IMG/VR virus record: IMGVR_UViG_2617270923_000003 | Coordinates: 1-64,000 of that record | Length of the DNA stretch: 64,000 nucleotides | Origin: a virus | Reading direction: 5' to 3' (one strand) | Part shown: positions 1 to 64,000 of the stretch, in pieces | Position numbering within the stretch: position 1 is the stretch's first letter | How the letters are laid out: every line of letters begins with the position of its first letter | Notes under the pieces: generated by a model | Database searches by the model: none | Seen by the model: the letters and a program-made list of their open reading frames with translations, nothing else | Told to the model about the DNA's origin: nothing | Position numbers and translations under genes: made by a program

Positions 1-564
1 TCATGCCGCAAGCCCCTTATCCACGCACTCTTTACGCAGGCGCGCAATCTGCTCGATGGTGAGGCGCCAGACGATCGGGTCAGCCTGGCGAAGGCATTCC
101 ATCGCTTCTGACTTCTCGCGCAGATACTGCAGCGCGAACTTCGGATCGAGTTCCACGATGTTGCGGGTGTTGTCGCGGATATCGAGAACCTTGACCGTCG
201 CTACCCAAGCCGGCGCTTGGCGCAGTCGCGCGCAATTGATCTGGTGACGGGCCGCCCGGTTGCCGGCTTCCTTGCCGACATTAGTCAGGAAGTAGAGGCC
301 GTCGTGGATGTCCTCGCCGAATTCCTGTTTGATCTGGTCGAGCGTAACGCCGGTGTCCTCGACGACATCGTGGAGCAAGGCCAGAACAACCTGCTGCCAG
401 GTATGCCCCGGAACAGCCTGGATCATGCCGGCGATCGTGCGCGGGTGTTGAATATAAGGCTCACCTGTGTATTTGCGCACCTGGCTCACAGCGGAGTGAG
501 CCGCGAACGCGAACAGATCGGCGCGGGCGATTTGGTTGTCGCCGTGAACTGAATAGCGGTTCAT
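1..564 (-). CDS. HD-domain hydrolase of RelA/SpoT type (small alarmone (p)ppGpp hydrolase-like); 3' end lies outside window
   Basis: The ORF runs to the window edge. It carries 'H..V..GEPYIQHP' plus 'ALLHDVVEDT', the hallmark metal-binding His/Asp motifs of the RelA/SpoT/Mesh1 HD family. Confidence 0.6.
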   Translation of the reverse strand: MNRYSVHGDNQIARADLFAFAAHSAVSQVRKYTGEPYIQHPRTIAGMIQAVPGHTWQQVVLALLHDVVEDTGVTLDQIKQEFGEDIHDGLYFLTNVGKEAGNRAARHQINCARLRQAPAWVATVKVLDIRDNTRNIVELDPKFALQYLREKSEAMECLRQADPIVWRLTIEQIARLRKECVDKGLAA

Positions 565-635
565 TCTGGTGTCTTTCTTCTTCGGTCGTTGCTGATATTC
601 GAATCTTAACGCTCTCGACTTCGGAGAGCGGCAGG

Positions 636-950
636 CTATGTGCGGTCGTTATTGTTGACCGCGATCAAACCAGTCGCCCGCGCCGCGCCCAATATGTCGC
701 GCTTGATATTCTTGGTGTCGCGGTGATCACCCGCCGTCGATGCGCAGAACACCTTGCGGGATCCATTCGGTCCTCGAATGGTGATTTGCAGGTGGTGTCC
801 GGAGTGCTCGATTGTTGCGGCGGGGCAGATTGCTTGAGCGAGCCGCAATAGCTCGCGCTTTCGTTTTTGGACGCTCATAGGGTTAGAACCTCGCATAGTC
901 GGGATGGTCACGATAGAAAGGCTCCCCGCCAAGGACGCCTTCCATTTCAT
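636..950 (-). CDS. hypothetical protein; true start probably at the internal MSVQKRK Met near 878
   Basis: ORF in the minus-strand gene array. The longest form overlaps the upstream gene by 68 nt, so a later start is likely. Confidence 0.35.
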   Translation of the reverse strand: MKWKASLAGSLSIVTIPTMRGSNPMSVQKRKRELLRLAQAICPAATIEHSGHHLQITIRGPNGSRKVFCASTAGDHRDTKNIKRDILGAARATGLIAVNNNDRT

Positions 951-1188
951 TCACGACGCTGATAGCTGCCACAGCCTGCTCAGCGGCACGTTTTTGTCGA
1001 AGCCCCTCTTGACCGGCGACCTGGGTGAATAGGTATTCGGCCATTTCGCGCGTTTGGGCAGGCTGTTTGGATAGGTATTCGTGGGTTCGGGGCCGATAGC
1101 GCACCACGAGCCAACCTGTTTTCGCAGGATCGGGATCGCGGATGATGGAAACCTCAACGTCGCCGACCTTGATCCTCTTTCCGCTCAT
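883..1188 (-). CDS. hypothetical protein ending ...DYARF (member of the C-terminal aromatic-tail family)
   Basis: 101-aa ORF translationally coupled to its neighbours. Confidence 0.45.
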   Translation of the reverse strand: MSGKRIKVGDVEVSIIRDPDPAKTGWLVVRYRPRTHEYLSKQPAQTREMAEYLFTQVAGQEGLRQKRAAEQAVAAISVVNEMEGVLGGEPFYRDHPDYARF

Positions 1189-1412
1189 GTTTCGTGAGCG
1201 TCCTTAACGAGCTCCGACACCTCATCTGCCGGGACGCGATCCATCTTCACGCGATAGGTCTCGCCATCATCGCCAAAAATTATGAGCTCCTGGGTCATCG
1301 AGCGACCGTGCGCGCCTTCGTGCCAGCGCTTGTAAATTTTGCCGGGAAAGTCTTCGCCGCACACGTTGGCGCAGTCTGTGAGGTGATCGAGCATGTTTTG
1401 CGGTGTCTGCAT
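1185..1412 (-). CDS. hypothetical protein (75 aa)
   Basis: ORF with AGGAG RBS directly downstream of a promoter/palindrome cassette at 1429-1456. Confidence 0.5.
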   Translation of the reverse strand: MQTPQNMLDHLTDCANVCGEDFPGKIYKRWHEGAHGRSMTQELIIFGDDGETYRVKMDRVPADEVSELVKDAHET

Positions 1413-1428
1413 GGCTTTGCTCCTGTTT

Positions 1429-1456
1429 TAAGTAAGTCATTACTTACGTTATAGCG
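1429..1456 (-). promoter_or_regulatory. promoter/operator cassette copy (TAAGTAAgtcaTTACTTA + TTATAGCG on the plus strand; CGCTATAA-palindrome-RBS in gene direction)
   Basis: The 7-bp inverted repeat lies 17 nt upstream of the ATG at 1412. The CTATAA -10-like box lies 2 nt upstream of the palindrome. A GC box (GCGC) lies ~17 bp further upstream. Confidence 0.5.
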
Positions 1457-1492
1457 CGAACTAAATCGGAGCGCGCAAGGTAGTGAGCGGAA

Positions 1493-1841
1493 TCAGTAGT
1501 CGTGCGCGTAGAACACCGAGAGAACCCGGATCGTTACGTTGGGATCCTCCGGGTGCTCCGACAGACTTTCCTCGTCCAGGGCGTAATAGTCGATCTTGAA
1601 CATGAACCGCTCACCTGCGGTCTCGAATGTCCCGCAATCGTGTTCGCCGTGCGGGTCGTTGTCCGGATTGAAGTTGTTGAAGCTCTGGAGCGCGGCGATA
1701 ACCAACGCCATTTTCAATCCATCATCGACTTCGTTCACCAGATCGCCAGTGATGATCACTTTACCATTCCGCGAACGGCCGGCGATCCTCAGCTCGTCGT
1801 TCAGGGCCGCGATGCGGGCCTTCTTTTTGTCGTCTGTCACC
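1493..1841 (-). CDS. hypothetical protein; likely GTG start (VTDDKKK...) overlapping the upstream stop, RBS GGAGGA
   Basis: The long ORF 1493..1981 overlaps ORF 1837..2142. A GTGA stop/start overlap with GGAGGA 8 nt upstream gives a consistent coupled start. Confidence 0.4.
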
Positions 1842-2142
1842 AGAGGTCCTCCGAATATAGCTGTGGCGTCGGCTTCGTCTCCTTGAGCTGGCCGGAGCCG
1901 ATGGCGAGGTAATAGGCTTCGACACGGTTCACGAATCGGCCGGTATCGGTCAGAAACCCCTGCGTCTGGGGTGTCGCCCAAGTGCCGTCGAGGTTCTGCA
2001 TTTCCAGATCCATCGTCTGGATGATGGTGTGATGCCGGGCGGGAGGAGGAAGCGAGATGATCGCTCCGAAGTTGATTGCCGCGGCGATGATGCGCTCAGG
2101 GGAAGAAGACACGAGCCAACCCCACTGCGATGAGTGCGCCAA
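1837..2142 (-). CDS. hypothetical protein (101 aa)
   Basis: ORF in a coupled array. Confidence 0.4.
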   Translation of the reverse strand: MAHSSQWGWLVSSSPERIIAAAINFGAIISLPPPARHHTIIQTMDLEMQNLDGTWATPQTQGFLTDTGRFVNRVEAYYLAIGSGQLKETKPTPQLYSEDLW

Positions 2143-2202
2143 CCGGTGCGCCGACGATATAGCCGACGAGGAAGAGGTCAGAATCCATATACCAAGGCAT
2201 CA

Positions 2203-2907
2203 TCAGAACCCTCCATAAGCAGGGAGCGCCCGTAGGTGTTCGCTGCTGCTGCGCGCTTCCTCGATCTGACGCTCCTCTTCCAGCCGGCGCTGGCGTTCCA
2301 GCTCGGTAAGAACCGCCTTTCGTTCGGCAACCAGGCGCTTGTGCATGATCTCTGCCTTAGCAAGCGCCGTGGTCTTGTTCTTGACCTGCTCCTTGAAACC
2401 CTTGCGGCTGACGTAGAAGCTGCGGCTGGTGCCAGCCAGCGGGTTCGGATTGCGCGGATCGCGCCTGTCGACTTTCATGAGCGAGGCGTAAACCGTGCAG
2501 TCCGGGTGATCTGGATCCTCGAACTTACCCAACAGGTCGCCCTCGAAAACAACAGGCGCCCTAACCGGATTTTCGGTCCATAAGTTGTTGAAGGGGCTTT
2601 CACCAATAGCGATCTCGTTGAGAAAGTAGAACAGGTCGCCCGAGGCTTCATGTGTCCCTCGCGTCTTGGTCGCGGTCATCTTGAGTTCGCGCGAGGGGCT
2701 GCTGCGTCCCAATGCCAGCATGAGCGTTTCCGTCAGCATCGACTTGTTGTAACCGCGGCTGGGTGACGCCATAACGATGCTCAGTTCGCCCGGTCTCCAT
2801 CCCTTAAGGCTTTCTGCAAGGTCCGCCAGGTAGTCAGGGGTCGGAAGCTTTACGTCTTGAGCTTCAAGCTTCAGGCCGTCGAACTCGACAATGTATTGGC
2901 CGCTCAT
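2203..2907 (-). CDS. hypothetical protein (234 aa) ending ...LPAYGGF
   Basis: Long ORF; C-terminal coiled-coil/charged region; member of the aromatic C-tail family. Confidence 0.55.
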   Translation of the reverse strand: MSGQYIVEFDGLKLEAQDVKLPTPDYLADLAESLKGWRPGELSIVMASPSRGYNKSMLTETLMLALGRSSPSRELKMTATKTRGTHEASGDLFYFLNEIAIGESPFNNLWTENPVRAPVVFEGDLLGKFEDPDHPDCTVYASLMKVDRRDPRNPNPLAGTSRSFYVSRKGFKEQVKNKTTALAKAEIMHKRLVAERKAVLTELERQRRLEEERQIEEARSSSEHLRALPAYGGF

Positions 2908-3137
2908 GCTGCATCCTCCCAGCGCGGCTGAATCGCCTCGATCGCTTCCATCGCAATCAGGGTGTGCCAGTCGCCGTCAGGCGCAACCACGCGGATGCCC
3001 AGCACGTTATTGGTGAAGTCGGCTTTGGTGATGACGCCGGTAAAGCTGCGGGTCTTGGTGTAGACACAGACCTCGCGCTTGTCGGGCTTCACAGTCTCGG
3101 CCTGCTCGCGGATAATCTTAACCAGACGGGCACTCAT
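2904..3137 (-). CDS. hypothetical protein (77 aa)
   Basis: ORF with ATGA overlap to its neighbour. Confidence 0.45.
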   Translation of the reverse strand: MSARLVKIIREQAETVKPDKREVCVYTKTRSFTGVITKADFTNNVLGIRVVAPDGDWHTLIAMEAIEAIQPRWEDAA

Positions 3138-3460
3138 GCTACACCGCCCTGGATGAGCTGGAGCTGCGGACGCTGGCGCTTGGGAACCGGCAGGGGCACC
3201 GGGGCGTCGGCAAGCACCTTCTCGGGCTCAGCCGGGGGTGCGGACTGCGTTCCGGCCGCACGCGCCTTTGCCTTCCACTCCGCGAAAGTAGCGGGATCGT
3301 CAGGCGTCCGGGACATCTGGTAGACGGCCTCATGGGTCAGCTTCGCCAAGACAACGGTCGCACCGAGCTTCCTGGTGACGAGCCGCACGTCGTTTGAGCC
3401 TTCCTCGATCTGGATCGCGCCAGACTTCAGCGCGGCATTGATAAGCATGGGCACAATCAT
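3134..3460 (-). CDS. hypothetical protein (108 aa)
   Basis: ORF downstream of the promoter cassette at 3475-3502. Confidence 0.5.
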   Translation of the reverse strand: MIVPMLINAALKSGAIQIEEGSNDVRLVTRKLGATVVLAKLTHEAVYQMSRTPDDPATFAEWKAKARAAGTQSAPPAEPEKVLADAPVPLPVPKRQRPQLQLIQGGVA

Positions 3461-3474
3461 TATTCGAGCCTCCT

Positions 3475-3502
3475 AAGTAATTGCTTACTTAATTTATAGC
3501 GC
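3475..3502 (-). promoter_or_regulatory. promoter/operator cassette copy (TAAGTAAttgcTTACTTA..TTATAGCG)
   Basis: Same architecture upstream of the 3134..3460 gene. Confidence 0.5.
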
Positions 3503-3521
3503 AAAAGTTTGAGGAAGCGCA

Positions 3522-3830
3522 TCAGGTTGCGCGCGAACCATCTTCTTCCCTCTTCGCAACCCAGGCTGCGAAGGCATTGTCGGTGTCCGGCCCTGCATAC
3601 TGCACTGCCTTCTGAACGCCGGCCATCAGCGCCGAGCGTTCATTCTCCGGGTAGTCGGACAGGTTCTTGACGGGGCAGGGATCCTCGGGGTGGAGCTTGG
3701 CCCACTGCTTGCGCATCTCGGCCAGGAAGCCAGCGGCTGCAAATTCGAGCCGCTGTCTGTTGGTCACGTTCACGGGACGGGTCACTTTCTTTTGATCAGT
3801 GCCGCACCTTGCTGGCCGTAAGGGTCGCAA
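3522..3830 (-). CDS. hypothetical protein (102 aa)
   Basis: ORF; overlaps the next ORF by 35 nt. Confidence 0.4.
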   Translation of the reverse strand: MRPLRPARCGTDQKKVTRPVNVTNRQRLEFAAAGFLAEMRKQWAKLHPEDPCPVKNLSDYPENERSALMAGVQKAVQYAGPDTDNAFAAWVAKREEDGSRAT

Positions 3831-4113
3831 AGTCGATCACATCAGGATCAGAGGCGATGTCGATGAGCGTCTGCATAAGCTGCGGATGACCGGCCGCGAA
3901 GGCGAGGGCGAATAACTTCTTACCCTGCTCAAGCATTGCCCGGTCCTCGTCGTTGAGGTGTTCATTGGGCTGCAGTAACCGATTGCGATCATAACCAAAC
4001 GTCAGCGCCTGCACGGCGCCGTTTTTCTTAAGGAGCAGCGCAACGTCTCCTTCTTCCACGATCTGCGTGCCCGTAATCTGTTCGGCAGCTAGAAAGTTGT
4101 TAGTATTAGACAT
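3796..4113 (-). CDS. hypothetical protein (105 aa)
   Basis: ORF; a partial TTATAGC motif lies upstream at about 4185. Confidence 0.45.
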   Translation of the reverse strand: MSNTNNFLAAEQITGTQIVEEGDVALLLKKNGAVQALTFGYDRNRLLQPNEHLNDEDRAMLEQGKKLFALAFAAGHPQLMQTLIDIASDPDVIDFATLTASKVRH

Positions 4114-4347
4114 AAGGTGCTCACTCCGTCAGATGCATTCTATTTCAACCAGAAACTGCGTGTTTCTTCTTTTAACTTATAGCTAAATCAACGAGGAAGC
4201 GCACTGATCCCTCGTTAACCGTCCGAACTTCTTGTCCATAAAGAAGTTGCAAACCGGCAGATATTCGGCTTAAAGCTGAGCCATAATCTCCACTTTGACG
4301 CGTTTCAAGGGCCAGGGCTGGTGATTGGGGTTGAACGGAGAAAACAG

Positions 4348-4551
4348 ATGCTAAGGAATGACTTTGACGCGAACGTAAACGAACTCAAGGCCGCGGTAGT
4401 CGGCGCAATGGAGACGCATTTCAAGGAGCGTCGGTTCACCTTCGACGTAGGGCGCTTTCTCGCGGAGACGCAGGTTGATCTGGACCTGTTTCTACGCGAA
4501 GCATATTTCCTCGGCGCCGAGGTATTTCCGATACAATCACCGCAGCAATAA
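4348..4551 (+). CDS. small hypothetical protein with C-terminal ...FLGAEVFP; paralog of the 5119..5324 gene
   Basis: ATG at 4348 with GGAGAAAACAG RBS; immediately followed by a strong intrinsic terminator. Confidence 0.4.
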   Translation: MLRNDFDANVNELKAAVVGAMETHFKERRFTFDVGRFLAETQVDLDLFLREAYFLGAEVFPIQSPQQ

Positions 4552-4555
4552 AGAA

Positions 4556-4586
4556 AAGGCCCGCTTGTGACGGGCCTTTTTGTTAT
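4556..4586. terminator. Rho-independent terminator, bidirectional (aaggcccgcttgtgacgggccttttt)
   Basis: GC-rich 7-bp stem with a T-tract on the plus strand and an A-tract on the other side. Sits between convergent genes. Confidence 0.65.
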
Positions 4587-4891
4587 TTCTGGAGTTTGTC
4601 GAGATCGCGCTGCAGGTCAGCGGGACTGACCGGTGTGCAGACGTAGGTCCGCGACAGGATCGGTCGACCCGTGGCAGCATCGACAGTCGCCGGCGGCTGG
4701 TCATTCAGCGTCGTAGCTCGAAAGTTGCATTCTTTCTGATCCACTATGCCTTGAACGACAACTTGGGTCTCGGGCGCTTTGCCACCGCCAAGGACCATCA
4801 CCAGAACTACCATCCATGCTGTGTTCATATACATGCCCTGCATTGTTCGTTTAGAAGCGATCTTGGTAACGAACTGGGGCGAAACAGACAA
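4583..4891 (-). CDS. small secreted/membrane protein (hydrophobic N-terminal segment MNTAWMVVLVMVLGGG)
   Basis: ORF with a signal-peptide-like N-terminus; the real start is probably one of the internal Met codons. Confidence 0.35.
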   Translation of the reverse strand: MSVSPQFVTKIASKRTMQGMYMNTAWMVVLVMVLGGGKAPETQVVVQGIVDQKECNFRATTLNDQPPATVDAATGRPILSRTYVCTPVSPADLQRDLDKLQK

Positions 4892-5118
4892 GACATTGCA
4901 ACCAAAAACCTTGCTCTAATATCGGCACCTGAAGGCGACGTAGCTTGACAGCTCCGTAGCGATCCCGGATCTCGCTTCTCGACGTGCTTAAATGTATCTC
5001 ACGACAGCGTGGATAGCGGTAGGCGATTCAAAATTCACAACATCACCGTGCATAAAGTGGTTGACTCTCGGCGCCGAGTGTAGGAATTTTGTCCTACGGA
5101 ACATAACAGGAACGGACG

Positions 5119-5324
5119 GAATGACCCACATGGAATTCTATCAGCATACCGAAGGTTTGCGACAGGCCATCACCGGAGCGATCACAGTATATTTGGCGAG
5201 GAATGATATCCCATTCTCCCAAGAAGCCTTCGTAGAACAATCCTCTACCGAGATCGAGGAACTTTCCAAAGGCGCGCTGTTTTACGGCGCCGAGGTCTTC
5301 CCGGACGCACCCGCGGCATCCTGA
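5119..5324 (+). CDS. small hypothetical protein with C-terminal ...FYGAEVFPDAP; paralog of 4348..4551
   Basis: Shares the C-terminal motif L..E.F.GAEVFP with the 4348..4551 product. The start is chosen at MTHMEF within the longer ORF 4992..5324. Confidence 0.35.
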
Positions 5325-5587
5325 CGCCACTGCTTTATCAGCTTCTCCTTCTGGCCCTGGACATAAGCGGCATCAAACTTTGGATGCCGCTCCCAGAACT
5401 TGAGCTTCCGCTCACAAATCAGGATCTCTTTCTCGACCGAGGCACGCTCTTCCCGCGTGCCCTTGACGGCTACGAAGTTGAGGAACAGATAATTGGAGTA
5501 GTGGCGCAGATAGGCTTCCGAGCCGTTCATCTTCCATACGTCGATGTCGGAATGGGCGCGCGGCGCAGTATCGCTGTAGAAATACAT
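5282..5587 (-). CDS. hypothetical protein (101 aa)
   Basis: ATG at 5587 preceded by GGAGATC RBS. Confidence 0.45.
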   Translation of the reverse strand: MYFYSDTAPRAHSDIDVWKMNGSEAYLRHYSNYLFLNFVAVKGTREERASVEKEILICERKLKFWERHPKFDAAYVQGQKEKLIKQWRQDAAGASGKTSAP

Positions 5588-5740
5588 TTGAGATCTCCGT
5601 CTCGTTGCTGACAGAGATAATTTCGCATGTTCGATCGTGGATATCGGGAGGTGCTTGACGGAAAGCGCCGGGCGACACATATTAGCGGAGTGGGCCAGGA
5701 GCGCTAACTCCTGACCCGTTTACCTTACGAGACGAATAAG

Positions 5741-5777
5741 ACCCGCACTCTCACTGTCCAGGTGGTGCGGGTTTTTC
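5741..5777. terminator. Rho-independent terminator (acccgcac...gtgcgggttttt)
   Basis: 7-bp GC stem followed by TTTTT on the plus strand. Confidence 0.5.
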
Positions 5778-5960
5778 GTATCTCAAAGGTGATACTCAAT
5801 GGCACAAGCCACATCATATCTCTCCTATCGTAGGCGAGGGCACTCGCTGGGTGCTGGTGCGGCCCATCCTCACCAGCGCGCGCCTGGACCTCGCGCACAC
5901 TGCTTTTCGCCTTCGATTCGATCACTTTAGCAGCATCTATAGCGGATGTCGGCAGGTTTA

Positions 5961-6150
5961 CTAGCGGGACCCGGCGCGGGGTGCGCATACGACCTTCGAA
6001 CCGGGCCTGAGCATATTCAACTCCTTTTTGACGACCGCGGCGACCAGCCGGCATTCGTCGCGGCTCGTAAACACAGCATTTGCGCGCTTGATATCGGGCT
6101 CTGGACCCGTGAAGTTGAAAATCAGCAGGATTGTGGTGATCTTGAGCATG
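5961..6150 (-). CDS. hypothetical small protein with hydrophobic N-terminus (62 aa)
   Basis: ATG at 6150 preceded by AAGGAGG RBS. Confidence 0.4.
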
Positions 6151-6218
6151 TTGTGCCTCCTTCTAACCAGAAAAGCCCGCACGAGGCGGGCTTCTCCAGT
6201 CGACTGCGGGATCCGCGG

Positions 6219-7118
6219 TTACTTGATCGCGTTGAAGAACGGGATCGCAGAGTTCGGCGTCATCGTGGTCGGCAGTTCGCCCTTCCACTGCAGAGCCTTC
6301 TGGTATTCGATCAGGTTCGGGTTGGCAGACAGAGCGTCGGACTTGGCCTTGATGGCAGCAGCGTCGGCTTCGCCGATAAGGCGATTACCTTCAGCGACAG
6401 CCTTGGAGTCAGCAAGCTTGCCGGCTGCGTTGGCTTCTGCGACCGCGAGCTGGCTATCAGCCTGGGCCTGCGCATTCGTCACCGCAATTTCAGCGTTGAT
6501 CTTCGCCTGCAGCGCCTTCTGTTCGAGCTTCTTGACCTCGACCTCCTGGGTCATCTTGGCTTCGATATTGTCCTCGTAGCTATCCGGCAGCGAGAAGTTT
6601 TCGATCTGCGCCGAGAGGATCTCGACAGGTCCATCGATGTTGCGGATGCGCTTGGTGAATTCGGCGCCAAGCTCGGCGCGCTTCTGGATCGCGGTGTCAG
6701 CGGTGAACTGTCCAAAGACCGTTTCGAGCGTTTCACCGACGCGACGCGTGACCATCTGGCTCACTGCCTGTTCGACAGTGCCGTAGCGGGTATAGATCTC
6801 CAGGACGGATTCATTTGCAGGCTTGGCGCGGTAGCCGATCGAAACGCGGTGAACGGTCGCGGTCTGACCATCGCGGGTGTAAGCCTTGATCTCGTCAAAG
6901 GTGATCATGCCGTCGCGAAGGGAAACTTCCTTCGTATCGTCGACCCAGGGTGCCTTCCAGTGGAAGCCGGCATCAGCCACACCGGTCACGGCGCCGTTGC
7001 GAAGGACGATCGCCTTCTCGCCTTCATCGACAGTGTAGAAGGAGCCGCCTACGACGCCGAGAGCGACGAACAGGGCGATACCGGCGATAATGCCAGAGAA
7101 AATCTTTGCGGGGCTCAT
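6219..7118 (-). CDS. SPFH/band-7 (prohibitin/HflC-like) membrane protein
   Basis: N-terminal TM helix, then an SPFH core (EKAIVLRNGAVTG...HWKAPW...RDG..ITFDEIKAYTRDGQTATV) and a long Ala/Gln/Lys-rich coiled-coil typical of the HflK/C and stomatin families. Confidence 0.8.
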   Translation of the reverse strand: MSPAKIFSGIIAGIALFVALGVVGGSFYTVDEGEKAIVLRNGAVTGVADAGFHWKAPWVDDTKEVSLRDGMITFDEIKAYTRDGQTATVHRVSIGYRAKPANESVLEIYTRYGTVEQAVSQMVTRRVGETLETVFGQFTADTAIQKRAELGAEFTKRIRNIDGPVEILSAQIENFSLPDSYEDNIEAKMTQEVEVKKLEQKALQAKINAEIAVTNAQAQADSQLAVAEANAAGKLADSKAVAEGNRLIGEADAAAIKAKSDALSANPNLIEYQKALQWKGELPTTMTPNSAIPFFNAIK

Positions 7119-7120
7119 GG

Positions 7121-7243
7121 TTATTCCTTGTCTCCTTTAGACTTGTCGGAACGATTGGTGAGAAACAGACTCGTGCGGTAGACGCCAATGGCGAACACGA
7201 CGAGAAGGACGGCAAAGCCGAGGAACATCGCGAGCTTTCCCAT
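7121..7243 (-). CDS. micro-ORF, single-TM peptide (40 aa: MGKLAMFLGFAVLLVVFAIGVYRTSLFLTNRSDKSKGDKE)
   Basis: Absent from the ORF track (<60 aa). TGATG-coupled to the upstream micro-ORF. Its stop is followed by AAAGGAGACAAGGAATAAcc-ATG of the SPFH gene. Confidence 0.45.
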   Translation of the reverse strand: MGKLAMFLGFAVLLVVFAIGVYRTSLFLTNRSDKSKGDKE

Positions 7244-7383
7244 CACAGGAGAGCCTTGATGCCTTCGACCAGGCCGGCGAGGGCGAGAGCGCCCGTGAAG
7301 ACGATGGCGACGATGACAGCACCGCGGTTACCGTTGTATGCCTTGCCGTCGTGGTTGATGGTGTTCATGTCTTCAGGGCGCAT
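7243..7383 (-). CDS. micro-ORF, single-TM peptide (46 aa: MRPEDMNTINHDGKAYNGNRGAVIVAIVFTGALALAGLVEGIKALL)
   Basis: Lies directly downstream of the promoter cassette at 7406-7432 and is first in the operon with the SPFH gene. Confidence 0.45.
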   Translation of the reverse strand: MRPEDMNTINHDGKAYNGNRGAVIVAIVFTGALALAGLVEGIKALL

Positions 7384-7405
7384 GTCGTTCTCGCTTTCTG
7401 TGAAC

Positions 7406-7432
7406 TAAGTAACGACTTACTTATATCGCTAC
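7406..7432 (-). promoter_or_regulatory. promoter/operator cassette copy (TAAGTAAcgacTTACTTA..TATCGCT variant)
   Basis: Upstream of the micro-ORF/SPFH operon; followed by the CAGGTAGTGAGCGG upstream box. Confidence 0.45.
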
Positions 7433-7463
7433 ACAGTTTGGAGTGCTGCAGGTAGTGAGCGGC

Positions 7464-8909
7464 TTATGCAGCCGCCTGCACCTCGGCGTTGACGCGCTGC
7501 ATGGTCGAAGCGACAAAGCCAACGAGCGACTTGTGGGCGCGATCGGTAATCTGCTCCCAGGACTGGGTCGTGATGAAATCGCCGTTGCGGAAGACGACCT
7601 GGAGCTGGTTGTCGATGCCCTCGGGCAGCGCGTCCTCGCGGATGGTTTCGAATTCGCCGTCATTCATGACCACGGCGACACGACCAGCCTTGGAAGACTT
7701 CGAGGGATCCGTCGCGGGCTTCTTCTGCACGTCCTGCCAGCCATTTCCGAAGTCGATGGCATTAGCCTTCATGGCGAAGCGCTGATCGTCGCGCTTGTGG
7801 GACTGCAAGAGCCCACCACCCATGCCAAAGGCGATATTGTCGATGGAGAAGCCTTCCATCAGCATCCGGGCAACCAGGGCAGCAACAGACTGCGGCGTCA
7901 TGCCGTCGCCCTGGATGACGCGCACATGCTTGTCGAGAACCTTGAACCCCTTCGAGTTCGTGGTCCCGCCGAAGATATCCCAAAGCTTCTTGATGACCGC
8001 AACGGGCGTTTCGACCGGATCGCCGGAGTCAGGACGGATAACGAGCGTGCCGTCGATATTGAGGATCTTCTCCTTGAGCTCGTCGCCGAAGATGTTCTCG
8101 ACCGCGTTGAACAGGTCGTAACTGTCGGAGACGACCGAGAACAGACCGTGACCGAAGTTGTCGATCATATTGGAGTAGGCATCCGCTTCGCGGTCCTGAC
8201 CCCAGCTCGTCATGGTCGAATGCTCCGACGCCGGAATGGAGAAGCCGGGCATCTCCTGAGCATCGTAGTAGTGCATCGCGCCCTGAATGGCTTCGAGGGT
8301 GTCGGTGCCCTTGAAATTGACCAGGTGAGCCATACCGCCCAGCATCGCGGATTCGCCAGACGAGACTCCACGGGCGCCGAAGTCATGCAGCTTGAACGGG
8401 ATCTGACCATCCGGATCGTCGGATGAGCGCTTCAGGCCGTCATAGATGATCGCCTTGGTGATGAAGGAGATCGTCGCGACAGAGGTCGGATACCAGATGG
8501 CGCGCAACAGCGCGGTTTCGACGAAGCTCGTAAGCCACGGAACCTTCGGGTCGGTGTTCTTGACCTGGATCATCGGCGTGCCGCGCGGAACGAACGAACC
8601 TTCCGGCAGAGCCTGAATCTCAATCGGCAGGTAGCCGTCATGATGTTCAAGGATATAGCGCCAGCCTTCCTCGTTGAACGGCAGGCCGTGCTTAAGGCAA
8701 AGCTCCTTGGCTTCCACGATGTCCGCTGCCTGAATCGGCATCGTCAGGTATTCCGACAGAAACGCCTGCAAACCGAAGAAGACGGAGAACTGCGGGCGAT
8801 CCGACTGCTTGCGCGCCTCGATGTAGGAGGAGATGAACTGCGCGCCGGGCGGATACTGGTTGAAATGGGACTGCTTATAGCTGTCCGTGGACAGGATGAT
8901 GTTCCTCAC
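7464..8909 (-). CDS. nadV: nicotinamide phosphoribosyltransferase (NAMPT/NadV)
   Basis: 481 aa; matches NAMPT along its whole length (STDSYK...HDFGARG...GTDT...SIPA.EHST...IRPDSGDP...QGDG). Confidence 0.85.
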   Translation of the reverse strand: MRNIILSTDSYKQSHFNQYPPGAQFISSYIEARKQSDRPQFSVFFGLQAFLSEYLTMPIQAADIVEAKELCLKHGLPFNEEGWRYILEHHDGYLPIEIQALPEGSFVPRGTPMIQVKNTDPKVPWLTSFVETALLRAIWYPTSVATISFITKAIIYDGLKRSSDDPDGQIPFKLHDFGARGVSSGESAMLGGMAHLVNFKGTDTLEAIQGAMHYYDAQEMPGFSIPASEHSTMTSWGQDREADAYSNMIDNFGHGLFSVVSDSYDLFNAVENIFGDELKEKILNIDGTLVIRPDSGDPVETPVAVIKKLWDIFGGTTNSKGFKVLDKHVRVIQGDGMTPQSVAALVARMLMEGFSIDNIAFGMGGGLLQSHKRDDQRFAMKANAIDFGNGWQDVQKKPATDPSKSSKAGRVAVVMNDGEFETIREDALPEGIDNQLQVVFRNGDFITTQSWEQITDRAHKSLVGFVASTMQRVNAEVQAAA

Positions 8910-9949
8910 AGGTAGTCTCCCTTGAGCAAGTTGGTGATGATGGAATGATGGTCTTCGTAGAACTCAGCGGTCGTGAGCGACGCGAAGTCATACCAATCGG
9001 CATGAGCCGCATCGTCACCCGCCTTGACGGCCGGGAGTTCCACGTCGGCGGGAATGGCGAACACGAAGGCCATCGACACGATGCGACCGCGGAGAGAGCG
9101 GTTCGGGTTGTCACACAGCCACTCGCCGGCGCAGTGTTCCTCAAGTGTCTCGCGATCGAGCCCGGTCTCTTCCATCGCTTCGCGTAGCGCGGCATCGAAG
9201 AAGCGTTCGCCCTTCTCGACGAACCCGCCCGGCATAGCCTTCTGACCACGACCGGCAGCCTTGCCGCGCGTGACGAGAAGGATCTTGCCGCGATGAAAGA
9301 CGAGAGCATCGGCAGCCAGGAACGGACCGTCGCCGTAGGTCTCCTTGTCCTTGGCGAGACCGTCTTTCCAGGCGACCAGATCCTTGAAGCGCGGCGTAAG
9401 AGCAAACTCCTTGAGCCAGGTGACGACCTGCGGCGAGCAAGCGTCATGCGGCAGGCGCGGGAGCCGGCGAAGGTAATCGTCGCGGATATCGGACGCGTTG
9501 AGCGTGCCGTGCTGAATGTCGATCTGAATATTGTCCCACTGGGGAAACATATTCAGATAGTAAGACGAGGCATCCTTGCCGAAGCCGGCGAGCGCGACCT
9601 TGAAGTCGTTTAACCCATGCAGGCGAATGCCACCCTTGTTGGCGTGATTGAGGATCGCATTCTCGACGCCACGGCGCAGGTTCTTCTCCCAATCGTAGTC
9701 GTGCTCGTAATCGTAGAGCGGGACCAGGATCAGACGGCCGGTTTCCAGCTCGTGATGGAAAACCCGTGTAAACATCGCTTCGCGATCAGCGAAGGTGAAA
9801 GGGTTCTTGGGCGTGGGCGCCATGTGGCTCGAACCAACAACGACGATCAGGGTTTCAACACGCTCAAGCGCGCCGCGAATGACGGCCTCGTGGCCCAGAT
9901 GAAGAGGCTGGAAACGGCCGATGAAGACGCCGTAGTGAAAGTCGCGCAT
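8906..9949 (-). CDS. natV: bifunctional NMN adenylyltransferase / Nudix ADP-ribose pyrophosphatase (NatV-like)
   Basis: N-terminal nucleotidyltransferase motif (GRFQPLHLGH) and a C-terminal Nudix box (GG.VE.GE....A.REA.EETG). ATGA-coupled to nadV. Confidence 0.8.
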   Translation of the reverse strand: MRDFHYGVFIGRFQPLHLGHEAVIRGALERVETLIVVVGSSHMAPTPKNPFTFADREAMFTRVFHHELETGRLILVPLYDYEHDYDWEKNLRRGVENAILNHANKGGIRLHGLNDFKVALAGFGKDASSYYLNMFPQWDNIQIDIQHGTLNASDIRDDYLRRLPRLPHDACSPQVVTWLKEFALTPRFKDLVAWKDGLAKDKETYGDGPFLAADALVFHRGKILLVTRGKAAGRGQKAMPGGFVEKGERFFDAALREAMEETGLDRETLEEHCAGEWLCDNPNRSLRGRIVSMAFVFAIPADVELPAVKAGDDAAHADWYDFASLTTAEFYEDHHSIITNLLKGDYL

Positions 9950-10152
9950 CAGTGGATGCTCCTCGAAAAGCGGAAGCTGCCCTCGGCAGTCCGGATGACA
10001 TCGCCGTCGATCTCCTGGATCGGTGCGGAATAGAAGGTTCGGCCATTGAGCGTGCCGCCCACGACCTGCTTGTTGGTGCCGATATCAAGGAAGCGCGCGT
10101 TGGTGATCAGACCAAGTTCTTCCTGAACAAGCTTGACTGCTGTTGGCGGCAT
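9949..10152 (-). CDS. hypothetical protein (67 aa)
   Basis: ORF directly downstream of the promoter cassette at 10163-10190. Confidence 0.4.
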   Translation of the reverse strand: MPPTAVKLVQEELGLITNARFLDIGTNKQVVGGTLNGRTFYSAPIQEIDGDVIRTAEGSFRFSRSIH

Positions 10153-10162
10153 TGTTCCTCAC

Positions 10163-10226
10163 TAAGTAATTGCTTACTTATGTTATAGCGTGAAGAAAAA
10201 GGGAGCGCTGCGGATGATGAGCGCTC
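10163..10226 (-). promoter_or_regulatory. promoter/operator cassette copy plus 9-bp inverted repeat GGGAGCGCT...AGCGCTCCC in the upstream box
   Basis: TAAGTAAttgcTTACTTAtgTTATAGCG at 10163-10190; perfect GC-rich inverted repeat at 10199-10226. Confidence 0.5.
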
Positions 10227-10237
10227 CCTTGTTGATG

Positions 10238-10660
10238 TTAGTAAGCCGCGACGATCTTGGGTGGCGCGATCTTGAAGCCGCGCTCCTTGACCAGGCAATA
10301 GACGGCCTTCGCCTTGTCGACGGACTTGTCACCGGTGGCAGCGCCGGCAGGTAGCTTGTAGCAATTCTTACGCACACCCCAGCCCGCCTTGACGGCCTTC
10401 ATCATATCCGGATCTTCGACGCGGATTTCGCTCGGGTAGCCGTTCTTCTTGAGGAACGGCAGCACCTTCTGCTGATACTCGACCTCGCGGCGCTCGTTCA
10501 CCTTCCAGTGCGGTTCGCAGCGGGTGGACTGTGCGCCGTAGTCGCGGCACGCAAAGTCCGAAAGGTCGCGATCGTCCAGGGCGAGCGCTTGATTGGAAGC
10601 GAAACCAGCAGCGACAATCAGGCCGGCGAGAAGGAGAGACTTGACGTTCATTTGAGACAT
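10238..10660 (-). CDS. secreted Cys-containing protein (signal peptide)
   Basis: N-terminus MSQMNVKSLLLAGLIVAAGFASNQALA looks like a Sec signal peptide; four Cys residues follow. Confidence 0.5.
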   Translation of the reverse strand: MSQMNVKSLLLAGLIVAAGFASNQALALDDRDLSDFACRDYGAQSTRCEPHWKVNERREVEYQQKVLPFLKKNGYPSEIRVEDPDMMKAVKAGWGVRKNCYKLPAGAATGDKSVDKAKAVYCLVKERGFKIAPPKIVAAY

Positions 10661-10731
10661 ACCTCGTTGTTTGCGTTTCGATAATTACTTATCGCGCATT
10701 CTGAGTTGGACTTCGGCAGGGGTCTTTCGGG

Positions 10732-12186
10732 TTACGCAGCCTCTGCGGGCTGCGTATCCTTCTTGGGCTTCTTGCCCTTGTGCCACTTCATTTCGCCGGC
10801 CATGATCGAGCCACGCGGAAGAATCCGGTCGGCAATCTTGGCGAGTTCGAACTTTTCAATCTGAGCTTGCACCTGGCTTGCGTTCTTGTAGGCGCTCGGC
10901 AGTTCGGATACGTCCGGATCACCGGTGTAGAAGCGGACATCAAGGCCGGCCGTTTCACGATCCATGATCGCCTTGATCGCATTCGGGCCCAGACCGCGCG
11001 TGTCGCCGAACTCTTCCATGAGGCGCTTGATATGCGCCGTGCGGGAGAGATTGCGCCCGGCACCATGCGGTGCGAACCCGAGAGCGTTCTCGTTGTTCTT
11101 GTGCTCGGCGATCAGGATGGGCTGTGCCATATTCATCGGGATCAGCGTCAGACCCTGGTCATCCTTTGAGAAGCCCTTGAAGGACGGCGTTGCGCCCTTG
11201 GCGTGGTAGAACAGCCCGTCGGAGCGCTGAAAGACAAAATTGTGCTCGTTCCAGAACTGCCCGATGATCTGATTACCGAGCCGCTTGGCGACCAGGTTGT
11301 GAATGGCGAAGTGGTTCATCTTCGTCCAAAGGCGCAGCGCCTGAAGAGCCTGCCAGTAATCCTGGCCCACCTGGCTATCCGCCTCGATCCAGGCATTGTG
11401 CAACGGGATCCTCGGGGCGACGATCCGCGTATGGCGCTCGGCTGCAGCCTTGCCCCGCTTGTAGAGCTGACCGCCCAGCCCACGAGAGCCATGATGAGTA
11501 ACGATCGCCATCTGACCGGTCGATTCCAGCTCGCCCACGTAGAAGAAGTGATTGCCGTCACCCTGGGTCATGAAGTGGTGGATGGCGTAATCCTCCAGCC
11601 CTTTCAAGAACGGGTTGGCTTCGAAACCGTTGACCAGGCTCACAAGATCCTTGTGCTGACGAACCTCAGACGCCGTGCGCTTGCCGACGCCGAAGTGGGT
11701 CGCCTTCATGGCGATATCAAGCACATAATCGACCGGCGTGTCGCGCTTGAAGACGGAGATCGCCATCGAGCAGCAGATGTCGGCCGAGTGGAAGCCCGGA
11801 TGGATCGCGTTCTTGGTCGCAACCACGCCACCAACAGGAATCGTGCCTATCGCAGAGCCTGACGGGCAAGCGTCAGGCATGACTGCGCCGCGCTCGATAG
11901 TCGGAACGCGCATTAGCGCATCCATGTGGGCGAGGACGCCGGCGACGTTCGCCTTCTCGTCGTCACCTTCCGGCTCGATGAACTGGCCGAACGGAATGTT
12001 GTTGGTTCGCAGCGGCACACCTTCCTCGACAGCCTTGGCTGCCTGGAGCGGAAACAGCGCCTGAATGATCTCCTTGTCGGTCTTGCCGTCCTCGCGGAGC
12101 TGGCGAGCCAACGGCAGCGCTTCCTTGAACCATGCGCCAGGCTGTAAGCCCCACGCGACGAGCGTCTTGCCCGAGATATTACTCAT
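10732..12186 (-). CDS. rtcB: RtcB-family RNA 3'-phosphate ligase
   Basis: 484 aa with the conserved RtcB motifs (QGDGNHF, THHGSRGLG, FAPHGAGR, His/Cys metal ligands). Confidence 0.85.
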   Translation of the reverse strand: MSNISGKTLVAWGLQPGAWFKEALPLARQLREDGKTDKEIIQALFPLQAAKAVEEGVPLRTNNIPFGQFIEPEGDDEKANVAGVLAHMDALMRVPTIERGAVMPDACPSGSAIGTIPVGGVVATKNAIHPGFHSADICCSMAISVFKRDTPVDYVLDIAMKATHFGVGKRTASEVRQHKDLVSLVNGFEANPFLKGLEDYAIHHFMTQGDGNHFFYVGELESTGQMAIVTHHGSRGLGGQLYKRGKAAAERHTRIVAPRIPLHNAWIEADSQVGQDYWQALQALRLWTKMNHFAIHNLVAKRLGNQIIGQFWNEHNFVFQRSDGLFYHAKGATPSFKGFSKDDQGLTLIPMNMAQPILIAEHKNNENALGFAPHGAGRNLSRTAHIKRLMEEFGDTRGLGPNAIKAIMDRETAGLDVRFYTGDPDVSELPSAYKNASQVQAQIEKFELAKIADRILPRGSIMAGEMKWHKGKKPKKDTQPAEAA

Positions 12187-12323
12187 TTCCTCTTTCCTTC
12201 CTTCTCACGGCGCATGGCTTCCTGGATCTTCTCCAGCACCAGCTTCCGGTGGTCGTAAAAATCATCCGAGTCGGTGCGAACTCGCCCGAGCTTAGGGTCG
12301 TATTGACCGATCTTCGGGAACAT
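12185..12323 (-). CDS. possible micro-ORF (46 aa, MFPKIGQYDPKLGRVRTDSDDFYDHRKLVLEKIQEAMRREKEGKRK) coupling into rtcB
   Basis: Not in the ORF track. Its start overlaps the upstream stop (TGATG) and its stop overlaps the rtcB ATG (ATGA). It supplies the GAAGGAAGG RBS for rtcB. Confidence 0.3.
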
Positions 12324-12709
12324 CAGCCTACGTGCTCGTCCCAAGTCTTGTTGAAGCGGCAGTTCGATGGCATACCGGCGAACATTGGCTCGATCTGCGA
12401 GCGCTTGAAGCCGGCGAGACCACAGCCGATTGGCGTGATGTCGAACGTGTGCTCCGGGTGGTCCTCGGCGAAGCGCAGGAATTCCTGCACGGACTTCTCG
12501 ATCTCGACCAGGCCACGGCTGCGGATGCGCTCGTCCTTGGTGGCGATGCCATAGGACTCGCCCTGCAAACCTTCACCTTGCAAGAGAATTGCGCCCTTGT
12601 TCTTGAGAGCATAGAGCGCGGCACCGGCGCCATGCCGGCCGGCGAGGTTCGAGCCAAATACGAAAATGTCGGCCATAAGACTTTCCTCAGATAGGGTTGA
12701 CGTGGGCAA
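12323..12709 (-). CDS. hypothetical protein, possibly Rossmann-like SLOG/DprA-like (DUF2493-like) fold
   Basis: 128 aa with a Gly-rich motif FVFGSNLAGRHGAGAALYAL. The family assignment is tentative. Confidence 0.45.
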   Translation of the reverse strand: MPTSTLSEESLMADIFVFGSNLAGRHGAGAALYALKNKGAILLQGEGLQGESYGIATKDERIRSRGLVEIEKSVQEFLRFAEDHPEHTFDITPIGCGLAGFKRSQIEPMFAGMPSNCRFNKTWDEHVG

Positions 12710-12968
12710 CGACGTTCACGCCGTCGGGCGTGTGCCATCTGATCGGACCCGCTAGATTGCTTTCCGGGACCAGGAAGATTCTCGCGTCCTCGCAGGTCGC
12801 GTCTTCGGGCGGTTCAGACGAAAGAACACCTTCGAAGCAGCAAGCCCAGCCAGAGCAGAAGTCAGTGGCTTTCCAGGCTTCAAAGGCCTCTGCGGGTGTC
12901 TCGGCGCGCACAAACAAATTCAGGCTCTCGCCGTCATTGTCGTGGGCGCAGATGAAATAGAGGTTCAT
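12687..12968 (-). CDS. hypothetical protein (93 aa)
   Basis: ORF in a coupled array. Confidence 0.4.
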   Translation of the reverse strand: MNLYFICAHDNDGESLNLFVRAETPAEAFEAWKATDFCSGWACCFEGVLSSEPPEDATCEDARIFLVPESNLAGPIRWHTPDGVNVVAHVNPI

Positions 12969-13264
12969 CGATACCTCCTCATGTCGCCGAGGATCAGCAC
13001 CAGGCGCGGGTTCTCAGTGATCTGTGGCTCCGAATAGGCGCTGTAGAAGCACTCCACGGCCTCTTCCGGACTGTCGAAAATTTCATAGAACTCCTCGCGA
13101 GGATCTTCGGTCGTGCGGTCGATACCCTCGTAGCTGTCGTAAATGACTGCGTAGAAAGGCAGGCCTTCGTGTCCGTGCTGGAAGGCCGCGATCGCCAGGC
13201 GCAACCGTGCGAAGAAGCGGTAGAGCGCCTTAGACATTGATCTTCTCCTCGATGAGAATATCAA
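12965..13264 (-). CDS. hypothetical protein (99 aa)
   Basis: ORF with ATGA coupling. Confidence 0.4.
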   Translation of the reverse strand: MIFSSRRRSMSKALYRFFARLRLAIAAFQHGHEGLPFYAVIYDSYEGIDRTTEDPREEFYEIFDSPEEAVECFYSAYSEPQITENPRLVLILGDMRRYR

Positions 13265-13586
13265 TTTCGTCGTCTGTCAGACCCTGGACGCGCCCATTGC
13301 AGGCGATCTCCACGAGCGCGGGCGGAATCATGGAATTGTCCTGCCACAACCGAAGCGCAGCGATGACTGTGTCACGCTCGGGGCCGGTAAGGGCGATCGT
13401 GTCGGTGGGCGTGATGCTGCGAAGACGACCCCTCTCAGCGAACAGGCGCTCTTTCTCCGCGTCCAAGCGCTTGATCAGGTCTGCAACAGCGGGATCATTC
13501 TCCGGACCTTCCTTCGCTTGGCATAAGCGGCAGATGACGGCTGATATCACCAGGTCCAGTTGCTCTTCGGTAAACTCGATCTGCAT
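13230..13586 (-). CDS. hypothetical protein (118 aa)
   Basis: ORF downstream of the promoter cassette at 13603-13631. Confidence 0.45.
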   Translation of the reverse strand: MQIEFTEEQLDLVISAVICRLCQAKEGPENDPAVADLIKRLDAEKERLFAERGRLRSITPTDTIALTGPERDTVIAALRLWQDNSMIPPALVEIACNGRVQGLTDDEIDILIEEKINV

Positions 13587-13602
13587 AGAAATCTCCCTTC
13601 GC

Positions 13603-13631
13603 TAAGTAATTACTTACTTAGCTTTATAGCG
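13603..13631 (-). promoter_or_regulatory. promoter/operator cassette copy (TAAGTAAttacTTACTTA..TTTATAGCG)
   Basis: Upstream of the 13230..13586 gene. A 9-bp hairpin at 13660-13690 upstream of it may terminate the preceding operon. Confidence 0.5.
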
Positions 13632-13714
13632 GTGGCATCGACGGGGTGCATCAAGTCGTGAGCGGACGGCGATAACAGGAAACTCGCCGTCCGTTACCTA
13701 CGCAGTTAGTCGGG

Positions 13715-14506
13715 TTAGCTTGCGGCAGGTGCCGGCACCAGGCTGCGCAGACGCTCGGCAATCTTGCTGTCCGAGCGGAGCGTAAGCGTCTGCCCGGAGC
13801 GATCAGCGATCTTGACCGTAGCGAAGAGGTTCATGATCTGACCTGACTGCGAGCGCGCGGTGCCTTCGCCAAGGCCGGAAGCCTTGTAGGCGCCGACGAC
13901 ATCAGCCGAAGTCATCGAGCCCTTGCTGTCGAGCAGCTTGAATGCCACCATCACGTAGACGGACGGCTCCTTGCCGACGGACAAAGCGGTGAACAGGTTG
14001 TCGAACTTCTCGGCGACCTTTACCTGAGCCGGCAGGAGCTTCATGGTCGTCTCACGGGCGGTCTTGAGGTCTTCGTCCGACATCGTGGACGGGTCGCCCG
14101 AGAGCACGAAGAACTCGTCGGCCACCTTGGAGATATCGCGAGGCGTGCGCGTCACGCCACTGGATGCTGCCTTACGCTCGCCCTTGGCCTTCGGCCGGAC
14201 GGCTGCAGTCGGCGCCGGCAATTCGGTCGTGGTAACGGAAGATGACTTCTGCTCCTCATAGATTTCGTTCTTGGCGAGCGCCAGGTCGAGATCGGCGAGC
14301 TCCTCGCTTTCGAGGACGGTCGGCGCGACCGCGGCTTCTTCCGCTGCTTCGAGTTCGGCTTCGTCTTCCGGCGTTGTCTCGTAGATCACGCCTTCTTCCT
14401 CACCCTCGGACTGAATGTCGAGGTCTGCGAGAACGGCGTCGAGTGCGTCGAGGTCTGCGGTATTCGGCATGGCGTTTTGCTGGATCGTTGCGAGTGCGGT
14501 GCTCAT
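13715..14506 (-). CDS. hypothetical protein with a strongly acidic N-terminal half (263 aa)
   Basis: Long ORF. The Asp/Glu-rich N-terminal segment could be a DNA mimic or scaffold; no family was recognised. Confidence 0.5.
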   Translation of the reverse strand: MSTALATIQQNAMPNTADLDALDAVLADLDIQSEGEEEGVIYETTPEDEAELEAAEEAAVAPTVLESEELADLDLALAKNEIYEEQKSSSVTTTELPAPTAAVRPKAKGERKAASSGVTRTPRDISKVADEFFVLSGDPSTMSDEDLKTARETTMKLLPAQVKVAEKFDNLFTALSVGKEPSVYVMVAFKLLDSKGSMTSADVVGAYKASGLGEGTARSQSGQIMNLFATVKIADRSGQTLTLRSDSKIAERLRSLVPAPAAS

Positions 14507-14520
14507 CGCTGCATTCCTTT

Positions 14521-14567
14521 CTAAGTGACTGCGTTACTTGATGAATTTGTTATAACGCAGTCACTAT
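14521..14567 (-). promoter_or_regulatory. variant cassette: 13-bp inverted repeat AGTGACTGCGTTA...TAACGCAGTCACT flanking a TTATAA box
   Basis: Upstream of the acidic-protein gene (start 14506). The palindrome sequence differs from the common TAAGTAA type. Confidence 0.4.
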
Positions 14568-14585
14568 TGGGATGCGGCAGGATCG

Positions 14586-15152
14586 TTACGCAGCGAGTGC
14601 GATCCCTTCCATCTGAGGCAGGGCGAAGAAGCCCCAATCGAGACCGCGGTAGAAGCAGTCCATCATGATATCCACGTCATAGGCCGCGGCATGTGCCCTG
14701 GTCGGGTCGTAGTCGACGCCGCAGGCAAAGGCGAGTTCGCCAAGGCGGGGCTTCTTGCCGTCGCTGCAAGCCCAGACGCCATCGACCATCGTGTCGATCC
14801 AGGGCTTCTCGGTCATGGTGAGACCGATGCGCTGCATTTCGCGTTCACCGAACGGCTTGTCGAAGTCATTGCCGTTGTGGGCGACGATGAAGTCGGCGCG
14901 CTGCAGGATCGCATTGATCGTGGGAGCCACCGCGTCCCAGGTGGGCTGTCCGATCAAGTCGGTCGCCGAGATCCCGTGAACGCGCTGGGCGTCGGCTGCA
15001 ATTGAGCGCTGCGGGTCAATGCGCTGCTCGAAGCTCCAAATCTTCTGTCCACCGCGATAGAGCCCAATGTAGGCTTCGATGATGCGGTGATCGGGCTCGT
15101 TCTTGCCCGTCGTCTCCCAATCGAGACCGGCGATAATTGGAACATAGGTCAT
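14586..15152 (-). CDS. DnaQ-like 3'-5' exonuclease (DEDDh family)
   Basis: Exo motifs I-III are present (LDWETTG; HNGNDFD; HAAAYDVD). Confidence 0.75.
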   Translation of the reverse strand: MTYVPIIAGLDWETTGKNEPDHRIIEAYIGLYRGGQKIWSFEQRIDPQRSIAADAQRVHGISATDLIGQPTWDAVAPTINAILQRADFIVAHNGNDFDKPFGEREMQRIGLTMTEKPWIDTMVDGVWACSDGKKPRLGELAFACGVDYDPTRAHAAAYDVDIMMDCFYRGLDWGFFALPQMEGIALAA

Positions 15153-15376
15153 GGTCGATGCCTCGGATTAGTCAGCGCCGCCTCAAGCATTTCGAGGGCG
15201 ATGGCGCGATTGATGTGTTGGCCGCGACCGTGGTGGTAACGTGCAACCGTGCCGGTCGGCAGATGCGTCACCTGGACGCCGGTGAGAGTGCGGGCAACAC
15301 GCATACCCTTGCTCGGATAGGCGTCGTAAACCTCGATCTTCAACTCGTCGTAGGGAATGATGGTCGCGTGGGTCAT
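15149..15376 (-). CDS. peptide chain release factor GGQ-domain homolog that lacks the GGQ motif (75 aa)
   Basis: [54 protein letters not shown] aligns with RF1 [54 protein letters not shown]. The GGQ position reads SKG here. ATG has a GGAAG RBS; ATGA-coupled to the HNH gene upstream and the DnaQ gene downstream. Confidence 0.6.
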   Translation of the reverse strand: [75 protein letters not shown]

Positions 15377-15916
15377 ACGTGCTTCCAGGTCTTGCCGTTG
15401 ATGATGTTGATGACCGTCGAGCGCGAGACGCCATAGGTCTTCGCCAGCTCTTCCGGAGTGTTATCGTTTGCGGCCGCGCGGATCTTCATCACCTGGTCAG
15501 CGGTGAGCTTGGCGTTCGAGTTCGCGGAGCCGCGTCCGGTCTTCAATCCCGTGCGATGGGCGTGTTTCTCGTTGTCCGAGCCCGTCGACCATTCGAGGTT
15601 CGAAGCCGCGTTATTCTCCTTGTTGCCGTCAATGTGATTGACCTGCGGCAAGTTGAGCGGGTTCGGATGGAAGCGCAGCGCGACCACCCGGTTGACCAGG
15701 ACCGACTTGGTGTAGCCGACATAGGTCATGTTGAAGTAAACCCGGCCGGACTTCTTGTGGACCTGCTGCGTGACGACAGAGTAGCCCTTCGACCGGTCGA
15801 CGACGCCCTTGTCGTCGGCCTTGTTGGCGCGACGAATGGTGCCGTCTTCCGAGACGATCAGATAGCCGCTCCGGATCGCGATCAGGATCCAGGTGTCCTT
15901 GGGGAACTTCTTGCTC
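15373..15916 (-). CDS. HNH homing-endonuclease-like protein (NUMOD-type N-terminus; probable TTG start)
   Basis: HNH motif NHIDGNKENNAASNLEW and a C-terminal DNA-binding tail. An N-terminal W..I.GY.VS.DG.I segment is also present. There is no ATG; a TTG overlaps the upstream stop. Confidence 0.65.
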
Positions 15917-16229
15917 AAAGATGCTGGTCCTTGTGAAGGCTGGAGAACAATTCGCCGTCCTTCGTCTGGACGGTCATGACGCCAAGACCGGCAGCCGGAT
16001 ACATCTTGGCGATCATGCGGGAGAGCCAGGACAGGATCGAGAGCTTCCACATCTGGCGTTTGGCGATACGGTAGTCCTCGGCCGTCAGCATATTGGACTG
16101 GCAGTCCGGGCATTCCTTACCGATCAGACCCTTGTGCAGGCGGTCCACATCTTCCATGTAGTGACAGGCGTCACACACCAGCCTTTGCAGCTTTTCGACG
16201 GGCCGCTTCATCACGTATTTCCTTTTCAA
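15915..16229 (-). CDS. hypothetical Zn-ribbon protein (CxxC...CxxC)
   Basis: 104 aa with two Cys pairs (CDACHY...CPDCQ). Confidence 0.45.
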   Translation of the reverse strand: MKRKYVMKRPVEKLQRLVCDACHYMEDVDRLHKGLIGKECPDCQSNMLTAEDYRIAKRQMWKLSILSWLSRMIAKMYPAAGLGVMTVQTKDGELFSSLHKDQHL

Positions 16230-16422
16230 TGTTTGCCAGCAAATCGCTGATGTCTCGCGGTGCGAGGCCGCTTGTGGAGTCGTAGAGCGAGACCACGATC
16301 AGGTAGTATTCCTTGATGGTGAGCCGCCCGGCGTCGTAGAGCTTGGTCCACTTTTCCAAGACCTCCGACATTTTGCGGCCGAGCTCGTCGGCGTAGCTCG
16401 GCCATTCATCCTTCTCGATCAT
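16171..16422 (-). CDS. hypothetical protein (83 aa)
   Basis: ORF downstream of the promoter cassette at 16438-16466. Confidence 0.45.
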   Translation of the reverse strand: MIEKDEWPSYADELGRKMSEVLEKWTKLYDAGRLTIKEYYLIVVSLYDSTSGLAPRDISDLLANIEKEIRDEAARRKAAKAGV

Positions 16423-16437
16423 GCCTACCTCGACGTA

Positions 16438-16466
16438 TTAAGTAAACGCTTACTTAACTTATAGAT
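16438..16466 (-). promoter_or_regulatory. promoter/operator cassette copy (TAAGTAAacgcTTACTTA..TTATAGAT)
   Basis: Upstream of the 16171..16422 gene. Confidence 0.45.
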
Positions 16467-17160
16467 CAAGCGAAGACGGAAGTGCGTGGAAATTCGACCG
16501 GCGACGAATGGCGTCTTCGTATTCCATCAAGAAGAATTCCTTCGCGGCGTAGGCGTCGAGCATCTGAATCTCATAGGGCGCGACGTGCTTGTCGTCGTGC
16601 ATCTTACCGGACTGCCATTCTTCATCAGGATGCTTCGGGACGATCTGCTCGGCCTCGGCTGCGCAAACGGCTTCGTCAGCCATCTTCACTTCTTTGGGCA
16701 GCGGAAAGATCAGGCCGAAGCGATCGGCGAACGCTTTCTCCCAGCTATCTTCCAGCGGCTTGATGACCGGGTGAATGCGCGGGTCGTGCTTGAGCGGGCG
16801 GATCATGTCGCCGGTCACGTATTCGGGACCGTCGTGCAGCAGCGCTTCCAGCTCCAGGTCAGGACGCTTGAGAACGTCGCGGATATAGCGGGCGCAGTAA
16901 ACGGAATGTTCCGCAACCGAGTAGCTGATCCGCGTCTTGAAACGCTTGTGCTGGGTGGCGCCATTCCAGCGATTGTTCGTCGCCAAGTGGTGCGCAACCA
17001 CGTTGATGTTGATCTCCTCTCCACGCGGGTCGAACGGGTAAATCTTCCGGCCGTTCGCGGAGTGCATATACTGACCGCGCACCGGCTGACCGTTAGTGAG
17101 GGCGGGAGCCGGCGTCGGGGTCATGATGTTGGTGTGGTGATGAACGATTGTCATGAACAA
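16459..17160 (-). CDS. HD-domain phosphohydrolase (YfbR/5'-nucleotidase-like)
   Basis: H...HS (VAEHS) and LLHD motifs, spaced as in HD phosphohydrolases. Confidence 0.6.
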   Translation of the reverse strand: MFMTIVHHHTNIMTPTPAPALTNGQPVRGQYMHSANGRKIYPFDPRGEEININVVAHHLATNNRWNGATQHKRFKTRISYSVAEHSVYCARYIRDVLKRPDLELEALLHDGPEYVTGDMIRPLKHDPRIHPVIKPLEDSWEKAFADRFGLIFPLPKEVKMADEAVCAAEAEQIVPKHPDEEWQSGKMHDDKHVAPYEIQMLDAYAAKEFFLMEYEDAIRRRSNFHALPSSLDL

Positions 17161-17172
17161 CCTTTTCAGGTG

Positions 17173-17203
17173 TGAGTAAGTAAGTTCTTACTGATTTTAT
17201 AGC
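17173..17203 (-). promoter_or_regulatory. promoter/operator cassette copy (GAGTAAGTAAgttcTTACTgat..TTTATAGCG)
   Basis: Upstream of the HD phosphohydrolase gene. Confidence 0.45.
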
Positions 17204-17253
17204 GCGCAATGCGACGGAGAACATCACATTGCGCACGGGTTATTCGAGTGGGA

Positions 17254-18822
17254 TCAGCCGTTCGGCTTCAAGCCACGAGCGTCGAACAGCTTCTTGAGGG
17301 TCTTGCGGCAAATATGCAGCTCAGCCTCGATCTGACGGTTCGACTTGCCTTCGGCGTGCAGCACCAGGGCGAGGGTATGCTTTTCGGGCAGTTCCTTCTC
17401 GGCCTTGGCCTTTTCGACGACCTTCTTCGACTTCTCGACCTTCTCAGGCGTCGGCTTGGCAGTTCCCTTGCCGATCTTTGACTCAGGGGAGCTCACAGGC
17501 TCGCTCGGAGCAGTCATTGCAGCGCTGATAGCGGCCGAGAGATCGCCGCTCGCAGCGGCCTTCTGAACGGCCTTGCTCGGCTTCTTCTGACGCGACAGTT
17601 CGACCTCATCCACGCGCTTGCGCAGATCGCGGATCGACACGTCGACCTTCTCCTCGATCACCTCGGGGCGATCATCGAGCGCCTTGGCAACGCCGGAGGT
17701 TCCGACATCGGCACGCGCCATCTTCTTCGCACCTTCGACCGGCGTGACGGTGACGTTTCCACCGTAGGCCGAGCCGATGTTGACGATCTCAAGGATCGAC
17801 GTGTGATTGCCCTTGATCACGTCCGCGAGCAGCTTGGATGCCTTCTCGTGTCCGGTCATCGGCTTGTTGCTGCGCAGCGTCGGGTGAACGTCAGCCGGCA
17901 GGACCGCGACGATGTGATAGCCCTTGGCGCGCATCTTGTTCGGCTCGCCGGGCGGCACAGCGATCACGTCTTCCGGCGCGACCTTGACCAGGGTGATGAT
18001 ATCGCCACTGAAGCCGGAGAGGTAGCCGCGCCGTGCGATATGCAAGCCCGTCGAGCATTCGTTGCGCCGGTTCGGGTCGACCAGCTTCTCGTCCATCTGC
18101 ACGAAGGAGCCGAGCTTCTGCGTCACCTTGCGCGAATGGCAATCGACGAAGCCGTTGGACGTGGACTGCAGCACCTTGTAGGCGACGATCGAGCCGTCAT
18201 CCGCGATCGGCAGGTCGCCCTTGCTCATGAAGTTGAGCAGCTCCTTGATAGTATGCGAGCGGCTGTCGATCACAGAGGCGATGCGCTCCATGAACTTCTG
18301 GAAGCCTGCGGCGTCCTCGCCGTGATTGATCGCATCCATGTAGGGCGTCAGCGCCTCGACACCAGGGATGACCTTGTTGTTGACGACGGCGTGCAGTTCT
18401 TCCGGCTCATATTCGACAGCCGGACCCTTGTCCTGCGGAACGTAGCGCGACGACACCGACGGCTTCGTCAGCTCCATGACCGGCGTGGGAGCCGGCGTCG
18501 GCTTGACGCTGCCCAGAACGACAGTCGTGGTCTTGGGCTCCGGCTCGCTCGGCGTGCCGCCCAGCAATGCCTTGAGCTGGGAGAAGCGGCCGCGCACGAA
18601 CCTCACGACGCCGTTGGTCTTCTCCTCGATAGTCTTCTCGATGGAGAAGGTCGCGAGGTCGATTTCCATGTGCTCGCCGCGCTTGAGAGCTTCGACCGTC
18701 TGATCGAGGATCTCCTTCGTGCGCTTGGTGTCCTTCTTGAGGTTTAGTTCCTCCCCGTTGTCGAGGAAGAGGGTAACGCCGGAATTAGATGCGATGGCGC
18801 TGAGGATCTTTACCTTGCTCAT
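17254..18822 (-). CDS. rIIB: rIIB-like protein with a C-terminal HTH-like segment
   Basis: Lies immediately downstream of the rIIA-like gene with an ATGA overlap. AAGGAGG RBS precedes the MSKVK start at 18822. Size and position match T4 rIIB. The C-terminus (LALVLHAEGKSNRQIEAELHICRKTLKK) resembles a LuxR/sigma-70 region-4 HTH. Confidence 0.55.
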   Translation of the reverse strand: MSKVKILSAIASNSGVTLFLDNGEELNLKKDTKRTKEILDQTVEALKRGEHMEIDLATFSIEKTIEEKTNGVVRFVRGRFSQLKALLGGTPSEPEPKTTTVVLGSVKPTPAPTPVMELTKPSVSSRYVPQDKGPAVEYEPEELHAVVNNKVIPGVEALTPYMDAINHGEDAAGFQKFMERIASVIDSRSHTIKELLNFMSKGDLPIADDGSIVAYKVLQSTSNGFVDCHSRKVTQKLGSFVQMDEKLVDPNRRNECSTGLHIARRGYLSGFSGDIITLVKVAPEDVIAVPPGEPNKMRAKGYHIVAVLPADVHPTLRSNKPMTGHEKASKLLADVIKGNHTSILEIVNIGSAYGGNVTVTPVEGAKKMARADVGTSGVAKALDDRPEVIEEKVDVSIRDLRKRVDEVELSRQKKPSKAVQKAAASGDLSAAISAAMTAPSEPVSSPESKIGKGTAKPTPEKVEKSKKVVEKAKAEKELPEKHTLALVLHAEGKSNRQIEAELHICRKTLKKLFDARGLKPNG

Positions 18823-21191
18823 GCTGCCTCCTTGAGGGCGGTGGTGTTGGTGTTGGCTGCGGACTTCTTGGCGGACTTCTGCTTGGCGCGGCGCTGCAGG
18901 AACTTGATCGTTTCGATCAGATCGTCGGTGAACTGATCGCCCCACTCGGACACCCGCTCATTGAGGAACCAGGCGCCGCAGATCGGATTGAGGTAGCGGA
19001 AGTGATCCTCGGCCTTGGAGATGCTCAGCGGCTTGAAGGTCTTGCCGCACGCCTTCTTGAGGCCGTCCTTAGCCTGGGTGACGATGGTCTTGGTCTCGTC
19101 CGACATGGACTCAGCGCTGGAGAGGAAGTCCCAGATCAGCTTTGCTTCCTGATGCAGCTCGCCGGGATTTGCCCGGTCGGGGAACAGGAGCTTGGCAATC
19201 CGGGGTTCCTTCTTAGCCAGCTTGAGCGCAGCCTCGACGGTCGAGGCGTGATAGGCGCTGCTACCATCGCGGATGAAACGGTCGTGCCGGATGGTCTCGC
19301 CGTAGACGACCTCGCGCTTCTTGGTGAGTTCGACCAGGCGGGCAGCCAAGACCTCGTGCAGGTTGCGGCAGCCGGCCTTCTTGAGCTTCTCCTCCTGGCC
19401 CTTCGTCGTGATGAGCGCGGTCTTCGGATAGAGCTTCATGATCTGGGCGCGGTATGCCTCGTTGAACGGCATCCGGGCGATCTCGTCGCGCTGCCAGGTC
19501 ATCATGTAGAAGGACGGATCCTCGCAGGACGCCGGATGGTCACGGTCGCGGCTCTTGTCGCTGATGTCTTCCAGGATGAAATACTTGTCGGCGCTGGTCT
19601 TGCGCACGGCAGGCTTGCGATTTGCCTTGGCCTCCTCGTAATCGAACAGCTCCAAGCTGATCTTGAAGTGGCCGCACAGTTCCTGCAGACGCTTGAGGTT
19701 CTTCTCGGTCCACTGGCGCATGACCATGCCGGGCACGTAGGTATTCTTGTCGTGGCCGTAGAACTCGCGACCCTTGAGCGCGAGCATCGGGCGCAAGTCG
19801 CGCATGTTGCGGGCAACGCACAGCACCGGATAGACGTGCCCCGAGCGTTCGTATTCGCCGATCCGCTTGGTCTTCGGTCCCGGATAGTCGTGGCGATGCC
19901 TGTAAATGTCGAACAGCATCAGCTCCTTGAGCAGGCCCATCTTCGACGCGATGCGCAGTGCCGCCGTAGAGGTGCGCTTGAAGTGCAGCTCCTTCGCATT
20001 GCCGAAGTTCTGCGGAGCGCGCCGGTAGAACCGGCGATCGTCGCGGAACATCTTCTGGGCGATCTTGTAGAGCTTGCGGCGCGTGTCGATGCCGATCCAA
20101 ACGTGGTGATGACCGTGCGTGGAGACCGCGTGGTCGGCGATCATATCGGGCGTCGACAGGATTCCTGCCGGGTAGTCGCTGCGCGGGCTGATATAGTCGT
20201 CCAACTGCAGACGGCTGCGGCTCTCAACGATCGAGGTGAGCAACCGCATGGTAGCGGGATCCAGCGCCCGCGTGATCGTCTTGATCGCCTTGTTGAGCAG
20301 GCGGTTCAACGTCTCGTCGGTGAGCGGCGAGAACGACAGCGCTTCACGCGACGGCGTGACGCCGATCGAGTTCGGAGGCGGGATCAGCACCAGGATCGAG
20401 TTCGTGCCACAAAGATTGATCGCCTCGACGGCGAGCCGGGTCATGGCGTCGTCAGTGTTGGTCAGCGGATACATGACCGTGCCGTAGAGGACGTAGACGC
20501 GGCCTTCGTTGAGCCCGATGTTCGGGATGACGCCGAACTCGTGCTTACGGGCCTCGGTGAAGTCGAAGCGCTCAAGCGGCACGCCGTTCAAGGTAGCAAG
20601 CATTCCGCCCTGCTTGACGACAGCGCGAATGTGGTTTTCGAACTCGTAGCGGTCCTTGGGCTGCTGGATCGGGATCGTGACCGTCAGACCGGTTTCGGTC
20701 GAAGCGGTGCGGAACATCTCGCGCATTTCCGGCTTGCCGTCGGTCGCGACACCACCACGGGAGATCGCATGGACGGTCTTGAGGCCGTCGTGCTGGTTGA
20801 CGATGGTGAAGTGGTCCGTCACGGCGAAAGGCGCCTTGGATCCGAGGCCGAAGCCGCCCGTCTGGTTCTCGTCCTTGACCTTGGTGGACTTGCCGTAGAT
20901 GCAATAGATCGGGTGCAGCAGCTCCAGCGGAATGCCAGGCCCGAAGTCGCGGATCTTGATCTCGGTTTCAGTGACCGTGATTTCGACCGGAACGTCGGTC
21001 TTGCCGACCATAATGTGTGCATCCCAGGCGTTGCAGATGGTCTCTCGCATCGCCGCGCGCTTCTTGTCGCGGTAAATCTTGTCGGAGAGGAGGGCATAGA
21101 GCTCAGCGGAGTCGTCCATGCCGAAGGCTTTGGCCTCGCCACCGCCGATGACGGCATGTGTGTCGAGTTCTGCGATCGTTGAAACCTGCAT
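18819..21191 (-). CDS. rIIA: rIIA-like protein (N-terminal GHKL/HATPase_c domain)
   Basis: 790 aa. N-terminal Bergerat ATPase motifs (E..NAWDA, DFGPGI, GGFGLGSKAPFAV), as in T4 rIIA. Confidence 0.7.
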   Translation of the reverse strand: MQVSTIAELDTHAVIGGGEAKAFGMDDSAELYALLSDKIYRDKKRAAMRETICNAWDAHIMVGKTDVPVEITVTETEIKIRDFGPGIPLELLHPIYCIYGKSTKVKDENQTGGFGLGSKAPFAVTDHFTIVNQHDGLKTVHAISRGGVATDGKPEMREMFRTASTETGLTVTIPIQQPKDRYEFENHIRAVVKQGGMLATLNGVPLERFDFTEARKHEFGVIPNIGLNEGRVYVLYGTVMYPLTNTDDAMTRLAVEAINLCGTNSILVLIPPPNSIGVTPSREALSFSPLTDETLNRLLNKAIKTITRALDPATMRLLTSIVESRSRLQLDDYISPRSDYPAGILSTPDMIADHAVSTHGHHHVWIGIDTRRKLYKIAQKMFRDDRRFYRRAPQNFGNAKELHFKRTSTAALRIASKMGLLKELMLFDIYRHRHDYPGPKTKRIGEYERSGHVYPVLCVARNMRDLRPMLALKGREFYGHDKNTYVPGMVMRQWTEKNLKRLQELCGHFKISLELFDYEEAKANRKPAVRKTSADKYFILEDISDKSRDRDHPASCEDPSFYMMTWQRDEIARMPFNEAYRAQIMKLYPKTALITTKGQEEKLKKAGCRNLHEVLAARLVELTKKREVVYGETIRHDRFIRDGSSAYHASTVEAALKLAKKEPRIAKLLFPDRANPGELHQEAKLIWDFLSSAESMSDETKTIVTQAKDGLKKACGKTFKPLSISKAEDHFRYLNPICGAWFLNERVSEWGDQFTDDLIETIKFLQRRAKQKSAKKSAANTNTTALKEAA

Positions 21192-21206
21192 TGTCGTCGT
21201 CTCTCC

Positions 21207-21237
21207 TATGTAATTGCTTACTTATCTCGTTATAGCG
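21207..21237 (-). promoter_or_regulatory. promoter/operator cassette copy (TATGTAAttgcTTACTTA...TTATAGCG)
   Basis: Upstream of rIIA and downstream of the tRNA island. Confidence 0.45.
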
Positions 21238-21277
21238 AATGACGCGTTGGAGTGCGTCAGGTGACGAGTGGATAATC

Positions 21278-21354
21278 TGGTTGGGGATTAGAGGAGTCGA
21301 ACCTCAACCTTGTCTGACTCGTCAGCCAGTTGCTCTGCCCTGAGCTAATCCCCA
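21278..21354 (-). tRNA. tRNA-like gene with a normal acceptor stem, D-arm and T-arm (GGTTCGACTCC) and encoded CCA, but an aberrant anticodon arm
   Basis: rc sequence TGGGGAT-TA-GCTC-AGGGCA-GAGC-A-ACTGGCTGACGAGTCAGAC-AAGG-TGAGG-TTCGACT-CCTCT-ATCCCCA-A-CCA. The anticodon region is the palindrome CTGAC-GA-GTCAG, so a 5-bp stem with a 7-nt loop cannot form. Confidence 0.4.
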
Positions 21355-21370
21355 ACATGGACACGATTTG

Positions 21371-21647
21371 ACGAAGGGTGCCTCTTAGTTCCGGGATCGA
21401 ACCGGCACACCCGTTTGTAACTGGCCTCGGACGGAGCAGGGAGCGCTGCTGTGGTCGCGATTGCTCTCGTCTAACCGCGCCGCCGAAGATGCACCAGCGT
21501 CCGATTATGCCTCGTCAATTCGAGGATTATTCCCCTAAGCCGGCCTTGTCGGCACTTGCGTAACTCCAACCCGTAAAGGTCTTGCGGAGAATGCGGGGAT
21601 GCCTGGGCTAAATCTACCTCCCAGGCTGAATCGGAGCACCCTTCGTC
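21371..21647 (-). ncRNA. ~277-nt structured RNA element closed by a 12-bp long-range helix, with a tRNA T-arm-like hairpin (CCGG-TTCGATC-CCGG) near its 3' end
   Basis: 21371-21382 (acgaagggtgc..) is the reverse complement of 21635-21646. Internal perfect hairpins include GCCTGGG/CCCAGGC, CCTCG-AATTGA-CGAGG and GAGCA...TGCTC. The element sits between two tRNA genes. Confidence 0.3.
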
Positions 21648-21654
21648 AAAAAGA

Positions 21655-21727
21655 TGGCCGGGAGGCAAGGAGTCGAACCTCGACCGCTGCCCTCCATAGG
21701 CAGTGCTCTGCCCTAAGCTACCTCCCG
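21655..21727 (-). tRNA. tRNA with anticodon UGG (Pro) and an unusual A33; encoded CCA
   Basis: rc sequence CGGGAGG-TA-GCTT-AGGGCA-GAGC-A-CTGCC-TATGGAG-GGCAG-CGGT-CGAGG-TTCGACT-CCTTG-CCTCCCG-G-CCA. Cloverleaf is clean; the anticodon loop is UAUGGAG. Confidence 0.55.
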
Positions 21728-21980
21728 GTATTTATGGTGGTGATGAGCTCCTATACCCCTCTGGCCGACTGCCAGTGATATCCGCGGTGTCAATCGCGGC
21801 CAGGGCTCCTAAGAGCTCATCACCGAAACGTTTCCCCGTTCATCCGGCCTATCAGATGGCTACTTTCGCAGCGTCCACGATCTACCCAGCGCTAGACTCA
21901 GGCGGTGGCGGGGCTTGCCTTGCGGAGCGGTGTTCAGACTCCACAAGTTCGGCGCACTTCGTTGCCCATTCGGGCGAAAC

Positions 21981-22068
21981 TGGAGATCCGGGTCGGATTC
22001 GAACCGACGAGTCCAAGAAAGGAACGGGATTTGCAGTCCCGCGCGTTCGACCACTTCGCTACCGGATC
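21981..22068 (-). tRNA. type-II (long variable arm) tRNA with anticodon GCA (Cys codons) and U73 discriminator; encoded CCA
   Basis: rc sequence GATCCGG-TA-GCG-AAGTGGTCGAA-CGC-G-CGGGA-CTGCAAA-TCCCG-TTCCTTTCTTGGACTC-GTCGG-TTCGAAT-CCGAC-CCGGATC-T-CCA. It has a 3-bp D-stem with an 11-nt D-loop and a 16-nt variable arm, as in Ser/Leu/Tyr tRNAs. The anticodon is that of Cys. Confidence 0.6.
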
Positions 22069-22298
22069 GGATGGGCTGGGACGCCAGCGACTAGGCACTG
22101 GTCTGGACCGCGGCTCCACCCTACTACCTGGGACGCTAACGCGCGCCAGGCCGTCCCAACTCGTTGAATTAACGTCCCTGGGAGTAGAAAGGACGAAACA
22201 CCTCCCAGGGACTCGCCGGGTCGCTACTCCGGTGAACAGGCGATAGGCGTGGGTTATGACGCCTCGTTTTAAGTCGCCGCTTGCGCGGCTTGATTAGC

Positions 22299-22367
22299 AT
22301 CGGGAGCGTGGAGTCGAACCACGACCGCGGATTTCAAGCCCGCCGCACTGCCCTGTGCTACTCCCGC
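22299..22367 (-). tRNA. short type-I tRNA with anticodon UGA (would read UCA Ser codons), G1-A72 mismatch, no encoded CCA
   Basis: rc sequence GCGGGAG-TA-GCAC-AGGGCA-GTGC-G-GCGGG-CTTGAAA-TCCGC-GGT-CGTGG-TTCGACT-CCACG-CTCCCGA-T. 69 nt with a 3-nt variable loop. Confidence 0.5.
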
Positions 22368-22528
22368 ATATCGACCCTAATCAGTTCTCGCTCTGCTGAT
22401 TACCCGATGCGTTCGGGACCGTCTGGGCAAAGGTGGAGCCCGATGCTGTCGAGGCGGCTTCAATGATCGGCCACACACCGGGCTCCTAGACGCCAACCCG
22501 ACGGCTGTCGGCGTCTATTCGTCAACCC

Positions 22529-23002
22529 TTACAGGCCGAAGCGAACTTCGCGGCCGCGAGGAACGATACCGCCCTGGTGAAAACGACCACCGCGGCCGGC
22601 GATCGCAGCAGCGAGAACGGAAGCGATGCCGGCAGCAGCAGCGAAGGCGTTCTCACCACCGACGTTGTAAGCTTCGTGGCCGCGCTTCAGCAGCGCCTTG
22701 AGATCGTCGTGATCGAGGTCTTCGTCATCGGCGATCGCAGCGAGGTCTTCGCGAAGGCCCTTCAGGAGCTTCTTCTGCGCCTTCACGGCCTTGTAGCGCT
22801 TGTCGATGTCGGCCTGCATGTTCAGGACTTCGCCGATAAGATGGCGCTTTTCGGCGACACGCTCGGCTTCGACGCGTTCGGCTTCGATGCGCGCGGCTTC
22901 TGCGGCAGCTTCTTCGCGTTCCTGCTTGATCGAGTTGAGCGTCGGGTCGATCTTGACGACGGTTGCGACAGCGGTATCAGCGGCCTGATTTTCGTAGGTC
23001 AT
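22529..23002 (-). CDS. hypothetical coiled-coil protein (~157 aa from MTYENQ)
   Basis: ATG at 23002 with AAGGAAC RBS. Central Glu/Ala/Arg-rich coiled coil; Gly/Ala-rich C-terminus. Confidence 0.5.
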   Translation of the reverse strand: MTYENQAADTAVATVVKIDPTLNSIKQEREEAAAEAARIEAERVEAERVAEKRHLIGEVLNMQADIDKRYKAVKAQKKLLKGLREDLAAIADDEDLDHDDLKALLKRGHEAYNVGGENAFAAAAGIASVLAAAIAGRGGRFHQGGIVPRGREVRFGL

Positions 23003-23128
23003 GGGTAGTTCCTTTCGGTTGCGGATCAGATCAAATTCAGCGTCAAGCACCCGACAAAGATGATGGAGGCAGCGCAGACGAGGTGTGCGAAACTAATGCT
23101 CATCTGCGCTGTCTTTCGTTCGTTGTCA

Positions 23129-23160
23129 GTATGTGCTTACTTACATTTCTACTTATAGCG
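23129..23160 (-). promoter_or_regulatory. promoter/operator cassette copy (ATGTGCTTACTTACAT...CTTATAGCG)
   Basis: Upstream of the 22529..23002 gene and a possible 25-aa hydrophobic micro-ORF. Confidence 0.4.
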
Positions 23161-23260
23161 ATGCGCTCATCGGAGCGCATCAGGTTGTGAGCGGAAAGTC
23201 GTTGCAAAGATAGAAAACAATAATATCGTAGACCGCATTCAGTAATTTTCGGGGGAAATC

Positions 23261-23794
23261 ATGGGCTGGATTAACGAGCGCTACTGCCGGTCAGGGAGCC
23301 CCCTGCCGCATCTCTTGATAGAGGATGTTGATCACTCCCAAGGTTGCAATAATGGTGGGCTTGAATATTTTTCGCGAAACGGATCATCGTGGCCGTATAC
23401 AGTCGCCCACGGTATCGTTGATGTAACTGATGTTTCGACAAAATATTACAAGACAACTATTGTTGGTGAGAGGGAGCGAAAAGTCATCTCTTGCACGAAG
23501 AACTCACAGGGGAATCTTGTTAATATTCGGCGGATTTGGGCTTACGGCGATACCAACTACGTTCCAGCAAACTACGACAATCCTTGGGATGTGATGCTCA
23601 TCCAGCTTCATCGAAATTCAACCTATCGGAATCTGTATAATCTTCACGCTCGCCAAATTTTGGTTGAGATCAGAAAGCCCAACGGCCGATACGAAAACCG
23701 GGTGCTTGGTCCGAAGTCGCGTTGGGGCGAGTCAATCCCATTTCCGCCCGGCTGGGAAATAACCCACGCGGAATGGGGCGCGCCGGGAACCTGA
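23261..23794 (+). CDS. hypothetical protein on the opposite strand in a low-GC island (moron-like, 177 aa)
   Basis: Plus-strand ORF with GGGGGAAATC RBS. The local GC content is much lower than the surrounding ~60% GC. It converges on the kinase gene. No family was recognised. Confidence 0.5.
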   Translation: MGWINERYCRSGSPLPHLLIEDVDHSQGCNNGGLEYFSRNGSSWPYTVAHGIVDVTDVSTKYYKTTIVGERERKVISCTKNSQGNLVNIRRIWAYGDTNYVPANYDNPWDVMLIQLHRNSTYRNLYNLHARQILVEIRKPNGRYENRVLGPKSRWGESIPFPPGWEITHAEWGAPGT

Positions 23795-23805
23795 CGCGCC
23801 CTGCC

Positions 23806-24426
23806 TTAGTGGATGTGAGCGGACGAGGACCGCTCACGCGAAATGTCGTCCATCCGCCTTACGATCGTGTCGTGGAGCGCCTCATGGCGATCCTCAAGAT
23901 CCTGGGAGCGGATGATCGTGTAGTTGATCCGGCCGTAGAGCCTAGACATACACCCCTGCATTATAAGCTGGGTGTGGGTCTGATAGGCCCGATTGTCGGC
24001 CGGACGGCTTTCCTTGATCTCGTAATGGTCGAGCTGGCCGAGGATGAAGATATAGTCGTAGAGCTTTGCCGTGGTTTCCAGGCAAAGATCCACATACTCC
24101 TCGGCAGCGACGATCTCCTCGGGGGTGGCGCGCATATGCGAGTGCATATCGAACTCACCCATGAGGTATGCGACCATATCGATCGGCGTGCGGTCCACGA
24201 TTAACGGACGATCTGCCTTCGTGACCATTTCCACATGGTCATTGAGCAAGTGCATCTGCAGTTCGAGGCGCGAACGAATGGACATCGGGGCTACGGGATC
24301 AAACCCATGCTTCTTGCCGCATTCGGTGATGGACGTGGGCATGTAAGTGATGCCCAGGTCTTCTGCCACCCGCTTTGCGAGGGTGGTCTTACCAGTGCCG
24401 GACGCGCCGGAGATGCCAAACAGCAT
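23806..24426 (-). CDS. P-loop nucleoside/nucleotide kinase (Nrk1/uridine-kinase-like; possible NR kinase or dNMP kinase)
   Basis: Start MLFGISGASGTGKTTLAKRV (Walker A) resembles Nrk1 IIGISGVTNSGKTTLAK. About 205 aa; coupled to the dut stop (TAAtATG). Confidence 0.55.
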   Translation of the reverse strand: MLFGISGASGTGKTTLAKRVAEDLGITYMPTSITECGKKHGFDPVAPMSIRSRLELQMHLLNDHVEMVTKADRPLIVDRTPIDMVAYLMGEFDMHSHMRATPEEIVAAEEYVDLCLETTAKLYDYIFILGQLDHYEIKESRPADNRAYQTHTQLIMQGCMSRLYGRINYTIIRSQDLEDRHEALHDTIVRRMDDISRERSSSAHIH

Positions 24427-24427
24427 A

Positions 24428-24886
24428 TTACTTGCCCGTCGAGCCGAAGCCGTTTGCGCCGCGGGCCGTGTCGTCGAGGGACTCGGCGACGGTGAACTCG
24501 GCACGAATGACAGGCGCGATCACCATCTGCGCGATACGGTCGCCGGTCTTGATCGCAAAGTCTTCCTTGCCCGTGTTGAGCAGAATTACCTTCACCTCGC
24601 CGCGATAATCGCTGTCGATCGTGCCCGGTGCGTTGACCACAGTAATGCCGTTCTTCGCAGCCAGACCGGAACGCGGGCGAACCTGGGCTTCCGTGCCAGT
24701 GCTCAGTTCGATGGCGATGCCGGTCGGAACGATGGCGCGCTCGCCAGGAGGGATTACCAATTCGCCATCGACGACCGCGTAAAGATCCGCGCCGGCCGCT
24801 TCATTCGAGCCGTAGGTCGGAACCTTGGCCTTGTCGTTCAAAAGCTGGACGCGAACGCCCGTGGTTTCGTAAAGTGATGCACCCAT
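24428..24886 (-). CDS. dut: dUTP diphosphatase (dUTPase)
   Basis: Start [11 protein letters not shown] with AAGGAGAA RBS. Carries the five dUTPase motifs (AAGADL; PTG; [10 protein letters not shown]; RIAQ; C-terminal GFGSTG). Confidence 0.85.
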
Positions 24887-24897
24887 TTGGTTCTCCT

Positions 24898-25089
24898 TTA
24901 TGCAACGCCGAGGGCGGATGCGACAGCCCTGGCTAGATGTTCTTCGCACGCCTTGACCGCAGCTTCTTCTGCGGCCCTGCGAGAGGGGTAGGGACTAGAC
25001 CAGGGCGCACTTTCGTCGCCGGCCGGGTGACGGAAGCACCAGCCGCCCTGGCGCTCTGCCACGTCGAAGCTCATGGTGATGGTGCTCAT
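24898..25089 (-). CDS. hypothetical protein (63 aa)
   Basis: ATGA-coupled to the upstream gene; GAAGGACG RBS. Confidence 0.4.
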
Positions 25090-26006
25090 GCCGCGTCCTT
25101 CACGTATTCGCCGGCAAGCGTCTTGCGGAACTGGATCCAACCAGGTCCAAAATTGCCGCCCAGGTCCGGGTTCTCGAAGATCATCTTACCATTGCCCAGG
25201 TAGAGCTTTGATCCGCGGTCGGGGGTTGCCTGGTGTTCGGTCGGCGAGGCGTGCAGCGGTGATGATCCGACAAGCAGATCATACCGTTCCAGTTCGCGCT
25301 CGATCGAGGCATCGCCATCGAACGGAGCGTAGGAGATGCGGGCCGAACGAGCGACCGACAGCTTCTGCAGGACATCGAGGCTGTGGAACTTCTTCTCCTG
25401 GCGCGTGACGTAAGGCAGATGCCAATCGCCATGCAGGAGGGTCTGGTATTGCGCACCAGCCAGAGCCTCGCGCACCATAATCGCGAGGTCATGGAAGTGC
25501 GGCTCAGCATCGTCGTGATCGCGCAGATGCAGGAAGTTCGCCCACGAGGTCGAGGTGATCAACGTGTGCTTCCAGGTGAAGGGCGCAATCAGACGGTTGG
25601 CGACCTGCTTATGATATCCGGCCTCGCCAAACGCTTCTGCGAAGCCTGCGGCCGTCCTCGCCGCGTGGCGCCAAGCTTCCTCGCGATCAAGGTCGTTACA
25701 TTCCAGCTCCATCGGAATGAAGTCGGTCGGAATGCGGGTATTACATTCTTCTAAAGCCTGCATGCCGCGCTGGTTCTTGCCCCAATGCCACGGCACGAAC
25801 GGATCGTTGCGAACTTCTTCGACCATCGTCTTGATCGGAACCGCGCGCATCGAACGGGCGTTGCGCGAGAAGACCCGGTGCGTCATCACTTCGCCGTGGA
25901 TGATATCCGGATAGTGCAGGTGCATCGTGATCAGCGGCAGAGCCGTGGTGTCGGCCGGGCGAGACGCAAGGACGATCTTTGCGAACATTCGATCAAGACC
26001 CGACAT
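25086..26006 (-). CDS. ThyX-like flavin-dependent thymidylate synthase (tentative)
   Basis: Start MSGLDRMF at 26006 with GGAGG RBS. Contains a THRVFSRNARSMRA segment resembling the ThyX RHR..S....S.RY motif. Adjacent to dut. Confidence 0.45.
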   Translation of the reverse strand: MSGLDRMFAKIVLASRPADTTALPLITMHLHYPDIIHGEVMTHRVFSRNARSMRAVPIKTMVEEVRNDPFVPWHWGKNQRGMQALEECNTRIPTDFIPMELECNDLDREEAWRHAARTAAGFAEAFGEAGYHKQVANRLIAPFTWKHTLITSTSWANFLHLRDHDDAEPHFHDLAIMVREALAGAQYQTLLHGDWHLPYVTRQEKKFHSLDVLQKLSVARSARISYAPFDGDASIERELERYDLLVGSSPLHASPTEHQATPDRGSKLYLGNGKMIFENPDLGGNFGPGWIQFRKTLAGEYVKDAA

Positions 26007-26196
26007 TGATCTGTGCCTCCAATTCAGCGATCCGACGGCGCTGGGCGCGGTTTTCTTCAAGCTGCTGGTTGTTATGGTTGAGAAGCTCGGCCACGCGCTT
26101 ATTGTGCGCCTCGACCAGAGTTTCGTCGGTGATTTCCACGACGGTCGTCTCATTGATGACGATCGTGGTCGGCTGGCGCCGGAACAGGCCAAACAT
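25993..26196 (-). CDS. hypothetical protein (67 aa)
   Basis: ATG at 26196 with GAAGGAGAAGCC RBS. Confidence 0.45.
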   Translation of the reverse strand: MFGLFRRQPTTIVINETTVVEITDETLVEAHNKRVAELLNHNNQQLEENRAQRRRIAELEAQINVGS

Positions 26197-26210
26197 GGCT
26201 TCTCCTTCTA

Positions 26211-26627
26211 TTAGAACTTTGCGAAATTCTCGGGCTGGTCCGATGCTTCGAGCGGATCGGGTTCGATGAAGACCTTGATCTTCACGCGGCTTGCGGCCTC
26301 GCCGATCGACTTTTCGAGCGCCACCTTGACGCCCTTCTCGGTCGCATCGAGAACCAGTTTCGGATAGTTGGTCCGGCTGCCATGCTTGTCGGCGAGGCGC
26401 TGGGCCAGGTTCTCCAGGAACTGATCGTCCTTGAGGAGCTGGTTGATGCGCTCGTCGGCGCGGGCGCGGACCTGGTAGCTCACGTCCTTCGAGCCACCGA
26501 TACCGTGCTCGTTGGCAAGAATGTTCTGGATCTGACCGGTCAGGAACCACTTGAGCGCGGCCTTGTCGTCCTGATGCAGCTTGTCGAAGAAAGCCTTTCC
26601 GCGCTTTTCGAGTTCGTCCGGAGTCAT
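26211..26627 (-). CDS. hypothetical protein (138 aa) ending ...NFAKF
   Basis: ORF downstream of the promoter cassette at 26638-26665. Confidence 0.5.
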   Translation of the reverse strand: MTPDELEKRGKAFFDKLHQDDKAALKWFLTGQIQNILANEHGIGGSKDVSYQVRARADERINQLLKDDQFLENLAQRLADKHGSRTNYPKLVLDATEKGVKVALEKSIGEAASRVKIKVFIEPDPLEASDQPENFAKF

Positions 26628-26637
26628 ATCTTCCTCT

Positions 26638-26665
26638 TGAGTAAGTGCTTACTTAACTTATAGCG
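26638..26665 (-). promoter_or_regulatory. promoter/operator cassette copy (TGAGTAAgtgcTTACTTAacTTATAGCG)
   Basis: Upstream of the 26211..26627 gene. Confidence 0.5.
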
Positions 26666-26716
26666 TGAACGAATTGGAACTGCGCATTTTGTTCTCGGCG
26701 GCAGTGTTTTTTTATT

Positions 26717-26753
26717 AGTGCTACGTCTTGTAAGACTCGCCAGTCATACCTAT
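26717..26753 (+). promoter_or_regulatory. direct repeat TTGTAAGACTCG x2 (25-bp pitch) in an AT-rich leader upstream of the PadR gene; candidate autoregulatory operator
   Basis: Two exact 12-mers at 26717-26728 and 26742-26753. A T-tract lies upstream. Confidence 0.4.
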
Positions 26754-26799
26754 TGTAAGACTCGTTGGTTCCTATGGTTTACGTTTGATTGGATTGATT

Positions 26800-27096
26800 A
26801 TGTTTGGTGCCACGGACTTGGAAATGGAGATCCTGCGGCTTTTGACTAGCGGACGCCGCCTCTATGGACTTGAGATGGTAAAGGAGTCGGAGAAATTGAA
26901 ACGGGGAACGATCTACGTCTACCTCGGCAGGATGGAAGACAAAGAGTGGATTAAATCGGAAGCCGAGAAGGAAGCTTCGGTTCCGGGACTGCCGCGCAGG
27001 CGCTATTGGATCACTGGTAAGGGCCAGCGGGTCTTCGACCGCGCCAATGAAATGCGGAGGCAGTATGACGCGTTTGGTGAAGGATACGCGGTATGA
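26800..27096 (+). CDS. PadR-family transcriptional regulator
   Basis: Winged-helix PadR signature (LEMEILRLL..G...YGLEM...G.......GT.Y..L.R.E..G.I). AT-rich; plus strand. Confidence 0.7.
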   Translation: MFGATDLEMEILRLLTSGRRLYGLEMVKESEKLKRGTIYVYLGRMEDKEWIKSEAEKEASVPGLPRRRYWITGKGQRVFDRANEMRRQYDAFGEGYAV

Positions 27097-27686
27097 GTGA
27101 CGACAATAAAAAAGAGAGATCATGTTACGATGTCATTTTTCACCGCGAGGGAATTCCTTCCTACATTCAGGTGAAAACCTACGGAAAAGGCACAAAGAAA
27201 ATTAGCCCTGCGAACGAGTGGAATCTCCAAACTCAAGAGCATTTTCTTGCGATCACGCGGGCTATTCGAGAGACTCATGTTAATCAAGTCAACATGTTAG
27301 TCTCGTTTGAGGACAATCAGGCCAAATCCAAGGCCGTATACATCGAGACCGAGCTTCTCCAAGCTGAAAAAATATTGGACAGTTGGAAGATTGAACCAGA
27401 AGTGCCCTTGGCGGCACCCGTCATCGAACGGCCACCTGGGCACCGCGTCATAGTGATACTTCAGACGGTTCTGCCAAAATCCGTCTTCGAACGGGTGTAT
27501 GGCCAGATGGTAGCCGATTCGCGCGAAGAGTATTACGAAGCCCTTCAGCAAGGCGACTGCGAGGAGGCGAAAAAGATCAAGTGGCAACTCAATTACCACC
27601 TGATCATGTCCGTTGTGGAATACTTTGCGAGCCTGCCGGCCCACTTGCTGACAAAACCTTTGAAGATGTTCGACAAAGGCGAATAA
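27093..27686 (+). CDS. hypothetical protein (197 aa) co-transcribed with PadR; AT-rich
   Basis: ATGA-coupled to padR; followed by an intrinsic terminator. No family was recognised. Confidence 0.55.
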   Translation: MSDDNKKERSCYDVIFHREGIPSYIQVKTYGKGTKKISPANEWNLQTQEHFLAITRAIRETHVNQVNMLVSFEDNQAKSKAVYIETELLQAEKILDSWKIEPEVPLAAPVIERPPGHRVIVILQTVLPKSVFERVYGQMVADSREEYYEALQQGDCEEAKKIKWQLNYHLIMSVVEYFASLPAHLLTKPLKMFDKGE

Positions 27687-27711
27687 GGTGGGGCCGAAGC
27701 CCCACCTTTCT
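27685..27711. terminator. Rho-independent terminator, bidirectional (ggtggggccgaagccccacctttct)
   Basis: 8-bp GC stem with T-tract; sits between convergent genes. Confidence 0.65.
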
Positions 27712-27928
27712 AAAATTCAAGATATTCGACAAGCTGGTCATACCCACCAATAAGCACCCCATCGTGGAAGACCTGCGGAAAGGTCGTGTAACCGGCGTCC
27801 TTAAACCGCTGGACCTTCTCCGGCGTGTCGTGGTCGGTTACGGTGAAGTGCTCCTTGTTGCTCTTGAGAAGAGCCTTCGCGCGGACGCAGTAGTTGCAGC
27901 CCGGCCTCGTCATGATGTGATATGCCAT
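27710..27928 (-). CDS. nrdH: NrdH-like glutaredoxin
   Basis: 72 aa with a CNYC redox motif near the N-terminus; thioredoxin-fold length; downstream of nrdA. Confidence 0.75.
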   Translation of the reverse strand: MAYHIMTRPGCNYCVRAKALLKSNKEHFTVTDHDTPEKVQRFKDAGYTTFPQVFHDGVLIGGYDQLVEYLEF

Positions 27929-27929
27929 C

Positions 27930-29612
27930 TTACGCCTCGCACGCTACGCACGAAGCGTTGGCACGGGCCAGCTCCTGTGCCTTGTTCATTCCCTTGCGGT
28001 AGTAGAGAGACTTTGAGCCGCCCTTCCATGCCGCGACGATGATGTCGATGTCGTCCTTCATGGTGGCTTCCGGCGGAAGCTGAACGTTGAAGGAGATGCC
28101 CTGGTCGACGAACGGCGTGCGGTCATTGTTCTGACGCACGAGCTCCATCTGGTCGATATCGACCCACGGCTTGTAGGTGTCCTTCTGGCGCTGGGTCAGG
28201 AAGTCCAGATGCTCGACACGGCCGCCTGCAGCCAGAATGGACTGCCAGACCGAGGTCGTGTTCATGCCCAGCCGGTCGAGCAGCTTGACGAACTGCGGAT
28301 TGTAGTTGGTGAACACACCCTTCGCGTTGTCGTTTTCGAAGACGACAGCTTCCCACGGCTCAATCGACTGCGAGACCTGGCCGCAGATGATCGAGGACGA
28401 GGTAGTCGGGGCGATCGCGTTGACCGTTAGGTTGCGATAACCAGTGCCCTTGAGACCTTCAGGCTCGCCCAGGATGATCGCCAGGTCGCGGGATGCGGCG
28501 TGGGACTCGTCATGGAGATACTTGTGGATCTCGATGTTGAGGTCGCGGGCTTCCTGCGTCTCGATCGGGATTTCACGCGACTGCAGGTAGGAGTGCCAGC
28601 CGAGCGTTCCGAGACCAAGCGCGCGCCAGCGAACGGCAAAGCGATGGGCGTCGGCGAGCAGCCGCTTTCCTTCGGTCTTGCGGATGTATTCCGACATGAC
28701 CGCGTCCAGGAAGAAGATCATCTCCTTGACGAAGGTCGTGCCCTTCCATTCCTCGTAGTAGAGGACGTTGACCGAGGACAGGTCGCAGACGAAGCTTTCG
28801 TCCGGCCCGGACGGCAGCATGATCTCGGTGCAGAGGTTCGAAGCGTAGATCAGCAGACCGAGCCGCTTGAGGACTTCCGGCCGGGCATTGTTGGCGTTGT
28901 CGCGGAACAGGATATAGGGGAAGCCGGTCTCGCGCCGCTTGTTGCGGATCTTCGCCATCATCCGGCGCTTCGGACCACCCTTCGGCTCCGCAAGCATTTC
29001 ATTCATCCAGTCGTCGCCAATGGTGACGCCGAAGGACAGATGCTGGATCGGATGATGAACGCCTTCGGTCGTGGAACGCATCTGCATCCAGCGATCGGCG
29101 TCCTGGTGCTCGATCGGCAGCCAGATGGCAGCATTACCGCGCCGGGTGTTGCCCTGCGAAACGACAGTCACCTGCTCCTGTGTCAGGCGGGCGAAATGGA
29201 CCGGGCCTTCGGACGTGCCACCGCCCGAGATAGGCGACCCGAACGGGCGCAGCGCGCCCATATAGAGCGAGGTGCCGGCACCTTCCTTAGTCATCGCACC
29301 GATTTCGGCGTTCTTGAACAGGATGGAGTCCATGTCGTCGTCAACGAAGGAACCGTTGCACGAGATGGGCAGACCGCGGTTGGTGCCGAAGTTCGACCAG
29401 ATCGGCGAGGCGGGCGATACCCAGCCGCGCTTCATGCCGTAGCGAACCATCGGCAATTCCATGCCGAGCTCCTTCTCGGCAGCATCAACAAGCGCGTTCG
29501 CACGCTTGATGGCCTCATCCTTGAGGTCTTCCTTCGCAATGCCTTCCCGCAGATATCCGCGAGAGAGGGTCTTCAACGAGATATCGTTGAAATGTTCCCA
29601 ATCAGGGCGCAT
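27930..29612 (-). CDS. nrdA: ribonucleotide reductase class I large subunit (no ATP-cone)
   Basis: 560 aa with the active-site SNLCTEI motif. Confidence 0.85.
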   Translation of the reverse strand: MRPDWEHFNDISLKTLSRGYLREGIAKEDLKDEAIKRANALVDAAEKELGMELPMVRYGMKRGWVSPASPIWSNFGTNRGLPISCNGSFVDDDMDSILFKNAEIGAMTKEGAGTSLYMGALRPFGSPISGGGTSEGPVHFARLTQEQVTVVSQGNTRRGNAAIWLPIEHQDADRWMQMRSTTEGVHHPIQHLSFGVTIGDDWMNEMLAEPKGGPKRRMMAKIRNKRRETGFPYILFRDNANNARPEVLKRLGLLIYASNLCTEIMLPSGPDESFVCDLSSVNVLYYEEWKGTTFVKEMIFFLDAVMSEYIRKTEGKRLLADAHRFAVRWRALGLGTLGWHSYLQSREIPIETQEARDLNIEIHKYLHDESHAASRDLAIILGEPEGLKGTGYRNLTVNAIAPTTSSSIICGQVSQSIEPWEAVVFENDNAKGVFTNYNPQFVKLLDRLGMNTTSVWQSILAAGGRVEHLDFLTQRQKDTYKPWVDIDQMELVRQNNDRTPFVDQGISFNVQLPPEATMKDDIDIIVAAWKGGSKSLYYRKGMNKAQELARANASCVACEA

Positions 29613-29629
29613 TCACGTTTCCTTTCGAT

Positions 29630-30598
29630 TTAGAAATTGTCGTCGTCGGCCTGATCCGCCTTCTGGTAGGCGGTCGGCTCGGAGTGGAAAAAGTCGACCT
29701 TGGCGGGCGCGAGCAGCCCTTCGGTCATCCAGAAGGTCTCGGCGCGCTCAGCCTCGGAGACCTCGAACATCGGCGTGTAGCCAATGCCTTCGAGCGACTC
29801 GTTGAGGCGCTGAGCGACGTAGGTCTTAAGGATCGAGGCGTTGAGCTTGGGCTGGTCGTAGTCGCCGAGCATCCAGTCGATCAGAGCGGCTTCAGCCTTG
29901 TAGGCTTCCTGGCACTCTTCCTTGATGCGGGCTTCCAGCTCGGCGTCGAACAGGTCCGGATATTCCACGCGCAGCGTATTGATGATCTTCATGCCGGCCT
30001 GGGCATGGAGCATCTCCTCGTTGCGGGTGTATTTCACCTGCTGGGCGGCGTCCTTGAAGCGGTTCTCGAAGCGGTTGAACCAGAGGACGATGTAGAACTG
30101 CGAGAAAAGGCTCACATTCTCCACGAACAGCGTGAACAGGATCAGGCTGTAGATGAACTGCTTCTTGTCGTCGTTGGCGAATGCCTTGTCCTTGTGCTTG
30201 GACAGGTAGCCGACACGGCCGGCGATTGCCGGCACGTTCATGTTTTCCTTAAACACGCCCTGCAGACCGAGCTTCTTGAGGAGCTTCTCATAGGCGTTAT
30301 TATGGATGACCTCGATGTAGCCCATCGTGATCCCGAGATCGGAGATAGAAGGATGAGGCAGAATGCGACCGAGTAGCGGCCAGAATTCCTTCACCTGAAT
30401 TTCGATCTGGGCGATCGCAGCGAGGCAGCGCTTGATGATTTCGCGCTCCTGGTCGGTCAGGCGGAGCTCGTAGTCGGTCACATCGCTGTCGAAGGTGAAC
30501 TTCTTGGCGGTCCAGAAGCCGTCCTGCATGGCTTCGATGAAGTCCTGAGCCCAAGGATAGAGGTCGGGGAGACGTTCGACCTGGCGTTCGAAAAGCAT
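29630..30598 (-). CDS. nrdB: ribonucleotide reductase class I small subunit
   Basis: 322 aa with the di-iron/tyrosyl radical helices (...EE..H...) and the C-terminal acidic-aromatic tail (DDDNF). Confidence 0.85.
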   Translation of the reverse strand: MLFERQVERLPDLYPWAQDFIEAMQDGFWTAKKFTFDSDVTDYELRLTDQEREIIKRCLAAIAQIEIQVKEFWPLLGRILPHPSISDLGITMGYIEVIHNNAYEKLLKKLGLQGVFKENMNVPAIAGRVGYLSKHKDKAFANDDKKQFIYSLILFTLFVENVSLFSQFYIVLWFNRFENRFKDAAQQVKYTRNEEMLHAQAGMKIINTLRVEYPDLFDAELEARIKEECQEAYKAEAALIDWMLGDYDQPKLNASILKTYVAQRLNESLEGIGYTPMFEVSEAERAETFWMTEGLLAPAKVDFFHSEPTAYQKADQADDDNF

Positions 30599-30654
30599 GG
30601 TTATTCTCGTCGGTTGGGAATGGTTGAACCCGACGCTAGGTCGGGCTCACATCA

Positions 30655-30700
30655 TAAGTAAGTAAGCCCTTACTTACTAGACTTGACAAATAAAAAGGTG
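30655..30700 (-). promoter_or_regulatory. palindrome copy (ATAAGTAAGTAAgcccTTACTTAC) followed by TTGACA...TAAAAA instead of the TTATAGCG box; upstream of nrdB
   Basis: Differs from the common cassette: a sigma-70-like -35 TTGACA lies beside the palindrome. Confidence 0.4.
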
Positions 30701-30703
30701 GTC

Positions 30704-31276
30704 TCAGGCTGCCTGCGGGACCGACCGGAGAATGGCAAGCGTCTGCTGGAAGGAAGGCGTCCTGATGCCCGCTTCCATGATCGCAACCGCGTCAGCCAGG
30801 TGCTCGTTCTTCTTGACCGGAACCATGATGCCGCCCCGCTTCGTCAGGAGCCACGGTGCCTTCGGATACTTGCCGAACGCCCATTCGATCATTTCATCCT
30901 TGGATGCGGTCTTCGTGCCGACGGCGCCAAGCTTGGTTTCCGCAGGGGATACCTCGATACCCGGAATGGGGATGCCGGCATAGGTGCCGATCACGATACC
31001 GAAGCCGAGAACGGCGTTATAGTCCTGGCCGCCCGACGGCACTTCGTAGAAGACGGTCGTAACGCCCTTGAGGGCTGCGTGAACGCCAATGCGTAGCTCG
31101 GTTGCACGGGCCAGATTGTCGGACGACGCGCGAATATTCTTGACCTTCGACTTCTCCGTCTCAACCAAGGTCAGATCCTTGACTTCAAGGGCGAGCGTGT
31201 CGAGGTCGAGCCAGGCAGTCGCAATGCCGAAGTTGCGCAGAGAGCCGTCGAGGCCCGCGATGAGAATCTTGCCCAT
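30704..31276 (-). CDS. RuvC-like Holliday junction resolvase (tentative)
   Basis: N-terminal ILIAGLDGSLRNFGIA and C-terminal HLADAVAIMEAG resemble the RuvC catalytic Asp motifs. Confidence 0.55.
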   Translation of the reverse strand: MGKILIAGLDGSLRNFGIATAWLDLDTLALEVKDLTLVETEKSKVKNIRASSDNLARATELRIGVHAALKGVTTVFYEVPSGGQDYNAVLGFGIVIGTYAGIPIPGIEVSPAETKLGAVGTKTASKDEMIEWAFGKYPKAPWLLTKRGGIMVPVKKNEHLADAVAIMEAGIRTPSFQQTLAILRSVPQAA

Positions 31277-31599
31277 TAAAAGGCTCCATAATTCGGATTG
31301 AAGTTGTTGATCCGGGTTTTCAGATCGGCAATCTCTTGTTCAATGTCGGTCAGGTCAGGTGCGGGAGGAGGAGGCGGCAAGGCGGCAAGCTTAGCCTGCA
31401 GGTCAAAGAGCTGGTTCTGGAGCCGGGCAATATCAGGGTTACTAGTCGGATATCGATTGCGCTGAACGACATCAGCGACAACATTCGGGTCCAGGGCCGA
31501 GCGCGCCTGCAGCGCCACGATCATGTTCCCGAGAAACGAGACCTCGTGCGGCTCAAGTTCATAGGAGATCGTGCCATCGGTGGCATAGACGCTCCGCAT
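31276..31599 (-). CDS. hypothetical protein (107 aa) ending ...NYGAF
   Basis: TAATG-coupled to the RuvC-like gene; poly-Pro stretch. Confidence 0.45.
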   Translation of the reverse strand: MRSVYATDGTISYELEPHEVSFLGNMIVALQARSALDPNVVADVVQRNRYPTSNPDIARLQNQLFDLQAKLAALPPPPPAPDLTDIEQEIADLKTRINNFNPNYGAF

Positions 31600-32069
31600 C
31601 AGAATGCCCCGAACAGCTCGTTATTCTGCAGAGCCATTTCCGTCTGCTTCTTCTCAAGCTCGGCTTCGTTCGCCTTGGCGTTGAGGCGCTCGGCGACGAC
31701 GGAGTTGACGATGGTGTTGAAGTTCTCGCCTTCGACGCCGAAATGCTTGGCAACAGCCGCACCAATCAGCGGAAAGGTGAAGTCGACCTCCTTCGGGTTA
31801 AGCTCGGCCCACTTGTATTCCTGGGCGTCTTCCGGCGTCATGCCAAGGATGAGCTTGCCCTGGGTGCCGACATAGGCGTATTCGACGGCGAACAGCCAGC
31901 CGGCCATCAGGGTCTTCTTCTTGAAATTCCCGGCTGCGTATTTCACCGTCGCCATCGGGGTTCCATCGACCTCGAAGAACTCACCCTTGAGAGCGGCAAC
32001 AATCTCGTTGCCGACCTGTTCGAGGATCTTCTTGGTTTCGGGATGCTGATCGGCCTTGACCTTCGGCAT
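31599..32069 (-). CDS. hypothetical protein (156 aa) ending ...QNNELFGAF
   Basis: ORF downstream of the promoter cassette at 32084-32110. Confidence 0.5.
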   Translation of the reverse strand: MPKVKADQHPETKKILEQVGNEIVAALKGEFFEVDGTPMATVKYAAGNFKKKTLMAGWLFAVEYAYVGTQGKLILGMTPEDAQEYKWAELNPKEVDFTFPLIGAAVAKHFGVEGENFNTIVNSVVAERLNAKANEAELEKKQTEMALQNNELFGAF

Positions 32070-32083
32070 CGCTTTCTCCTTCT

Positions 32084-32110
32084 AAGTAAGTGCTTACTTA
32101 ATATATAGCG
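32084..32110 (-). promoter_or_regulatory. promoter/operator cassette copy (TAAGTAAgtgcTTACTTAatatATAGCG)
   Basis: Upstream of the 31599..32069 gene. Confidence 0.5.
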
Positions 32111-32145
32111 CTTTCTTCTGGGGAACGCACAAAATATTGTGTTGG

Positions 32146-32598
32146 CTACATCGATGCGCCCGCTGCATCCTCGGCAGCGCTATCGAGCCTGTCCGTTACG
32201 TTTTCGCCAAGAGCCGCACGAAGGTCGTCGAACGCCTTCTGCTTCTTGGCGTCATACTCCTGCCAGGACCAATCCGAAGCGAAGCGCTCAGCGCCCGGCG
32301 CTTCCTTTCCGTCGGGTGTATCCCAGCAATCCTTCTCGGGCTCACCATTAACGGACTCGACGTAGGCGATCGCTGCCTTCTTGATTGCCCGAAGCTGCGC
32401 GAACTCGGTCTCGACTGCGTTACTCACGCGCTGGAAGGTCGAACGCGGCGCCGGAGAGCGCAGGTATTCTTCACAACGTTCGACTTCCGAGGGCCGCAAG
32501 AGGTGCGGCGACTTTCCACGCGACGCCGCCCAGGCGAACCTCAGCAGTTCAATCAGATCGCCAGGGTAGGGCGGTTCAAATACGATTTCTTCGGTCAT
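32146..32598 (-). CDS. hypothetical protein (150 aa)
   Basis: ATG at 32598 with GGAGAAATGGG RBS. Confidence 0.5.
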   Translation of the reverse strand: MTEEIVFEPPYPGDLIELLRFAWAASRGKSPHLLRPSEVERCEEYLRSPAPRSTFQRVSNAVETEFAQLRAIKKAAIAYVESVNGEPEKDCWDTPDGKEAPGAERFASDWSWQEYDAKKQKAFDDLRAALGENVTDRLDSAAEDAAGASM

Positions 32599-32807
32599 CC
32601 CATTTCTCCGATCTTCACGCCGAGCCAGACGGCTCCGCAGACTGCGCCGATGAGCCAGATCGCAATTCCGACGACCGGGACCAGGACGAAGGCTTCAAGC
32701 CCACCCTTGCGATTGAAGAACAACGTGAGCAGTCCGCCGATATAGCCAGCCAGAAAGACGCACACGATGTAGATTGCGGCTGCGCCGGTGAGTTCGAGCG
32801 GGGTCAT
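32595..32807 (-). CDS. small membrane protein (2 TM helices, 70 aa)
   Basis: Two hydrophobic spans; ATGA-coupled to the sbcC-like gene. Confidence 0.5.
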   Translation of the reverse strand: MTPLELTGAAAIYIVCVFLAGYIGGLLTLFFNRKGGLEAFVLVPVVGIAIWLIGAVCGAVWLGVKIGEMG

Positions 32808-34741
32808 GCTGCAAGCTCCGTGACGCGAGTGGTCTTGTTGGCGAGCTTCTCGACCAGGAGCACCTGCTTGATATGGTCGCGCAGCTCGTTATGGGAGACC
32901 ACGAAGACCGACCCACGTTCGCGTGCCTTTTCCTCCAGAATCTGCATGAGCCGTTCCAGGCCGGACGCATCGAGCGCGTCATCGATTTCGTCGCCGATGA
33001 AAAGGTCAATCGGCTTGGTCGCGCGGGTCGCCACAAGATCCTGCAGCGCGAGAGCTGTCGAGATCCTGACCTTGCGCTTTTCACCACCGGACAGACCCTT
33101 GAAGCTTTCACCGCCCGTCGCGTTGGTCACGTCGATGGTGAACTTCTCCTTTAAATTGCCCTTGGCGTCAGGCGTCAGGGTGTTCCAGGTCGCCTCAATA
33201 TTGCCGTCGGACAGGATCGCCAGGTATTTCGCCGTCTGCGAATTGAGGAACGGCGTCACGTCGTCAAGGATCGTGGCGCGTGCACCGGCAGGTCCGTAGA
33301 CCTTGACGGCCTCGGTTTCGAGCGCGACTTCCGCTTCCTCATCCTTGATCTTCGAGGCAAGCTCGTTGGTCTTGGCCTCAGCGTCGGCTAGCTCCTTGGT
33401 CAGACGGATGACGGTTGCCGCGTGCGGGTTCGCTTCCGCCTGAATTGCGACCAAGCGATCACGCCAAGTCTTGGCCGTGTTCGCAAGACTGACCTGCTTA
33501 CTCACCAGATCGTTGTAGGATGCAAGCTCACGTTCGAATGCAGAGCGCTGGGCAGCGACCGCGCTGATGTCAGTCATACCTGCTGCGAAAATGTCGCGAG
33601 CGGCCACAGCTTCGCTGTGAGCTTCTACCGCAGCCTCGTGATCAGCCTTCGCCTTCACGAGTTCCGCAGCCCTCTCATCGATACGAGCCTTCGCCGAATT
33701 GGTCGTGGCGCGCAGTTCATCTGCGGTCAGCGGGCGACCGCACTCCTTGCAGGGGCAGCCGAGCTGGTGCTGAATGCCGGCAAGTGCAGCTTCGGCCACC
33801 GAATGCTCGCGCGCAACCAAGTCGAACCTGTATGCGGTGTTGTTGACGGCCGTGTGAGCAGCGGCCACCTTGGCGTCATAGGTGCGTAATTCCGCCTGCT
33901 GCGTGCCCACGGCTGCGATCTTCGCATCGCAGTCGGCGATGGAAGCCTCGATCTTGCCCTTGTCGATCGCCTCGATCGATGCCTTGATCGTCTTGAGGTG
34001 CGGAATGATGGCCGCGATCTCATTCTTGGCCTCCGCCTCGCGGACCTTCATCTGGCCTTCCCAAGACCCAAGGGAACTCTTGGCGGAATGAAGCTGGGCA
34101 CGGAGAAAGCCTTCCTGGCTACTTGCCGTCATGTGCTCGGCGTTCGCCGCTTCAAGCTTCTTCTGGGCGGCGAGAAGACCCTTGCGGGCGATCTCATGTG
34201 CGCCTTCGAGCAGGGATGCGCCGGAAGCTTCCTCGATCAGAACCTTCAAGTTCTTGTCGGTCATGCCGGGGAGGTCGGGCATCTGTTCCTGCCCGGCGTA
34301 GATCGACGCCGCAAAAACTTCGAGGCTGGATCCGATAACCTTGTTGGCCTCAATCTGCGTCAGAGCGTCCTTGCCCTTCGTCAGGTCGGTTTCCTTGAAG
34401 CCGTCGAACTGCTTTAATGTGAAGGTGTTCTTGCCGGTCTTGTGCTTACGATAGCGCGTGGCCGTATAGGTCATCGTGCCGTCGATCACGACGGAGCGGA
34501 CGAAGCAGTCCTTCTTGGCATCGCGGTTGATCACGTCATCGCCGGAGACGCCGCGCGCGGTGGTGCCGAACCAGCACCAGCAAAGAGCATCGGGAATGGT
34601 CGACTTGCCGGCGCCATTGGAGTCAGCGGACGTGTCTGCCTGGTTGTCGCCCTGGATCAGGACGAGGCCGCGATCAGCCAGGTTCAGCTTGGCGTTGGTG
34701 ATGGCGAGGAAGTGCTGGATTTCGAGTTCGGGAAACTTCAC
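32804..34741 (-). CDS. SbcC/Rad50-like ATPase (T4 gp46-like)
   Basis: N-terminal Walker A (GAGKST), long coiled-coil with a CxxC hook (CPCKEC), C-terminal ABC signature (LSGGEKRKV) and Walker B/D-loop. Confidence 0.8.
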   Translation of the reverse strand: MKFPELEIQHFLAITNAKLNLADRGLVLIQGDNQADTSADSNGAGKSTIPDALCWCWFGTTARGVSGDDVINRDAKKDCFVRSVVIDGTMTYTATRYRKHKTGKNTFTLKQFDGFKETDLTKGKDALTQIEANKVIGSSLEVFAASIYAGQEQMPDLPGMTDKNLKVLIEEASGASLLEGAHEIARKGLLAAQKKLEAANAEHMTASSQEGFLRAQLHSAKSSLGSWEGQMKVREAEAKNEIAAIIPHLKTIKASIEAIDKGKIEASIADCDAKIAAVGTQQAELRTYDAKVAAAHTAVNNTAYRFDLVAREHSVAEAALAGIQHQLGCPCKECGRPLTADELRATTNSAKARIDERAAELVKAKADHEAAVEAHSEAVAARDIFAAGMTDISAVAAQRSAFERELASYNDLVSKQVSLANTAKTWRDRLVAIQAEANPHAATVIRLTKELADAEAKTNELASKIKDEEAEVALETEAVKVYGPAGARATILDDVTPFLNSQTAKYLAILSDGNIEATWNTLTPDAKGNLKEKFTIDVTNATGGESFKGLSGGEKRKVRISTALALQDLVATRATKPIDLFIGDEIDDALDASGLERLMQILEEKARERGSVFVVSHNELRDHIKQVLLVEKLANKTTRVTELAA

Positions 34742-35013
34742 GGGTCGCTCCTCGTGGTCTGCACCGCAATCGGCACCTGCTTGGTGCAGTTTTTACCGCA
34801 ACTCTCGGCGTGGAAGCCGGTCGTGGTGCCGGAGCAGTTGGAATAGTAGACGTATTCGCCGGCGTCCTTGAACCGATAGACCTTGCAGCCCTCGTATTCG
34901 AACATCTTGGAGACCGGCACGTTCGGATTGTCGCTCTGCCCCGTGGAGACGGGATCCTTGCCACATGCGGCGAGAAGGATCGCGGCGGAAAAGAGTGCGA
35001 GGATTTTCTTCAC
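34738..35013 (-). CDS. lipoprotein (lipobox LAAC; Cys-rich, 91 aa)
   Basis: Signal peptide MKKILALFSAAILLAAC. Located between the sbcD-like and sbcC-like genes. Confidence 0.5.
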   Translation of the reverse strand: MKKILALFSAAILLAACGKDPVSTGQSDNPNVPVSKMFEYEGCKVYRFKDAGEYVYYSNCSGTTTGFHAESCGKNCTKQVPIAVQTTRSDP

Positions 35014-35369
35014 GAACGCGCTCCCGCATTGATCGCGGCTGCCAGATTGCCGGATGCAGCAGCGCTCTGCGCGGCCGCCTTCCCGCTCGGTGCGCTCGTT
35101 GTCGCCAACGGCTTATTCTTCCCGCTCGGGACGGCGCCGCGGAACTCGGTCTTGGCCTTCTTGGCGCCGTGCGAACGCTGAGCTTCGGTCATGTAGTAGG
35201 GCTCGATGCGCCAGTTACCGAACTTCTTGTAGCTCTGGGCCGTCGAAAGCGGCAGGGCGTGCAGCGTCTGCGGATAGTCCATCTCGTATTCGCCGGTCTT
35301 TCGACCCTTTTCATCGAACTTGGACACGACCTGCTTGGTCGTGAAATGCACCGTGTAGAGCTGGGTCAT
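35010..35369 (-). CDS. hypothetical protein (119 aa) with C-terminal ...AAASGNLAAAINAGARS tail
   Basis: The tail is shared, at nucleotide level too, with the 55804..56385 product. Confidence 0.5.
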   Translation of the reverse strand: MTQLYTVHFTTKQVVSKFDEKGRKTGEYEMDYPQTLHALPLSTAQSYKKFGNWRIEPYYMTEAQRSHGAKKAKTEFRGAVPSGKNKPLATTSAPSGKAAAQSAAASGNLAAAINAGARS

Positions 35370-35433
35370 GATGTCGTTTCCTGTATCAAATCAATGCTTT
35401 GATATGTTTTGACATATCAGCGAATGGAGTTCG

Positions 35434-36528
35434 TCAGGCTTCTTCGAAGATCGAGCGGCTTTCATCCAGGATCGCCTGGCACCGCTTCTTGAGCTTCTCC
35501 TTGTCGATCGATGCCGGGATCGCCTTGGCCGTGTCGATGAAGTTCGCGACCGACTGGTCGATCGTCAGCCCCTTGGATGCAGCAGCCGACGGACGAGTGG
35601 CGACCGTGGTCTTCGGAACCTCGATCGAGACACCGAGAGCACCCCACTTGCGGAACTGGTCGCGGAGCTCGTTGATTTCGGCCTGGGTCATGGTCGGGCC
35701 GCGGAAGCGGACGTAATTGCCGCGGCACTCGATCTCCATGTCCGTCTCGTCGAGACCGGTCAGATCGGTGAACTTCGGTGCGCGGGTATCGTGGAACGAC
35801 ACCGCGTCGCTATCGGTATCGACCATCAAGAAGCCGGCACGAGTGCCAACATCGCCCCAATTGTGATGAGTGGTCGCGCCGATCGACACGACTGCGCCGT
35901 CTTCGAAGATGACGTGGTTATGGTAGTGGCCGGCATAAATGCGCTTGAAGCCAAACTTAGCCAAGTCGGCTGAGGTCAGACCGTGCGCCGGCATACCAGA
36001 CAGAACACCGTCGATACCTGCATGGATAAAGACGTGCATATCTGCGTGGGCGGGATGCGCCGACAGGTCGCCCAGATCTTCGAGAAGATCCTTGAGTGCC
36101 GCGCGCCACGGCACGAAGCCGAACCACTGGCCTTCGACCTGGAAGGACGTGACCTGATTGTAGCAGCGGAACATGCCGCCCGCGATCGAGATCTGGGCAA
36201 GGTTCTCGATCTGCGAGGACAGCGCACGACTATCCTTCGACTTCAAATCGTGGTTGCCGGGAATCGCGTGAATATCGATTCCCATGTTGAGAATTTCTTC
36301 GACGGTCGCGCGCAGCGGGTTCAGCACTTCCGGATCAATCGATCCGCGCGTGTGGAAGATGTCACCGGCGATGAACATGCTCTTGCCGCCCTGCGCCTGC
36401 AGGGTCAGCGCCGCGCGCTGCAGCTCGGAGAGGATGAGCGACAGACGGGTGTTGATACCGTCCACTCCAGTCGAGGAGTAAACGGTCGAGCCATAGGCGT
36501 GAATGTCAGCGAGGACAGCGAAGTGCAT
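35434..36528 (-). CDS. SbcD/Mre11-like nuclease (T4 gp47-like)
   Basis: Calcineurin-like phosphoesterase motifs (DIH; GDIFH; GNHD; ...H.H). Confidence 0.8.
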   Translation of the reverse strand: MHFAVLADIHAYGSTVYSSTGVDGINTRLSLILSELQRAALTLQAQGGKSMFIAGDIFHTRGSIDPEVLNPLRATVEEILNMGIDIHAIPGNHDLKSKDSRALSSQIENLAQISIAGGMFRCYNQVTSFQVEGQWFGFVPWRAALKDLLEDLGDLSAHPAHADMHVFIHAGIDGVLSGMPAHGLTSADLAKFGFKRIYAGHYHNHVIFEDGAVVSIGATTHHNWGDVGTRAGFLMVDTDSDAVSFHDTRAPKFTDLTGLDETDMEIECRGNYVRFRGPTMTQAEINELRDQFRKWGALGVSIEVPKTTVATRPSAAASKGLTIDQSVANFIDTAKAIPASIDKEKLKKRCQAILDESRSIFEEA

Positions 36529-36540
36529 TGCGATACCTTT

Positions 36541-36574
36541 CTAAGTAATTACTTACTTACTTATTCACTTATAG
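36541..36574 (-). promoter_or_regulatory. promoter/operator cassette copy (TAAGTAAttacTTACTTACTTA..CTTATAGCG)
   Basis: Upstream of the sbcD-like gene. Confidence 0.5.
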
Positions 36575-36613
36575 CGAAACGCGCGTGGGAGTGCGTCAGG
36601 TATAGAGCGGGAC

Positions 36614-37066
36614 TTAAAAGGTCGTCTTGCCGGCAAGCTTGATGAAGTGCTTGTGGTTGACGTAGTGCTGCATGGCGCCGCCCCGCTTCTCGTAGTTGCG
36701 GAACGTGAACTTGGTCGGATCCATGCAGGTTTCGAGCGTCGTGATATAGATCATGCCGCCTCGTTCGCGCTCGATGACGCCAACGTATTTCACCTTTTTG
36801 AGCCGAAACTCCAGCAGGTGATCGTGATCAAAGGCCCATTCTTCCTTGTTGAGGGCCATTGCTGCGGAGATGTTTGGCTCTCCGCAGCAGAAAATTTCGC
36901 CACGCCAGCGCCGAGCCAGGTAGCAGAGATCGCCGTTAGACAACTCGTAAACCGCTCCAATAGTGCGGGAGCTGCGCTTCACGACCCATTTCACGTTCGC
37001 CTTCGAGAACCGGCGCTGCGGCGGGCGTGGAAACTTCCGTTTCGCTGCCATTCGGGAGGACTCCAT
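36614..37066 (-). CDS. hypothetical protein (start uncertain; the longest ORF overlaps the upstream gene)
   Basis: 150-aa ORF with a 130-nt out-of-frame overlap with ORF 36936..37517. Confidence 0.35.
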   Translation of the reverse strand: MESSRMAAKRKFPRPPQRRFSKANVKWVVKRSSRTIGAVYELSNGDLCYLARRWRGEIFCCGEPNISAAMALNKEEWAFDHDHLLEFRLKKVKYVGVIERERGGMIYITTLETCMDPTKFTFRNYEKRGGAMQHYVNHKHFIKLAGKTTF

Positions 37067-37481
37067 TCCAATCGTAGATGCCCTGGGCGCCGCGGATCGG
37101 GATCGGATGCTCCAACGTCATCAGGTTCGCCAAGCGCCAGGCAAAGTTCCCGCGCTCCCAATGACCGTATGCCTTCTCCTCGTCAGACACTTCCTCCATG
37201 AACTCTTCCGTCATGAGGCAGCATTCTTCGATCATCACCGTGCCAAGTAGATAGCCGCAGGGCAGGGTGTCGAGAGGAGGCATTCCGGTCGTCGCATAGT
37301 AATGAGCGAACCGTTCGTCCTCGAAATAGGCGCGCTGCGCTGGCTTCAAACCCTTGGTGGAGGCAATACCGATAGTTTGACCAATGATGGAAGCCGGCGC
37401 AGGCCAGGTGCGTGTTTCAAAAGTCTTGAAGCCCTTCACCGCTAACGAGGCGAAGGGCTGCCAGATGGATATTACTTTCAT
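36936..37481 (-). CDS. ASCH/PUA-like domain protein (tentative)
   Basis: Start MKVISIWQPFASLAVKGFKTFETR resembles the ASCH beta-barrel N-terminus. Confidence 0.45.
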   Translation of the reverse strand: MKVISIWQPFASLAVKGFKTFETRTWPAPASIIGQTIGIASTKGLKPAQRAYFEDERFAHYYATTGMPPLDTLPCGYLLGTVMIEECCLMTEEFMEEVSDEEKAYGHWERGNFAWRLANLMTLEHPIPIRGAQGIYDWNGVLPNGSETEVSTPAAAPVLEGEREMGREAQLPHYWSGLRVV

Positions 37482-37548
37482 GCTCTGCCCGACTTGCTGT
37501 TCGTGTTTACAGATCACTTATAGCAAGTCGGGCGAGGGAGTGCAGGGA

Positions 37549-38667
37549 TTAGGCAGCTTCCTTCGTCTCTTCCGAGACGAGAGCTGCGAGTTCGACATCC
37601 GCAACAACAGGCGGCTTGTAGGCGGCCGGCAGCAGTGCGCGCAGCTTGGCAAAGCCAGTCGGACCTTCTGCTTCGATCTGACGAGCCAGATTCTCGCGGG
37701 CGATCTCCTTGCCTTCCCAAAAGACAAAGCCCTTCCGAACTTCCTTGCCATCCGGCTTGGTGGTCGGGAACAGCTTCTCTTCGTTCAGGAACTCGATCAG
37801 GCTGCGTTCTACGTCAAAGCGACCAGTGCCATCGGGCTGGAACATGAAGCGCCACTTGGCCTTGGCGAAGGGCCGAGCGACCTTGTTCTTTACGAACATG
37901 CCCGACACTTCCATACCGAGAACGTCACCGTTAGGGCCCTTGATCTGGGCGGCCGACAGCCACAGGCGCTGCGAGAAATAGAACTCAGGCGCGTCGCCGC
38001 CCGTAGTCTTGCGGGGATCACCGAACACGACGCCGATCTTCTTGCGCATCTGGTTCAAGAAGATGACCAGAACGTCATACTTTTCGGCAATCATCGCAAT
38101 AGCCGGGAAGTGGGCTGACGTTGCACGAGCCAGCGCCGTGTTGTCGTTCATGTTGCGCTCAGCCGCCTCACGAGCATTGCCCTTGGCGTCCTGCAGGACC
38201 GACTGCGGAACCATAGCAGCCAGACTGTCGAAGACCCACACAATAGGAGCGTCCTTGGCGATCAACTTCTTATCGCGGATCAAGGCGACGGTCTTATGGA
38301 AGGTATCGACAGACTGTTCGAAGGTTTCCGGCTTCTTATAGATGAAGATGCCGGGCGTGGTATCGAGACCGATCTTTTTCGCGACCGACGACATAAACGA
38401 GCGCTCATGATCCATAAACGCTGCGATGCCGCCTGCCTTCTGCGCTGCGGTCATCAATGCAGTCGCGATTGCAGTCTTGCCGGACGACGGCGGACCGGCG
38501 ATTTCGATCACGCGGCCGACAGGGCCACCGTTGTCCCAATTGGCGCTCGATGCGTTGTTGAGGGGCGGAAAGCCAGTATCGAGGAAGTGCTTAACGCTTG
38601 CCTCCGGGTCATTCGCGCCAATGACGCCAGCCAGCGCCTTCATGATATCTTCGGGCTTGCTCATGTT
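37549..38667 (-). CDS. uvsX: RecA-like recombinase (UvsX-like)
   Basis: Start MSKPEDIMKAL with AAGGAGAA RBS. Walker A GPPSSGKT, Walker B and L1/L2-like loops. Confidence 0.8.
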   Translation of the reverse strand, partial: NMSKPEDIMKALAGVIGANDPEASVKHFLDTGFPPLNNASSANWDNGGPVGRVIEIAGPPSSGKTAIATALMTAAQKAGGIAAFMDHERSFMSSVAKKIGLDTTPGIFIYKKPETFEQSVDTFHKTVALIRDKKLIAKDAPIVWVFDSLAAMVPQSVLQDAKGNAREAAERNMNDNTALARATSAHFPAIAMIAEKYDVLVIFLNQMRKKIGVVFGDPRKTTGGDAPEFYFSQRLWLSAAQIKGPNGDVLGMEVSGMFVKNKVARPFAKAKWRFMFQPDGTGRFDVERSLIEFLNEEKLFPTTKPDGKEVRKGFVFWEGKEIARENLARQIEAEGPTGFAKLRALLPAAYKPPVVADVELAALVSEETKEAA

Positions 38668-38683
38668 TTCTCCTTCGTAAAAT

Positions 38684-39634
38684 CTAAGCGGCAAGCGCCT
38701 GACGAGGCGCTCGGAATGCAGGAAAGACGGAGATCCAGTCGTCGAAGTCCTTGAGGATCGACTTGAAAAGCAGGATCTCGCAGAACTGACGAAACTTGTC
38801 GGCGTCGGGCGTGCCTTTATCGACCTCAAGCGCCTGGGGCGCGGGACGCGCCGTGGTGCGCAGATCCACAAGATCGATGTTGCGGGAGAAGGTGATCGCC
38901 TTGTTCTCGTCTTCGACCAGGTTGCGATACTTCTTCGGCACGCCCTTAAGATCGATAGACTTGTCGAGGATCACGCCATTGGTGAAGTTGGCGACGGAGC
39001 CATACTGCTTGATGAACTCGATCGCGCCCTTCTCGCCGATGCCACCCACGCCGGCCACGTTGTCGCCCTGGTCGCCGCACAGCGCCTTAACCTCGACGAA
39101 CTGACGCACGGTCTCGACACCGGTGAAATCCTGAAAGGTCTTCTGCGTGACGAGCCGGTCGTTGGCGAAATCCTTCCAGACGACACCAGGCCCGACGAGC
39201 TGAAGCCAGTCCTTGTCGCCTGTGAGCAGGATGATACGGCTGCCGGTCTTCGTGTAGCGGTCGGTCAGGATCGCCCCGAGGTCGTCAGCTTCCATGTTGA
39301 GCGACCAGACCTGGGGAATGCCGAGAAACCGGAGAGCCTTCTTGATATAGGGCACCTGCTTCTTGTAGGCGTCCTTCATCTCCTGCATCCGGATCTCGTT
39401 CTTCGTCTCCTTCCGGTCCCGGTTCTCCTTGTATTCGGCGAACATCAGCTTGCGCCAGGACACGCCGTCCCACAGAACGACCGGCTGGTAATCCTGAAAA
39501 CTTGCAACGTGCGACCGGACCCCCTTCAACAGATGATAGATCGCCTGGACCTGGGTCTCTCCGATCGAGAGCGGCTTGGAATTGTTGTAATAGTGACCGA
39601 GCGAGTTGCCGTCGATCAACGTGTAATTGGTCAT
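38684..39634 (-). CDS. rnh: 5'-3' exonuclease / flap endonuclease (T4 RNase H-like)
   Basis: PIN-like N-terminus (LIDGNSL; EADD; TGDKDWLQLV) and H3TH (LCGDQGDNVAGVGGIGEKGA). Confidence 0.8.
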   Translation of the reverse strand: MTNYTLIDGNSLGHYYNNSKPLSIGETQVQAIYHLLKGVRSHVASFQDYQPVVLWDGVSWRKLMFAEYKENRDRKETKNEIRMQEMKDAYKKQVPYIKKALRFLGIPQVWSLNMEADDLGAILTDRYTKTGSRIILLTGDKDWLQLVGPGVVWKDFANDRLVTQKTFQDFTGVETVRQFVEVKALCGDQGDNVAGVGGIGEKGAIEFIKQYGSVANFTNGVILDKSIDLKGVPKKYRNLVEDENKAITFSRNIDLVDLRTTARPAPQALEVDKGTPDADKFRQFCEILLFKSILKDFDDWISVFPAFRAPRQALAA

Positions 39635-39751
39635 TGAAACCTCGCAAGAGAAAGGCGACGACGCCGGGAGGAAAGGCGTCGTCGCAAAGCCTCATCCGCG
39701 ACGATGAGGCGGCCAGAGCGGGGAGGGGACGACCCGCTCGGCAGATGCTGA

Positions 39752-40786
39752 TCACACGAGGTTATCGAGCTCAGCGAGGATCGCGTCCTGTTCGGAGACA
39801 GGCAGCGAGGAGATGCCGGACGCGGGAGCCGCGGTCTCGGCCGGAGCAGGCGCCGGCGTTTCAAGCGCGGCGAGCTCGGCGGCTGCTTCCTGCTGGCGAC
39901 GCAGGATTTCGGCCTTGCGGGCTTCGATCGCCGGATCGACTACAGGTGCGGCTGCGGTCTCGACCGGAGCGGCAGCAGTCTGTGCAGCGGCGGGTGCCGA
40001 TGCGGTAGAAGCGTCGGCGACGGCAGCAGCCGACGAAGACAGAGCGGCAGTCGGCGTGCGGACACCGGCAGCAGTTGCAGGACCGGTCAGAGCCGGAACG
40101 GCGACGCCTGCAATCTGGGCGATGCAGTTGAGCGCCTTCTGTTCCTCACCGCGGAAGAAGTTCTGCGCGATGAATTCGTGCAGGTCCGTCGTGCGGCCGA
40201 GAACGTCCGGAGCAACCGGCTTCGGCGGAGCAGGATCGACCATCACTTCATACTTGGTGTTGAGCCCCTTGCCGGTCTTGGTGATGATAATATCAACACC
40301 GGACAACGGGTCGGTGATGTCCTTACCAGCGTCGTCGTAGACGTTGATCAGATCCATAACCTTACCGAAGGTCGTGCTGGTCAGTTCGAGAACGACCGGA
40401 TCCTCACCGGAAGAGCGGTCGACAACATTGAGAAGGACCGACTTCTTGGCCTTCCACTCGTTGTAGAGCTCCTTGGATTCCTCATCCATTGCCGAGTTGA
40501 TCGCCATCTCGATAGCGGTGTTCAGGACGGAGGGCTGCTGGTAAACGGTGTCGCAGTCGCCAACGACGGCGAGCGGCTTGCCGTTCTTGTCAGCCTTGAT
40601 CCAGTGAACGCCGAGATCGGCCCAATACTGGCCGGAAGGAGGGACCCAGGATGCCTGGGCAGAAGTCGGTGCGAGAACGCGATATGCGTTACGACCATCC
40701 TTCGGCTTGACGGTCTTCTGGTTGTTGGAAGAATACTTGTTCTTCGCGCTGGAGACCATCTTCTTCAATTCGGGGCTAAGTGCCAT
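39752..40786 (-). CDS. gp32-like single-stranded DNA-binding protein (tentative)
   Basis: 344 aa. The N-terminal region resembles the T4 gp32 core (..GRNAYRVLAP..). There is a long Ala/Pro-rich linker and an acidic C-terminus (EQDAILAELDNLV). Position matches T4: next to rnh/uvsX. Confidence 0.55.
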   Translation of the reverse strand: MALSPELKKMVSSAKNKYSSNNQKTVKPKDGRNAYRVLAPTSAQASWVPPSGQYWADLGVHWIKADKNGKPLAVVGDCDTVYQQPSVLNTAIEMAINSAMDEESKELYNEWKAKKSVLLNVVDRSSGEDPVVLELTSTTFGKVMDLINVYDDAGKDITDPLSGVDIIITKTGKGLNTKYEVMVDPAPPKPVAPDVLGRTTDLHEFIAQNFFRGEEQKALNCIAQIAGVAVPALTGPATAAGVRTPTAALSSSAAAVADASTASAPAAAQTAAAPVETAAAPVVDPAIEARKAEILRRQQEAAAELAALETPAPAPAETAAPASGISSLPVSEQDAILAELDNLV

Positions 40787-40905
40787 ATGCGTAGTTCCTT
40801 ACTGCTTTGTGCTTTGGTGCTTTCGACTTGCCTCGACAGCTATTTAGCTATCTAGCTGTTTACTTATAGCGACGTGTCGATGGGATCGCTCAAGTTCCCG
40901 ACGGA

Positions 40906-41169
40906 TCAGGCTGCCTTGCGGGCAGGGCGGATCAGTCCAGAATTCTTCCAATTGTTCGACAGTTCGGCTGCATCAGCCGCTTCGAGACGTGCGGCTTCTG
41001 CCTTCTCGGCTGCCGCCTTGGCACGCTTGTCGGCCTTTTCAGCCCTTGCCGTGTGGAGCTTTTCGAGCGTATCGAGGTCGCGGACGACCTTGCTCTGACG
41101 GCTTACAACGCGGTCGATGGTCAGTTCGAGACCAAGAACCTTGCGCAGGTATGCGATAAACTGTTCCAT
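40906..41169 (-). CDS. hypothetical protein (87 aa)
   Basis: ORF downstream of the promoter cassette at 41197-41225. Confidence 0.45.
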   Translation of the reverse strand: MEQFIAYLRKVLGLELTIDRVVSRQSKVVRDLDTLEKLHTARAEKADKRAKAAAEKAEAARLEAADAAELSNNWKNSGLIRPARKAA

Positions 41170-41196
41170 GAGGATCTTCCTTTGGAGGGCGTCACA

Positions 41197-41225
41197 CTAA
41201 GTAAGTGCTTACTTACTTTATAGCG
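41197..41225 (-). promoter_or_regulatory. promoter/operator cassette copy (TAAGTAAgtgcTTACTTACTTTATAGCG)
   Basis: Upstream of the 40906..41169 gene. Confidence 0.5.
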
Positions 41226-41245
41226 TAAATGACGACGGATTGCAC

Positions 41246-41821
41246 TTAATTCTGAGAATTTTCTGCGGCTGCGTTTCCGGCATTCCGACGCGCCAGGCGG
41301 TCGAGGGCAATGATCTTGGACGCTTCAAGAGCATCCTCGCGGGCCGAGCGTTCGCGGATCGACAGCTCGCCCTTCATCTCCTCACGGGAGATCAGCCCCT
41401 GCTGCACGAGCATGTCACGACGATGGCGGAAAGCCTCAACTGCGGTCTTGCCAATGGACTCGATCCGCTTGGCCTCGTTGAGCGCCTTCTTCATGGAGAT
41501 GACGCGAGGATGGCGCGCGACCTTGGCCGCGATCGCGGACTCGGTGATCTTCTCGCTGGCAGCCGCAAGTTCGTTGCGAATGATCTGCTGGACGGCAGCC
41601 TCGGTATTCTCGACCAGCATCTTCACAACGTCGGTCTGCTTGGCAGCTTCCGCAGCCAGGACGCCGTAATGTGAGAACATGGATGCCTGCTGCATCATGG
41701 CGTCGGTCAGGTTGTTAGGAGAGTAGGCGAGATCGCGCCTCAATTCTGCGGCGTCAATGAAGTCGCGGACCTGGTAAACAGTCAGCTCCTTCCCTGCATC
41801 GCCAGTCGTGGGCTTGGTCAT
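41246..41821 (-). CDS. hypothetical protein (191 aa)
   Basis: ORF; helical; no family recognised. Confidence 0.5.
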   Translation of the reverse strand: MTKPTTGDAGKELTVYQVRDFIDAAELRRDLAYSPNNLTDAMMQQASMFSHYGVLAAEAAKQTDVVKMLVENTEAAVQQIIRNELAAASEKITESAIAAKVARHPRVISMKKALNEAKRIESIGKTAVEAFRHRRDMLVQQGLISREEMKGELSIRERSAREDALEASKIIALDRLARRNAGNAAAENSQN

Positions 41822-41878
41822 GTCTGGTTTCCTTCTTTGATGCTAGAATTATAGCGATCTGACGATCGGAGCGCGCAT

Positions 41879-42511
41879 TTAGAAAGCGCCGAAAATCTCG
41901 TTCTGCTGGTAGTGCTGTTCGCGCACCTCAGCCTCGGCCAGTTCTTTTTCGAGCTTGCGCTTGTGGTTCTCCATCTGGAAAGCAAGCTCGCGCACGTGGC
42001 GCATCTTCTCTTCACGCTGGAGTTCCCTCTCGGCCGCGATATCTGCCGGCGAGACGGCGATGCCATGCGAGGCCAGCCCGAGCTTCTTCTGCCATTCATC
42101 GATCGCGGCCAGACGTTCGCTTTCCTGCATGTCGTTCCACTCCTCGATCTCAAACTGTTCGAGCACCTTGTCGCCGTCGTTCATGACGGACCGCAGCATC
42201 GGGTGCCTACCCTTCGGCTGCCACCAGTCCGGTGCGGGCTGGTAGTAATACTGCGTCGGCGTCAGGGGCATTCCGCGCCATGTCATGAACGTGCCTAAGA
42301 CCCTGGCGTTTTCGTTAGGCAACCTCATCTTGCCGTAGGTCATAGGAACGGGCGTGGGATCAGCCGTGGGCTTGCTCTCGACCGGCTCTTCGCCCACAGC
42401 GGACAACGACTCCAAGATCCGCTGAAGGAAGCCCTTCTTGGGCTTCTCCAACGCGGTCAGGCTTGCAACATAAGTCGGACGCATGATCTCAATCCCTCCG
42501 TTCCAAATCAT
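41879..42511 (-). CDS. hypothetical protein (210 aa) ending ...QQNEIFGAF; ATGA-coupled downstream of dnaE
   Basis: ORF with a Trp-rich central region and a C-terminal coiled-coil. Confidence 0.5.
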   Translation of the reverse strand: MIWNGGIEIMRPTYVASLTALEKPKKGFLQRILESLSAVGEEPVESKPTADPTPVPMTYGKMRLPNENARVLGTFMTWRGMPLTPTQYYYQPAPDWWQPKGRHPMLRSVMNDGDKVLEQFEIEEWNDMQESERLAAIDEWQKKLGLASHGIAVSPADIAAERELQREEKMRHVRELAFQMENHKRKLEKELAEAEVREQHYQQNEIFGAF

Positions 42512-45500
42512 GACAGGCAGTCCGCGACGGCTGCGAACACCTGATTCATGTTTTCCTGCTTGTCCGGGTCGTGATAGATTTCACCCGGAGAGAAGCCGAT
42601 GATGATGTTGGCGTCATACTTCTTGGAGTAGATGACCTTGCCGGCCTGCTCTGACGCCTTACCCTTGAAGTCCGGGAAGAAGTGACGCACGGTCGTCGAG
42701 CCGAGGAGCACGATGACGGGCGGCTGCAACAATTCGATCTCCCGCTCCAGGTAGGGCTCGTAGGTCTTGATCTCGTCGGGCGTGACCTGCTTGCCGCGCT
42801 TCGGACGCTTGATGAGCGCCGTCCAATAGGCGTTGTGTCTATCGAGGGACGCCGTTTCGATCGCTTCGACCACTGCGTTATTCGAGATCGAGAAGCCCAT
42901 GATCCCGCCCGTGTCCTCCTCGTTGCCGGGGGCATCGGAGATGATCATGAAGTCGGCGCTCTTGCCGAAGAACGGCTTGACCGGATATCCGTCTGCAGTC
43001 GTGGCCTTGGGCCCATGCGCTGCGCGGTATTCGTCCACGAGCTCGCCAAGGGCTGCCTTCGTGTCCTTATCCTTGTTCAAGTCGTGGTCGACCGGCACAT
43101 GCGCGGCGATCAGGCCCGGCAGGAGTTCGATCTGGTCCTTGATGCGGCTCGGGTCGTTAGCAGGCGCCTGACCAGACTCAATGCGAGAGAAAGCACCCAC
43201 CAGGTCGAGCGCCTCCTGGACCCGCTTGTTACAGACGCGCTTCTCCACCCGAGACAGGAAATCGTTCTTATCGACAAACGGGCCGGCCTTGCGGGCTGCG
43301 AGGATCGCGTTCGTTGCCTTCTCGCTCAGACCCTTGATGCGCTGGAGCGGCATGACGAGGCGGACAGACGTTGCCATCTCGAAGCGGTTGGTCGAGATAT
43401 TGATGTCAGGCATCGAGACCTCGATCCCGAGCGCCTTTGCATCCCGGATGATACCCGTCAGCTTCTCTTCCTTCTGCACGGTCAGGGCTGCGGCGTAGAA
43501 CTCGGCCGGATAGTAGGTCTTGAGATACATCGACTGATAGGAGATCAGCGTGTATTCGACCGAGTGCGACTTGTTGAAGCCGTAGCCGGCGAAGCCTTCG
43601 ATCTTGTCGAACAGAGCGCCTGCCCAATCCTCGGTGCAGCCGATCGTGGCGACACAGCCGTCGCAGAACTTCTTCCGCTCCTTCTTCATTTCCTCCGGCA
43701 GCTTCTTGCCCATGATCTTGCGGAGCTTGTCAGCAGCGGCGCCGGAGTAGCCGGCGATCACCTGGGAGATCTTCATGACCTGCTCCTGGTAGACGATGAC
43801 GCCGAAGGTTTCTTCGAGCACCGGCTCCATCAGCGGGTGATCATATTCGATCTCCTCATTGCCCTGCTTGCGCAGATAGAAGCTATCCATCATCCCGGAC
43901 TCGATCGGGCCAGGACGATAGAGCGCGGTGCAAGCCGTGATATCTTCGAAGGTGATGACGCCAGTCGAGCCGAGCTCCTTCAAGAGCCGGCGCATACCTC
44001 CGGACTCGAACTGGAAGATGGCAGTCGTGTTCGCCTTGGCGAAGTTCGCCAGCACCTTCTCGTCATCGAGAGGAATGCGGTTCAAGTCGATGCGCTTGCC
44101 CGTGTTCTCGCGGATATATTCGAGCGCCAGGGTCATATGGTCGAGCGTGTTCAGGCCGAGCACGTCCATCTTGACCAGGCCCTGGTCCTCGACGATGCGC
44201 TTGTCCCAGCACACGACGTTGCCTTCCTTGCGCCGTTCCACGACCGCGCGATCCACAATGTCTACACCGGCGACAATGACACCGCCTGCGTGCTGACCGA
44301 AGTTGCGGATCGTTCCTTCCAGGCGCTCCATCATCGGATAGTGCGTCGGATAGTTGTTGGCGAAGTCGTCGATCTCCTTGACCTGCTTGCGAGCCTCGGG
44401 GAGGGGAACGTTCTGCCCGTGCAGCTTCGGCACGAACTTGGAGACGGAGAAGTCCTTTTCGGGGATGAGCGTCACGCGGCCGACATCGCGGATCGCGGAT
44501 GCGGAGCCGAGCGTGCCATAGTTATTGACGCCTGCGACACGCGCTGCGCCATACTTCTTGGTCAGATATTCGAAGACCTCGTGCCGGCGCTCGGACATAA
44601 AATCGAGGTCGGCGTCGGGCAAGTCGATACGTTCGGGATTGATGAAGCGTTCGAACAGGAGCCCGAAGCGGATCGGGTCGCACTCGGTAATGCCCATCAG
44701 ATACGCGACGAGGGATCCGCCCACGGAACCACGACCAGGGCCAACCATGATGCCGGACTTCTTGGCAAACTGCACCACGTCCTGCACGAGCAGGAAGTAA
44801 CCCGAGAAATTGAGGCGCTTGAGGGTTTCGAGTTCATAGGCGAGGCGAGGCTTATAAACCTCGACCAGCTCCTTTGCGCCCGGCTGATGACCGAAGATCG
44901 GCGCGTCGAAGCGCTCCTTCCAGCCCTTCTTGCACTCCTCGACCACGGCGGCGAACTCGTTCGGCGCCATAACCGGCAGTGACACGTCTGCCTTCTTCCA
45001 TTCATATTCGACCAGGTCGACTAGCTCAGCCGTATTGAGCAGCCCCTGCTTGAAGCAATCAGCGACATACGAAGCAGCCATGCCGCGCTTGACCAGGTGG
45101 GCTACCGCCTTCTTCATTTCGCCGACGAGCTCGCCCGAGCCCATGATGTGCATATCGCGGTTGAAACGCGACTTGAACCAGCCATCGGTGATCTTGTTGT
45201 TGTCGGAGATCGCCGTCATAATTTCCTGGGTGTCGGCTTCGCCCTGGCCGTAGAAGGCCGGACGCACGACGATCGGCTTGATGTTCTGCCGGGCGAACTC
45301 GCCAAGCGCGATCTGATTAAGCCGACCGTAATAGGGCGTGCTAACCGGGATCAGCGGCGCATACAGATGCGTCACGCGGGTTTCCAGCTCATCCACGATC
45401 TTCGTGTATTCGGGGTGCTCCAGGATGCTGTGAGCGTCACCGAGGACGATAGCGAGGTCATCCGGCGCGATCTTCGCCAGCTCCTTGTAAAGATCCTCGA

Positions 45501-45873
45501 AGCCGAGCTTGGCCTCGTAGTAGAAGCGGTCGTCCGAGTTGGCGAGCGTCAAGAGACGGAAGATCGCCTTCATGCCAACTTCCTTGAGCGCGTAGACGGT
45601 CAGGAAGTAGGAGCGCGGCATATCCTTCTTTTTCTCACCATCGCCCGGACGCCAGGTCGGATCATCGGACAGGCGCAGCCGGCAACCAATCACAGGCTTC
45701 AGACCCTCGGCCTTGGCCTTATTCGTAAAGTCGATCATGCCAGTAATCGACATGGTGTCGGTCATCGCGACGGCCTTGGCTCCGGCGTCGACGGCGTTCT
45801 TAATCAGACGCTTGGTTGTGAGGATGCTTTCGCCGACTGAGAAATCAGTCCGCGCTGCAAGGATCGAGTGCAT
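42508..45873 (-). CDS. dnaE: DNA polymerase III alpha subunit (DnaE-type C-family polymerase with N-terminal PHP domain)
   Basis: 1121 aa, full-length similarity to bacterial DnaE: PHP His/Asp motifs, palm catalytic Asp region (GPGRGS), fingers, and OB-fold. Confidence 0.9.
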   Translation of the reverse strand: MHSILAARTDFSVGESILTTKRLIKNAVDAGAKAVAMTDTMSITGMIDFTNKAKAEGLKPVIGCRLRLSDDPTWRPGDGEKKKDMPRSYFLTVYALKEVGMKAIFRLLTLANSDDRFYYEAKLGFEDLYKELAKIAPDDLAIVLGDAHSILEHPEYTKIVDELETRVTHLYAPLIPVSTPYYGRLNQIALGEFARQNIKPIVVRPAFYGQGEADTQEIMTAISDNNKITDGWFKSRFNRDMHIMGSGELVGEMKKAVAHLVKRGMAASYVADCFKQGLLNTAELVDLVEYEWKKADVSLPVMAPNEFAAVVEECKKGWKERFDAPIFGHQPGAKELVEVYKPRLAYELETLKRLNFSGYFLLVQDVVQFAKKSGIMVGPGRGSVGGSLVAYLMGITECDPIRFGLLFERFINPERIDLPDADLDFMSERRHEVFEYLTKKYGAARVAGVNNYGTLGSASAIRDVGRVTLIPEKDFSVSKFVPKLHGQNVPLPEARKQVKEIDDFANNYPTHYPMMERLEGTIRNFGQHAGGVIVAGVDIVDRAVVERRKEGNVVCWDKRIVEDQGLVKMDVLGLNTLDHMTLALEYIRENTGKRIDLNRIPLDDEKVLANFAKANTTAIFQFESGGMRRLLKELGSTGVITFEDITACTALYRPGPIESGMMDSFYLRKQGNEEIEYDHPLMEPVLEETFGVIVYQEQVMKISQVIAGYSGAAADKLRKIMGKKLPEEMKKERKKFCDGCVATIGCTEDWAGALFDKIEGFAGYGFNKSHSVEYTLISYQSMYLKTYYPAEFYAAALTVQKEEKLTGIIRDAKALGIEVSMPDINISTNRFEMATSVRLVMPLQRIKGLSEKATNAILAARKAGPFVDKNDFLSRVEKRVCNKRVQEALDLVGAFSRIESGQAPANDPSRIKDQIELLPGLIAAHVPVDHDLNKDKDTKAALGELVDEYRAAHGPKATTADGYPVKPFFGKSADFMIISDAPGNEEDTGGIMGFSISNNAVVEAIETASLDRHNAYWTALIKRPKRGKQVTPDEIKTYEPYLEREIELLQPPVIVLLGSTTVRHFFPDFKGKASEQAGKVIYSKKYDANIIIGFSPGEIYHDPDKQENMNQVFAAVADCLS

Positions 45874-45879
45874 GGCGAA

Positions 45880-46113
45880 TTACCCCTTAATAGGCTGGAA
45901 ATCGTAGACGAAGACGGATGGCTCGTCCTTTGGGAGCAAGCATCCCTGGGCAAGCGCCTGCGCCACGATGTTGCGGGAGATCTGGTCTTCGACGGAACGC
46001 AGCACGCCTTCGTTGAGCGAACCCGGTCCTACGTCCGAGACGCGCTTATGAATGCGGCCGGCGATGACGAAACTGTAAAAGAGCCGCGTTCTGGACTTCT
46101 GTTGCGTCGTCAT
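45880..46113 (-). CDS. hypothetical protein (77 aa)
   Basis: ORF immediately upstream of dnaE. Confidence 0.4.
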   Translation of the reverse strand: MTTQQKSRTRLFYSFVIAGRIHKRVSDVGPGSLNEGVLRSVEDQISRNIVAQALAQGCLLPKDEPSVFVYDFQPIKG

Positions 46114-46116
46114 GGG

Positions 46117-46665
46117 TTAACTCCTGAGAGAAATGATGCCGTCCTGATTGCAGATGGCGCCAATGTGTTCGAGGGCTTGAATTGCCATGCGGGCGTGAGC
46201 GTCTGCCGTGCCCTGCTGCCAATCCAGCTTCTTGACGAAGGCGGTTGCGATGAGCGCCCGGTCGATCCGCGTGTTCTTAAGATTGAGGAGCAGATGACCG
46301 ACGATCTGCATGAACTTCATGGATGCGCCGAACGGGTTCTCGCCACGCGAGAACTTGCCCTTAACGTCGTAGTTTCCACGGTCGAGCCGGTCGATCAGCT
46401 CCTGTGTCTTCTTCGGCAGCACCAGCATGTCAGCCGGGCGATTGGCTTCACGCTCGGCACGTTCCTCTGCGAGCCTGCGGTCACGCTCTGCGTAGACCTG
46501 AGCGGATGTCTTGATACCGTAGCGCTCTCGCAAAACAGCCTGAGCTTCCAGGTGTGCGGGTTCGCACATGCTTGCGAACTTGCATCCACGGCATACGGTG
46601 TCGTCCTTTTTGAAAGCGACTGCGGAGCCGTAGCAACCAGGCGCATACTGAGGAATGGTCGTCAT
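46117..46665 (-). CDS. hypothetical Zn-finger protein (CxxC...CxxC)
   Basis: Start MTTIPQYAPGCYGS at 46665 (TAGGACG RBS); CRGCKFASMC motif. Confidence 0.45.
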   Translation of the reverse strand: MTTIPQYAPGCYGSAVAFKKDDTVCRGCKFASMCEPAHLEAQAVLRERYGIKTSAQVYAERDRRLAEERAEREANRPADMLVLPKKTQELIDRLDRGNYDVKGKFSRGENPFGASMKFMQIVGHLLLNLKNTRIDRALIATAFVKKLDWQQGTADAHARMAIQALEHIGAICNQDGIISLRS

Positions 46666-46672
46666 GATCGTC

Positions 46673-47317
46673 CTAATTCGAAATGAGCCGCCCGATCTGG
46701 GTGACTTCATCCATGATCTGCTTGCGCTCGGCCCGGCTTGCGCCCATGAAATCAAAGATCATTGCGCTGGTGATGCGGCCGGGCATTGCGTAACAAGCGC
46801 CAATTTCCTTGGCGTAGGCGGATTTCGCTTCGAGATCCTTCATACGTTCCATCAGCTCCGGCGGATTGTCCTTGAGGAAGGTCAGAAACATCTGCGACCG
46901 GGGCGACAGGCGCGTCAGAGCGTAAGCGAAGCAATCCTCACGCTGATAGGTTTCGTCCTGACGCTCGTGCGGGTCAGGAACAACGTCGCCAAGCGAGGTT
47001 GCGCCCGTATAATCTGCGTCGTCTCCCCGCAGCTTCATGTCGAGGGACGCGGCGATGGTCTCGCCATGAAAGCGCTCGAAGTTCTTCTCGACCCAGCGAT
47101 TGATGTGGTTGCGCAGACCAGCATAGAGAAAGGTCTTAAACGCGGCACCGCCGTTGTCGTCATACTTTTCGCAGGCCAGGCACCACGCTACCCAGAGCTC
47201 GCTTTCAACATCTTCGAGGGTCTGGGTCTTGGCCCCAAGCGCATGAACGCGCTTGAGCACCTTGTAAGCAAATGCCTTGATCTGCTGGCGATCGAGCTTC
47301 GGGTCACGCTTGATCAT
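46673..47317 (-). CDS. sigma-70 family (ECF-like) sigma factor
   Basis: Region-2-like segment (AFAYKVLKR...ELWVAWCLACEKYD...FKTFLYAGLRNHINRW) and a C-terminal region-4-like HTH. Confidence 0.55.
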   Translation of the reverse strand: MIKRDPKLDRQQIKAFAYKVLKRVHALGAKTQTLEDVESELWVAWCLACEKYDDNGGAAFKTFLYAGLRNHINRWVEKNFERFHGETIAASLDMKLRGDDADYTGATSLGDVVPDPHERQDETYQREDCFAYALTRLSPRSQMFLTFLKDNPPELMERMKDLEAKSAYAKEIGACYAMPGRITSAMIFDFMGASRAERKQIMDEVTQIGRLISN

Positions 47318-48618
47318 GCGCCGAACACCCGCTGCATATATTCCTGCACGACCTTCTTATCGACACGCGACAGACGGTTGGCGAAGGCAAGCTCCATTCC
47401 GAGCGTCCAGTTACCACCGTATGCGATGCCGAGGGATGCGCAGCGGATCAGCTCGCGCGGCGAGACCGTCATAGTGATCTTGCCGTCGCGGAACAGCTTG
47501 CGCACCTCGTTCGCCATCTTGACGATCTTGTTGGCGCTGGCACTGTCGATACCGGTCTTCGACTGCAGGATCGCGGTCTCGATCTTTGCGTCCATGTATT
47601 CGACCTCTTCCGTGATGGCGAAGCGCGAATAGTTGGCTGCGTTCTGGACGAGAGTGCCCTGGTAGAGGCCGGTTTCGTCGCCGACGCCGTTCGTGTTGCC
47701 GGTCGCAACGAAGCGGAAGTTCGGATGCGGGATGATCTTGCGGAAGTGCGGAGGCGCGTCCTTGATCAGGAGCGGCTGCCCTTCGAGAACCGGCTGATAG
47801 ACCGCGGTCACGGACGGCATCGCGAAGTCGTATTCATCGGCACAATAAACCCAGCCGTTGATCATCGCCATCGGCAGCGGCCCGAGCTGGAACTCGGTGA
47901 CGGACTGCTGCTTCATCACCTTATGCTTGACGCCAGCACCATCGAGCTCCTCGACTTCAACCGGCTTCGAGCGCACGGTCCACTGACCAAGAACGTCCGA
48001 CTCCTGCATGTTGATCGTATGCTGGACACGAATGAACGGCCGGCGAGTGCGCGCGGCTGCCTGCTGCAGAATCGTGGTCTTGCCAGTGCCGTGAAAGCCC
48101 CAGAGGTAGGTCGGCATGTTCAGCTCAAAGCCGATGATGACCTTCTTCAACAGGTCGATGTTGAAAACGTAGGACTTGTCGATATCAGCAAGGAAGTCGG
48201 CCGAGATCGGATCATGACCTTCGAGGATCTTGATCGGAATCGGCTGACCCTTGGCAGACAGAGCGGCCGGCGCAGTGCCAAGCTCGAACAGCTCGTGGAA
48301 GAGAGCCTGCTTGACGACGATCTTGGAAGGCGAACCAACACCGGCTTCGACCAGCATGTTTGCCTGGATCGAGTGAGCGTCACCACCGGCAGGGGTCTGG
48401 GCTTCCTTCTCTGCCTTCTTCTTGGCGATGATATCTAGTGCGGTCTGGGAGAACAGCGGCTCGCCGGGAAACTTCTCCTGGTATTTCTCGACCGTCCAGT
48501 CCTTGTGGTTATTCTTGATGTGGGCCTGGATCGAGTGAACGCGAACGTTATCGATATGGCACAAAATCTTATCGTCAGGCGCAGCGACAGCTACGCCAGC
48601 TTCATCAGCCTGGCTCAT
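47314..48618 (-). CDS. CobS-like / MoxR-type AAA+ ATPase
   Basis: Walker A LWGFHGTGKTT, Walker B and sensor motifs of the AAA_5 (CobS/MoxR) type. Paired with a downstream vWA protein. Confidence 0.75.
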   Translation of the reverse strand: MSQADEAGVAVAAPDDKILCHIDNVRVHSIQAHIKNNHKDWTVEKYQEKFPGEPLFSQTALDIIAKKKAEKEAQTPAGGDAHSIQANMLVEAGVGSPSKIVVKQALFHELFELGTAPAALSAKGQPIPIKILEGHDPISADFLADIDKSYVFNIDLLKKVIIGFELNMPTYLWGFHGTGKTTILQQAAARTRRPFIRVQHTINMQESDVLGQWTVRSKPVEVEELDGAGVKHKVMKQQSVTEFQLGPLPMAMINGWVYCADEYDFAMPSVTAVYQPVLEGQPLLIKDAPPHFRKIIPHPNFRFVATGNTNGVGDETGLYQGTLVQNAANYSRFAITEEVEYMDAKIETAILQSKTGIDSASANKIVKMANEVRKLFRDGKITMTVSPRELIRCASLGIAYGGNWTLGMELAFANRLSRVDKKVVQEYMQRVFGA

Positions 48619-48654
48619 GACTTCCCTCTTGTGTGATTAAGCGCTTTCGCGTTG

Positions 48655-48728
48655 CGCTATAAGTAATGACTTACTTATTTTTCAGATGGAGAGCAAGCGG
48701 GAAAATAAGCTCCCGCTTACTTTTTTTA
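48655..48728. promoter_or_regulatory. inverted cassette copy (CGCTATAAGTAATGACTTACTTA on the plus strand) followed by a plus-strand intrinsic-terminator-like hairpin (AAGCGGGAaaataagcTCCCGCTT + T7) between cobT-like and cobS-like genes
   Basis: Orientation is opposite to the other copies; GC stem plus T-tract at 48695-48728. Confidence 0.35.
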
Positions 48729-51086
48729 CATGCCGGTGAGAATCTTCTTGATCTCCGTCATCACCTGACCGGGGAGATCCTCGGCCTTATGGAGAACCGT
48801 CGACTTCGGGTAATACTTGGTCACAGACGAGTCCATGATACCGATCCCGATGCACTCAACGCCCAACTTGCCAAGGCTTTGCACGACACCAGAGAGGTGA
48901 GGGCCGCACTTGGCGCCGCCTGCAGGCTGCCCATCGGACAGAACCAGCATGACCTTGCGCTTTTCAGAGCGTTTAAGCAGCCGCTCGGCTGCATATTCCA
49001 GGGACTCGCCGTCGATGTTGCCATTGAGACCTGCCTGGGCATTCCTCATAAACGCGAAACGACTTTTCACGGTCGCGGTCAGGCGTTCGTCGAAGGTCTT
49101 GTAGATCGGCATAACGATCGGGATCACACGATCCCAATTGATACGCGCCTTTTTCGCATCTTCGGCCATCGCCTCGCGCAGCGACTGCGGCATTCCGTAG
49201 TAGCCACCCGTAGTGAAGCCGATAACCTCATGGGAAATCTTGACGCGGTCGAGGGTCGAGCAGAGCGCATAGCCGGCCGTCATGGCGAGCTTCATCTTCG
49301 GGCCGCCCATCGAGCCGGAGTTGTCGATGACGACCGATACGGCCGTATCCTTCGACACATGCTCCTGCTTCTGGGTGAACACGCGCGGATCGCCGCCCGG
49401 AACACGGAACAGCGATGGCGCATGAAGCTTGCCGGTGCGATGACCAGGAGTGCGGATGACGTGGGACTGAGAGGCCATCATGCGCTCGATGTCCTTCTGC
49501 ATCTTTGAGGTCATCTGCCGAGTCTCGTCTTCCATTTCCGGAACCCACTTGGAGTTCATGTTATCCGGAACCTGCACGGGCTTGATCTCGTCCATCTCGC
49601 GGGTGAAGACGAGATACTGGCGAGGGTCCATTGCCGCGACCGCCGCATCGGAAATCTTGATCGCGATCTGCGAGGACATATCGACGGCTTCGAAATCGCC
49701 GTCCTCGTAGTCGAACAGAGACTTGGCTGCAGCGTTTCCGACGCCTCCTCCTCCGCCCTGGTGCTCCTCCTCGCTGCCGTCGCCTACCTCGCCGATGCCA
49801 CCACCTTCGTCGCCGGAGGTAATGACAGACGATACCTCGTTGCGGCGACCGCCTTCGTCATCGTCACCGTCATCGCCATTGTTCGAGGATTCATCAGCGG
49901 ATGAATTGTCTTCTTCATCAGGGCCGTCCTCAGCGCCTTCGTTCCCGCTTTCGTCTCCTTCGTCCTGTGGATCTTCATCTGCGCCAGGAGCGTCATCCTC
50001 CTCTTCGCTGTCGCCCACCTCGCTCTCAGGATCAGCATCTGCGTCACCGTCGTCGCCGGCGTCATCATCGGAATCCTCTTCGCTGCCATCAGACGGATCG
50101 CCGTCGTCATCGGCGCCAGCTTCTTCCTCAGCGTCGTCTTCCTTATCCTTCTTCTCATTCTTGCCGCCCTTCGAACTATCGGGCTTGGACTTTTCATCGC
50201 CGGCTTCATCACCGTCGCCTTCGCCCTTATCGTCCTTTTTCTTCTGCTTGCCCTTGCCGGACTTGCCTTCGTTCGGCTCCGACTTCGAGTGATCGCGCTC
50301 GCCATCACCGTCACCTTCGCCAGCCTCCTTTTCGGGCTTGTCCACAGACTTGCCCTTGGATTCAGACTTATCCTTCGTCTTTGAAGGCTGGGGCGGGGGA
50401 GGCGGCAGGATCTTGCCCATCAGAATGTCATGGACCTCTTCGGCGACGACGAGCGTCTCCTTGGTGGTCGTTGCCTTCTTGAGGAGCTCAAGAGTGGCCG
50501 GCTTCATGGTCGCGAGCATTTCCTCTACAAGCGGATGCTTCCAGTAGCCGTGCTTGTCCATCCAATCCTGCATTTCTTCGTGCCCGCCAAGAGCGCGCAT
50601 CATCGGGACCATGATGTAGCGGAACTGCTCCTTGGGATCCTTGACGCCCTTGAGCGCCGCATCAGTGATCTTTTCGAGAAACCACTTGCGCGTAACCGAC
50701 AGGTTGCGAGCTGCGCCAGGGAAGGTCTTGACCTGCTCCCGTTCGATCATCACGTCTTCGATAATGTTGTGGGTGTTCATGAACGCACGACGCCTGGGAT
50801 CACGCAGGTCTCGTTCGCTCATACCGCCCTTGCCACCGTAGTAGTGCCAGTCGGTATGAAGGACGTGAGCGACCTCGTGGTCGATAAAGCCGGAAATAGC
50901 CGCGATGAACTCCGAATTTGCATTGTCCGGGATGTTCGGGATATTGACCAGAACCGGCTGCTTGGTCTTGGCATCAGTCTGGACGTAAGCCTGCGAACCG
51001 CGCTGCGTAACCATCAGGCCCTTGCCAGACAGAAGCGGCACGAGCTTGGTAATCACCTCGCGCAGTTCGATGATATCGCGGTTCAT
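48726..51086 (-). CDS. CobT-like vWA-domain protein with a ~200-aa poly-acidic tract
   Basis: vWA MIDAS motif (VIDNSGSMGG) in the C-terminal half. Central Asp/Glu/Gly/Ser low-complexity region. N-terminal CobT-like region. Confidence 0.75.
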   Translation of the reverse strand: MNRDIIELREVITKLVPLLSGKGLMVTQRGSQAYVQTDAKTKQPVLVNIPNIPDNANSEFIAAISGFIDHEVAHVLHTDWHYYGGKGGMSERDLRDPRRRAFMNTHNIIEDVMIEREQVKTFPGAARNLSVTRKWFLEKITDAALKGVKDPKEQFRYIMVPMMRALGGHEEMQDWMDKHGYWKHPLVEEMLATMKPATLELLKKATTTKETLVVAEEVHDILMGKILPPPPPQPSKTKDKSESKGKSVDKPEKEAGEGDGDGERDHSKSEPNEGKSGKGKQKKKDDKGEGDGDEAGDEKSKPDSSKGGKNEKKDKEDDAEEEAGADDDGDPSDGSEEDSDDDAGDDGDADADPESEVGDSEEEDDAPGADEDPQDEGDESGNEGAEDGPDEEDNSSADESSNNGDDGDDDEGGRRNEVSSVITSGDEGGGIGEVGDGSEEEHQGGGGGVGNAAAKSLFDYEDGDFEAVDMSSQIAIKISDAAVAAMDPRQYLVFTREMDEIKPVQVPDNMNSKWVPEMEDETRQMTSKMQKDIERMMASQSHVIRTPGHRTGKLHAPSLFRVPGGDPRVFTQKQEHVSKDTAVSVVIDNSGSMGGPKMKLAMTAGYALCSTLDRVKISHEVIGFTTGGYYGMPQSLREAMAEDAKKARINWDRVIPIVMPIYKTFDERLTATVKSRFAFMRNAQAGLNGNIDGESLEYAAERLLKRSEKRKVMLVLSDGQPAGGAKCGPHLSGVVQSLGKLGVECIGIGIMDSSVTKYYPKSTVLHKAEDLPGQVMTEIKKILTGM

Positions 51087-51132
51087 GTCGCGTCTCTCCT
51101 TGAGATAAGTATTTGATTACTTATGTTTATGC

Positions 51133-51414
51133 TCAAAATGAACGGAGCACTACAGGCTTCACTTCGAACGACAAAAGCCCCTTTGCATCGCCAATGGCTG
51201 GAATGACAACGTGAATGTTGCCGTGGATCGGATGCTTTCCGGAGTAGACGGTGCAACCGTTCATCTCCTCGACCTCGCGATTTTCGAGCTCCATAGCGAC
51301 CTCGTTGGCCTGTTCGTTCGTGAAAGACAGATTGCGGAGGAAAGGTGACTTCTCGCTCATGATGACCTCGTGTTTGGACGGTGTAAGTATGCGATTACTT
51401 ATATTCGCGGACAA
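51133..51414 (-). CDS. hypothetical protein (93 aa or shorter)
   Basis: ORF downstream of a palindrome/promoter cassette at 51392-51450. Confidence 0.4.
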   Translation of the reverse strand: MSANISNRILTPSKHEVIMSEKSPFLRNLSFTNEQANEVAMELENREVEEMNGCTVYSGKHPIHGNIHVVIPAIGDAKGLLSFEVKPVVLRSF

Positions 51415-51473
51415 AAAGAATGCTTGCCATGGTTATAGCAAGCATCCAATTGAACCGCTGCAGGTCAGGAGCG

Positions 51474-51875
51474 TTACGCGTCGGGCGCGAACAGCTTCCG
51501 TAGGGCCTCTTCACGCTCCTTCGTCAAGGCGGGCGGCGTATCGCCCGCCGCTTCTCTGACGGTATTCAGTATGGCGCGCTCTTCCTTGGAGACCCCGGTC
51601 TCCATAAGCTCGGTCAGCATTCTAACCGAGGCGTCGTCGTAAAATTGGGTGAGCGCCAGTTTGAACATATCCACCGGGTCGACACCAAGGGCCTTAGACA
51701 TCGCTGGAACGCGGTCGAGAGCGAGCTTCACATGCCCAAGTTTGAGCATGGTGATCATGTTCTGGTTCTTGAAGCCGACGGCCTCCGCTATCTCTCTTTG
51801 AGACTTCGAAGACTCCATGAGCAGCTTCATAATGTAGTTGGAAAACCTCGTAGGTGTTCCTGCTTCCTTAGCCAT
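51474..51875 (-). CDS. XRE-family HTH transcriptional regulator (Cro/CI-like)
   Basis: HTH SQREIAEAVGFKNQNMITMLKLGH; AGGGGATTTGAA RBS. Diverges from the RHH-RepC operon. Confidence 0.65.
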   Translation of the reverse strand: MAKEAGTPTRFSNYIMKLLMESSKSQREIAEAVGFKNQNMITMLKLGHVKLALDRVPAMSKALGVDPVDMFKLALTQFYDDASVRMLTELMETGVSKEERAILNTVREAAGDTPPALTKEREEALRKLFAPDA

Positions 51876-51912
51876 TTCAAATCCCCTGACAGGCGGTTCG
51901 TTTTCAATTTCA

Positions 51913-51951
51913 GTGTCTCTCGCTTTCGACAGTTCATTTATAGCGAGACAC
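51913..51951. promoter_or_regulatory. 10-bp inverted repeat GTGTCTCGCT...AGCGAGACAC enclosing a TTATAGCG box, in the XRE / RHH divergent control region
   Basis: Perfect 10-bp arms separated by 17 bp; candidate operator. Confidence 0.4.
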
Positions 51952-52177
51952 TGATGGGATCGTTGCGGAAGTCGTTAGACCATACGAAAAAAATATGTCA
52001 ACACTTACTTATTTTCTGGACTCGGCTTGTCATCAATTCGAGTCCTCTATAAGGGCATTTCCCTGGGGCAAAAGGATCGCTGAGTTCCATAATTAAACTT
52101 ATGCGATCAATTGTGGATTCGCTGCTACTGTTGATTGTCTGGAACTTTTGGGGTTCACAAATCGAGAGAATCGGGCA

Positions 52178-52199
52178 ATCACTAGCGATGTAGTGATTT
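52178..52199. promoter_or_regulatory. palindromic operator AATCACTAgcgatgTAGTGATT immediately upstream of the RHH gene
   Basis: 8-bp perfect arms 15-20 bp before the RHH start; typical RHH autorepression site. Confidence 0.45.
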
Positions 52200-52220
52200 G
52201 AATGAGTCGGAAGTTTGAGC

Positions 52221-52418
52221 ATGGGCATCCAAGCAGAGATAACACCGTCAGAACGTTATAGGGTCAAGCGCGAGGCGCGGGGCGAAAAACAGGTTCTTTT
52301 GTGGATAGAGAACCGTCTGACGGCGCAACTGGATGATCTAGTCAAAACGGGTGAGTTCCGCAATCGGTCTGAGGCCGTTGCGGTTGCCCTTAACAAGTTG
52401 ATCGAGGAACGAAACTAA
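52221..52418 (+). CDS. ribbon-helix-helix (CopG/ParD-like) DNA-binding protein
   Basis: 65 aa with EFRNRSEAVAVALNKLI, a typical RHH second helix. GGAAG RBS. Confidence 0.6.
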   Translation: MGIQAEITPSERYRVKREARGEKQVLLWIENRLTAQLDDLVKTGEFRNRSEAVAVALNKLIEERN

Positions 52419-52586
52419 GGGCTTAAACGGCTGAAGGCTCCAGGACGGCAATCCCAGAGCCTTCGAATTAGATAGTGACCGTCGGGACACCAGAGCCATT
52501 TAGCAACTCTGTTATCCCGAATCACCGCTGATTTGTCAACGACCTTTTGGGGTCGATGGCGAAGCTTTGCCCGGAAACGAGGGATT

Positions 52587-53714
52587 ATGAGAAGCGCACA
52601 GTCATCCGGCTGGCGCGCTCTAAAGCCGACAAAGCCGTCGGCCGCGGAGCCTGATACAGCGGATAAACAAGTCCTCTATGAGGCGGCCAGAGCGGCAGCT
52701 CAGGTCTTGAGATTGCCGTCGTCATGCCGGTTCGTTCTGGATCAGCTTGTCGGCGTCTATGGTGGAGAGCTCATCGAAAACCGTATGCTCGTCTGGCCGT
52801 CCAACGAATTTCTGGTCGAACGAACGGGAATCCCGGAGCGGTCTGTTCGCTACGCCTTGTCGCGACTGCTCGCAGAGGGCGTCATCGGCGCAAAGGATTC
52901 GCCAAACGGCAAGCGATATGCGCAGCGATCGCCCCGTGGGCAGATCATCAAGGCGTATGGTTTCGACCTCTCCCCTCTCCTCGCTATGCTCCCCGAGTTA
53001 CGCGATCGGCTGCAGGCAATCAGAGACGCCGAGCGTGAGCGCTTGGCTGTATTCGATGATCTCACTATACACCGAAGAGCGGCTCAGGAAGCGCTGAGGA
53101 CGCTTGCTGAGGTCTATCCGGACATCGACATAGTTGACCTCGGCTCGCGGGCCCTTGAGCTTGCACGAGTTACACCACGCAGATCCGTAACGGGATCGGC
53201 CGATAGTGCCCGAGATGCATGGCAGGCGATCAGGATCGAAGCAGAAAGCAGATATTATGCCGCCTCTGCCGGCAATTCTTGCCGTCACAAAGACAACAAC
53301 AAATATGCCCCTGACCAGTCTTGTAACAACGGCAAAGAGAATGGTGAGGAGGCGAAGCCGAGGGTAACCGCGACGGCTGAGGATGTGATGAAGGCGTGCC
53401 CGGACGCAATGGAGTTTATCGGGCCTGCCAGAAGCGACCGTGAATTTGTGGCGTGCGTCGGTCGCGCCCGCGGCATGTTTGGTGTTTCACCGTCAGCCTG
53501 GGAGGAAGCAGTGCGCGAAATCGGGGCGCTGGGCGCGGCCGTGACGCTGACTTATGTGGTTCAACTCCAGCAGAGGCCCGCGCCGGGGTCGGAGACTATC
53601 AAAAACGCGGGCGGCTATTTCCGAGCGCTGGTGAGGCTCATCAAGAATGGATCCGTCGATATCGAAGCCGAGATTATGAAGCTGAAAAGGTCGGGTCGAC
53701 CACGATCTGATTAA
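52587..53714 (+). CDS. repC: RepC-like plasmid replication initiator (repABC-family type)
   Basis: N-terminal winged-helix segment (VLDQLVGVYGGE..WPSNEFLVERTGIPERSVRYALSRLLAEGVIGAKDSPNGKRYA) closely resembles alphaproteobacterial RepC. A central AT-rich low-complexity stretch (53230-53350) sits where repC genes carry their internal origin. Confidence 0.6.
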   Translation: MRSAQSSGWRALKPTKPSAAEPDTADKQVLYEAARAAAQVLRLPSSCRFVLDQLVGVYGGELIENRMLVWPSNEFLVERTGIPERSVRYALSRLLAEGVIGAKDSPNGKRYAQRSPRGQIIKAYGFDLSPLLAMLPELRDRLQAIRDAERERLAVFDDLTIHRRAAQEALRTLAEVYPDIDIVDLGSRALELARVTPRRSVTGSADSARDAWQAIRIEAESRYYAASAGNSCRHKDNNKYAPDQSCNNGKENGEEAKPRVTATAEDVMKACPDAMEFIGPARSDREFVACVGRARGMFGVSPSAWEEAVREIGALGAAVTLTYVVQLQQRPAPGSETIKNAGGYFRALVRLIKNGSVDIEAEIMKLKRSGRPRSD

Positions 53715-54168
53715 CGTCATCGAGCTTGGCCCAGAATTTTCGGCGAGCCGGACGGTAAGTGCCGCCTTGGCTGATTGGGGTTAGCTTTGGAGAGGGAGAC
53801 GAGCATATGAGAAAGGAGACCACTGGATTGGTCGAACCCTTCTTAACGTCAATCTTGTCGACGGTGAGGATTGTGCCGGCATCGAGAGTAATATGGGCGC
53901 CCAAGAACACCTGCCCACGGCGGATGCGATAGATTTCGGTTATTCTCTCGTCCTGCTGAAGGGTTCGTCGCCGCGAATTAATCAACTCCAGGGAGGCTAG
54001 TTCCTGATCGATATCGCCGGCCTTTATGAGTTCGTCGCGGTAGTCGGCGCTGTTGGAAAGATCAAGACCATTCCAGAGATCGGCGTTCTGGTGATCGTTG
54101 TATAACTTAAACGTCCATGGCTGAAGCAATTCAACCTTTTGCCCCACCCTAGGTATAAATATGCGCAT
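53674..54168 (-). CDS. hypothetical protein (164 aa)
   Basis: Minus-strand ORF converging on repC with a 40-nt overlap. Confidence 0.45.
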   Translation of the reverse strand: MRIFIPRVGQKVELLQPWTFKLYNDHQNADLWNGLDLSNSADYRDELIKAGDIDQELASLELINSRRRTLQQDERITEIYRIRRGQVFLGAHITLDAGTILTVDKIDVKKGSTNPVVSFLICSSPSPKLTPISQGGTYRPARRKFWAKLDDVNQIVVDPTFSAS

Positions 54169-54267
54169 TATCCTGCCTCAATTCTCGACATGCGTGCATA
54201 TTCCGTCCAATAGCCGACGCAACTGCAAAAAGTAAAGGGCTGCTTTCGCAACCCTTTCTTTAATTTG

Positions 54268-55794
54268 TCACGCGGCCTCCTTGATCTCCACTTCGCCGTC
54301 CTTATCGTCGCGGAAGCGAATGGCGCGGGGATGACGAAGCGAGCCGTCGGGCGTAACTTCCATGAACTCGGTTTCGAGAAGCCGGGTCATCAGGTTCGTG
54401 GCGCCAACCTCCTTGAGATCATCGTATGCGAATGACTTGCCCTTGAAGCCAACCGAGGGATCGATGCCGAGGATCTTGGCGTCCATTTCCCAGAGCTGCC
54501 AGAGTTCCTCGCGATCGGGATCGGAGAAGCCACCGCCTACGCGAACGTTGACGCCATCGTGGTCGACGATGACGCCGCCCAGGATATTCTCATACTTGGA
54601 ATGCTCCTGACCGTTGTAGATACCGACAATCGGCAGATCGAGAGTTTCCTCGGCCTTGACCTTCAACCAGGCAGAGGACTTCTTCTTCTCGTAAAGCGCC
54701 TCTAGATCCTTGACGACGATGCCTTCGAGGACTGCGGGCTTACCGGTCTTCGGGTTGATCGTGGTCTTGAGAAGCGCCTCCTCCTTCGCCTTGTTACCGC
54801 GAGCCAGGTAGGAGGCGAGCGTCATGTCGCGTGCGCGCAGGAACAGCTCCTGGACCTCGGCGTCATTGTTGACGAAGAACTGCGGCACGATCTGGATCGT
54901 TTCGGGCGAGGACGTGCCCTTGAGTGCGATCTTGGCGAGATCCTGGAACTCTTCGACCCACTTGCGACGAACAGACAGCGGCTGACCGACAGCCCCAACG
55001 GCATTGAAGTCATCGTAGGACATCATGTCGTAGAGGTGCAACTCGGCGCCAACAGCGTCTTCTTCCTGACGACGAAATGCGCCGGTCTCCTCGAAGACCG
55101 TCATCATGGCTTCACCGTCGAGCATAAAATTAAGCTTGTCCTCACCGTCGCGCATCATAACCCTGCGCAGCTCGGGACTCGCCGCTGACACCACATAGGA
55201 TGCCGCCTGCATGACCGGCTCTACCAGGAAGTCGAGTGCCGCCACACGGTTGCCAGTGCGCGTAAAGAAGCCGGCGTTGTTGTCCTTGCACAGGAAGGTG
55301 TTGCGGTTCCCGTCCAGCTTGAACTCGGCCTTATAGACCTTGCCCTTCTTGAGCTTCTTGGGCTCGTAGTGAACCGCGCGCTGCACGGAGAAGACCGGAA
55401 TGAGGCCAGGCACCGCGACGTTGATCGTCTGCGCCCCAATGCCGCACTTCAAATCCTTCGAGAGGATTAGAAACAGCAGACGTGCGCCGTCTTCATCGAG
55501 CGCGCCCATAACCTCACCCACCTCGCGCTCAGCAGCAAGGCCGGTAAGCTCACGCGAAGCCAGCTTCTTCAACAGCGGCTCGATCAGGTTCTGCTTAAAC
55601 TCCATCTTGAAGCGACCAGCATTTTCGGTGAGCGCCGGCGTCAGATAGAACTTGATGTAGGGGTTATACGCCCAGGAAAGAACGAACTTGCCCAGATCGG
55701 AAGCGCCAAGCTCCATCGTCAGGCGTTCCTTTTCCGTGCGTGATGATGTCGCCCCAATGTCATCGATCAGGGACTTGACGGCATAAGCGTCCAT
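54268..55794 (-). CDS. ATP-dependent DNA ligase
   Basis: Adenylation motif I (AEFKLDGNR), motifs III-V and OB domain; 508 aa. Confidence 0.85.
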   Translation of the reverse strand: MDAYAVKSLIDDIGATSSRTEKERLTMELGASDLGKFVLSWAYNPYIKFYLTPALTENAGRFKMEFKQNLIEPLLKKLASRELTGLAAEREVGEVMGALDEDGARLLFLILSKDLKCGIGAQTINVAVPGLIPVFSVQRAVHYEPKKLKKGKVYKAEFKLDGNRNTFLCKDNNAGFFTRTGNRVAALDFLVEPVMQAASYVVSAASPELRRVMMRDGEDKLNFMLDGEAMMTVFEETGAFRRQEEDAVGAELHLYDMMSYDDFNAVGAVGQPLSVRRKWVEEFQDLAKIALKGTSSPETIQIVPQFFVNNDAEVQELFLRARDMTLASYLARGNKAKEEALLKTTINPKTGKPAVLEGIVVKDLEALYEKKKSSAWLKVKAEETLDLPIVGIYNGQEHSKYENILGGVIVDHDGVNVRVGGGFSDPDREELWQLWEMDAKILGIDPSVGFKGKSFAYDDLKEVGATNLMTRLLETEFMEVTPDGSLRHPRAIRFRDDKDGEVEIKEAA

Positions 55795-55803
55795 TGCTGC
55801 TCC

Positions 55804-56385
55804 TTACGCTGCATTAATCGCCGCTGCGAGATTGCCGGATGCGGCAGCATCGCCAACGGAGTTGGTCTGGGTGTTGGTGTTGTCGGCCTTCGGAGCAGCC
55901 TTGCGCGACTTGCGCGGCGTCGGGCTCTCGGTGAAGTTGCGGGAATAAGAAGGGCCGTCGTCGCTCGGAAGCGGTGCAGCACCAATAGCCTTTCCGATGC
56001 GCTCGGAAGCGGTCTCGATCTTGAGCCGTTCTGCATCCGAGACGCCCGGAAACTCTCGATAGTAGGACTCGACGACCATCGGGCGGTGGATGCGTTCCAG
56101 AACGTCCTTACGCAGCTTGCCCACGACCGGCGTGTCGGATGCGTAGTCATCCTGCCAGCTTCGACCGTTGGTGCGGATCTTGTTGACGATCGCCGCGGCC
56201 GCGCACTTGCCGGCCCGCATGCAAACCTGGCAGCCCTTGCGGACCTCGGGACGCTCGCCGCGCCAGAACATCTCCCGCAGCTTGAAGCACTGCGAAATCT
56301 TGGTCGTGGTCTCAAATACCGGGCAAACAAACGCGAACTGATTGCGCGGGTCGTCCAGTTTCACGTATTCGTTCTTGGTAGACAT
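55804..56385 (-). CDS. Cys-rich hypothetical protein (possible Zn-binding DNA-end sensor) with C-terminal ...AAASGNLAAAINAA tail
   Basis: N-terminal C..C....C...C cluster (CPVF...CFK...CQVCMRAGKC), a Lys/Pro/Thr-rich linker, and a tail shared with the 35010..35369 product. Confidence 0.5.
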   Translation of the reverse strand: MSTKNEYVKLDDPRNQFAFVCPVFETTTKISQCFKLREMFWRGERPEVRKGCQVCMRAGKCAAAAIVNKIRTNGRSWQDDYASDTPVVGKLRKDVLERIHRPMVVESYYREFPGVSDAERLKIETASERIGKAIGAAPLPSDDGPSYSRNFTESPTPRKSRKAAPKADNTNTQTNSVGDAAASGNLAAAINAA

Positions 56386-56906
56386 CAGAACCTCCCGTAG
56401 AGATCGTTTTCGGAGTAAGCCTTTTCAGCCGCTTCCTTTTCGGCTGCGAGCTGCGCGGCGCGAACGGCTGCGGGGTCGACCTTGCGCGAGGAGTCGAGCT
56501 TGTTGCCGTCTTCATCCCACTGCGGGCTATCCAGTTCACGCATACCGCTCGTATCGAAGCCGGGATCGAGGTGCTGGACTGCTGTCGCGCCCATCTTGTT
56601 GAAGTAGACATTGCCCACGGCCTTCACGATTTCCGAGGGGTCTTTCGCACTTGCCTCGCGCGCCGGCCCGTTCTGGCGATAGCCCTTACGGGTCTTCTCG
56701 GTCTCCTTCTTGTCGAAGGCACGCTGCGCCTTGACCGGGCTGTCGAACATTTCGATCTTCATTTCACCGATCGCGCCGGTCTTGCCCCAGCGGTTAATGA
56801 CGACGCAGTTCCCGTTCGCAGCCTGGATCAGGTGCAGATGATAGGACTTCGTGCCGCCCTGGTGATCGTAGGAGATGGTCTTCGATGTAATCGGGTAGAC
56901 GGACAT
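56385..56906 (-). CDS. WGR-domain protein (ending ...DLYGRF)
   Basis: Start MSVYPITSK with AGAGGAAAGCT RBS. KSYHLHLIQ...VINRWGKTGAIGEMKIEMFDSPVKAQRAFDKKETEKTRKGY matches the PARP-associated WGR consensus (kfY.l.l...rWGRiG.........A...F..k...Kt.kGY). Confidence 0.7.
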   Translation of the reverse strand: MSVYPITSKTISYDHQGGTKSYHLHLIQAANGNCVVINRWGKTGAIGEMKIEMFDSPVKAQRAFDKKETEKTRKGYRQNGPAREASAKDPSEIVKAVGNVYFNKMGATAVQHLDPGFDTSGMRELDSPQWDEDGNKLDSSRKVDPAAVRAAQLAAEKEAAEKAYSENDLYGRF

Positions 56907-57028
56907 AGCTTTCCTCTGCGCGACAATCGGTCTGCGACCAGTGATGCGCGTTTCTTCGTTCATGTTTGAGTTATAGCGAGATCGTCATTGGGACGCGGCA
57001 GGAAATAAGTATGTGATTACTTATCCCG

Positions 57029-58171
57029 TCAGGCAGCAGTTCGCGCCCTCGCCTCCTCGGCAAGCTTTTTCTTTTCAGCAGCCGCGTAGGGGTTCTTGAG
57101 ACGCCAGCGAATATCAAGCTTAGGGGTCCAAAGTTCGGCCGCGTAGAAAGCACGACGCACCACGTCACCGGTGACTTCGTTCGGATCCTTCTCAAACGGC
57201 AGAAGAGCAACACGGACCTTGAGCCCGATCCCCGTAAGAATCTTGGCAGCATCGAGAGCGGCAAGAAGCGCTTTAACCTCGCCGTCCCACATGATCGTGA
57301 CAGTCGTAACTCCCCTCGCCTTCAACTGAATGAACCGGCCAAGCTGGTCATCGCCATCCGACGCGCCATAGGACAAGTGCTTGCCGAACGATCCAACCGG
57401 CACGATATGGCGAAGGTCGGGATCGGCGTCGAAAGCTACCTTGATGGCCGCAACGTCGAAAGCGCCCTCGCCCATCACCACATGATCCGTCGCCACCGCA
57501 TTGTGGCCGTTGAGCAGATATCGCCCCGTTCCCGGCAGCTCCATCGGGAATAGATACTTCTTATTCGAGGTGCCGGTTAGATCGCGGCCCTGGAACGTCT
57601 TCAAGCTTCCGTCGAGATCAAAGACCGGAATGATGATCCGATTGCCGAAATTCTGCGTCTGCGTGACGCCGTCGGCGTCCTTGAACTTCCACCAGCCGAA
57701 CTGGCACCAACGAAGCTCGAAATACTTCGCGATCTCGCCGTCAAAGCCGCGTTGCTCCAGATATGCCAGGTTCGAACCGTCGGCGAGAGGCAGCGGATCA
57801 GAAACCGGCAGAGTGACCTGACTATGGTCGACGGCTACCATAGCCTTTCTCTTGGGCTTGTAGCCCTGGTCACGCAGGATTTCCTCGCACGTTTCGAACG
57901 TGGCGCGCCAGTTGTCGCCATGATCGAACTGGTAGTTCACATACTGGAGCTTGTTGAAGGAGTTGCCGCAGACGAAGCAGTTACCCTTGCCATTATCGAT
58001 CCCGAAATAGGTGCGCCAGCGCTCGTCACGACAACTTGGATGTGGACACGTCTTGATGTTAAGCTGAATGCCTGACGTGCCGCGCGTCTCGCGATAGGAA
58101 ATGCTTTCGCGATCCAGCAGAAACTCCATGTCGAGCTCCTCCTGGATCTGGTCGTATTCTACCCGTGCCAT
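57029..58171 (-). CDS. DnaG-like DNA primase (T4 gp61-like)
   Basis: Zinc-ribbon (CPHPSCRDE...CFVCGN) and TOPRIM (VVMGEGAFDVAA...DGD). Confidence 0.8.
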   Translation of the reverse strand: MARVEYDQIQEELDMEFLLDRESISYRETRGTSGIQLNIKTCPHPSCRDERWRTYFGIDNGKGNCFVCGNSFNKLQYVNYQFDHGDNWRATFETCEEILRDQGYKPKRKAMVAVDHSQVTLPVSDPLPLADGSNLAYLEQRGFDGEIAKYFELRWCQFGWWKFKDADGVTQTQNFGNRIIIPVFDLDGSLKTFQGRDLTGTSNKKYLFPMELPGTGRYLLNGHNAVATDHVVMGEGAFDVAAIKVAFDADPDLRHIVPVGSFGKHLSYGASDGDDQLGRFIQLKARGVTTVTIMWDGEVKALLAALDAAKILTGIGLKVRVALLPFEKDPNEVTGDVVRRAFYAAELWTPKLDIRWRLKNPYAAAEKKKLAEEARARTAA

Positions 58172-58172
58172 A

Positions 58173-59504
58173 TTATTCCTTCCCGAGAACCTTGGTCAGA
58201 AACTGCATCTTCTGGCGATCCTGCTTAATACGCAGGGAGAAGCCGTCTTCGGTGTTACGCGACAGCAGCCACGACAGACGGGCCTCGCCTGCGGCCTTCT
58301 CGGCCTCGGTGGCGTTGATGCCGATCATAATGTCGACCGTTCGCGCCTTGTTCCAGTCGTCGCCAACGTCTGTAGCATCGGCCTTGGCCTTCTTGGCGCC
58401 GTCACGGTTGGTCTGGGTGGCCGTCAGAAACGCGCAGTTGAGTTCATGGGCAAGAGCGCGGAGATCGACGTAGATCGTGCGCAGGTTTTCCTGCAGCGAG
58501 TCCGAGCGATACTCCGCAGCCATGATGTCGGCGTAGTCGACGATCACCAGGTCGAACATGATGCCGTCGGCCCGGTAGTTCTCAATCAGGCGATGCAGCG
58601 CAGACGGCTTCAACGTGCCGGAGGCGTGATCGCGGAGCTCGAAGCGGCCTGACTTGGCGTGGATGGCCTTGATCGCGGCCTCAATCTTGTCCGGATCCTT
58701 GTGCAGTTCGCGCATCAACGTGTCGGACATGGCCGCGTCGATACGATCGGCAATGATCTCCTTCGAAACTTCAAGGCTGTCGTAGAGGACGTTGTAGCCG
58801 GCCATCGCGGCGTTCTTGCCAAAGTCACCGAGAGACATGGACTTGCCGGCCTTGGCAGCGCCCATCATGCACGACAGTTCCTTGCGGCCCCATCCGCAGT
58901 GGTAAAGGTAGGCGTCCATTGCCGGATAACCGGTCGTGATCCCGTTCCTCACAACCTTCCCAGCCTTGAGATCGTGGCGCATCTTGGTGCGGTTCGCGAT
59001 CTCCTCGAAATAGTTGTATCCACCACCGTCGACATTGGCGCCGATCGCGGTTGCCTCCTTCATGAGCTGACCGATCTTGCCCCAATCCTTCTTGTCGATC
59101 AGGCCGTTGACGCACTTCTCCATCACATCGATGACCGCCTGCGTCTTTGCGAAATCAACGACCTTGTCCTGGACGAATTGAGGGTTGGACAGATCGGTCG
59201 TGAGGATCGACTTCACCATCTGCTTAACGGGATCCACCATGTCAGGACGGATCCGCTTGGCCGCGATTTCGTCTTTCAAGATCGTCGGCAGGATCTTCAT
59301 GTCCGGGACCGCTCGATAGGTCTTCACATGCTCGTGGACGATGCGAACGAGGGTGCCGGCGGCATCTTCCGTGAAATACTCGGGCTTGATCAGGTCCTTC
59401 GTGTTCATTGCGAAGGTGGTGTCGCGCATCACGAGGGCGGCGACCTTCGTCTGGAACGACTGGTCGAACTCGAACTGTGCCTCTTCGGTCACAACTGACT
59501 CCAT
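58173..59504 (-). CDS. DnaB-family replicative helicase (T4 gp41-like)
   Basis: Walker A GAAKAGKS, Walker B DYADIM, RecA-like C-domain and N-terminal helical domain. Confidence 0.85.
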   Translation of the reverse strand: MESVVTEEAQFEFDQSFQTKVAALVMRDTTFAMNTKDLIKPEYFTEDAAGTLVRIVHEHVKTYRAVPDMKILPTILKDEIAAKRIRPDMVDPVKQMVKSILTTDLSNPQFVQDKVVDFAKTQAVIDVMEKCVNGLIDKKDWGKIGQLMKEATAIGANVDGGGYNYFEEIANRTKMRHDLKAGKVVRNGITTGYPAMDAYLYHCGWGRKELSCMMGAAKAGKSMSLGDFGKNAAMAGYNVLYDSLEVSKEIIADRIDAAMSDTLMRELHKDPDKIEAAIKAIHAKSGRFELRDHASGTLKPSALHRLIENYRADGIMFDLVIVDYADIMAAEYRSDSLQENLRTIYVDLRALAHELNCAFLTATQTNRDGAKKAKADATDVGDDWNKARTVDIMIGINATEAEKAAGEARLSWLLSRNTEDGFSLRIKQDRQKMQFLTKVLGKE

Positions 59505-59505
59505 T

Positions 59506-59575
59506 TCCTAAGTAAGTGCTTACTTATATTATAAGACGCAGAGCGTCGTGTTTCGACTTATAGCGAAACGTTGAT
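59506..59575 (-). promoter_or_regulatory. tandem cassette: palindrome TAAGTAAgtgcTTACTTA + TATTATAAG, then a second CTTATAGCG box; between the 59579..60337 gene and helicase
   Basis: Two -10-like boxes 35 bp apart. Confidence 0.4.
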
Positions 59576-59578
59576 GGG

Positions 59579-60337
59579 CTACTGCAGATAGCGTTCGATC
59601 AATTCCAACGGCGGCAGGTCGGGATCCTTGCGAGACTTCACCTTGTCCAAGGGAAGCATGTTTTCCTCAACGAACCGGCCGATAAACTCTGCGGGGTTTG
59701 ACCGGAGCTTGGCCTGCTTGAAAAGCCATTCATGATAATGGTTCTGCTGAGGTAGATCCTGATAGTTCTGCACCAGGTAGCAGGAATGCTCGGCAAGAAA
59801 GAGCCGCGATGCCTGGAGCTCCTCCCACCGTTCCGCAATCTTCTCGACCACGTAATCGCCATAGAGCTGCTGCGGCTGCGGCATGTTGTTCTGCTGCCAG
59901 TGGTTCATCCGGTAGGTGAAAGCGAGGTCAATATAGACATCGTAGGGCATGGTCAGCATGTCGGCGATCTGACGGCCGCGCCAGCAGCCGATAAGCTGCT
60001 TCTTTGCCTTTGTCACCTTCTTCGGGTCAGCCTGACCGCCCGGACGAAGTGCAGCGAGAATATTGTCGACATGCAGAGGATTGATATGCTCGGCCCTCTC
60101 GCGATCATAGACACGGGCATAGATGCGCTTGTAGACAATTGCGTAAGCTTCCATGTAGGCCACGGTTGCCTGCAGCAGTGTCATGTGCCGATAGTCGAAC
60201 CACTTCTTCTCCCATCCCATACGATCAAAGCCCTGCCACTCATCCTTGATGTAGTTGGAGATGATGTAGTCGTTTTCGAAAGTAGGGCAGCGCTCGGCTT
60301 CAAGCTCGGTCGTATAGGCGGTAATGATATGCGGCAT
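59579..60337 (-). CDS. hypothetical protein (252 aa)
   Basis: ORF; Trp/Tyr-rich; no family recognised. Sits between helicase and PhoH; a helicase-loader role is possible but not shown. Confidence 0.45.
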   Translation of the reverse strand: MPHIITAYTTELEAERCPTFENDYIISNYIKDEWQGFDRMGWEKKWFDYRHMTLLQATVAYMEAYAIVYKRIYARVYDRERAEHINPLHVDNILAALRPGGQADPKKVTKAKKQLIGCWRGRQIADMLTMPYDVYIDLAFTYRMNHWQQNNMPQPQQLYGDYVVEKIAERWEELQASRLFLAEHSCYLVQNYQDLPQQNHYHEWLFKQAKLRSNPAEFIGRFVEENMLPLDKVKSRKDPDLPPLELIERYLQ

Positions 60338-60429
60338 AGCTGGTCTTTCACTGTATCTGCTAAGACTTATAGCGAGACGCGCATGGAAGCGCAGAGAAAG
60401 CGAGCGCGGGATTTCCGCGCTCTTGGTTG

Positions 60430-61182
60430 TCAGCTTTCGTAGGCTTCCACGATGTCCTGGCAGAGACCCGAACGGACGATCTCGGAACGCAAGAAGTTGA
60501 CGACCGTGACCTGGCTGTGATTGCCAATCCGGTTGACCGCGTCGCTAAGACCCGAATTGCGCCCAATCTTTTCATCGGTCTGCGTCACATCGCCATTGAT
60601 AACGAACTTGGCGTTCTCGCCGATCCGGGTCAGGAACGCCTGGAATTCGGCCTTGGTCGCGTTCTGCATTTCGTCGGCAATCACCCAGGCATCTCTCAAG
60701 GTGCGACCACGGATAAACGCCAGCGGCACAGGCTCAATGACGCCGGCCTTCAGGCAATATTCGTAATAGCCAAAGCCTAGCGCCTCGACGAAGGCTTCCT
60801 TGACCGGAACCAGGTAAGGGGCAAACTTCTCGTGCAATTCGCCCGGAAGAAAGCCCATGCCCTCGCCTACTTCGATTGCCGGGCGAGTGACATAAATCTT
60901 CTTGATGTCACCACGCTTGAGCGCTTCCGCCGCACGCTGGATTGCGAACCAGGTCTTGCCAGTGCCGGCCGGCCCAAGGCCGAAAACGATACTGGACTGC
61001 TTAAACCCGGCGTCATAACGCTTCTGACCAGCAGTGAGCGGCTTTACCGGCTCCTTGCGAGCGGCAGTGGGTGCGGCAGGGATCGACCGATCCGCGGATG
61101 CGATCAGCTTGGAGTCATTGCGCATACGGGCGCGTTCGTCGCGACGGGTCTGACGGGCGACGGACTTACGAGGCTTGGACAT
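60430..61182 (-). CDS. phoH: PhoH-like ATPase
   Basis: Walker A GPAGTGKTW and PhoH-family conserved blocks (YVTRP..E.GE.MGFLPG...K..P). Confidence 0.85.
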   Translation of the reverse strand: MSKPRKSVARQTRRDERARMRNDSKLIASADRSIPAAPTAARKEPVKPLTAGQKRYDAGFKQSSIVFGLGPAGTGKTWFAIQRAAEALKRGDIKKIYVTRPAIEVGEGMGFLPGELHEKFAPYLVPVKEAFVEALGFGYYEYCLKAGVIEPVPLAFIRGRTLRDAWVIADEMQNATKAEFQAFLTRIGENAKFVINGDVTQTDEKIGRNSGLSDAVNRIGNHSQVTVVNFLRSEIVRSGLCQDIVEAYES

Positions 61183-61280
61183 TTCAGGGGACTCCAGTGG
61201 AATATTAACGGTCCCACTGTAGCGAAATTCTGAGAAATAAGTAAGTAATTACTTACATAGGCGATCAGAATTTCATGCCG

Positions 61281-61679
61281 TCAGCCGTTGCGCCGATAGA
61301 TCGCAAAACCGGAAATCTCGCCGTTGTCGTCCGACATATCCTGTCTGTAATCGCCCCTGTAATACGTCCAGCCACCGCCTGACCAAGAGGTAGCGTTATA
61401 GTCGATCCGCGCTACCTCGCCACCGCCCCAGACCAACTGAGCATAAGTCCCCAAAAAGGCGTGATTGACGCGCGTCCAGCCGTAGTTGCTGTCATATGCC
61501 GGGCCTTCCTGAACAACCGAGCTCTTGCCGTGCAGGTCGCCCATCGAAATCCATCCAGACGAGCGACCTGCAAGATTTCGCACGTTTCCGTCATTCAGAT
61601 AAATCGGAGCGTTCCAGGCTTTACCAAGTTCCTGATTAACCTGGCTCATCAAGATATGTCCGGAAGATGGAAGAGTCAT
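61281..61679 (-). CDS. hypothetical protein, Gly/Trp/Tyr-rich; ATGA-coupled to the tail fibre gene (possible fibre-associated/adhesin component)
   Basis: 132-aa ORF overlapping the tail-fibre stop. Confidence 0.4.
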   Translation of the reverse strand: MTLPSSGHILMSQVNQELGKAWNAPIYLNDGNVRNLAGRSSGWISMGDLHGKSSVVQEGPAYDSNYGWTRVNHAFLGTYAQLVWGGGEVARIDYNATSWSGGGWTYYRGDYRQDMSDDNGEISGFAIYRRNG

Positions 61680-64000
61680 CCGCTTGCTCCCGCCTTGAGC
61701 GCCGTCACTTCAGCGCGCAACTCCTTGATCGCCTGGATTAGAACAGGAGTGAGCTTGTCATAAGCGACCACGCGCCACTGTTCGCCATCATTCTGTTCGT
61801 CGGGAATGGAGAGACTGACGATCTCCGGCAGAACAGCTTCAACCTCGTCAGCCAGAACACCGATGTCACGCTCGCCGGGGCGGCCGATAAGCTTGGTCTT
61901 GCCATTCCAGGTGAAGCGAACACCGCGGAGCTGTTGCACGATGTCGAGCGCATTATCAATTTCGGCTACATCATCCTTCAGACGAGGATCCGAATACGCG
62001 CCGACGTTACCAGCGGAAACCATGTCGCCACTCGGGGACGTATACCAAGACCAGGCAGGCCGAGACCAACCACCGAGACCGAAATAACCATCTGCGCGCA
62101 GATGCATCTTGATGCCATACTGACCCTGGCACAAGAATGTCATCGCGGCTACAGCACTGTCGCCGGTGCCAGATGCGTTCTGAATACGAAGATTGCCACC
62201 ATCGTCATTCTGGTTGGCATTTTGATTGATAGGGCGGGTCAACAAACTGCCGACCATCTGCTGATCAATATCGCGACGCAGCCAGTTTGCCGCGACTACG
62301 CCGCCCAACTGATCGGCCGTCGTCGCAGAGGCAGCCTTGCCGCTGGTGGAGAGCTTTCCGTCCAACGTCGTCTGCAGGTTGGTGATCTTGCTAATAGCCA
62401 ACGAAGGGATGCGTGCGTCAGCCAAGGTGCCGGACGAGATGTTCGAGGCGTTAAGCGAGGTCAGTGACGCGCCGGAGCCAGAGAATGAAACAGCGGTAAC
62501 AGCTCCCGTATATGTCGCGGTGGCGCAGGTAAAGCTCAGCGAGCCACCACCTGCGGTCCCGCTTCCGCCGCTTGCGATGATGCGGGCGTCGTAGTCGGTC
62601 GCGGTCGCGCCAGAATGGAAGTCGAGAACCGGCGTGCTCGCGGTTCCATCGGTGCGGCCGATCTCGATGGCAACACTGCCCGGTCCGTTGAGGGACAGGG
62701 TGTTGCCTGCGAGCGTCATCCGGTTACTTCCACCAGTGGTGAATCCGATTGAATCTGCGCCAGGGAACCACAAGCCCGTGTTCAGGTCGGCCGCGTTCGT
62801 GAAAGAAGGCGCGGCCGCTGAGTCCGAGTTGGTGCCATAGAAGCGGGCAAAGTCGGCGACGCCCGAGCCGGTAACATTACCAGCAAAGGAAGCACCCGAG
62901 GAGAAGGTCGCGGTTCCGGTGGTCGAGAAGGCGCCGGCAACGCTCAAACCGTTTCCAATCGCGACAGCGCCAGTCGTCGCACTCACCCGCAACGGACGAA
63001 GCGAATTGTATGCGCCGTTCTGATCACCCGAATCGGTCAGCATCAGATACCAGTTCGAACCGTCGAACCGTTGAAAGATACCGTAGTCGCCAGAGACGAA
63101 GCGATAGCTGTTCTGACTAGTCGAACGGAATTCCGCGCTATTGGTCAAGACGCCGCCGAGCGAGCCACCGGTCAGATTGAGCTTAGCATCCAAAGCTGCC
63201 TGCAGACTCGTAACATCCGAGATCGCGTGCGTGTGAACCGTGTCGGCCTTGCCGGACGTGCCGTTCTGAACTGCCGTCGTGACGAATGCGGTCGTGGCGA
63301 TACGCGTGGAATTATTGCCAACTGCCTGAGTAGGCGCCGTCGGCGTGCCGGTCAGAGCAGGAGACGCCAGCGGGGCCTTGGCGTTCAGGAGCGCGGCGAG
63401 ATCGGTAATATCCGCCGCTACGTGCGTGTGAGATGACGCGGCCTTAGCATCCAGAGCGGCCTGTAAGCCGGTCACATCAGCGATAACATGCTGATGGCCC
63501 GTTGCTGCGAGACCGGATGCCGCGATCGCCAGCTTAACGTGCGCGGTCGTGGCAAGCTGGGTGTTATTGGTCGCAGCCGCAGCGGTCGGAGCGGTCGGCG
63601 TTCCAGTGAGGGCCGGAGACGCCTTCGGTGCGAGGCCGTTGATTGCTGCCACCAGTCCCGTGATGTCAGCCATAGCATGAGTATGGCCGGCATCGGCCTT
63701 GCCGGCCAACGCCTGCGTCATCGTCGCCGCAAAGTTTGGATCGTCACCGAGGGCGTCTGCGATCTCCTGCAGCGTGTCGAGAGTGCCAGGCGCCGCACCG
63801 ATCATCTCATCCAACGCCTGTCGAACGTATTCGGTGTTGGCAATCGCGAGCGAGCGATCACTAGGGGCCTTAGTAGGGACAGTCGGGGTGCCGGTAAACG
63901 CCGGGGAGGCAATAAACGCGTCTAGCTGAGCTTGAAGGCCATTGATTTCCGCGATTTCATGCGCGTGGGTCTTGGTTGCAGCGTAGGCCGCAATCGCCTG
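61676..64000 (-). CDS. tail fibre protein with repeated H-x-H...DITGL motifs and a C-terminal intramolecular-chaperone (S74-like) domain; 5' end outside window
   Basis: Repeats GHTHAMADITGL / GHQHVIADVTGL / SHTHVAADITDL / HTHAISDVTSL / THAHEIAEINGL. The frame stays open to the window edge. C-terminal DPRLKDDV...RFTWNGK...YDKLTPVLIQAIKELRAEVTALK is typical of auto-cleaving fibre chaperone domains. Confidence 0.75.
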   Translation of the reverse strand, partial: QAIAAYAATKTHAHEIAEINGLQAQLDAFIASPAFTGTPTVPTKAPSDRSLAIANTEYVRQALDEMIGAAPGTLDTLQEIADALGDDPNFAATMTQALAGKADAGHTHAMADITGLVAAINGLAPKASPALTGTPTAPTAAAATNNTQLATTAHVKLAIAASGLAATGHQHVIADVTGLQAALDAKAASSHTHVAADITDLAALLNAKAPLASPALTGTPTAPTQAVGNNSTRIATTAFVTTAVQNGTSGKADTVHTHAISDVTSLQAALDAKLNLTGGSLGGVLTNSAEFRSTSQNSYRFVSGDYGIFQRFDGSNWYLMLTDSGDQNGAYNSLRPLRVSATTGAVAIGNGLSVAGAFSTTGTATFSSGASFAGNVTGSGVADFARFYGTNSDSAAAPSFTNAADLNTGLWFPGADSIGFTTGGSNRMTLAGNTLSLNGPGSVAIEIGRTDGTASTPVLDFHSGATATDYDARIIASGGSGTAGGGSLSFTCATATYTGAVTAVSFSGSGASLTSLNASNISSGTLADARIPSLAISKITNLQTTLDGKLSTSGKAASATTADQLGGVVAANWLRRDIDQQMVGSLLTRPINQNANQNDDGGNLRIQNASGTGDSAVAAMTFLCQGQYGIKMHLRADGYFGLGGWSRPAWSWYTSPSGDMVSAGNVGAYSDPRLKDDVAEIDNALDIVQQLRGVRFTWNGKTKLIGRPGERDIGVLADEVEAVLPEIVSLSIPDEQNDGEQWRVVAYDKLTPVLIQAIKELRAEVTALKAGASG

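Follow-up and report, generated by a model that had tools for sequence, protein, structure and literature searches.

The minus strand of the window (the whole 64,000-nucleotide stretch of viral DNA analysed) is predicted from its sequence to encode, at positions 21367-21650, a structured non-coding RNA of ~284 nt that belongs to a family absent from Rfam. Our best reading, which we hold together with this prediction at moderate confidence, is that of a stable, trans-acting, tRNA-mimicking RNA that would be cut out of the transcript of a tRNA array. The decisive support for the element is comparative and does not come from the sequence of the window alone. Eight homologues were found, in Agrobacterium phage JP1, Rhizobium phage RHph_Y1_11, three IMG/VR viral contigs, and three metagenome contigs. 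Scored against a covariance model built on the 5' core, all of them reached 92-171 bits, and the length of the RNA in the family is 277-370 nt. A covariance model search returned the element as a single copy in the window.

As the preliminary description had noted, the element is embedded between tRNA genes, both of which were placed by ARAGORN on the same, minus, strand. Upstream, a tRNA-Pro(UGG) gene with an encoded CCA (21655-21727, minus strand; ARAGORN and Rfam) ends 4 nt before the terminal helix, P1, and is presumed to be the 5' processing neighbour of the RNA. Downstream, 12 nt past P1, begins an odd tRNA-like gene with an 8-nt anticodon loop (21278-21354, minus strand; "tRNA-???" in ARAGORN, 33.2 bits as a tRNA in Rfam), and RNase P cleavage at this tRNA would presumably set the 3' end. 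On the best reading, the RNA would be co-transcribed with the tRNAs of the array and released by tRNA-processing enzymes; RNase III may cut too where P1 is ~20 bp. Such tRNA-linked processing cannot be general, because the copies in JP1 and RHph_Y1_11 have no tRNA within 3 kb.

Once released, the RNA would be shielded from exonucleases by its terminal helix, and may work in trans, mimicking tRNA in part. Its T-arm, perhaps docked on the GG-containing loop of hairpin P5 as in a tRNA elbow, would engage a tRNA-recognising factor of the host or the phage, while the specific function would reside in the conserved inner domain. A bolder proposal, which we put forward only tentatively and consider rather unlikely, is that the family may form a new class of RNA machine, with a tRNA-shaped scaffold in which the D-arm is replaced by a conserved catalytic or ligand-, protein-, or tRNA-binding domain of ~130 nt. 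Such a machine would serve phages of Alphaproteobacteria to manipulate host tRNA or translation or to disarm tRNA-directed defence, and might be an RNA-only assembly like ROOL and GOLLD.

Fold and covariation of the RNA

Comparative alignment revealed strong covariation, and conservation in the eight homologues. In the nine-sequence alignment of the 5' core, 96.9% of cells pair, as against 35-43% after sliding the partner; both sides change in 18 of the 37 pairs, and none of 500 shuffles reached the observed level. RNAalifold, run on an independent MAFFT alignment, returned 53 pairs, of which 30 show compensatory changes. The folding energy was only mildly unusual, with z = -2.5 for the minus strand and -3.2 for the plus strand, and did not distinguish the strands.

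The fold consists of two nested four-way junctions. The outer junction follows the order of a tRNA cloverleaf: a terminal helix (P1), a conserved branched domain of ~130 nt at the position of the D-arm, an arm (P7) at the position of the anticodon arm, a joiner, and a canonical T-arm. Two of these helices, P1 and P7, covary in every member.

The element is closed by a perfect 15-nt inverted repeat, TTTGACGAAGGGTGC / GCACCCTTCGTCAAA, at 21367-21381 / 21636-21650. In the RNA, the 5' strand of P1 is UUUGACGAAGGGUGC (21636-21650, minus strand) and its 3' strand is GCACCCUUCGUCAAA (21367-21381, minus strand). The preliminary description had recognised a perfect closing repeat of 12 bp, shorter than the real one, and had set its arms off by one base; the 12-nt arm that it gave, GACGAAGGGTGC, occupies 21370-21381, and the complement occupies 21636-21647. 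A repeat of 12 bp would by itself not be beyond chance, since Markov-shuffled windows contained 3.3 such pairs per window. The real 15-mer is beyond chance, since 0.03 are expected in shuffled windows and it is the sole one in the window. Across seven family members P1 is 15-23 bp long, its sequences being unrelated and the pairing kept: 127 of 139 positions are Watson-Crick pairs and 7 are G.U, which leaves 5 mismatches, a single one of them A.C. The G of the G.U pairs is on the 5' strand in 7/7 cases, and this bias (seven G.U against one A.C) is consistent with transcription of the RNA from the minus strand alone, the strand that also carries the flanking tRNAs. As read from the sequences, P1 lacks a following CCA in all members, in accordance with the earlier remark that no CCA is present.

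The inner domain is closed by Px, formed by CCGAUU (21629-21634, minus strand) and AAUCGG (21501-21506, minus strand), which in the window compensate for the CGC-A-UGU and ACGGCG of other members. Because this covariation comes from the window sequence alone, the support for Px is moderate. Hairpin P2 (21601-21626, minus strand) has a 7-bp stem, GCCUGGG/CCCAGGC, and a 12-nt loop; both sides change in five of its seven pairs, and 100% of cells pair. The branched domain P3-P4-P5 (21532-21598, minus strand) combines covarying helices with invariant blocks and contains the family's best-conserved sequence, CCCCGCAUUCUCCGCAAGA ... GGAGUUACGCAAGUGCCGACAAGGCCGGCUUAGGGG, while P4 carries a variable insert of 18 nt in the window and of up to ~75 nt in contigs L004 and L005. 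Within this domain, hairpin P5 (21539-21553, minus strand) has a 4-bp stem, GCCG/CGGC, whose first pair covaries (G-C in seven members, replaced by U-A in one and by C-G in another), and a loop, ACAAGGC, that is invariant apart from its final base. With a 4-bp stem and a loop that starts with A and contains GG, P5 may be likened to a D-arm. Hairpin P6 (CCUCG-AAUUGA-CGAGG; 21510-21525, minus strand) is supported by covariation, both sides changing in three of four pairs, and by its loop, GAAUU(G/A)AC being kept in all members. The 7-bp and 5-bp hairpins that had been pointed out earlier (GCCTGGG/CCCAGGC and CCTCG/CGAGG) are those of P2 and P6. A candidate pseudoknot, CACG...CGUG, was dropped, as CGUGG is the 3' strand of P7b and ACGGCG is the 3' strand of Px.

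The P7 arm (21421-21497, minus strand) consists of P7a (CUGG/CCAG), a bulge (UGCAU), P7b (CUUCGG/CCGAGG), and a variable, branched distal part of 52 nt in the window and 29-84 nt among members. P7a reads CUGG/CCAG, CGGA/UCCG, UCCG/CGGA, or UUCG/CGAA in different members, P7b covaries likewise, and the 5-nt bulge is always U-N-N-N-U. The absence of an anticodon loop leaves a role as a decoy for anticodon nucleases without an obvious basis.

P7 is followed by the joiner, UUACAAACGGGUGUG (21406-21420, minus strand; conserved core (A)AA(C/G)GGGUGU), and the joiner by the T-arm-like hairpin, CCGG-UUCGAUC-CCGG (21391-21405, minus strand), which had been correctly spotted in the preliminary description. 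The hairpin matches the tRNA T-arm and T-loop consensus at G53, U54, U55, C56, A58, and C61, and no full-length member deviates from CCGGUUC.A.CCCG. Its support is conservation rather than covariation, since an invariant sequence offers none of the latter; the P5 loop being invariant too, no covariation bears on the proposed elbow. The distance from the T-arm to the 3' strand of the closing helix, given earlier as 15 nt, is in fact 9 nt. It is spanned by a single-stranded linker, AACUAAGAG (21382-21390, minus strand), which is A-rich, conserved (consensus AAC.AAGA), and 8-9 nt long in the family. Neither tRNA nor the tRNA-like domain of tmRNA has a linker between the T-arm and the terminal helix, and the coaxial stack of acceptor and T-arm is what most tRNA-binding enzymes read. 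With its 9-nt linker, the RNA would therefore have no such stack, which counts against the best reading.

Known RNA families and alternative explanations

No known family explained the element, even at E<=10. With Rfam 15 at the gathering score, only four tRNAs were found in the whole window, none of them at the element. At E<=10, positions 20900-23000 gave only tRNAs and nothing at the element, and positions 5900-8000 of L004 gave only tRNAs and a tmRNA, the RNA homologue there being unmatched. ARAGORN found no tRNA or tmRNA at 21367-21650. No description of the RNA was found in the literature, the coverage of which was incomplete. The suggestion, made at the outset, of a new structured non-coding RNA of a tRNA-like kind agrees with the lack of an Rfam family, the eight homologues, the strong covariation, and the tRNA-order junction with its T-arm.

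The tRNA model (RF00005) recognised the four neighbouring tRNAs and nothing at the element even at E<=10. The T-arm fits tRNA, but other parts of the RNA do not: a 7-bp acceptor continuous with the T stem and followed by a discriminator and CCA is replaced by a 9-nt linker and a P1 of 15-23 bp with no CCA, the 7-nt loop of an anticodon arm gives way to the 29-84-nt distal part of P7, and the ~130-nt domain stands in place of a D-arm. RNase P RNA (RF00010 and RF00011) had no Rfam match at E<=10. In RNase P RNA, CR-I (GAGGAAAGUCCGG) and CR-V (ACAGAACCCGGCUUA) form P4; GGCUUAG in P5/P3 is like CR-V only by eye, and pairs locally with covariation. A likeness of GACAAGGCCGGCUUAGGGG to CR-III/CR-V, also seen by eye, was dropped, as there was no model match and the segment is a local covarying hairpin.

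The tRNA-like domain of tmRNA resembles the RNA in having a terminal helix, a large insertion at the anticodon position, and, close to the 3' end, a canonical T-arm, and tmRNA, like the RNA, is encoded by some phages of Alphaproteobacteria (L004). It had been judged unlikely in the preliminary description, and rightly so: RF00023, RF01849, and RF04321 had no match in the window, and ARAGORN found no tmRNA and hence no tag peptide, while the same tools detected the alpha_tmRNA of L004, which served as a positive control. Unlike tmRNA, the RNA has neither a tag reading frame nor a CCA, its T-arm is unstacked from the terminal helix by the 9-nt linker, its conserved domain is in the D position and not in the anticodon position, and both ARAGORN and Rfam are blind to it.

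An improbable alternative is an "ornate", self-sufficient RNA, either a ribozyme or an RNA-only assembly in the style of ROOL or GOLLD, in which the T hairpin would be a structural T-loop module. The many invariant joiner and loop nucleotides and the two nested multi-helix junctions are consistent with such an RNA, and the self-complementary AAUU of the P6 loop could form a kissing contact. However, no motif of a known self-cleaving ribozyme was recognisable, the T hairpin fits the full tRNA consensus, beyond the generic T-loop motif, and the ROOL (RF03087) and GOLLD (RF01998) models had no match at the gathering score or at E<=10. The family, at 277-370 nt, is much smaller than either, ROOL being ~580 nt long. 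GOLLD exceeds 800 nt (PMC12286853). Both are elaborate RNAs of phages and prophages that often lie beside tRNA islands (PMC12286853), a context shared by the window, L004, L006, and L142, but not by JP1 and RHph_Y1_11. The RNA differs from ROOL and GOLLD in the lack of sequence or model similarity, in being two to three times smaller, in its terminal closing helix and tRNA-order junction, and in its occurrence, as far as found, only in phages of Alphaproteobacteria.

We regard as quite improbable a Y-RNA-like function, in which the terminal helix and the adjoining 5' strand would bind the Ro60/Rsr ring of the host and the tRNA-like module would recruit a partner such as PNPase, the phage thereby hijacking or blocking host RNA quality control or repair. 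The model for this is Yrn1 of D. radiodurans, whose tRNA-like module recruits PNPase. Bacterial Y RNAs (YrlA, RF02553; Yrn1) share with the RNA a long stem of the 5' and 3' ends and a tRNA-like module with a canonical T-arm; in Yrn1 the terminal stem is in the acceptor position, as here, and Y RNAs occur also in phages and can be transcribed with tRNAs in one precursor (PMC4201824, Chen et al.). A YrlA candidate reported in Rhizobium etli (PMC4201824) suggests that the host genus may have Ro60. The motif GNCGAAN0-1G, which contacts Ro60 near the 5' end (PMC4201824), fits GACGAAG at 21641-21647 of the window, GG(U/C)CCG at the top of P1 in the family recalls GGUCCGA, and the phage encodes RtcB. 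Against this, GACGAAG is confined to P1 of the window, with no match to the motif in other members, the P1 sequence is free, and there is no linkage to RtcB. No TROVE/Ro60 domain (Pfam) was found in window ORFs of >=300 aa or in the neighbours of the RNA that were examined in JP1, RHph_Y1_11, L004, L005, and L140. The YrlA model was unmatched at the element at E<=10; a T stem-loop is present there, but a D stem-loop of the YrlA type is not. At 277-370 nt, the RNA is two to three times longer than Y RNAs (80-130 nt), and its ~130-nt branched domain in the D position has no counterpart in them.

That the element is a cis-acting leader of the downstream gene, such as a riboswitch or translational operator, is very unlikely. 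In RHph_Y1_11 the 3' strand of P1 reaches into the ribosome-binding site of the gene that follows, 9 nt short of the start codon, and a denV-like gene in L142 starts 14 nt past the RNA, as would be expected of a leader. However, the downstream gene changes from locus to locus: in the window it is rIIA, set apart from the element by a tRNA gene, L004 and L142 have denV there, and JP1, RHph_Y1_11, and L140 have unrelated hypothetical genes. A terminal helix of 15-23 bp is, moreover, too stable for switching.

The preliminary description had also considered a tRNA with a large insertion or intron, and had pointed to RtcB, an exon ligase in other systems, which is indeed encoded ~9 kb away, at 10732-12186 of the window. 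With one or two introns or insertions spliced out and the exons joined by this RtcB, such a gene would account for the tRNA order of the outer junction and for the canonical T-arm, and the 5' strand of P2 in the window happens to read like a D-loop (AGCCUGGGAG). This string is missing from other members, however, and it is the "insert" that is conserved, the would-be exons, or closing helix, being variable. The conserved 9-nt linker between the T-arm and the terminal helix and the lack of a conserved anticodon loop, D-arm, and CCA speak against it as well, and to our knowledge no bacterial or phage splicing endonuclease exists for such sites. The RNA also occurs without RtcB: RHph_Y1_11 has the RNA but is absent from the 15 Rhizobium phages that gave an RtcB match in tblastn, while RHph_X66, B1VFA, and RHEph10 have RtcB and lack the RNA. 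Group I introns are known in the tRNA-Arg gene of Agrobacterium and the tRNA-Ile gene of Azoarcus, where a tRNA-like frame contains a structured insert of ~200-250 nt, the bacterial class being the same as here. In contrast to these genes, the element has no group I core (RF00028, no match at E<=10), and its flanks make no tRNA, forming instead a helix of 15-23 bp of free sequence. An interrupted tRNA is therefore highly implausible.

Least credible is a DNA-level element (such as a miniature transposon bounded by terminal inverted repeats, or else a cruciform or an origin), with which the terminal repeats of 15-23 bp and the sporadic, insert-like distribution among unrelated phages would agree, but which is at odds with terminal repeats that differ wholly between members where a transposase site would be kept, with the tolerance of G.U on one strand only (7 versus 1), with internal helices that covary via G.U intermediates, and with the lack of a second copy in the window.

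Distribution and genomic context

As far as found, the family is rare and confined to phages of Alphaproteobacteria and related environmental contigs. Phage-collection searches with the RNA cluster of the window and with two homologues returned only phages of Rhizobium, Agrobacterium, and Sulfitobacter, and blastn against plasmids gave no match to the RNA. A looser pattern, ACGCAAGNNCCGACAAGG, was scanned on viral contigs and on genome contigs, with at least 120 loci in the latter, and the patterns CCGACAAGGNCGGNTTAG and TTACGCAAGTN{12,20}TTAGRGG were scanned on viral contigs. The extra loci were due to chance, with no match to covariance model R1 (for genome contigs, among the matches listed).

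No conserved protein neighbour was found across loci, and nine members are too few to give power to a co-occurrence analysis. The neighbours that were shared (RNR, thyX, dUTPase, rIIA, and denV) reflect only synteny between related phages, and no candidate partner emerged from them. The site in RHph_X66 that is syntenic to an RNA locus holds only tRNA-Cys, so that the RNA is an accessory insert.

Small stable RNAs in a phage tRNA cluster are known from T4, where species 1 and 2 (rnaC/rnaD), of ~120-140 nt, are processed together with tRNAs. The RNA shares with them the location in a tRNA cluster, and the phage of the window also encodes rIIA and rIIB, rIIA lying downstream of the element beyond the intervening tRNA gene; T4 was not returned by the phage-collection searches with the RNA cluster of the window and the two homologues. 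Elaborate RNAs recur in phage tRNA islands (GOLLD, ROOL, phage Y RNAs, and T4 stable RNAs), and the element is one more.

If the RNA does mimic tRNA and engage a host factor, it would represent a new way for phages to intervene in tRNA biology. If it does not, it would still give a new Rfam family and serve as a warning to annotators, the JP1 and RHph_Y1_11 records being blank at the RNA locus. It is also a practical subject, being compact (~280 nt), with a secondary structure backed by covariation and a T-arm in a non-tRNA body; a compact RNA present in cultivable phage-host pairs (RHph_Y1_11 and JP1) should therefore be amenable to deletion genetics, pull-downs, and cryo-EM.

The RNA lies in or beside a tRNA/tmRNA cluster in the window, L004, L006, and L142, the relative in L006 being truncated. 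As in the window, a tRNA-Pro(UGG) gene lies upstream of the RNA in L142 and L004. In L004, the two-piece alpha_tmRNA (121 bits) is at 7115-7477, ~650 nt upstream of the homologue at 6120-6465.

Genomic context and searches for known RNAs

The window covers part of a lytic Rhizobium phage whose relatives include RHph_X66, B1VFA, and RHEph10. The minus strand carries nearly all genes near the element (21367–21650, minus strand), including RtcB (10732–12186) and the counterparts of rIIB (17254–18945) and rIIA (18819–21191), both recognized by matches to annotated RHph_X66 genes. In Pfam, the rIIB counterpart had no match and the rIIA counterpart matched HATPase_c only, below threshold. Genes for dUTPase, thyX, and ribonucleotide reductase are found further along the window. 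An otherwise gene-free stretch of ~1.3 kb separates the rIIA counterpart from a 173-aa ORF and contains four minus-strand tRNA genes: a tRNA that ARAGORN could not assign, with an 8-nt anticodon loop (21278–21354; Rfam score only 33 bits), tRNA-Pro(UGG) with an encoded CCA (21655–21727), tRNA-Cys(GCA) (21981–22068), and a tRNA with anticodon UGA (22299–22367). The element occupies the gap between the first two, beginning 4 nt past the CCA of tRNA-Pro and stopping 12 nt short of the next tRNA.

A search of the whole window against Rfam 15 at gathering thresholds returned the four tRNAs only, as did a search of 20900–23000 at E ≤ 10. At the element, there was no Rfam 15 match to tmRNA, group I/II introns, RNase P, YrlA, ROOL, or GOLLD, and ARAGORN reported neither a tRNA nor a tmRNA. 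As a positive control, the same tools detected a two-piece alpha_tmRNA (121 bits) in the homologous locus L004, an uncultivated phage contig, ~650 nt upstream of that contig's copy of the element and distinct from it. The element is outside every Rfam 15 family; the trivial explanation by a known family, which the preliminary description had left room for, does not apply. A literature search for a description of the RNA found none, its coverage being incomplete and absence not proven.

The closing inverted repeat reported in the preliminary description is real, but it is a perfect 15-mer (21367–21381 and 21636–21650) rather than a 12-mer, and the arm coordinates assigned to the latter were shifted by one base. 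With arms allowed within 400 nt, 3.3 perfect 12-mer inverted repeats are expected per Markov copy of the window, compared to 0.03 perfect 15-mers; the element's is the sole one in the window. The 7-bp and 5-bp hairpins described inside the element are present, as is the T-arm-like CCGG-UUCGAUC-CCGG (21391–21405), although its distance to the closing helix is 9 nt instead of the 15 nt described. Neither strand has more than a mildly unusual folding energy (z = −2.5 and −3.2), so the evidence from the single sequence alone is no more than suggestive.

Homologues, distribution, and covariation

A blastn search of GenBank phages revealed partial matches in Agrobacterium phage JP1 and Rhizobium phage RHph_Y1_11, both in unannotated gaps. 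Alignment of these gaps with the element produced long invariant blocks, with the closing helix altered on both strands. Exact-motif scans added three IMG/VR contigs (L004, L005, and L006) and three more metagenome contigs (L140, L142, and L143), as well as L141, whose sequence is the same as that of L004. All nine distinct copies scored 92–171 bits with a covariance model of the family's 5′ core (R1), which had no match in ~180 further listed loci collected with looser patterns. A blastn search of plasmids gave no match to the element, and every placeable member belongs to a phage of Alphaproteobacteria or to a contig syntenic with one. The RNA family is thus real but rare, with nine copies found.

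In L142, the order is tRNA-Pro(UGG), a tRNA-like sequence, the RNA, a denV-like gene, and rIIA; in L004, it is tmRNA, tRNA-Met, tRNA-Pro(UGG), 467 nt of non-coding DNA, the RNA, and denV; and in L006, the window's closest syntenic relative, tRNA-Thr is followed by the RNA. In JP1 and RHph_Y1_11, the RNA is isolated amid hypothetical genes and has no tRNA less than 3 kb away, and the syntenic site of RHph_X66 contains tRNA-Cys only and no copy of the RNA. These positions mark the RNA as an accessory gene, in most cases carried within the stable-RNA cluster of the phage. The L006 copy (14448–14554) diverges from the family consensus directly after GGCUUAGG, at the place expected for the P3 3′ strand, and the locus then ends; an insertion may interrupt this copy, or the contig could be a chimera.

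RNAalifold, applied to five members that had been aligned independently with MAFFT, predicted 53 pairs, of which 30 show compensatory changes. In the nine-sequence core alignment, which was fitted to the model and is biased towards structure, 96.9% of cells pair, compared to 35–43% when partners are slid by 1–3 columns. Both sides changed in 18 of 37 pairs, and none of 500 shuffles reached any of five measures. Both the controls with slid partners and the separate RNAalifold prediction argue for a genuine covariation signal. The closing helix, P1 (21650–21636 with 21381–21367, followed by one unpaired base), is 15–23 bp long in all seven full-length members, and its sequences are unrelated. 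Its 139 positions comprise 127 Watson-Crick pairs, 7 G·U pairs, and 5 mismatches (one A·C, four others). Every one of the seven G·U pairs places G on the 5′ strand, and P1 therefore functions as minus-strand RNA and not as the opposite strand. It is nearly certain that the element is a genuine gene for a structured RNA and that its family is new.

Architecture and predicted role

The predicted RNA consists of two nested four-way junctions, all on the minus strand. The helix closing the inner domain, Px (21634–21629 with 21506–21501), pairs CGC-A-UGU with ACGGCG in most members and has the compensating CCGAUU/AAUCGG in the window. Within it are the P2 hairpin (21626–21601), the branched P3-P4-P5 domain (21598–21532), and the P6 hairpin (21525–21510) with the conserved loop GAAUU(G/A)AC. 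The best-conserved sequence of the family lies in the branched domain, together with a GCAA mini-hairpin and P5, whose 4-bp stem carries the loop ACAAGGN. The P7 arm (21497–21421), 3′ of Px, is built of two helices that both covary, P7a and P7b, with a conserved U-N-N-N-U bulge between them, and of a variable distal part of 29 to 84 nt. It is followed by a conserved joiner, (A)AA(C/G)GGGUGU, the T hairpin, a conserved linker, AAC.AAGA, and the 3′ strand of P1.

With moderate confidence, the outer junction (P1, Px domain, P7, T hairpin) can be read as following the tRNA cloverleaf order of acceptor, D, anticodon, and T arms. All near-invariant T-arm nucleotides (G53, U54, U55, C56, A58, and C61) are present in the T hairpin. 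The P5 loop and the T loop are both invariant in the family, and P5, whose loop starts with A and contains GG, could be a putative D-loop partner for the T loop. The T stem of a tRNA stacks on the acceptor stem, whereas the element has an 8–9-nt linker there; its terminal helix reaches 15–23 bp, it has neither CCA nor a conserved anticodon loop, and a ~130-nt domain occupies the D-arm position. These differences from tRNA are decisive.

The RNA would be co-transcribed with the tRNAs and released through cleavage of the downstream tRNA by RNase P and 3′ trimming of the upstream tRNA; RNase III may also cut where P1 is ~20 bp. The terminal helix would then protect both ends. Scans for consensus promoters and terminators gave no useful signal.

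The reading we prefer, to which we give about an even chance, is that of a stable, trans-acting RNA that partially mimics tRNA and whose conserved inner domain would supply its specific activity. Partial mimicry is suggested because the T hairpin fits the full tRNA consensus, beyond a generic T-loop motif, the outer junction retains the tRNA order, and the gene is carried along with tRNAs and tmRNA, and also because comparable modules are used by tmRNA, YrlA, and Yrn1 to meet tRNA-recognizing proteins (PMC4201824). The even chance combines the near-certain RNA gene and the moderately credible outer junction with a low confidence in the mimicry mechanism itself. An autonomous ornate RNA or ribozyme, like ROOL and GOLLD, appears improbable. 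Somewhat less probable still is a Y-RNA-like binder of Ro60: the layout resembles Yrn1 and a YrlA candidate is reported in R. etli, but a Ro60 gene, a conserved Ro60 motif, and a model match are all lacking here, and the element is 2–3 times longer. A cis-acting leader is very unlikely, since the downstream genes vary and a tRNA intervenes in the window. A tRNA interrupted by an insertion and spliced with the aid of RtcB, as hinted earlier, is barely credible. The RtcB idea fails on the phage distribution: RHph_Y1_11 has the RNA and is absent from the 15 Rhizobium phages matching RtcB, while in RHph_X66, B1VFA, and RHEph10 RtcB is present and the RNA absent. We give almost no credence to a DNA-level inverted-repeat element, as the repeats are not conserved and the G·U pairing is strand-specific. 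The element joins the elaborate phage RNAs of tRNA islands and the tRNA-like non-coding RNAs, with an architecture of its own; it is a solid new family of half-tRNA design that, though rare, is found in cultivable phages.

Other RNAs and proteins

A second structured RNA (21739–21824, minus strand) lies between tRNA-Cys and tRNA-Pro. It is 86 nt long, has a three-way fold with a 15-bp closing stem, and had no Rfam match. In its 83% identical version in B1VFA (L003 3001–3094), both the basal stem (GGUGAUGAGCUCUUA/UAGGAGCUCAUCACC versus GGCGUUGAGUGCGUA/UAUGCGCUCAACGCC) and an inner hairpin show compensatory changes. A hairpin at 22174–22212 (minus strand) has a perfect 11-bp stem, GUCCCUGGGAG...CUCCCAGGGAC, and a conserved loop, GUUUCGUCCUUUC; in RHph_X66 (L139 ~17307–17364), both stem strands are altered (GUCUCUGGAAGG/CCUUCCAGAGAC), and the hairpin is a third conserved RNA element of the spacer region.

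The 88-nt tRNA-Cys(GCA) (21981–22068) has a 14-nt insertion in its variable region, and the B1VFA version is 84–87 nt. A long variable arm is usual for Ser, Leu, Tyr, and Sec tRNAs and unusual for Cys; this tRNA might be charged with something besides Cys. The tRNA with anticodon UGA (Ser codon UCA; 22299–22367) is only 69 nt long, without a long variable arm. L004 contains a tRNA similar to that at 21278–21354, likewise unassignable. The L004 tmRNA (7115–7477, minus strand) is of the alphaproteobacterial permuted two-piece type, with the tag VNDNDESVPVLRLAA, and two more non-coding stretches of this RNA gene cluster, 6466–6932 (467 nt) and 7478–7790 (313 nt), had no Rfam match.

In RHph_X66, a 536-aa protein adjoining RtcB (L139 4308–5918) has no Pfam match and, when checked as a candidate Ro60, no TROVE domain; at the corresponding site of the window the gene is missing and only a 140-aa ORF is found. 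An ORF on the plus strand, opposite most genes (52533–53714), gave a match to RepC, a protein of plasmid replication (RP-C N-terminal domain, E = 2e-37; C-terminal domain, E = 1e-16), which is unexpected in the replication module of a lytic phage. The DNA polymerase III alpha-like protein (42508–45873, minus strand, 1121 aa) carries a C-terminal domain of the uracil-DNA glycosylase superfamily (residues 969–1104).

Follow-up and report, generated by a model that had tools for sequence, protein, structure and literature searches.

To our knowledge, textbooks and recent reviews give a long variable arm only to tRNAs for Leu, Ser and Sec and to bacterial tRNA-Tyr; the Sec-like selC* tRNA-Cys counts as an odd case. 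The selC* form is the only long-armed tRNA-Cys that has been described; it occurs in anaerobes, linked to selB* and cysS*, and has an 8/4 arrangement, an A51a bulge, and longer anticodon and D stems (PMC5389517). With U73 and the anticodon GCA, it is experimentally charged by CysRS (Mukai et al. 2017, PMC5389517). The same work treats allo-tRNAs with U73, which have a 12-bp acceptor branch in an 8/4 or 9/3 arrangement, as Ser acceptors (PMC5389517). It is established that SerRS does not recognise the anticodon (Giegé & Eriani 2023, PMC9976931). Nematode nev-tRNAs combine a class II body with the anticodon of a class I amino acid (Gly or Ile, and not Leu or Ser), and are charged with Leu (PMC3333845). 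The literature searched, among it reviews of non-canonical tRNAs (2020) and of tRNA identity (2023), contains no 7/5 class II tRNA-Cys in phages or Planctomycetota and no mention of a long-armed chromosomal tRNA-Cys in Phycisphaerae or Planctomycetota, although its coverage is incomplete and an earlier description is possible.

Here we examined a 64,000-nucleotide stretch of viral DNA (IMG/VR record IMGVR_UViG_2617270923_000003, positions 1 to 64,000), which is called the window. ARAGORN finds a tRNA-Cys(gca) gene on its minus strand (Table 1), a strand that the first-pass annotation of this locus had left unstated. As judged from sequence comparison, the product is probably a genuine acceptor of Cys with a class II format, charged by the CysRS of the host. 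Rfam model RF00005 matches it with 61.3 bits (E=7.8e-11, 21984-22068, threshold 29), the top score of the four tRNA matches in the window (33-51 bits for the others), and RF00005, not tRNA-Sec, is the best member of the clan.

The class II body was recognised in the first-pass annotation, and its parts are confirmed from the sequence: a 3-bp D stem, an 11-nt D loop with GG, and a 16-nt variable arm. The anticodon loop CUGCAAA with GCA and the discriminator U73 are likewise confirmed, and ARAGORN calls Cys-GCA. GCA and U73 are the two main Cys identity elements, and their presence on a long-armed body is, as that annotation held, a non-textbook arrangement for bacteria. The mismatch A13·A22 leaves the 3-bp D stem and the loop AAGUGGUCGAA, which reads A14 G15 U16 G18 G19 U20 C20a G20b A21 between the mismatched bases, with 3 nt before GG and 4 after. 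Class II tRNAs have a variable stem-loop of more than 10 nt, a 3-bp D stem and extra D-loop nucleotides after G18G19, all of which are present here, whereas the variable region of class I tRNAs is 4-5 nt rather than 16 nt with a hairpin. In the minimum free energy fold, the helices of the acceptor, anticodon, variable and T arms are recovered, and the D region is paired otherwise.

A plus-strand reading with the anticodon UGC (Ala) was rejected because the T loop, the CCA, the gene orientation and the 61-bit Rfam match are all on the minus strand. On the plus strand, Rfam gave only sub-threshold matches to plastid UTR families. A GTG-started ORF of 154 aa runs antisense across the tRNA-Cys and Pro-like genes, and is almost certainly a spurious product of GC-rich DNA.

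Table 1 Coordinates of the tRNA-Cys gene and its parts, of other features of the window, and of related loci
Feature	Position	Strand	Remarks
tRNA-Cys(GCA) gene with long variable arm (class II)	21981..22068	-	85 nt + encoded CCA; ARAGORN, RF00005, covariation, B1VFA annotation
Acceptor stem		-	7 bp GAUCCGG/CCGGAUC, then U8 A9; read from sequence
D arm	22043..22059	-	G10-C25, C11-G24, G12-C23, A13·A22 mismatch
Anticodon G34 C35 A36	22032..22034	-	loop CUGCAAA; U33, A37, A38 present
Anticodon stem		-	5 bp CGGGA/UCCCG; read from sequence
Variable arm	22009..22024	-	16 nt UUCCUUUCUUGGACUC; UCC/GGA stem, 6-nt loop, unpaired CUC 3'
T arm	21992..22008	-	GUCGG-UUCGAAU-CCGAC; 5-bp stem
Discriminator U73	21984	-	read from sequence
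Genomic 3' CCA	21981..21983	-	sequence; invariant in all 5 family members
Motif GUUUCGCCCGAAUGGGCA	21963-21979	-	small GCCC-GAAU-GGGC hairpin
'Ser-UGA'	22299-22367	-	69 nt, no long arm, G1·A72 mismatch, U73, no CCA, Gly-like GCGGGAG acceptor
'Pro-UGG'	21655-21727	-	A33 instead of U33, G73, CCA
Third tRNA-like gene	21278-21354	-	CUGA-CGAG-UCAG tetraloop hairpin replaces anticodon arm; possible 8-9-bp acceptor stem before CCA
Homologues of the tRNA-like genes	L012 1846-1918; L001 3298-3367; L007 3135-3208		odd loops CCCAGAA, CCCUGAA, UUUCAGAG
94-nt structured RNA	21736-21829	-	15-bp closing stem, three-way junction, two hairpins
Long conserved hairpin	22174-22212	-	GUCCCUGGGAGG-UGUUUCGUCCUUUCUA-CUCCCAGGGAC
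154-aa ORF	21703-22167	+	GTG start
rIIA	18819-21191		
173-aa ORF	22529-23050		
NAMPT-family phosphoribosyltransferase	7464-8909	-	
Cytidylyltransferase-like (NMNAT-type)/Nudix fusion	8906-9949	-	
RtcB RNA ligase	10732-12186	-	
DNA polymerase III alpha homologue	42508-45873	-	PHP, NTPase, finger, HhH domains; uracil-DNA-glycosylase superfamily domain at C-terminus (residues 969-1104)
Phycisphaerae/Planctomycetota long-armed tRNA-Cys, examples	L159 6198-6280; L187 98-183; L155 4111-4191, 4327-4407		28 more genome loci
Loci with both short- and long-armed forms	L027, L033, L056, L064, L093, L094, L095, L116, L121, L137, L176		adjacent in L137 (6937-7021 and 7038-7109)
Long-armed class I isotypes	L013 233-318 (+); L043, L045, L047, L067, L085, L086, others		L013 is Thr-UGU

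Homologous long-armed tRNAs with GCA, U73 and CCA were found in Rhizobium phage B1VFA, where GenBank annotates tRNA-Cys, and in three IMG/VR contigs of 116-121 kb. In the alignment of these four with the window tRNA, 99.1% of the cells are paired. Six pairs are altered on both sides (three in the acceptor stem, one in the anticodon stem and two in the T stem). The observed values were reached in 0 of 500 shuffles, no slid register comes near them either, and covariation was noted in up to four of the five helices. The anticodon loop YUGCAAA, U73 and CCA are invariant in all five members. Their variable arms follow YCC-loop-GGR with the loops UUUCUU, GGAA, GUAA and GAAA; those of the homologues read YCC-GNRA-GGG followed by CGYC, leaving four unpaired 3' nucleotides versus three in the window tRNA. 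The alignment thus indicates that the family is under structural selection. Because anticodon, discriminator and CCA are fixed while the stems co-vary, the selection would be on decoding and identity, beyond shape.

The window is a segment of a Rhizobium phage of about 116-122 kb, whose kin RHEph10, RHph_N1_10, RHph_X66 and B1VFA are 115-122 kb long and encode rIIA/rIIB, RtcB and Pol III alpha. Four ARAGORN tRNA genes lie on the minus strand between rIIA and a 173-aa ORF, the tRNA-Cys being in an accessory non-coding island of ~1.3 kb upstream of rIIA. The island is present in the window, RHph_X66, B1VFA and the loci L012 and L007, and absent from RHph_N1_10, RHEph10, V1VFA-S, L003 and L005. 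RHph_X66 and L007 have an ordinary short-armed tRNA-Cys of 76 nt in the same island with the same flanking genes, and RtcB of RHph_X66 is 93.5% identical to that of the window. Thus, short and long forms replace each other among close kin. In this phage clade, tRNA-Cys is the sole canonical tRNA. Cys codons make up 1.1% of the codons in the window (TGC 9.0 and TGT 1.95 per 1000) with the usual UGC bias; such unremarkable use presents no obvious codon-supply need, and an explanation of the gene by codon supply is unsupported.

The other three 'tRNAs' of the island are non-canonical paralogues built on one scaffold, with the D arm GUAGCNYAGGGCAGAGC and the T arm GGUUCGACUCC, and have homologues with odd loops in three loci. 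They may act as decoys or as signals for processing, or be genes in decay. The island also holds a 94-nt structured RNA that is 83% identical in L012 and B1VFA. Its junction strands UAGGAGCCCUGG… GGAUAUCACUGGC… GCCAGAGGGGUAUA are invariant, and five of its pairs are altered on both sides in the three sequences. It has no Rfam match at E up to 5, and a pattern of its exact core retrieved only L012 from IMG/VR. A long hairpin is conserved in RHph_X66 and B1VFA as GUCUCUGGAAGG-AGUUUCGUUCCUUUCG-CCUUCCAGAGAC, with compensating changes in the stem and the loop sequence kept. The motif GUUUCGCCCGAAUGGGCA stands directly 3' of the tRNA-Cys CCA in the window; in RHph_X66 it immediately precedes the 5' end of the short-armed tRNA-Cys, and L007 has two copies. 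The modules of the island are ordered differently among relatives, as if they were shuffled. Across 1.45 kb of the island, Rfam at E up to 5 gave nothing past the four tRNA matches, and a promoter and terminator scan gave no σ70-like promoter and only terminator-like matches at chance level.

Elsewhere in the window, a NAMPT-family phosphoribosyltransferase and a fusion of cytidylyltransferase-like (NMNAT-type) and Nudix domains form a NAD-salvage pair, within 5 kb of which lies the RNA-repair ligase RtcB. These genes are in keeping with a phage countering defences directed at RNA and NAD. A specific association of RtcB with the tRNA was rejected, as RtcB is conserved throughout the clade, in relatives with and without the tRNA. 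The window also encodes a DNA polymerase III alpha homologue that ends in a uracil-DNA-glycosylase superfamily domain.

Related loci were collected as matches to an anticodon-loop/T-loop pattern demanding a long variable region, and all ARAGORN tRNAs in the ~120 viral and ~120 genome contigs collected served for comparison. The surveys were conditioned on the T loop GGTTCGAATCC, and all counts are among the matches listed. When both arm lengths were accepted in a viral scan, 8 of 83 distinct GCA sequences with this T loop were long-armed (~10% among the matches listed), an approximation that assumes the earlier set of loci to be re-matched. Among the 92 long-armed GCA tRNAs listed as matches, at least 31 are chromosomal, in species-representative genomes whose titles give Phycisphaerae, Phycisphaerales, Phycisphaeraceae or Planctomycetota (in one case no more than 'uncultured bacterium'), two of which are complete chromosomes of 3.1-3.3 Mb. 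The tRNA of Phycisphaerae is stand-alone and conserved (GGCCGYG…CGGAUUGCAAAUCCG…, 81-88 nt, U73, G1:C72), and the variable arm in these genomes has a 4-bp stem and a GNRA loop. Judged from the matched loci, the long-armed form looks like the housekeeping tRNA-Cys of Phycisphaerae.

Both short- and long-armed tRNAs with GCA and U73 are found in 11 of the 100 loci that contain a GCA tRNA, which hints that their roles are not always redundant. The two forms are sometimes adjacent, as in L137. Long arms are also seen on other isotypes in phage tRNA clusters, namely Thr-UGU (with U73), Asn, Asp, Lys, Val, Pro, Ile-UAU, Met, Trp and Arg. Each of the long-armed class I isotypes retains the discriminator and loop features of its own isotype. 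The Thr-UGU tRNA of L013 matches the window tRNA-Cys exactly in the D arm and almost exactly in the T arm.

Which amino acid the window tRNA would carry can be judged from its identity elements. It has the Cys elements U73, G34 C35 A36 and G1:C72, and the A13·A22 mismatch that closes a 3-bp D stem. On the other hand, it has G15:C48 in place of the Cys pair G15:G48. That determinant is restricted to E. coli and H. influenzae (PMC9976931), so the departure is not disqualifying. Among the matches listed, which come from contigs of phages and of genomes, 91 of the 92 long-armed GCA tRNAs keep U73. The other long-armed tRNAs in the collected loci have A73 for Tyr (29/29) and Leu (41/41), and for Ser G73 (49/58) or U73 (9/58). 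A Leu tRNA is recognised by A73, A15:U48 (40/41) and a D loop with 4 nt before GG and 3 after; the window tRNA has U73, G15:C48 and the 3/4 layout common to long-armed Cys tRNAs. Tyr requires A73 and U35, in place of which U73 and C35 are found. The variable stem is 3 bp long in the window tRNA, 3-4 bp in long-armed Cys tRNAs, 3 bp in Tyr and 5-7 bp in Ser. The nucleotides left unpaired 3' of this stem number three (CUC) in the window tRNA, mostly three in long-armed Cys, ~3 in Tyr and one in Ser.

When anticodon and discriminator were hidden, profile scoring of the window tRNA gave 35.8 bits for Tyr and 26.6 bits each for Ser and short-armed Cys. Since the masked body scores best against Tyr, it is not Cys-like by sequence. 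Tyr was also the best for the family of the window tRNA, whereas among the long-armed Cys tRNAs as a whole the Ser profile was the best in 61 of 82 cases. Because this outcome is ambiguous, the masked scores were used for class II likeness only, not for identity.

The first-pass annotation had raised the possibility that Ser or another residue is inserted at Cys codons. SerRS would then read the long arm, and Ser, alone or beside Cys, would enter at UGC and UGU. The class II body is in keeping with this, as are the Ser-type D loop (A14 G15 N16 G18 G19 and four more nucleotides), the pair C11:G24 and the masked Ser profile that fits most long-armed Cys tRNAs best. However, C11:G24 is common in Cys and Tyr tRNAs too, and is therefore not discriminating. 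Nor can U73 alone exclude SerRS, an enzyme that ignores the anticodon (PMC9976931), because U73 occurs in genuine phage tRNA-Ser and in allo-tRNAs; the earlier statement that SerRS needs G73 was too strong in view of the 9 of 58 sampled phage tRNA-Ser with U73. Several observations speak against Ser. Beside lacking G73, the window tRNA has A2:U71 and U3:A70, where the sampled phage Ser tRNAs have G2:C71 (55/58) and A3:U70 (49/58), and its short variable stem with three unpaired 3' nucleotides is Tyr-like rather than Ser-like. Both Ser acceptor pairs occur together in just 2 of 82 long-armed Cys tRNAs, a rarity that looks like avoidance. SerRS would not maintain so strict a U73 among the matches listed, proteome-wide replacement of Cys by Ser is implausible for Phycisphaerae with a chromosomal copy, and a short-armed tRNA-Cys stands in the same place in sister phages. 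Mischarging or dual identity is thus very unlikely, and recoding as first proposed is not supported by these observations.

The long arm could have a purpose of another kind, and the first-pass annotation had named the bypass of a host defence aimed at tRNA-Cys. A Cys-charged phage copy may resist a nuclease that cleaves host tRNA-Cys or offset the depletion of the host tRNA, the long arm and altered D loop making it a poor nuclease substrate. Such a replacement would explain the arm and is compatible with charging by CysRS. It would suit a tRNA that is the only canonical one of its clade and sits in an accessory island, a phage that invests in RNA repair and counter-defence (RtcB, NAMPT and NMNAT/Nudix), and the long-armed versions of many other isotypes in phage tRNA clusters as well as of about one in ten tRNA-Cys sampled from phages, among the matches listed. 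However, a nuclease directed at tRNA-Cys is neither known nor found for Rhizobium, RtcB is core to the clade regardless of the tRNA and has no specific association with it, the short-armed form suffices in sister phages, and the chromosomal gene in Phycisphaerae needs no phage-specific rationale. We regard this countering of defence as possible but unsupported, and unlikely. More broadly, conversion of Cys, Thr, Asn, Asp, Lys, Val, Pro and Ile tRNAs to the long-armed form with identity kept could be a recurrent adaptive escape of phages from host enzymes that act on the class I tRNAs of the host by cleavage, depletion or some other recognition, and some cases might create a controlled dual Cys/Ser identity. 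This generalisation is doubtful; if true, the window tRNA would be one case of an undescribed layer of phage-host tRNA conflict. Least probable is a tRNA-like element outside translation, which would signal processing by RNase P/RNase Z or act as a decoy in a structured-RNA array. The island offers a setting for it, as it contains two or more conserved structured RNAs beside the three non-canonical tRNA-like genes, in a shuffled module order. But the window tRNA, unlike its island neighbours, has U33 in a perfect anticodon loop of 7 nt, its stems vary by compensation around an invariant anticodon, U73 and CCA, and its Rfam score of 61 bits is the highest of the cluster.

Charging with Cys by the host CysRS is therefore the reading we prefer. 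The tRNA would be transcribed on the minus strand together with its neighbour genes, and released by host RNase P and 3' processing with the CCA pre-encoded. CysRS would add Cys through U73 and the GCA anticodon, aided by G1:C72 and the A13·A22 core, tolerating the long arm as seen experimentally with selC* tRNA-Cys. EF-Tu would then deliver the 7/5 molecule, which would decode UGC and UGU in phage mRNAs. Entry of the tRNA into the Ser, Tyr and Leu systems would be barred by the absence of the corresponding determinants in its discriminator, acceptor and core. Since the long-armed design recurs in many phages and in one bacterial class, it most likely delivers Cys without rewriting the code.

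These tRNAs indicate that an ordinary 7/5 tRNA-Cys can be class II. They raise the question of how a long-armed tRNA acceptable to CysRS is rejected by SerRS, TyrRS and LeuRS, and, being natural sequences, could be used as scaffolds that are orthogonal or open to engineering. In annotation, the window gene should be named tRNA-Cys, and it is no evidence of recoding.

Compared with class I tRNA-Cys, such as E. coli cysT and the 76-nt form of RHph_X66, the window tRNA shares the YUGCAAA loop with GCA, U73, G1:C72, the 7/5 arrangement and U8 A9, and with cysT also the 3-bp D stem and A13·A22. It differs from them in having a 16-nt hairpin arm rather than 4-5 nt and a D loop 2 nt longer, and from E. 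coli tRNA-Cys in G15:C48 versus G15:G48. With bacterial tRNA-Tyr(GUA) it shares the 3-bp variable stem, about three unpaired 3' nucleotides and the 3/4 D loop, and the anticodon is one base off. However, A73 and U35, the main TyrRS determinants, are absent, so Tyr charging is not expected. With tRNA-Ser and allo-tRNAs, some of which carry U73, it shares the class II body, C11:G24 and the D-loop layout, whereas G2:C71, A3:U70 and G73 of tRNA-Ser are lacking, the variable stem is shorter and more 3' nucleotides are unpaired. An allo-tRNA-like molecule had been suggested, but the arrangement is 7/5, not 8/4, 9/3 or 8/5, and the window tRNA is therefore not an allo-tRNA, selC* or tRNA-Sec, nor like an allo-tRNA or selC. 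An eighth acceptor pair, as in allo-tRNAs, would be U8·C65 and is impossible. The selC*/tRNA-Sec fold (8/4 or 8/5) has a long D stem with a tetraloop and a 6-bp anticodon stem, in place of which the D stem is 3 bp and the anticodon stem 5 bp. The selC* tRNA-Cys shares U73 and GCA. In contrast to it, the window tRNA has the plain 7/5 cloverleaf form, its D arm is of the Ser/Tyr type, and neither selB* nor cysS* is its neighbour. Unlike in the nev-tRNAs, discriminator and acceptor stem match the Cys anticodon, so that no mismatch between charging and decoding is expected.

Follow-up and report, generated by a model that had tools for sequence, protein, structure and literature searches.

A tRNA-shaped gene with a conserved body and a variable anticodon arm in an RNA island of a Rhizobium phage

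The stretch of DNA analyzed here (the window, 64,000 nucleotides [nt] in length) comes from a Rhizobium phage of 120 kb in the RHph_X66/B1VFA group. On the minus strand, with a small ORF on one side and rIIA on the other, it carries a noncoding structured RNA island of ca. 1.3 kb (positions 21192 to 22528), located upstream of rIIA and containing conserved hairpins and four tRNA-type genes, all on one strand within 1.1 kb. The upstream border is a 157-amino-acid ORF (22529 to 23002, minus strand; called in the source record, with homologs P0001 to P0012) for which no Pfam family was found, and the downstream border is an rIIA homolog (18819 to 21191, minus strand) that matches the annotated rIIA of Rhizobium phages. 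The spacers of the island fold at z scores of −2 to −3. One of them holds a 94-nt structured RNA (21736 to 21829, minus strand), 83% identical to that of B1VFA and also found in L019, which shows five compensatory pairs in its three-helix fold compared to B1VFA and has no match in Rfam. No Rfam family other than tRNA was detected in the island spacers at an E value of ≤5. Downstream from the first tRNA-type gene, sequences and folding agree on an 11-bp hairpin (22174 to 22212, minus strand) that is kept across the phage group. A scan for sigma-70 promoters gave none in the island, and its three terminator-like matches are near chance expectation.

Compared to the sister phage L024, the island shows 97 to 100% identity in most 40-nt bins versus ca. 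80 to 85% in the adjoining ORF, and this better conservation indicates that the island RNAs matter to the phage. The island is missing from L003 and V1VFA-S and is an accessory, highly structured element in a clade of roughly 120-kb Rhizobium phages. The window also encodes an RtcB RNA ligase (10732 to 12186, minus strand; Pfam PF01139, E value of 1.9e-25), which provides a context of RNA repair. The phage carries NAD-salvage genes as well, and an Rnl-type RNA ligase is additionally found in relatives.

The first of the four tRNA-type genes (22367 to 22299, minus strand; here called the UGA gene) is a class I gene of 69 nt, to which ARAGORN assigns the anticodon UGA. It scored 46.4 bits against the Rfam tRNA model RF00005, above the gathering score of 29 (E value of 1e-6 over the 64-kb window), in a full-length match (model positions 1 to 71) where the only nonstandard pair flagged was 1:72. 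From G1 (22367) onward, the acceptor strand GCGGGAG and the dinucleotide UA are followed by a 4-bp D stem (GCAC/GUGC) enclosing a 6-nt loop (AGGGCA), a single G, the anticodon arm (stem GCGGG/UCCGC, loop CUUGAAA), a 3-nt variable loop (GGU), the T arm (CGUGG/CCACG, loop UUCGACU), and the second acceptor strand CUCCCGA, which ends in A72 (22300) before the discriminator U73 (22299). The acceptor/T configuration is therefore 7/5, with an acceptor of six base pairs plus the G1·A72 mismatch. Directly 3′ of U73 the sequence reads GCU, so that CCA is not encoded. The anticodon loop is a canonical one of 7 nt (C32 U33 U34 G35 A36 A37 A38), 20 of the 21 stem pairs are standard, and all the universal tertiary nucleotides are present (U8, A14, G18/G19, U33, G53, U54 U55 C56, A58, and C61). 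The description given in the earlier note, a compact class I tRNA with a UGA anticodon, a G1·A72 mismatch, and no CCA, is thus confirmed by ARAGORN, Rfam, and the sequence itself. That note had also allowed for another fold with a conventional anticodon; none emerged. ARAGORN and Infernal gave the same register and only on the minus strand, and the minimum free energy fold departs from it just in the acceptor and T stems, which are slipped by one base. The fold energy is unremarkable (z = −1.09), and it is the covariance model score, together with the compensatory changes among homologs described below, that sets the gene apart from chance. The UGA gene is a genuine, selectively maintained tRNA-shaped RNA gene, and it is one member of a phage-specific family, whose compact class I tRNA-like genes have the D-loop AGGGCA and the T-loop UUCGACU.

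True orthologs were recovered through the homologs of the ORF upstream of the island, and they are found in four sister phages (L023, L024, L025, and L026), the first two being the nearest. Other routes were less productive. Exact-pattern scanning of IMG/VR gave no homologs of the UGA gene itself and retrieved the gene family only from L007 and L012, and the same scan of metagenomes detected neither. In GTDB genomes, this kind of scan matched nothing but a tRNA array from a Myxococcota MAG, which is unrelated and has the D-loop AGGGCA in common. A blastn search of the gene against phages, plasmids, and Escherichia coli genomes returned nothing informative, and a locus search based on rIIA recovered one distant locus from metagenomes.

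The acceptor, D arm, and T stem, as well as the 5′ leader and the 3′ trailer, are 100% identical in L023 and L024. All seven arm-region substitutions that separate the UGA gene from these two fall inside 18 nt (22327 to 22344), a segment comprising position 26 and the anticodon arm (anticodon at 22336 to 22334) that is the only hypervariable part of the gene. Over 124 nt, the sole further difference lies in the T loop (22314), where A58 is replaced by U in these phages. The background divergence of the island amounts to 30 mismatches in about 1,113 nt. Variable columns made up 11 of 17 in the arm versus 16 of 52 elsewhere. The anticodon loop is AUUGAA, of only 6 nt, in L023 and L024; L025 has either a 5-nt loop or one with A33, and the L026 loop also has A33. 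ARAGORN anticodon calls for the orthologs drift accordingly among “tg,” “ttg,” and “tga,” and the loop core UUG(A) that they have in common reads UG, UUG, or UGA depending on the register. Conservation of the anticodon is thus lacking among the orthologs. Since sequence, register, and loop length of the arm are all free to change between sisters, UGA is a recent state confined to this phage and not a conserved decoding identity, and it is uncoupled from the class II GCA tRNA nearby. The divergence of the arm (7 of 18 positions) fits the neutral drift expected of a segment without constraint, as opposed to diversifying selection.

The rest of the molecule behaves very differently. Judged from the alignments, the acceptor stem, D arm, T stem, elbow nucleotides, and flanks are constant or altered only by compensation. 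Compared to the L007 homolog, there are six double compensatory changes, two wobble-compatible ones, and none that are disruptive, and the elbow pair, G19:C56 here, has the inverted form C19:G56 in L019 and X66. The G1·A72 mismatch is kept in four orthologs and CCA is encoded in none. Between L007 and L018, which differ at only 8 of 874 nt, three of the eight changes are found within 9 nt comprising position 26 and the 5′ half of the anticodon loop. Not every copy is intact, and the possibility raised in the earlier note that the gene has decayed in homologous phages holds in part. L023 and L024 show U58, a G·A pair in the anticodon stem, and the 6-nt loop (U58 and the G·A pair also appear in L026), and acceptor pairs are broken in a related copy that occupies this position in X66 and that has changed with respect to L019 at approximately the background rate. 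The copy in the window, with its 20 standard pairs, shows no such decay. The gene is absent from B1VFA, and this absence, together with the decay in X66, shows that it is dispensable. A leader-trailer helix (GAUUAG/CUAAUC) might enclose the gene, and one compensatory change in L026 is in its favor, but a hairpin upstream competes with it and is favored in the consensus fold.

The neighboring class II tRNA that the earlier note had pointed out is real (21981 to 22068, minus strand; ARAGORN, 61.3 bits in Rfam) and has the anticodon GCA, U73, and an encoded CCA. Its pattern of change is the opposite of that of the UGA gene. Six compensatory pairs were found across five orthologs, variable columns are concentrated outside the arm (3 of 17 in the arm versus 25 of 68 elsewhere), and the loop is YUGCAAA in eight phages, with variation only at position 32 (C/U). 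By all indications from the alignments, this gene evolves as a normal decoding tRNA. The other two genes are class I paralogs. One (21655 to 21727, minus strand; ARAGORN and Rfam), located downstream from the spacer with the 94-nt RNA, was called “Pro UGG” and has the loop UAUGGAG with A33, G73, and an encoded CCA. In its orthologs, the same body bears the loops UUCAGAG and UCUGGGU, and variable columns are again concentrated in the arm (13 of 17 versus 9 of 53 elsewhere; p = 1e-5). The other (21278 to 21354, minus strand; “tRNA-???” in ARAGORN, 33.2 bits in Rfam) has an anticodon loop of 8 nt (CUGACGAG), A73, and CCA; it corresponds to an alignment gap in L024, where it is absent, and has no aligned counterpart in L026.

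A serine anticodon is a feature that the UGA gene shares with bacterial tRNA-Ser. The long variable arm is universal in tRNA-Ser except in animal mitochondria and carries most of the serine identity (PMC9976931). Here it is replaced by the 3-nt GGU, and position 73 is U instead of G, so the body should not be accepted by SerRS, in line with the opinion of the earlier note that it was unfit for bacterial serine identity. Two other identities were considered and rejected. The glycine identity set includes C35 and C36 in the anticodon. The acceptor GCGGGAG with U73 is glycine-like (G1, C2-G71, and G3-C70), yet the anticodon contains neither C35 nor C36, and in the homologs from L007 and L026 the acceptor stems are unrelated, so that we take the resemblance as a coincidence. 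Bacterial initiator tRNAs have a 1:72 mismatch, three G-C pairs at 29-31/39-41, A11:U24, and a CAU anticodon. The mismatch and the GGG at 29-31 fit this pattern, but the G·U pair at 31:39, C-G at 11:24, and the UGA anticodon do not, and the initiator-like features are not conserved in the homologs either.

Considering all this, our preferred interpretation, to which we would give a probability of about 0.45, is that the UGA gene encodes a conserved tRNA-shaped RNA whose arm is free of decoding constraint, that is, a tRNA mimic that cannot be serylated. It probably does not decode serine codons, nor is it likely to be one half of an intentional Ser/Cys code swap. The RNA would be transcribed along with the island and excised as a stable tRNA-like molecule. 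Lacking the long variable arm and having U73 in place of G73, it would escape charging by SerRS, and G1·A72 would make it a poor ligand of EF-Tu. The product would then be a nondecoding mimic, a stable tRNA scaffold presenting an anticodon-type stem-loop that can be exchanged. Its most plausible role would be in phage-host conflict over tRNAs, where it would bait or compete for an enzyme that has anticodon loops as its binding or cleavage targets, and the arm displayed by this phage would be of the tRNA-Ser(UGA) type. A more specific version strikes us as doubtful: the class I body would be a natural scaffold for rapidly swapped stem-loops, each copying or baiting the loop preference of the anticodon-loop nuclease or tRNA-binding defense present in the host, in this case an unchargeable tRNA-Ser(UGA) decoy that RtcB could reseal. 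Both tRNA-targeting defenses and phage tRNAs that counter them are documented, and VapC cuts tRNA-Ser(NGA) at the GA of the anticodon (PMC10264068).

Several observations count against a mimic, among them the dispensability of the gene and an arm divergence that fits drift. The arm in this phage is canonical throughout (5 bp, a 7-nt loop, Y32, U33, A37, and A38), something that by our rough estimate chance alone would produce in about 2% of cases per lineage, and A58 is retained here, unlike in L023, L024, and L026. Taken together, these two features could mean that this copy has regained the ability to decode. An encoded CCA, such as that of the paralogs, normally serves aminoacylation. Besides, functional tRNAs with an 8-nt loop exist, such as the yeast mitochondrial tRNA-Thr (PMC7609411), and an unusual loop is by itself no proof that decoding is lost.

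The alternative that survives best, although we still find it rather unlikely, is that the UGA gene is an elongator tRNA for UCA (perhaps also for other UCN codons), newly functional after its arm was rebuilt or copied from a tRNA-Ser(UGA) and charged with serine or another amino acid following CCA addition by the host. The canonical stem-loop and the full set of universal nucleotides agree with this, and so do the seven clustered substitutions, which convert a noncanonical arm into a perfect one. When we searched for an arm donor, the 15-mer CGGGCTTGAAATCCG gave 96 matches in IMG/VR, about what is expected by chance for a collection of this size, and only one of them was inside a tRNA; this one, in L032, is a real class II tRNA(UGA) with nearly the same arm (CGGG-CUUGAAA-UCCG). 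Moreover, UGA and UGG match codons ending in A that are rare in the phage (UCA, 3.3, and CCA, 1.3 per 1,000). T4 likewise supplies tRNAs for rare A-ending codons, and its tRNA-Ser and tRNA-Pro genes have no encoded CCA. However, a body without the long arm and G73 should be rejected by bacterial SerRS, and no other synthetase is known whose identity set it fits. The orthologs, four of which share G1·A72 and none of which encodes CCA, are not decoders. UCA, rare as it is, still behaves as a serine codon in the phage genes.

It is also possible, but unlikely, that the gene is a dispensable remnant, i.e., a duplicated phage tRNA gene drifting to loss, whose “Ser” anticodon is an accident of register in an unconstrained loop. 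Its absence from B1VFA, and that of the whole island from V1VFA-S and L003, would be expected in this case, and so would the broken acceptor and background rate of change in X66, the loss of A58 with the G·A stem pair in the three sisters, and a shared core that yields UG, UUG, or UGA by register. On the other hand, a drifting pseudogene would gather changes everywhere, whereas the copy in the window has no disruptive change and its lone mismatch is common to the orthologs. The typical features of a pseudogene (broken stems, lost invariants, and spread changes) were found in X66 and partly in L023/L024 but not here. Identity of 100% in body and flanks with L023/L024, next to an ORF of ca. 80 to 85%, points to purifying selection that is strong throughout, with the arm as the exception.

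That same distribution of constraint would suit a module for processing or stability, an explanation that we consider quite improbable. The tRNA shape would be just an entry site for RNase P/RNase Z, or a protective end, by which the island transcript is cut into structured RNAs, and the anticodon arm would therefore need to be nothing but a hairpin. RNase P reads the stack of acceptor and T arm plus the elbow. These are the conserved parts here, while the anticodon loop is the unconstrained one, the flanks are as well conserved as the body, and the tRNA-like units alternate with conserved structured RNAs and hairpins on one strand. This explanation does not account for the encoded, in-register CCA of the paralogs, for the maintenance of a 5-bp anticodon stem, or for the burst of three changes in 9 nt between the near-identical L007 and L018.

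Finally, the earlier note had proposed that the class I UGA and class II GCA tRNAs are a designed pair with swapped identities that manipulates Ser/Cys decoding, and even though both genes are real and adjacent, each with its anticodon on a body of the “wrong” class, and long-arm tRNAs bearing U73 can serve SerRS as substrates (PMC5389517), we find this extremely improbable, because seven of the eight phages with the GCA tRNA have no UGA partner, the class I orthologs carry other, noncanonical arms with the UGA state found only here, U73 and GCA (the main CysRS determinants [PMC5389517]) point to CysRS, and both codons align with their usual amino acids in relatives at normal rates. In 40 window genes, UCA aligned with Ser in 62% of cases (59% for UCC and 62% for UCG) and UGC with Cys in 60%, Ser being outside the eight most common alternatives; these alignments gave no signal of recoding at UCA or UGC. 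Comparison with the tRNA sets of related phages, which the note had recommended, points in the same direction, as the UGA state is not shared and the GCA loop is near-invariant in the eight phages.

The usual accounts of phage tRNAs regard them as codon supplements or as nuclease-resistant replacements of host tRNAs, and in both the anticodon is central. Here, the body and flanks are strongly constrained and the anticodon arm is the least conserved part, in two paralog lineages and several phages. If the UGA RNA is expressed and uncharged, it would provide a clear example from nature of a tRNA that serves as scaffold or mimic and not as an adaptor, in a phage group equipped with RNA repair and NAD-salvage counterdefense genes. 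The variation among sisters is also a warning that isotypes assigned to phage tRNAs from single genomes (“tRNA-Ser,” “tRNA-Gln,” “tRNA-Pro,” or “tRNA-Leu”) can be artifacts of loop register.

Among known systems, the bacterial Y-RNA-like YrlA has tRNA-like domains, is encoded next to rtcB, and acts as a nondecoding mimic of the tRNA elbow and acceptor. The likeness consists of a tRNA-mimicking RNA in a genome that encodes RtcB, with the difference that the UGA gene is a complete cloverleaf. We rejected a direct Y-RNA/Ro60 link to RtcB, as there was no Rfam Y-RNA match in the island at an E value of ≤5 and no Ro60/TROVE protein among the proteins scanned. A 536-amino-acid protein adjoining RtcB in X66 belongs to no Pfam family and is absent from the window. 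With canonical bacterial and phage tRNA-Ser(UGA), the gene shares the loop CUUGAAA on a 5-bp stem, but it differs in the lack of a long variable arm, the 4-bp D stem with a 6-nt loop, U73, G1·A72, and the missing CCA. Remolding of tRNA identity, as in the yeast mitochondrial tRNA-Thr(UAG), a tRNA-His derivative with an 8-nt loop, likewise involves a new anticodon and an odd loop size (PMC7609411). That, however, is a stable reassignment with a dedicated synthetase (PMC7609411), while the UGA gene has no stable state across sisters.

van den Berg et al. 2023 (PMC10264068) put forward the hypothesis that phage tRNAs counter tRNA-targeting host defenses, and papers on phage tRNAs that evade retron and PARIS defenses exist as well. 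The UGA gene is similar to the tRNAs of that hypothesis in being of tRNA type, in lying in an accessory region of a lytic phage that also encodes RNA repair (RtcB), in having its changes concentrated within the anticodon loop, and in being poorly explained by codon supplementation. Those tRNAs keep their anticodon and synthetase identity and decode, whereas here anticodon, loop length, and register shift between sisters and the body mismatches the identity set of its anticodon, the serine elements being absent. The island also resembles the allo-tRNAs and irregular tRNA polycistrons described by Mukai et al. 2017 (PMC5389517) in soil bacteria and alphaproteobacterial phages. Allo-tRNAs proper have an 8/4 or 9/3 acceptor/T configuration and a long variable arm (PMC5389517), features that the UGA gene, with 7/5 and its 3-nt variable loop, does not share. 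The likeness to the irregular polycistrons lies in the clustering of tRNA-like genes with anticodons that mismatch their identity elements, represented in this island by UGA on a class I body, GCA on a class II one, an A33 loop, and another of 8 nt. Some of those irregular tRNAs are inactive in translation and have been proposed to be regulatory or linked to toxin-antitoxin systems (PMC5389517).

The gene at 22299-22367 (minus strand) was called by ARAGORN as a tRNA-Ser with anticodon tga and scored 46.4 bits with the Rfam tRNA model, against a gathering score of 29. Its sequence (GCGGGAG UA GCAC AGGGCA GUGC G GCGGG CUUGAAA UCCGC GGU CGUGG UUCGACU CCACG CUCCCGA U) has 20 of 21 standard stem pairs and the full set of universal tertiary nucleotides, and the only non-standard pair found by the Rfam model is 1:72. 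The compact class I anatomy described in an earlier note (69 nt, a 3-nt variable loop and the loop CUUGAAA) was borne out by the sequence, ARAGORN and Rfam, as were the G1.A72 mismatch, visible in the sequence and marked by Rfam, and the lack of an encoded CCA, the nucleotides directly 3' being GCU. Folding stability was ordinary (z = -1.09), and the case for a real tRNA fold comes from the covariance-model score and the comparative data rather than from thermodynamics. On the same strand, the leader motif GAUUAG (within 22368-22386) is complementary to CUAAUC in the trailer (within 22291-22298), and in the related phage L026 the leader has a U-to-G substitution with a matching one in the trailer. 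An upstream AAUCAG offers a second potential partner for the same leader bases, which makes two mutually exclusive helices possible.

A long variable arm is the basis of serine identity and is present in all tRNA-Ser outside animal mitochondria (PMC9976931). The earlier note was therefore right that a bacterial tRNA-Ser always has such an arm and that this gene, with its 3-nt variable loop, has none; from this and from U73 we infer that it is not a serine tRNA. None of the three defining features of tRNA-Ser that were tested was found in it. No fit was obtained with the identity sets of other synthetases, and glycine was rejected because the Gly-like acceptor is not common to the homologs and the anticodon has neither C35 nor C36. 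Initiator tRNA binds EF-Tu less well owing to a mismatch at 1:72, and such a mismatch is kept in four orthologs of the gene and in the more distant copy of phage L007.

The window belongs to a 120,504-bp contig (OCMJ01000001.1, assembly GCA_900215255.1, 'Rhizobium sp. AN5') that is a phage of the RHph_X66/B1VFA/V1VFA-S/RHEph10 group of Rhizobium phages. Nearly all genes lie on the minus strand, as do all four tRNA-type genes, which are found within a 1.3-kb non-coding island (21192-22528) between a 157-aa ORF and rIIA. Besides the UGA gene, these are a class II tRNA with U73, an encoded CCA and the Cys anticodon GCA (21981-22068; the type-II neighbour with a Cys anticodon of the earlier note), a class I 'Pro UGG' gene (21655-21727) and a third class I gene (21278-21354). 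The three class I genes have in common the D-loop AGGGCA and the T-loop UUCGACU, and are thus paralogs. The UGG paralog carries A33 instead of the universal U33, as well as A37, where tRNA-Pro normally has G37. The third has an 8-nt anticodon loop (CUGACGAG) and one extra nucleotide at the T-stem/acceptor junction; among the closer relatives it is present in L025 (4885-4960), missing in L024 and without an aligned counterpart in L026.

Strong structure (z = -2 to -3) and conserved hairpins mark the island spacers. A 94-nt RNA at 21736-21829 (minus strand), also found in L002 (3626-3719) and L019 (about 2100-2200), consists of a 15-bp outer helix around two hairpins, is 83% identical to its B1VFA counterpart with 5 compensatory pairs, and matched no Rfam family. 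An 11-bp hairpin (GUCCCUGGGAG...CUCCCAGGGAC, 22174-22212, minus strand) occurs in all island-bearing relatives, including L001, L002 and L019, with base changes that preserve pairing. The 254-nt spacer that separates two tRNA-like genes lies entirely within a perfect 15-bp long-range helix (21367-21381 with 21636-21650). It contains a T-arm-like motif at 21391-21405 (CCGGUUCGAUCCCGG) and might be a further structured RNA or what is left of a tRNA. Several CCA ends are followed by a short hairpin (GCCCGAAUGGGC), with GUUUC just before it.

Judged from the more distant members, the island is accessory within the clade. It is missing in L003 and V1VFA-S, and in B1VFA nothing occupies the first slot after the ORF, which in X66 holds a degraded copy (31.9 bits) and in L019 a better one, called Leu-CAG and with C33. 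The homologs in L019 (1846-1918) and L001 (3656-3725) have the D-loop AGGCCA and the T-loop UUGGACU, so that the universal elbow pair G19:C56 is inverted to C19:G56, a rare tertiary covariation. The copy shared by L007 and L018 has an 8-nt loop, G1.A72 as in the UGA gene, G73 and a CCA in register; these two phages differ at 8 of 874 positions, 3 of them clustered in 9 nt at position 26 and in the anticodon loop's 5' half. Direct searches with the UGA gene in IMG/VR, metagenomes, GTDB genomes, phage records, plasmids and E. coli gave no matches. At 965-1066 (minus strand) an IMG/VR contig (L032) has a UGA-anticodon class II tRNA that ARAGORN missed; its discriminator is U73, and its variable arm, at ~31 nt, is unusually long. 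An 8.8-kb contig of a Myxococcota MAG (L013) holds 15 tRNA genes in 2.4 kb (5581-7944), one of them a tRNA-Asn with the same compact D-loop AGGGCA; this appears to be a tRNA array that is phage-borne or mobile.

Four closer phages (L023 to L026) were reached through homologs of the upstream ORF. All bear the island, with an ortholog of the UGA gene in the corresponding place between the same leader and trailer, and none of these orthologs has an encoded CCA. Between sister phages the island is 97 to 100% identical per 40-nt bin, versus about 80 to 85% for the adjacent ORF (22529-23002), except in two short blocks (22070-22167 and 22495-22526), the first of which, with 49 mismatches in about 98 nt, looks replaced. 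L023 and L024 match the window exactly in the D arm, the T stem and the acceptor stem with its G1.A72 and U73, and the identity extends to 18 nt of the leader and 15 of the trailer. Apart from one A58-to-U change, their substitutions in the gene, seven in all, fall in the 18 nt of position 26 and the anticodon arm (22327-22344), giving a GCGGU/ACCGA stem (a G.A pair plus 4 bp) with the 6-nt loop AUUGAA, a two-base 'anticodon' in ARAGORN and 37.2 bits in Rfam. Since window and L024 differ at only 30 of ~1113 island positions when the two divergent blocks are left out, this is a strong local excess, although compatible with neutral drift of an unconstrained segment and not yet distinguishable from it. 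The L025 and L026 orthologs were called Gln-UUG with non-canonical arms, and that of L026 has a wholly different, perfectly paired acceptor stem and C73. In a small comparative set (five orthologs of the UGA gene, about a dozen island-bearing phages), variable columns made up 11/17 of the arm versus 16/52 elsewhere (p = 0.02), and 13/17 versus 9/53 in the UGG paralog (p = 1e-5). The latter lineage presents the loops UAUGGAG, UUCAGAG (Leu CAG; L025, 4795-4867) and UCUGGGU (L026, 4807-4879, with a compensated new stem) on one body.

The comparisons show a tRNA-shaped RNA gene with body and flanks under strong purifying selection and an anticodon arm free to vary in sequence, register and loop size. 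As the serine identity elements are missing, no other identity set fits and the 1:72 mismatch is conserved, our tentative reading, at a probability of about 0.45, is a non-decoding tRNA mimic, which would act as a stable tRNA scaffold presenting an exchangeable anticodon-type hairpin. Its setting would suggest a tRNA-centred conflict with the host, because the island is accessory and adjoins rIIA/rIIB, the phage has RtcB and NAD-salvage genes, and relatives have an extra RNA ligase (Rnl-type, in X66). The proteins encoded include RtcB (10732-12186), NadV, a nicotinamide phosphoribosyltransferase (7464-8909), with NMNAT/Nudix (8906-9949), an HD-domain protein and an RNase T-like exonuclease. 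The RNA-repair gene adjoins the NAD-salvage module (7464-12186, minus strand throughout), and both are typical counter-defence functions. Some known nucleases cleave tRNA-Ser(NGA) at its anticodon, inside the GA, and a role for phage tRNAs in countering such enzymes has been put forward (PMC10264068). The GA dinucleotide is retained in every loop of the family, an observation and not a proof.

A newly functional decoder is a rather doubtful alternative. The arm is fully canonical and A58 retained in the window phage, and only there; the seven clustered changes are suggestive of a segment transferred from a real tRNA, or of selection, and nearly the same arm sits on the genuine class II tRNA(UGA) of L032. 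T4 tRNA-Ser and tRNA-Pro also work without an encoded CCA. Against these points stand the missing long variable arm and U73. A drifting remnant is unlikely: it would account for the losses and degraded copies but not for the perfectly conserved body and flanks. We consider slightly less probable still a processing or stability module, which fits the pattern of constraint but leaves unaccounted for the in-register CCA of the paralogs and the L007-L018 burst of changes.

The GCA tRNA reverses the class I pattern, with variable columns at 3/17 in the arm versus 25/68 elsewhere. It occurs in eight phages (window; L002, 3471-3557; L019, 2583-2669; L020, 9649-9735; L021, 1586-1672; L023, 2112-2199; L024, 4426-4513; L026, 4338-4425), all with the loop YUGCAAA, and none of the seven others has a UGA partner. 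Five orthologs yield 6 compensatory stem pairs; the acceptor, anticodon and T stems covary, and the variable-arm stem changes by wobble-compatible steps. Judging by these patterns, it behaves as expected of a normal decoding tRNA under selection. Because CysRS recognizes mainly U73 and GCA (PMC5389517), it most probably has cysteine identity, though SerRS might also accept a long arm combined with U73. For a tRNA-Cys a long arm is in itself unusual; X66, L007 and RHEph10 have a class I tRNA-Cys(GCA) instead. UCA is rare in the window phage (3.3 per 1000 codons, 6% of Ser codons). When codons of 40 window genes were aligned to residues in relatives, UCA matched Ser in 69 of 111 cases (62%), as against 59% for UCC and 62% for UCG, and UGC matched Cys in 60%, with Ser not among its eight commonest alternatives; this direct test for recoding at UCA and UGC was negative. 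With the GCA tRNA found without a UGA partner in the other phages, the UGA state unique to the window phage and no sign of recoding, the deliberate Ser/Cys anticodon exchange proposed earlier is largely refuted and very improbable.

In its working, the UGA gene would come closest to phage tRNAs thought up as a means of escaping tRNA-targeting defences, but the retained anticodon and synthetase identity that define those are missing in it. It shares a mismatch between anticodon and identity with the inactive allo-tRNAs and irregular tRNA polycistrons described by Mukai et al., but has neither their 8/4 or 9/3 architecture nor their long arm.
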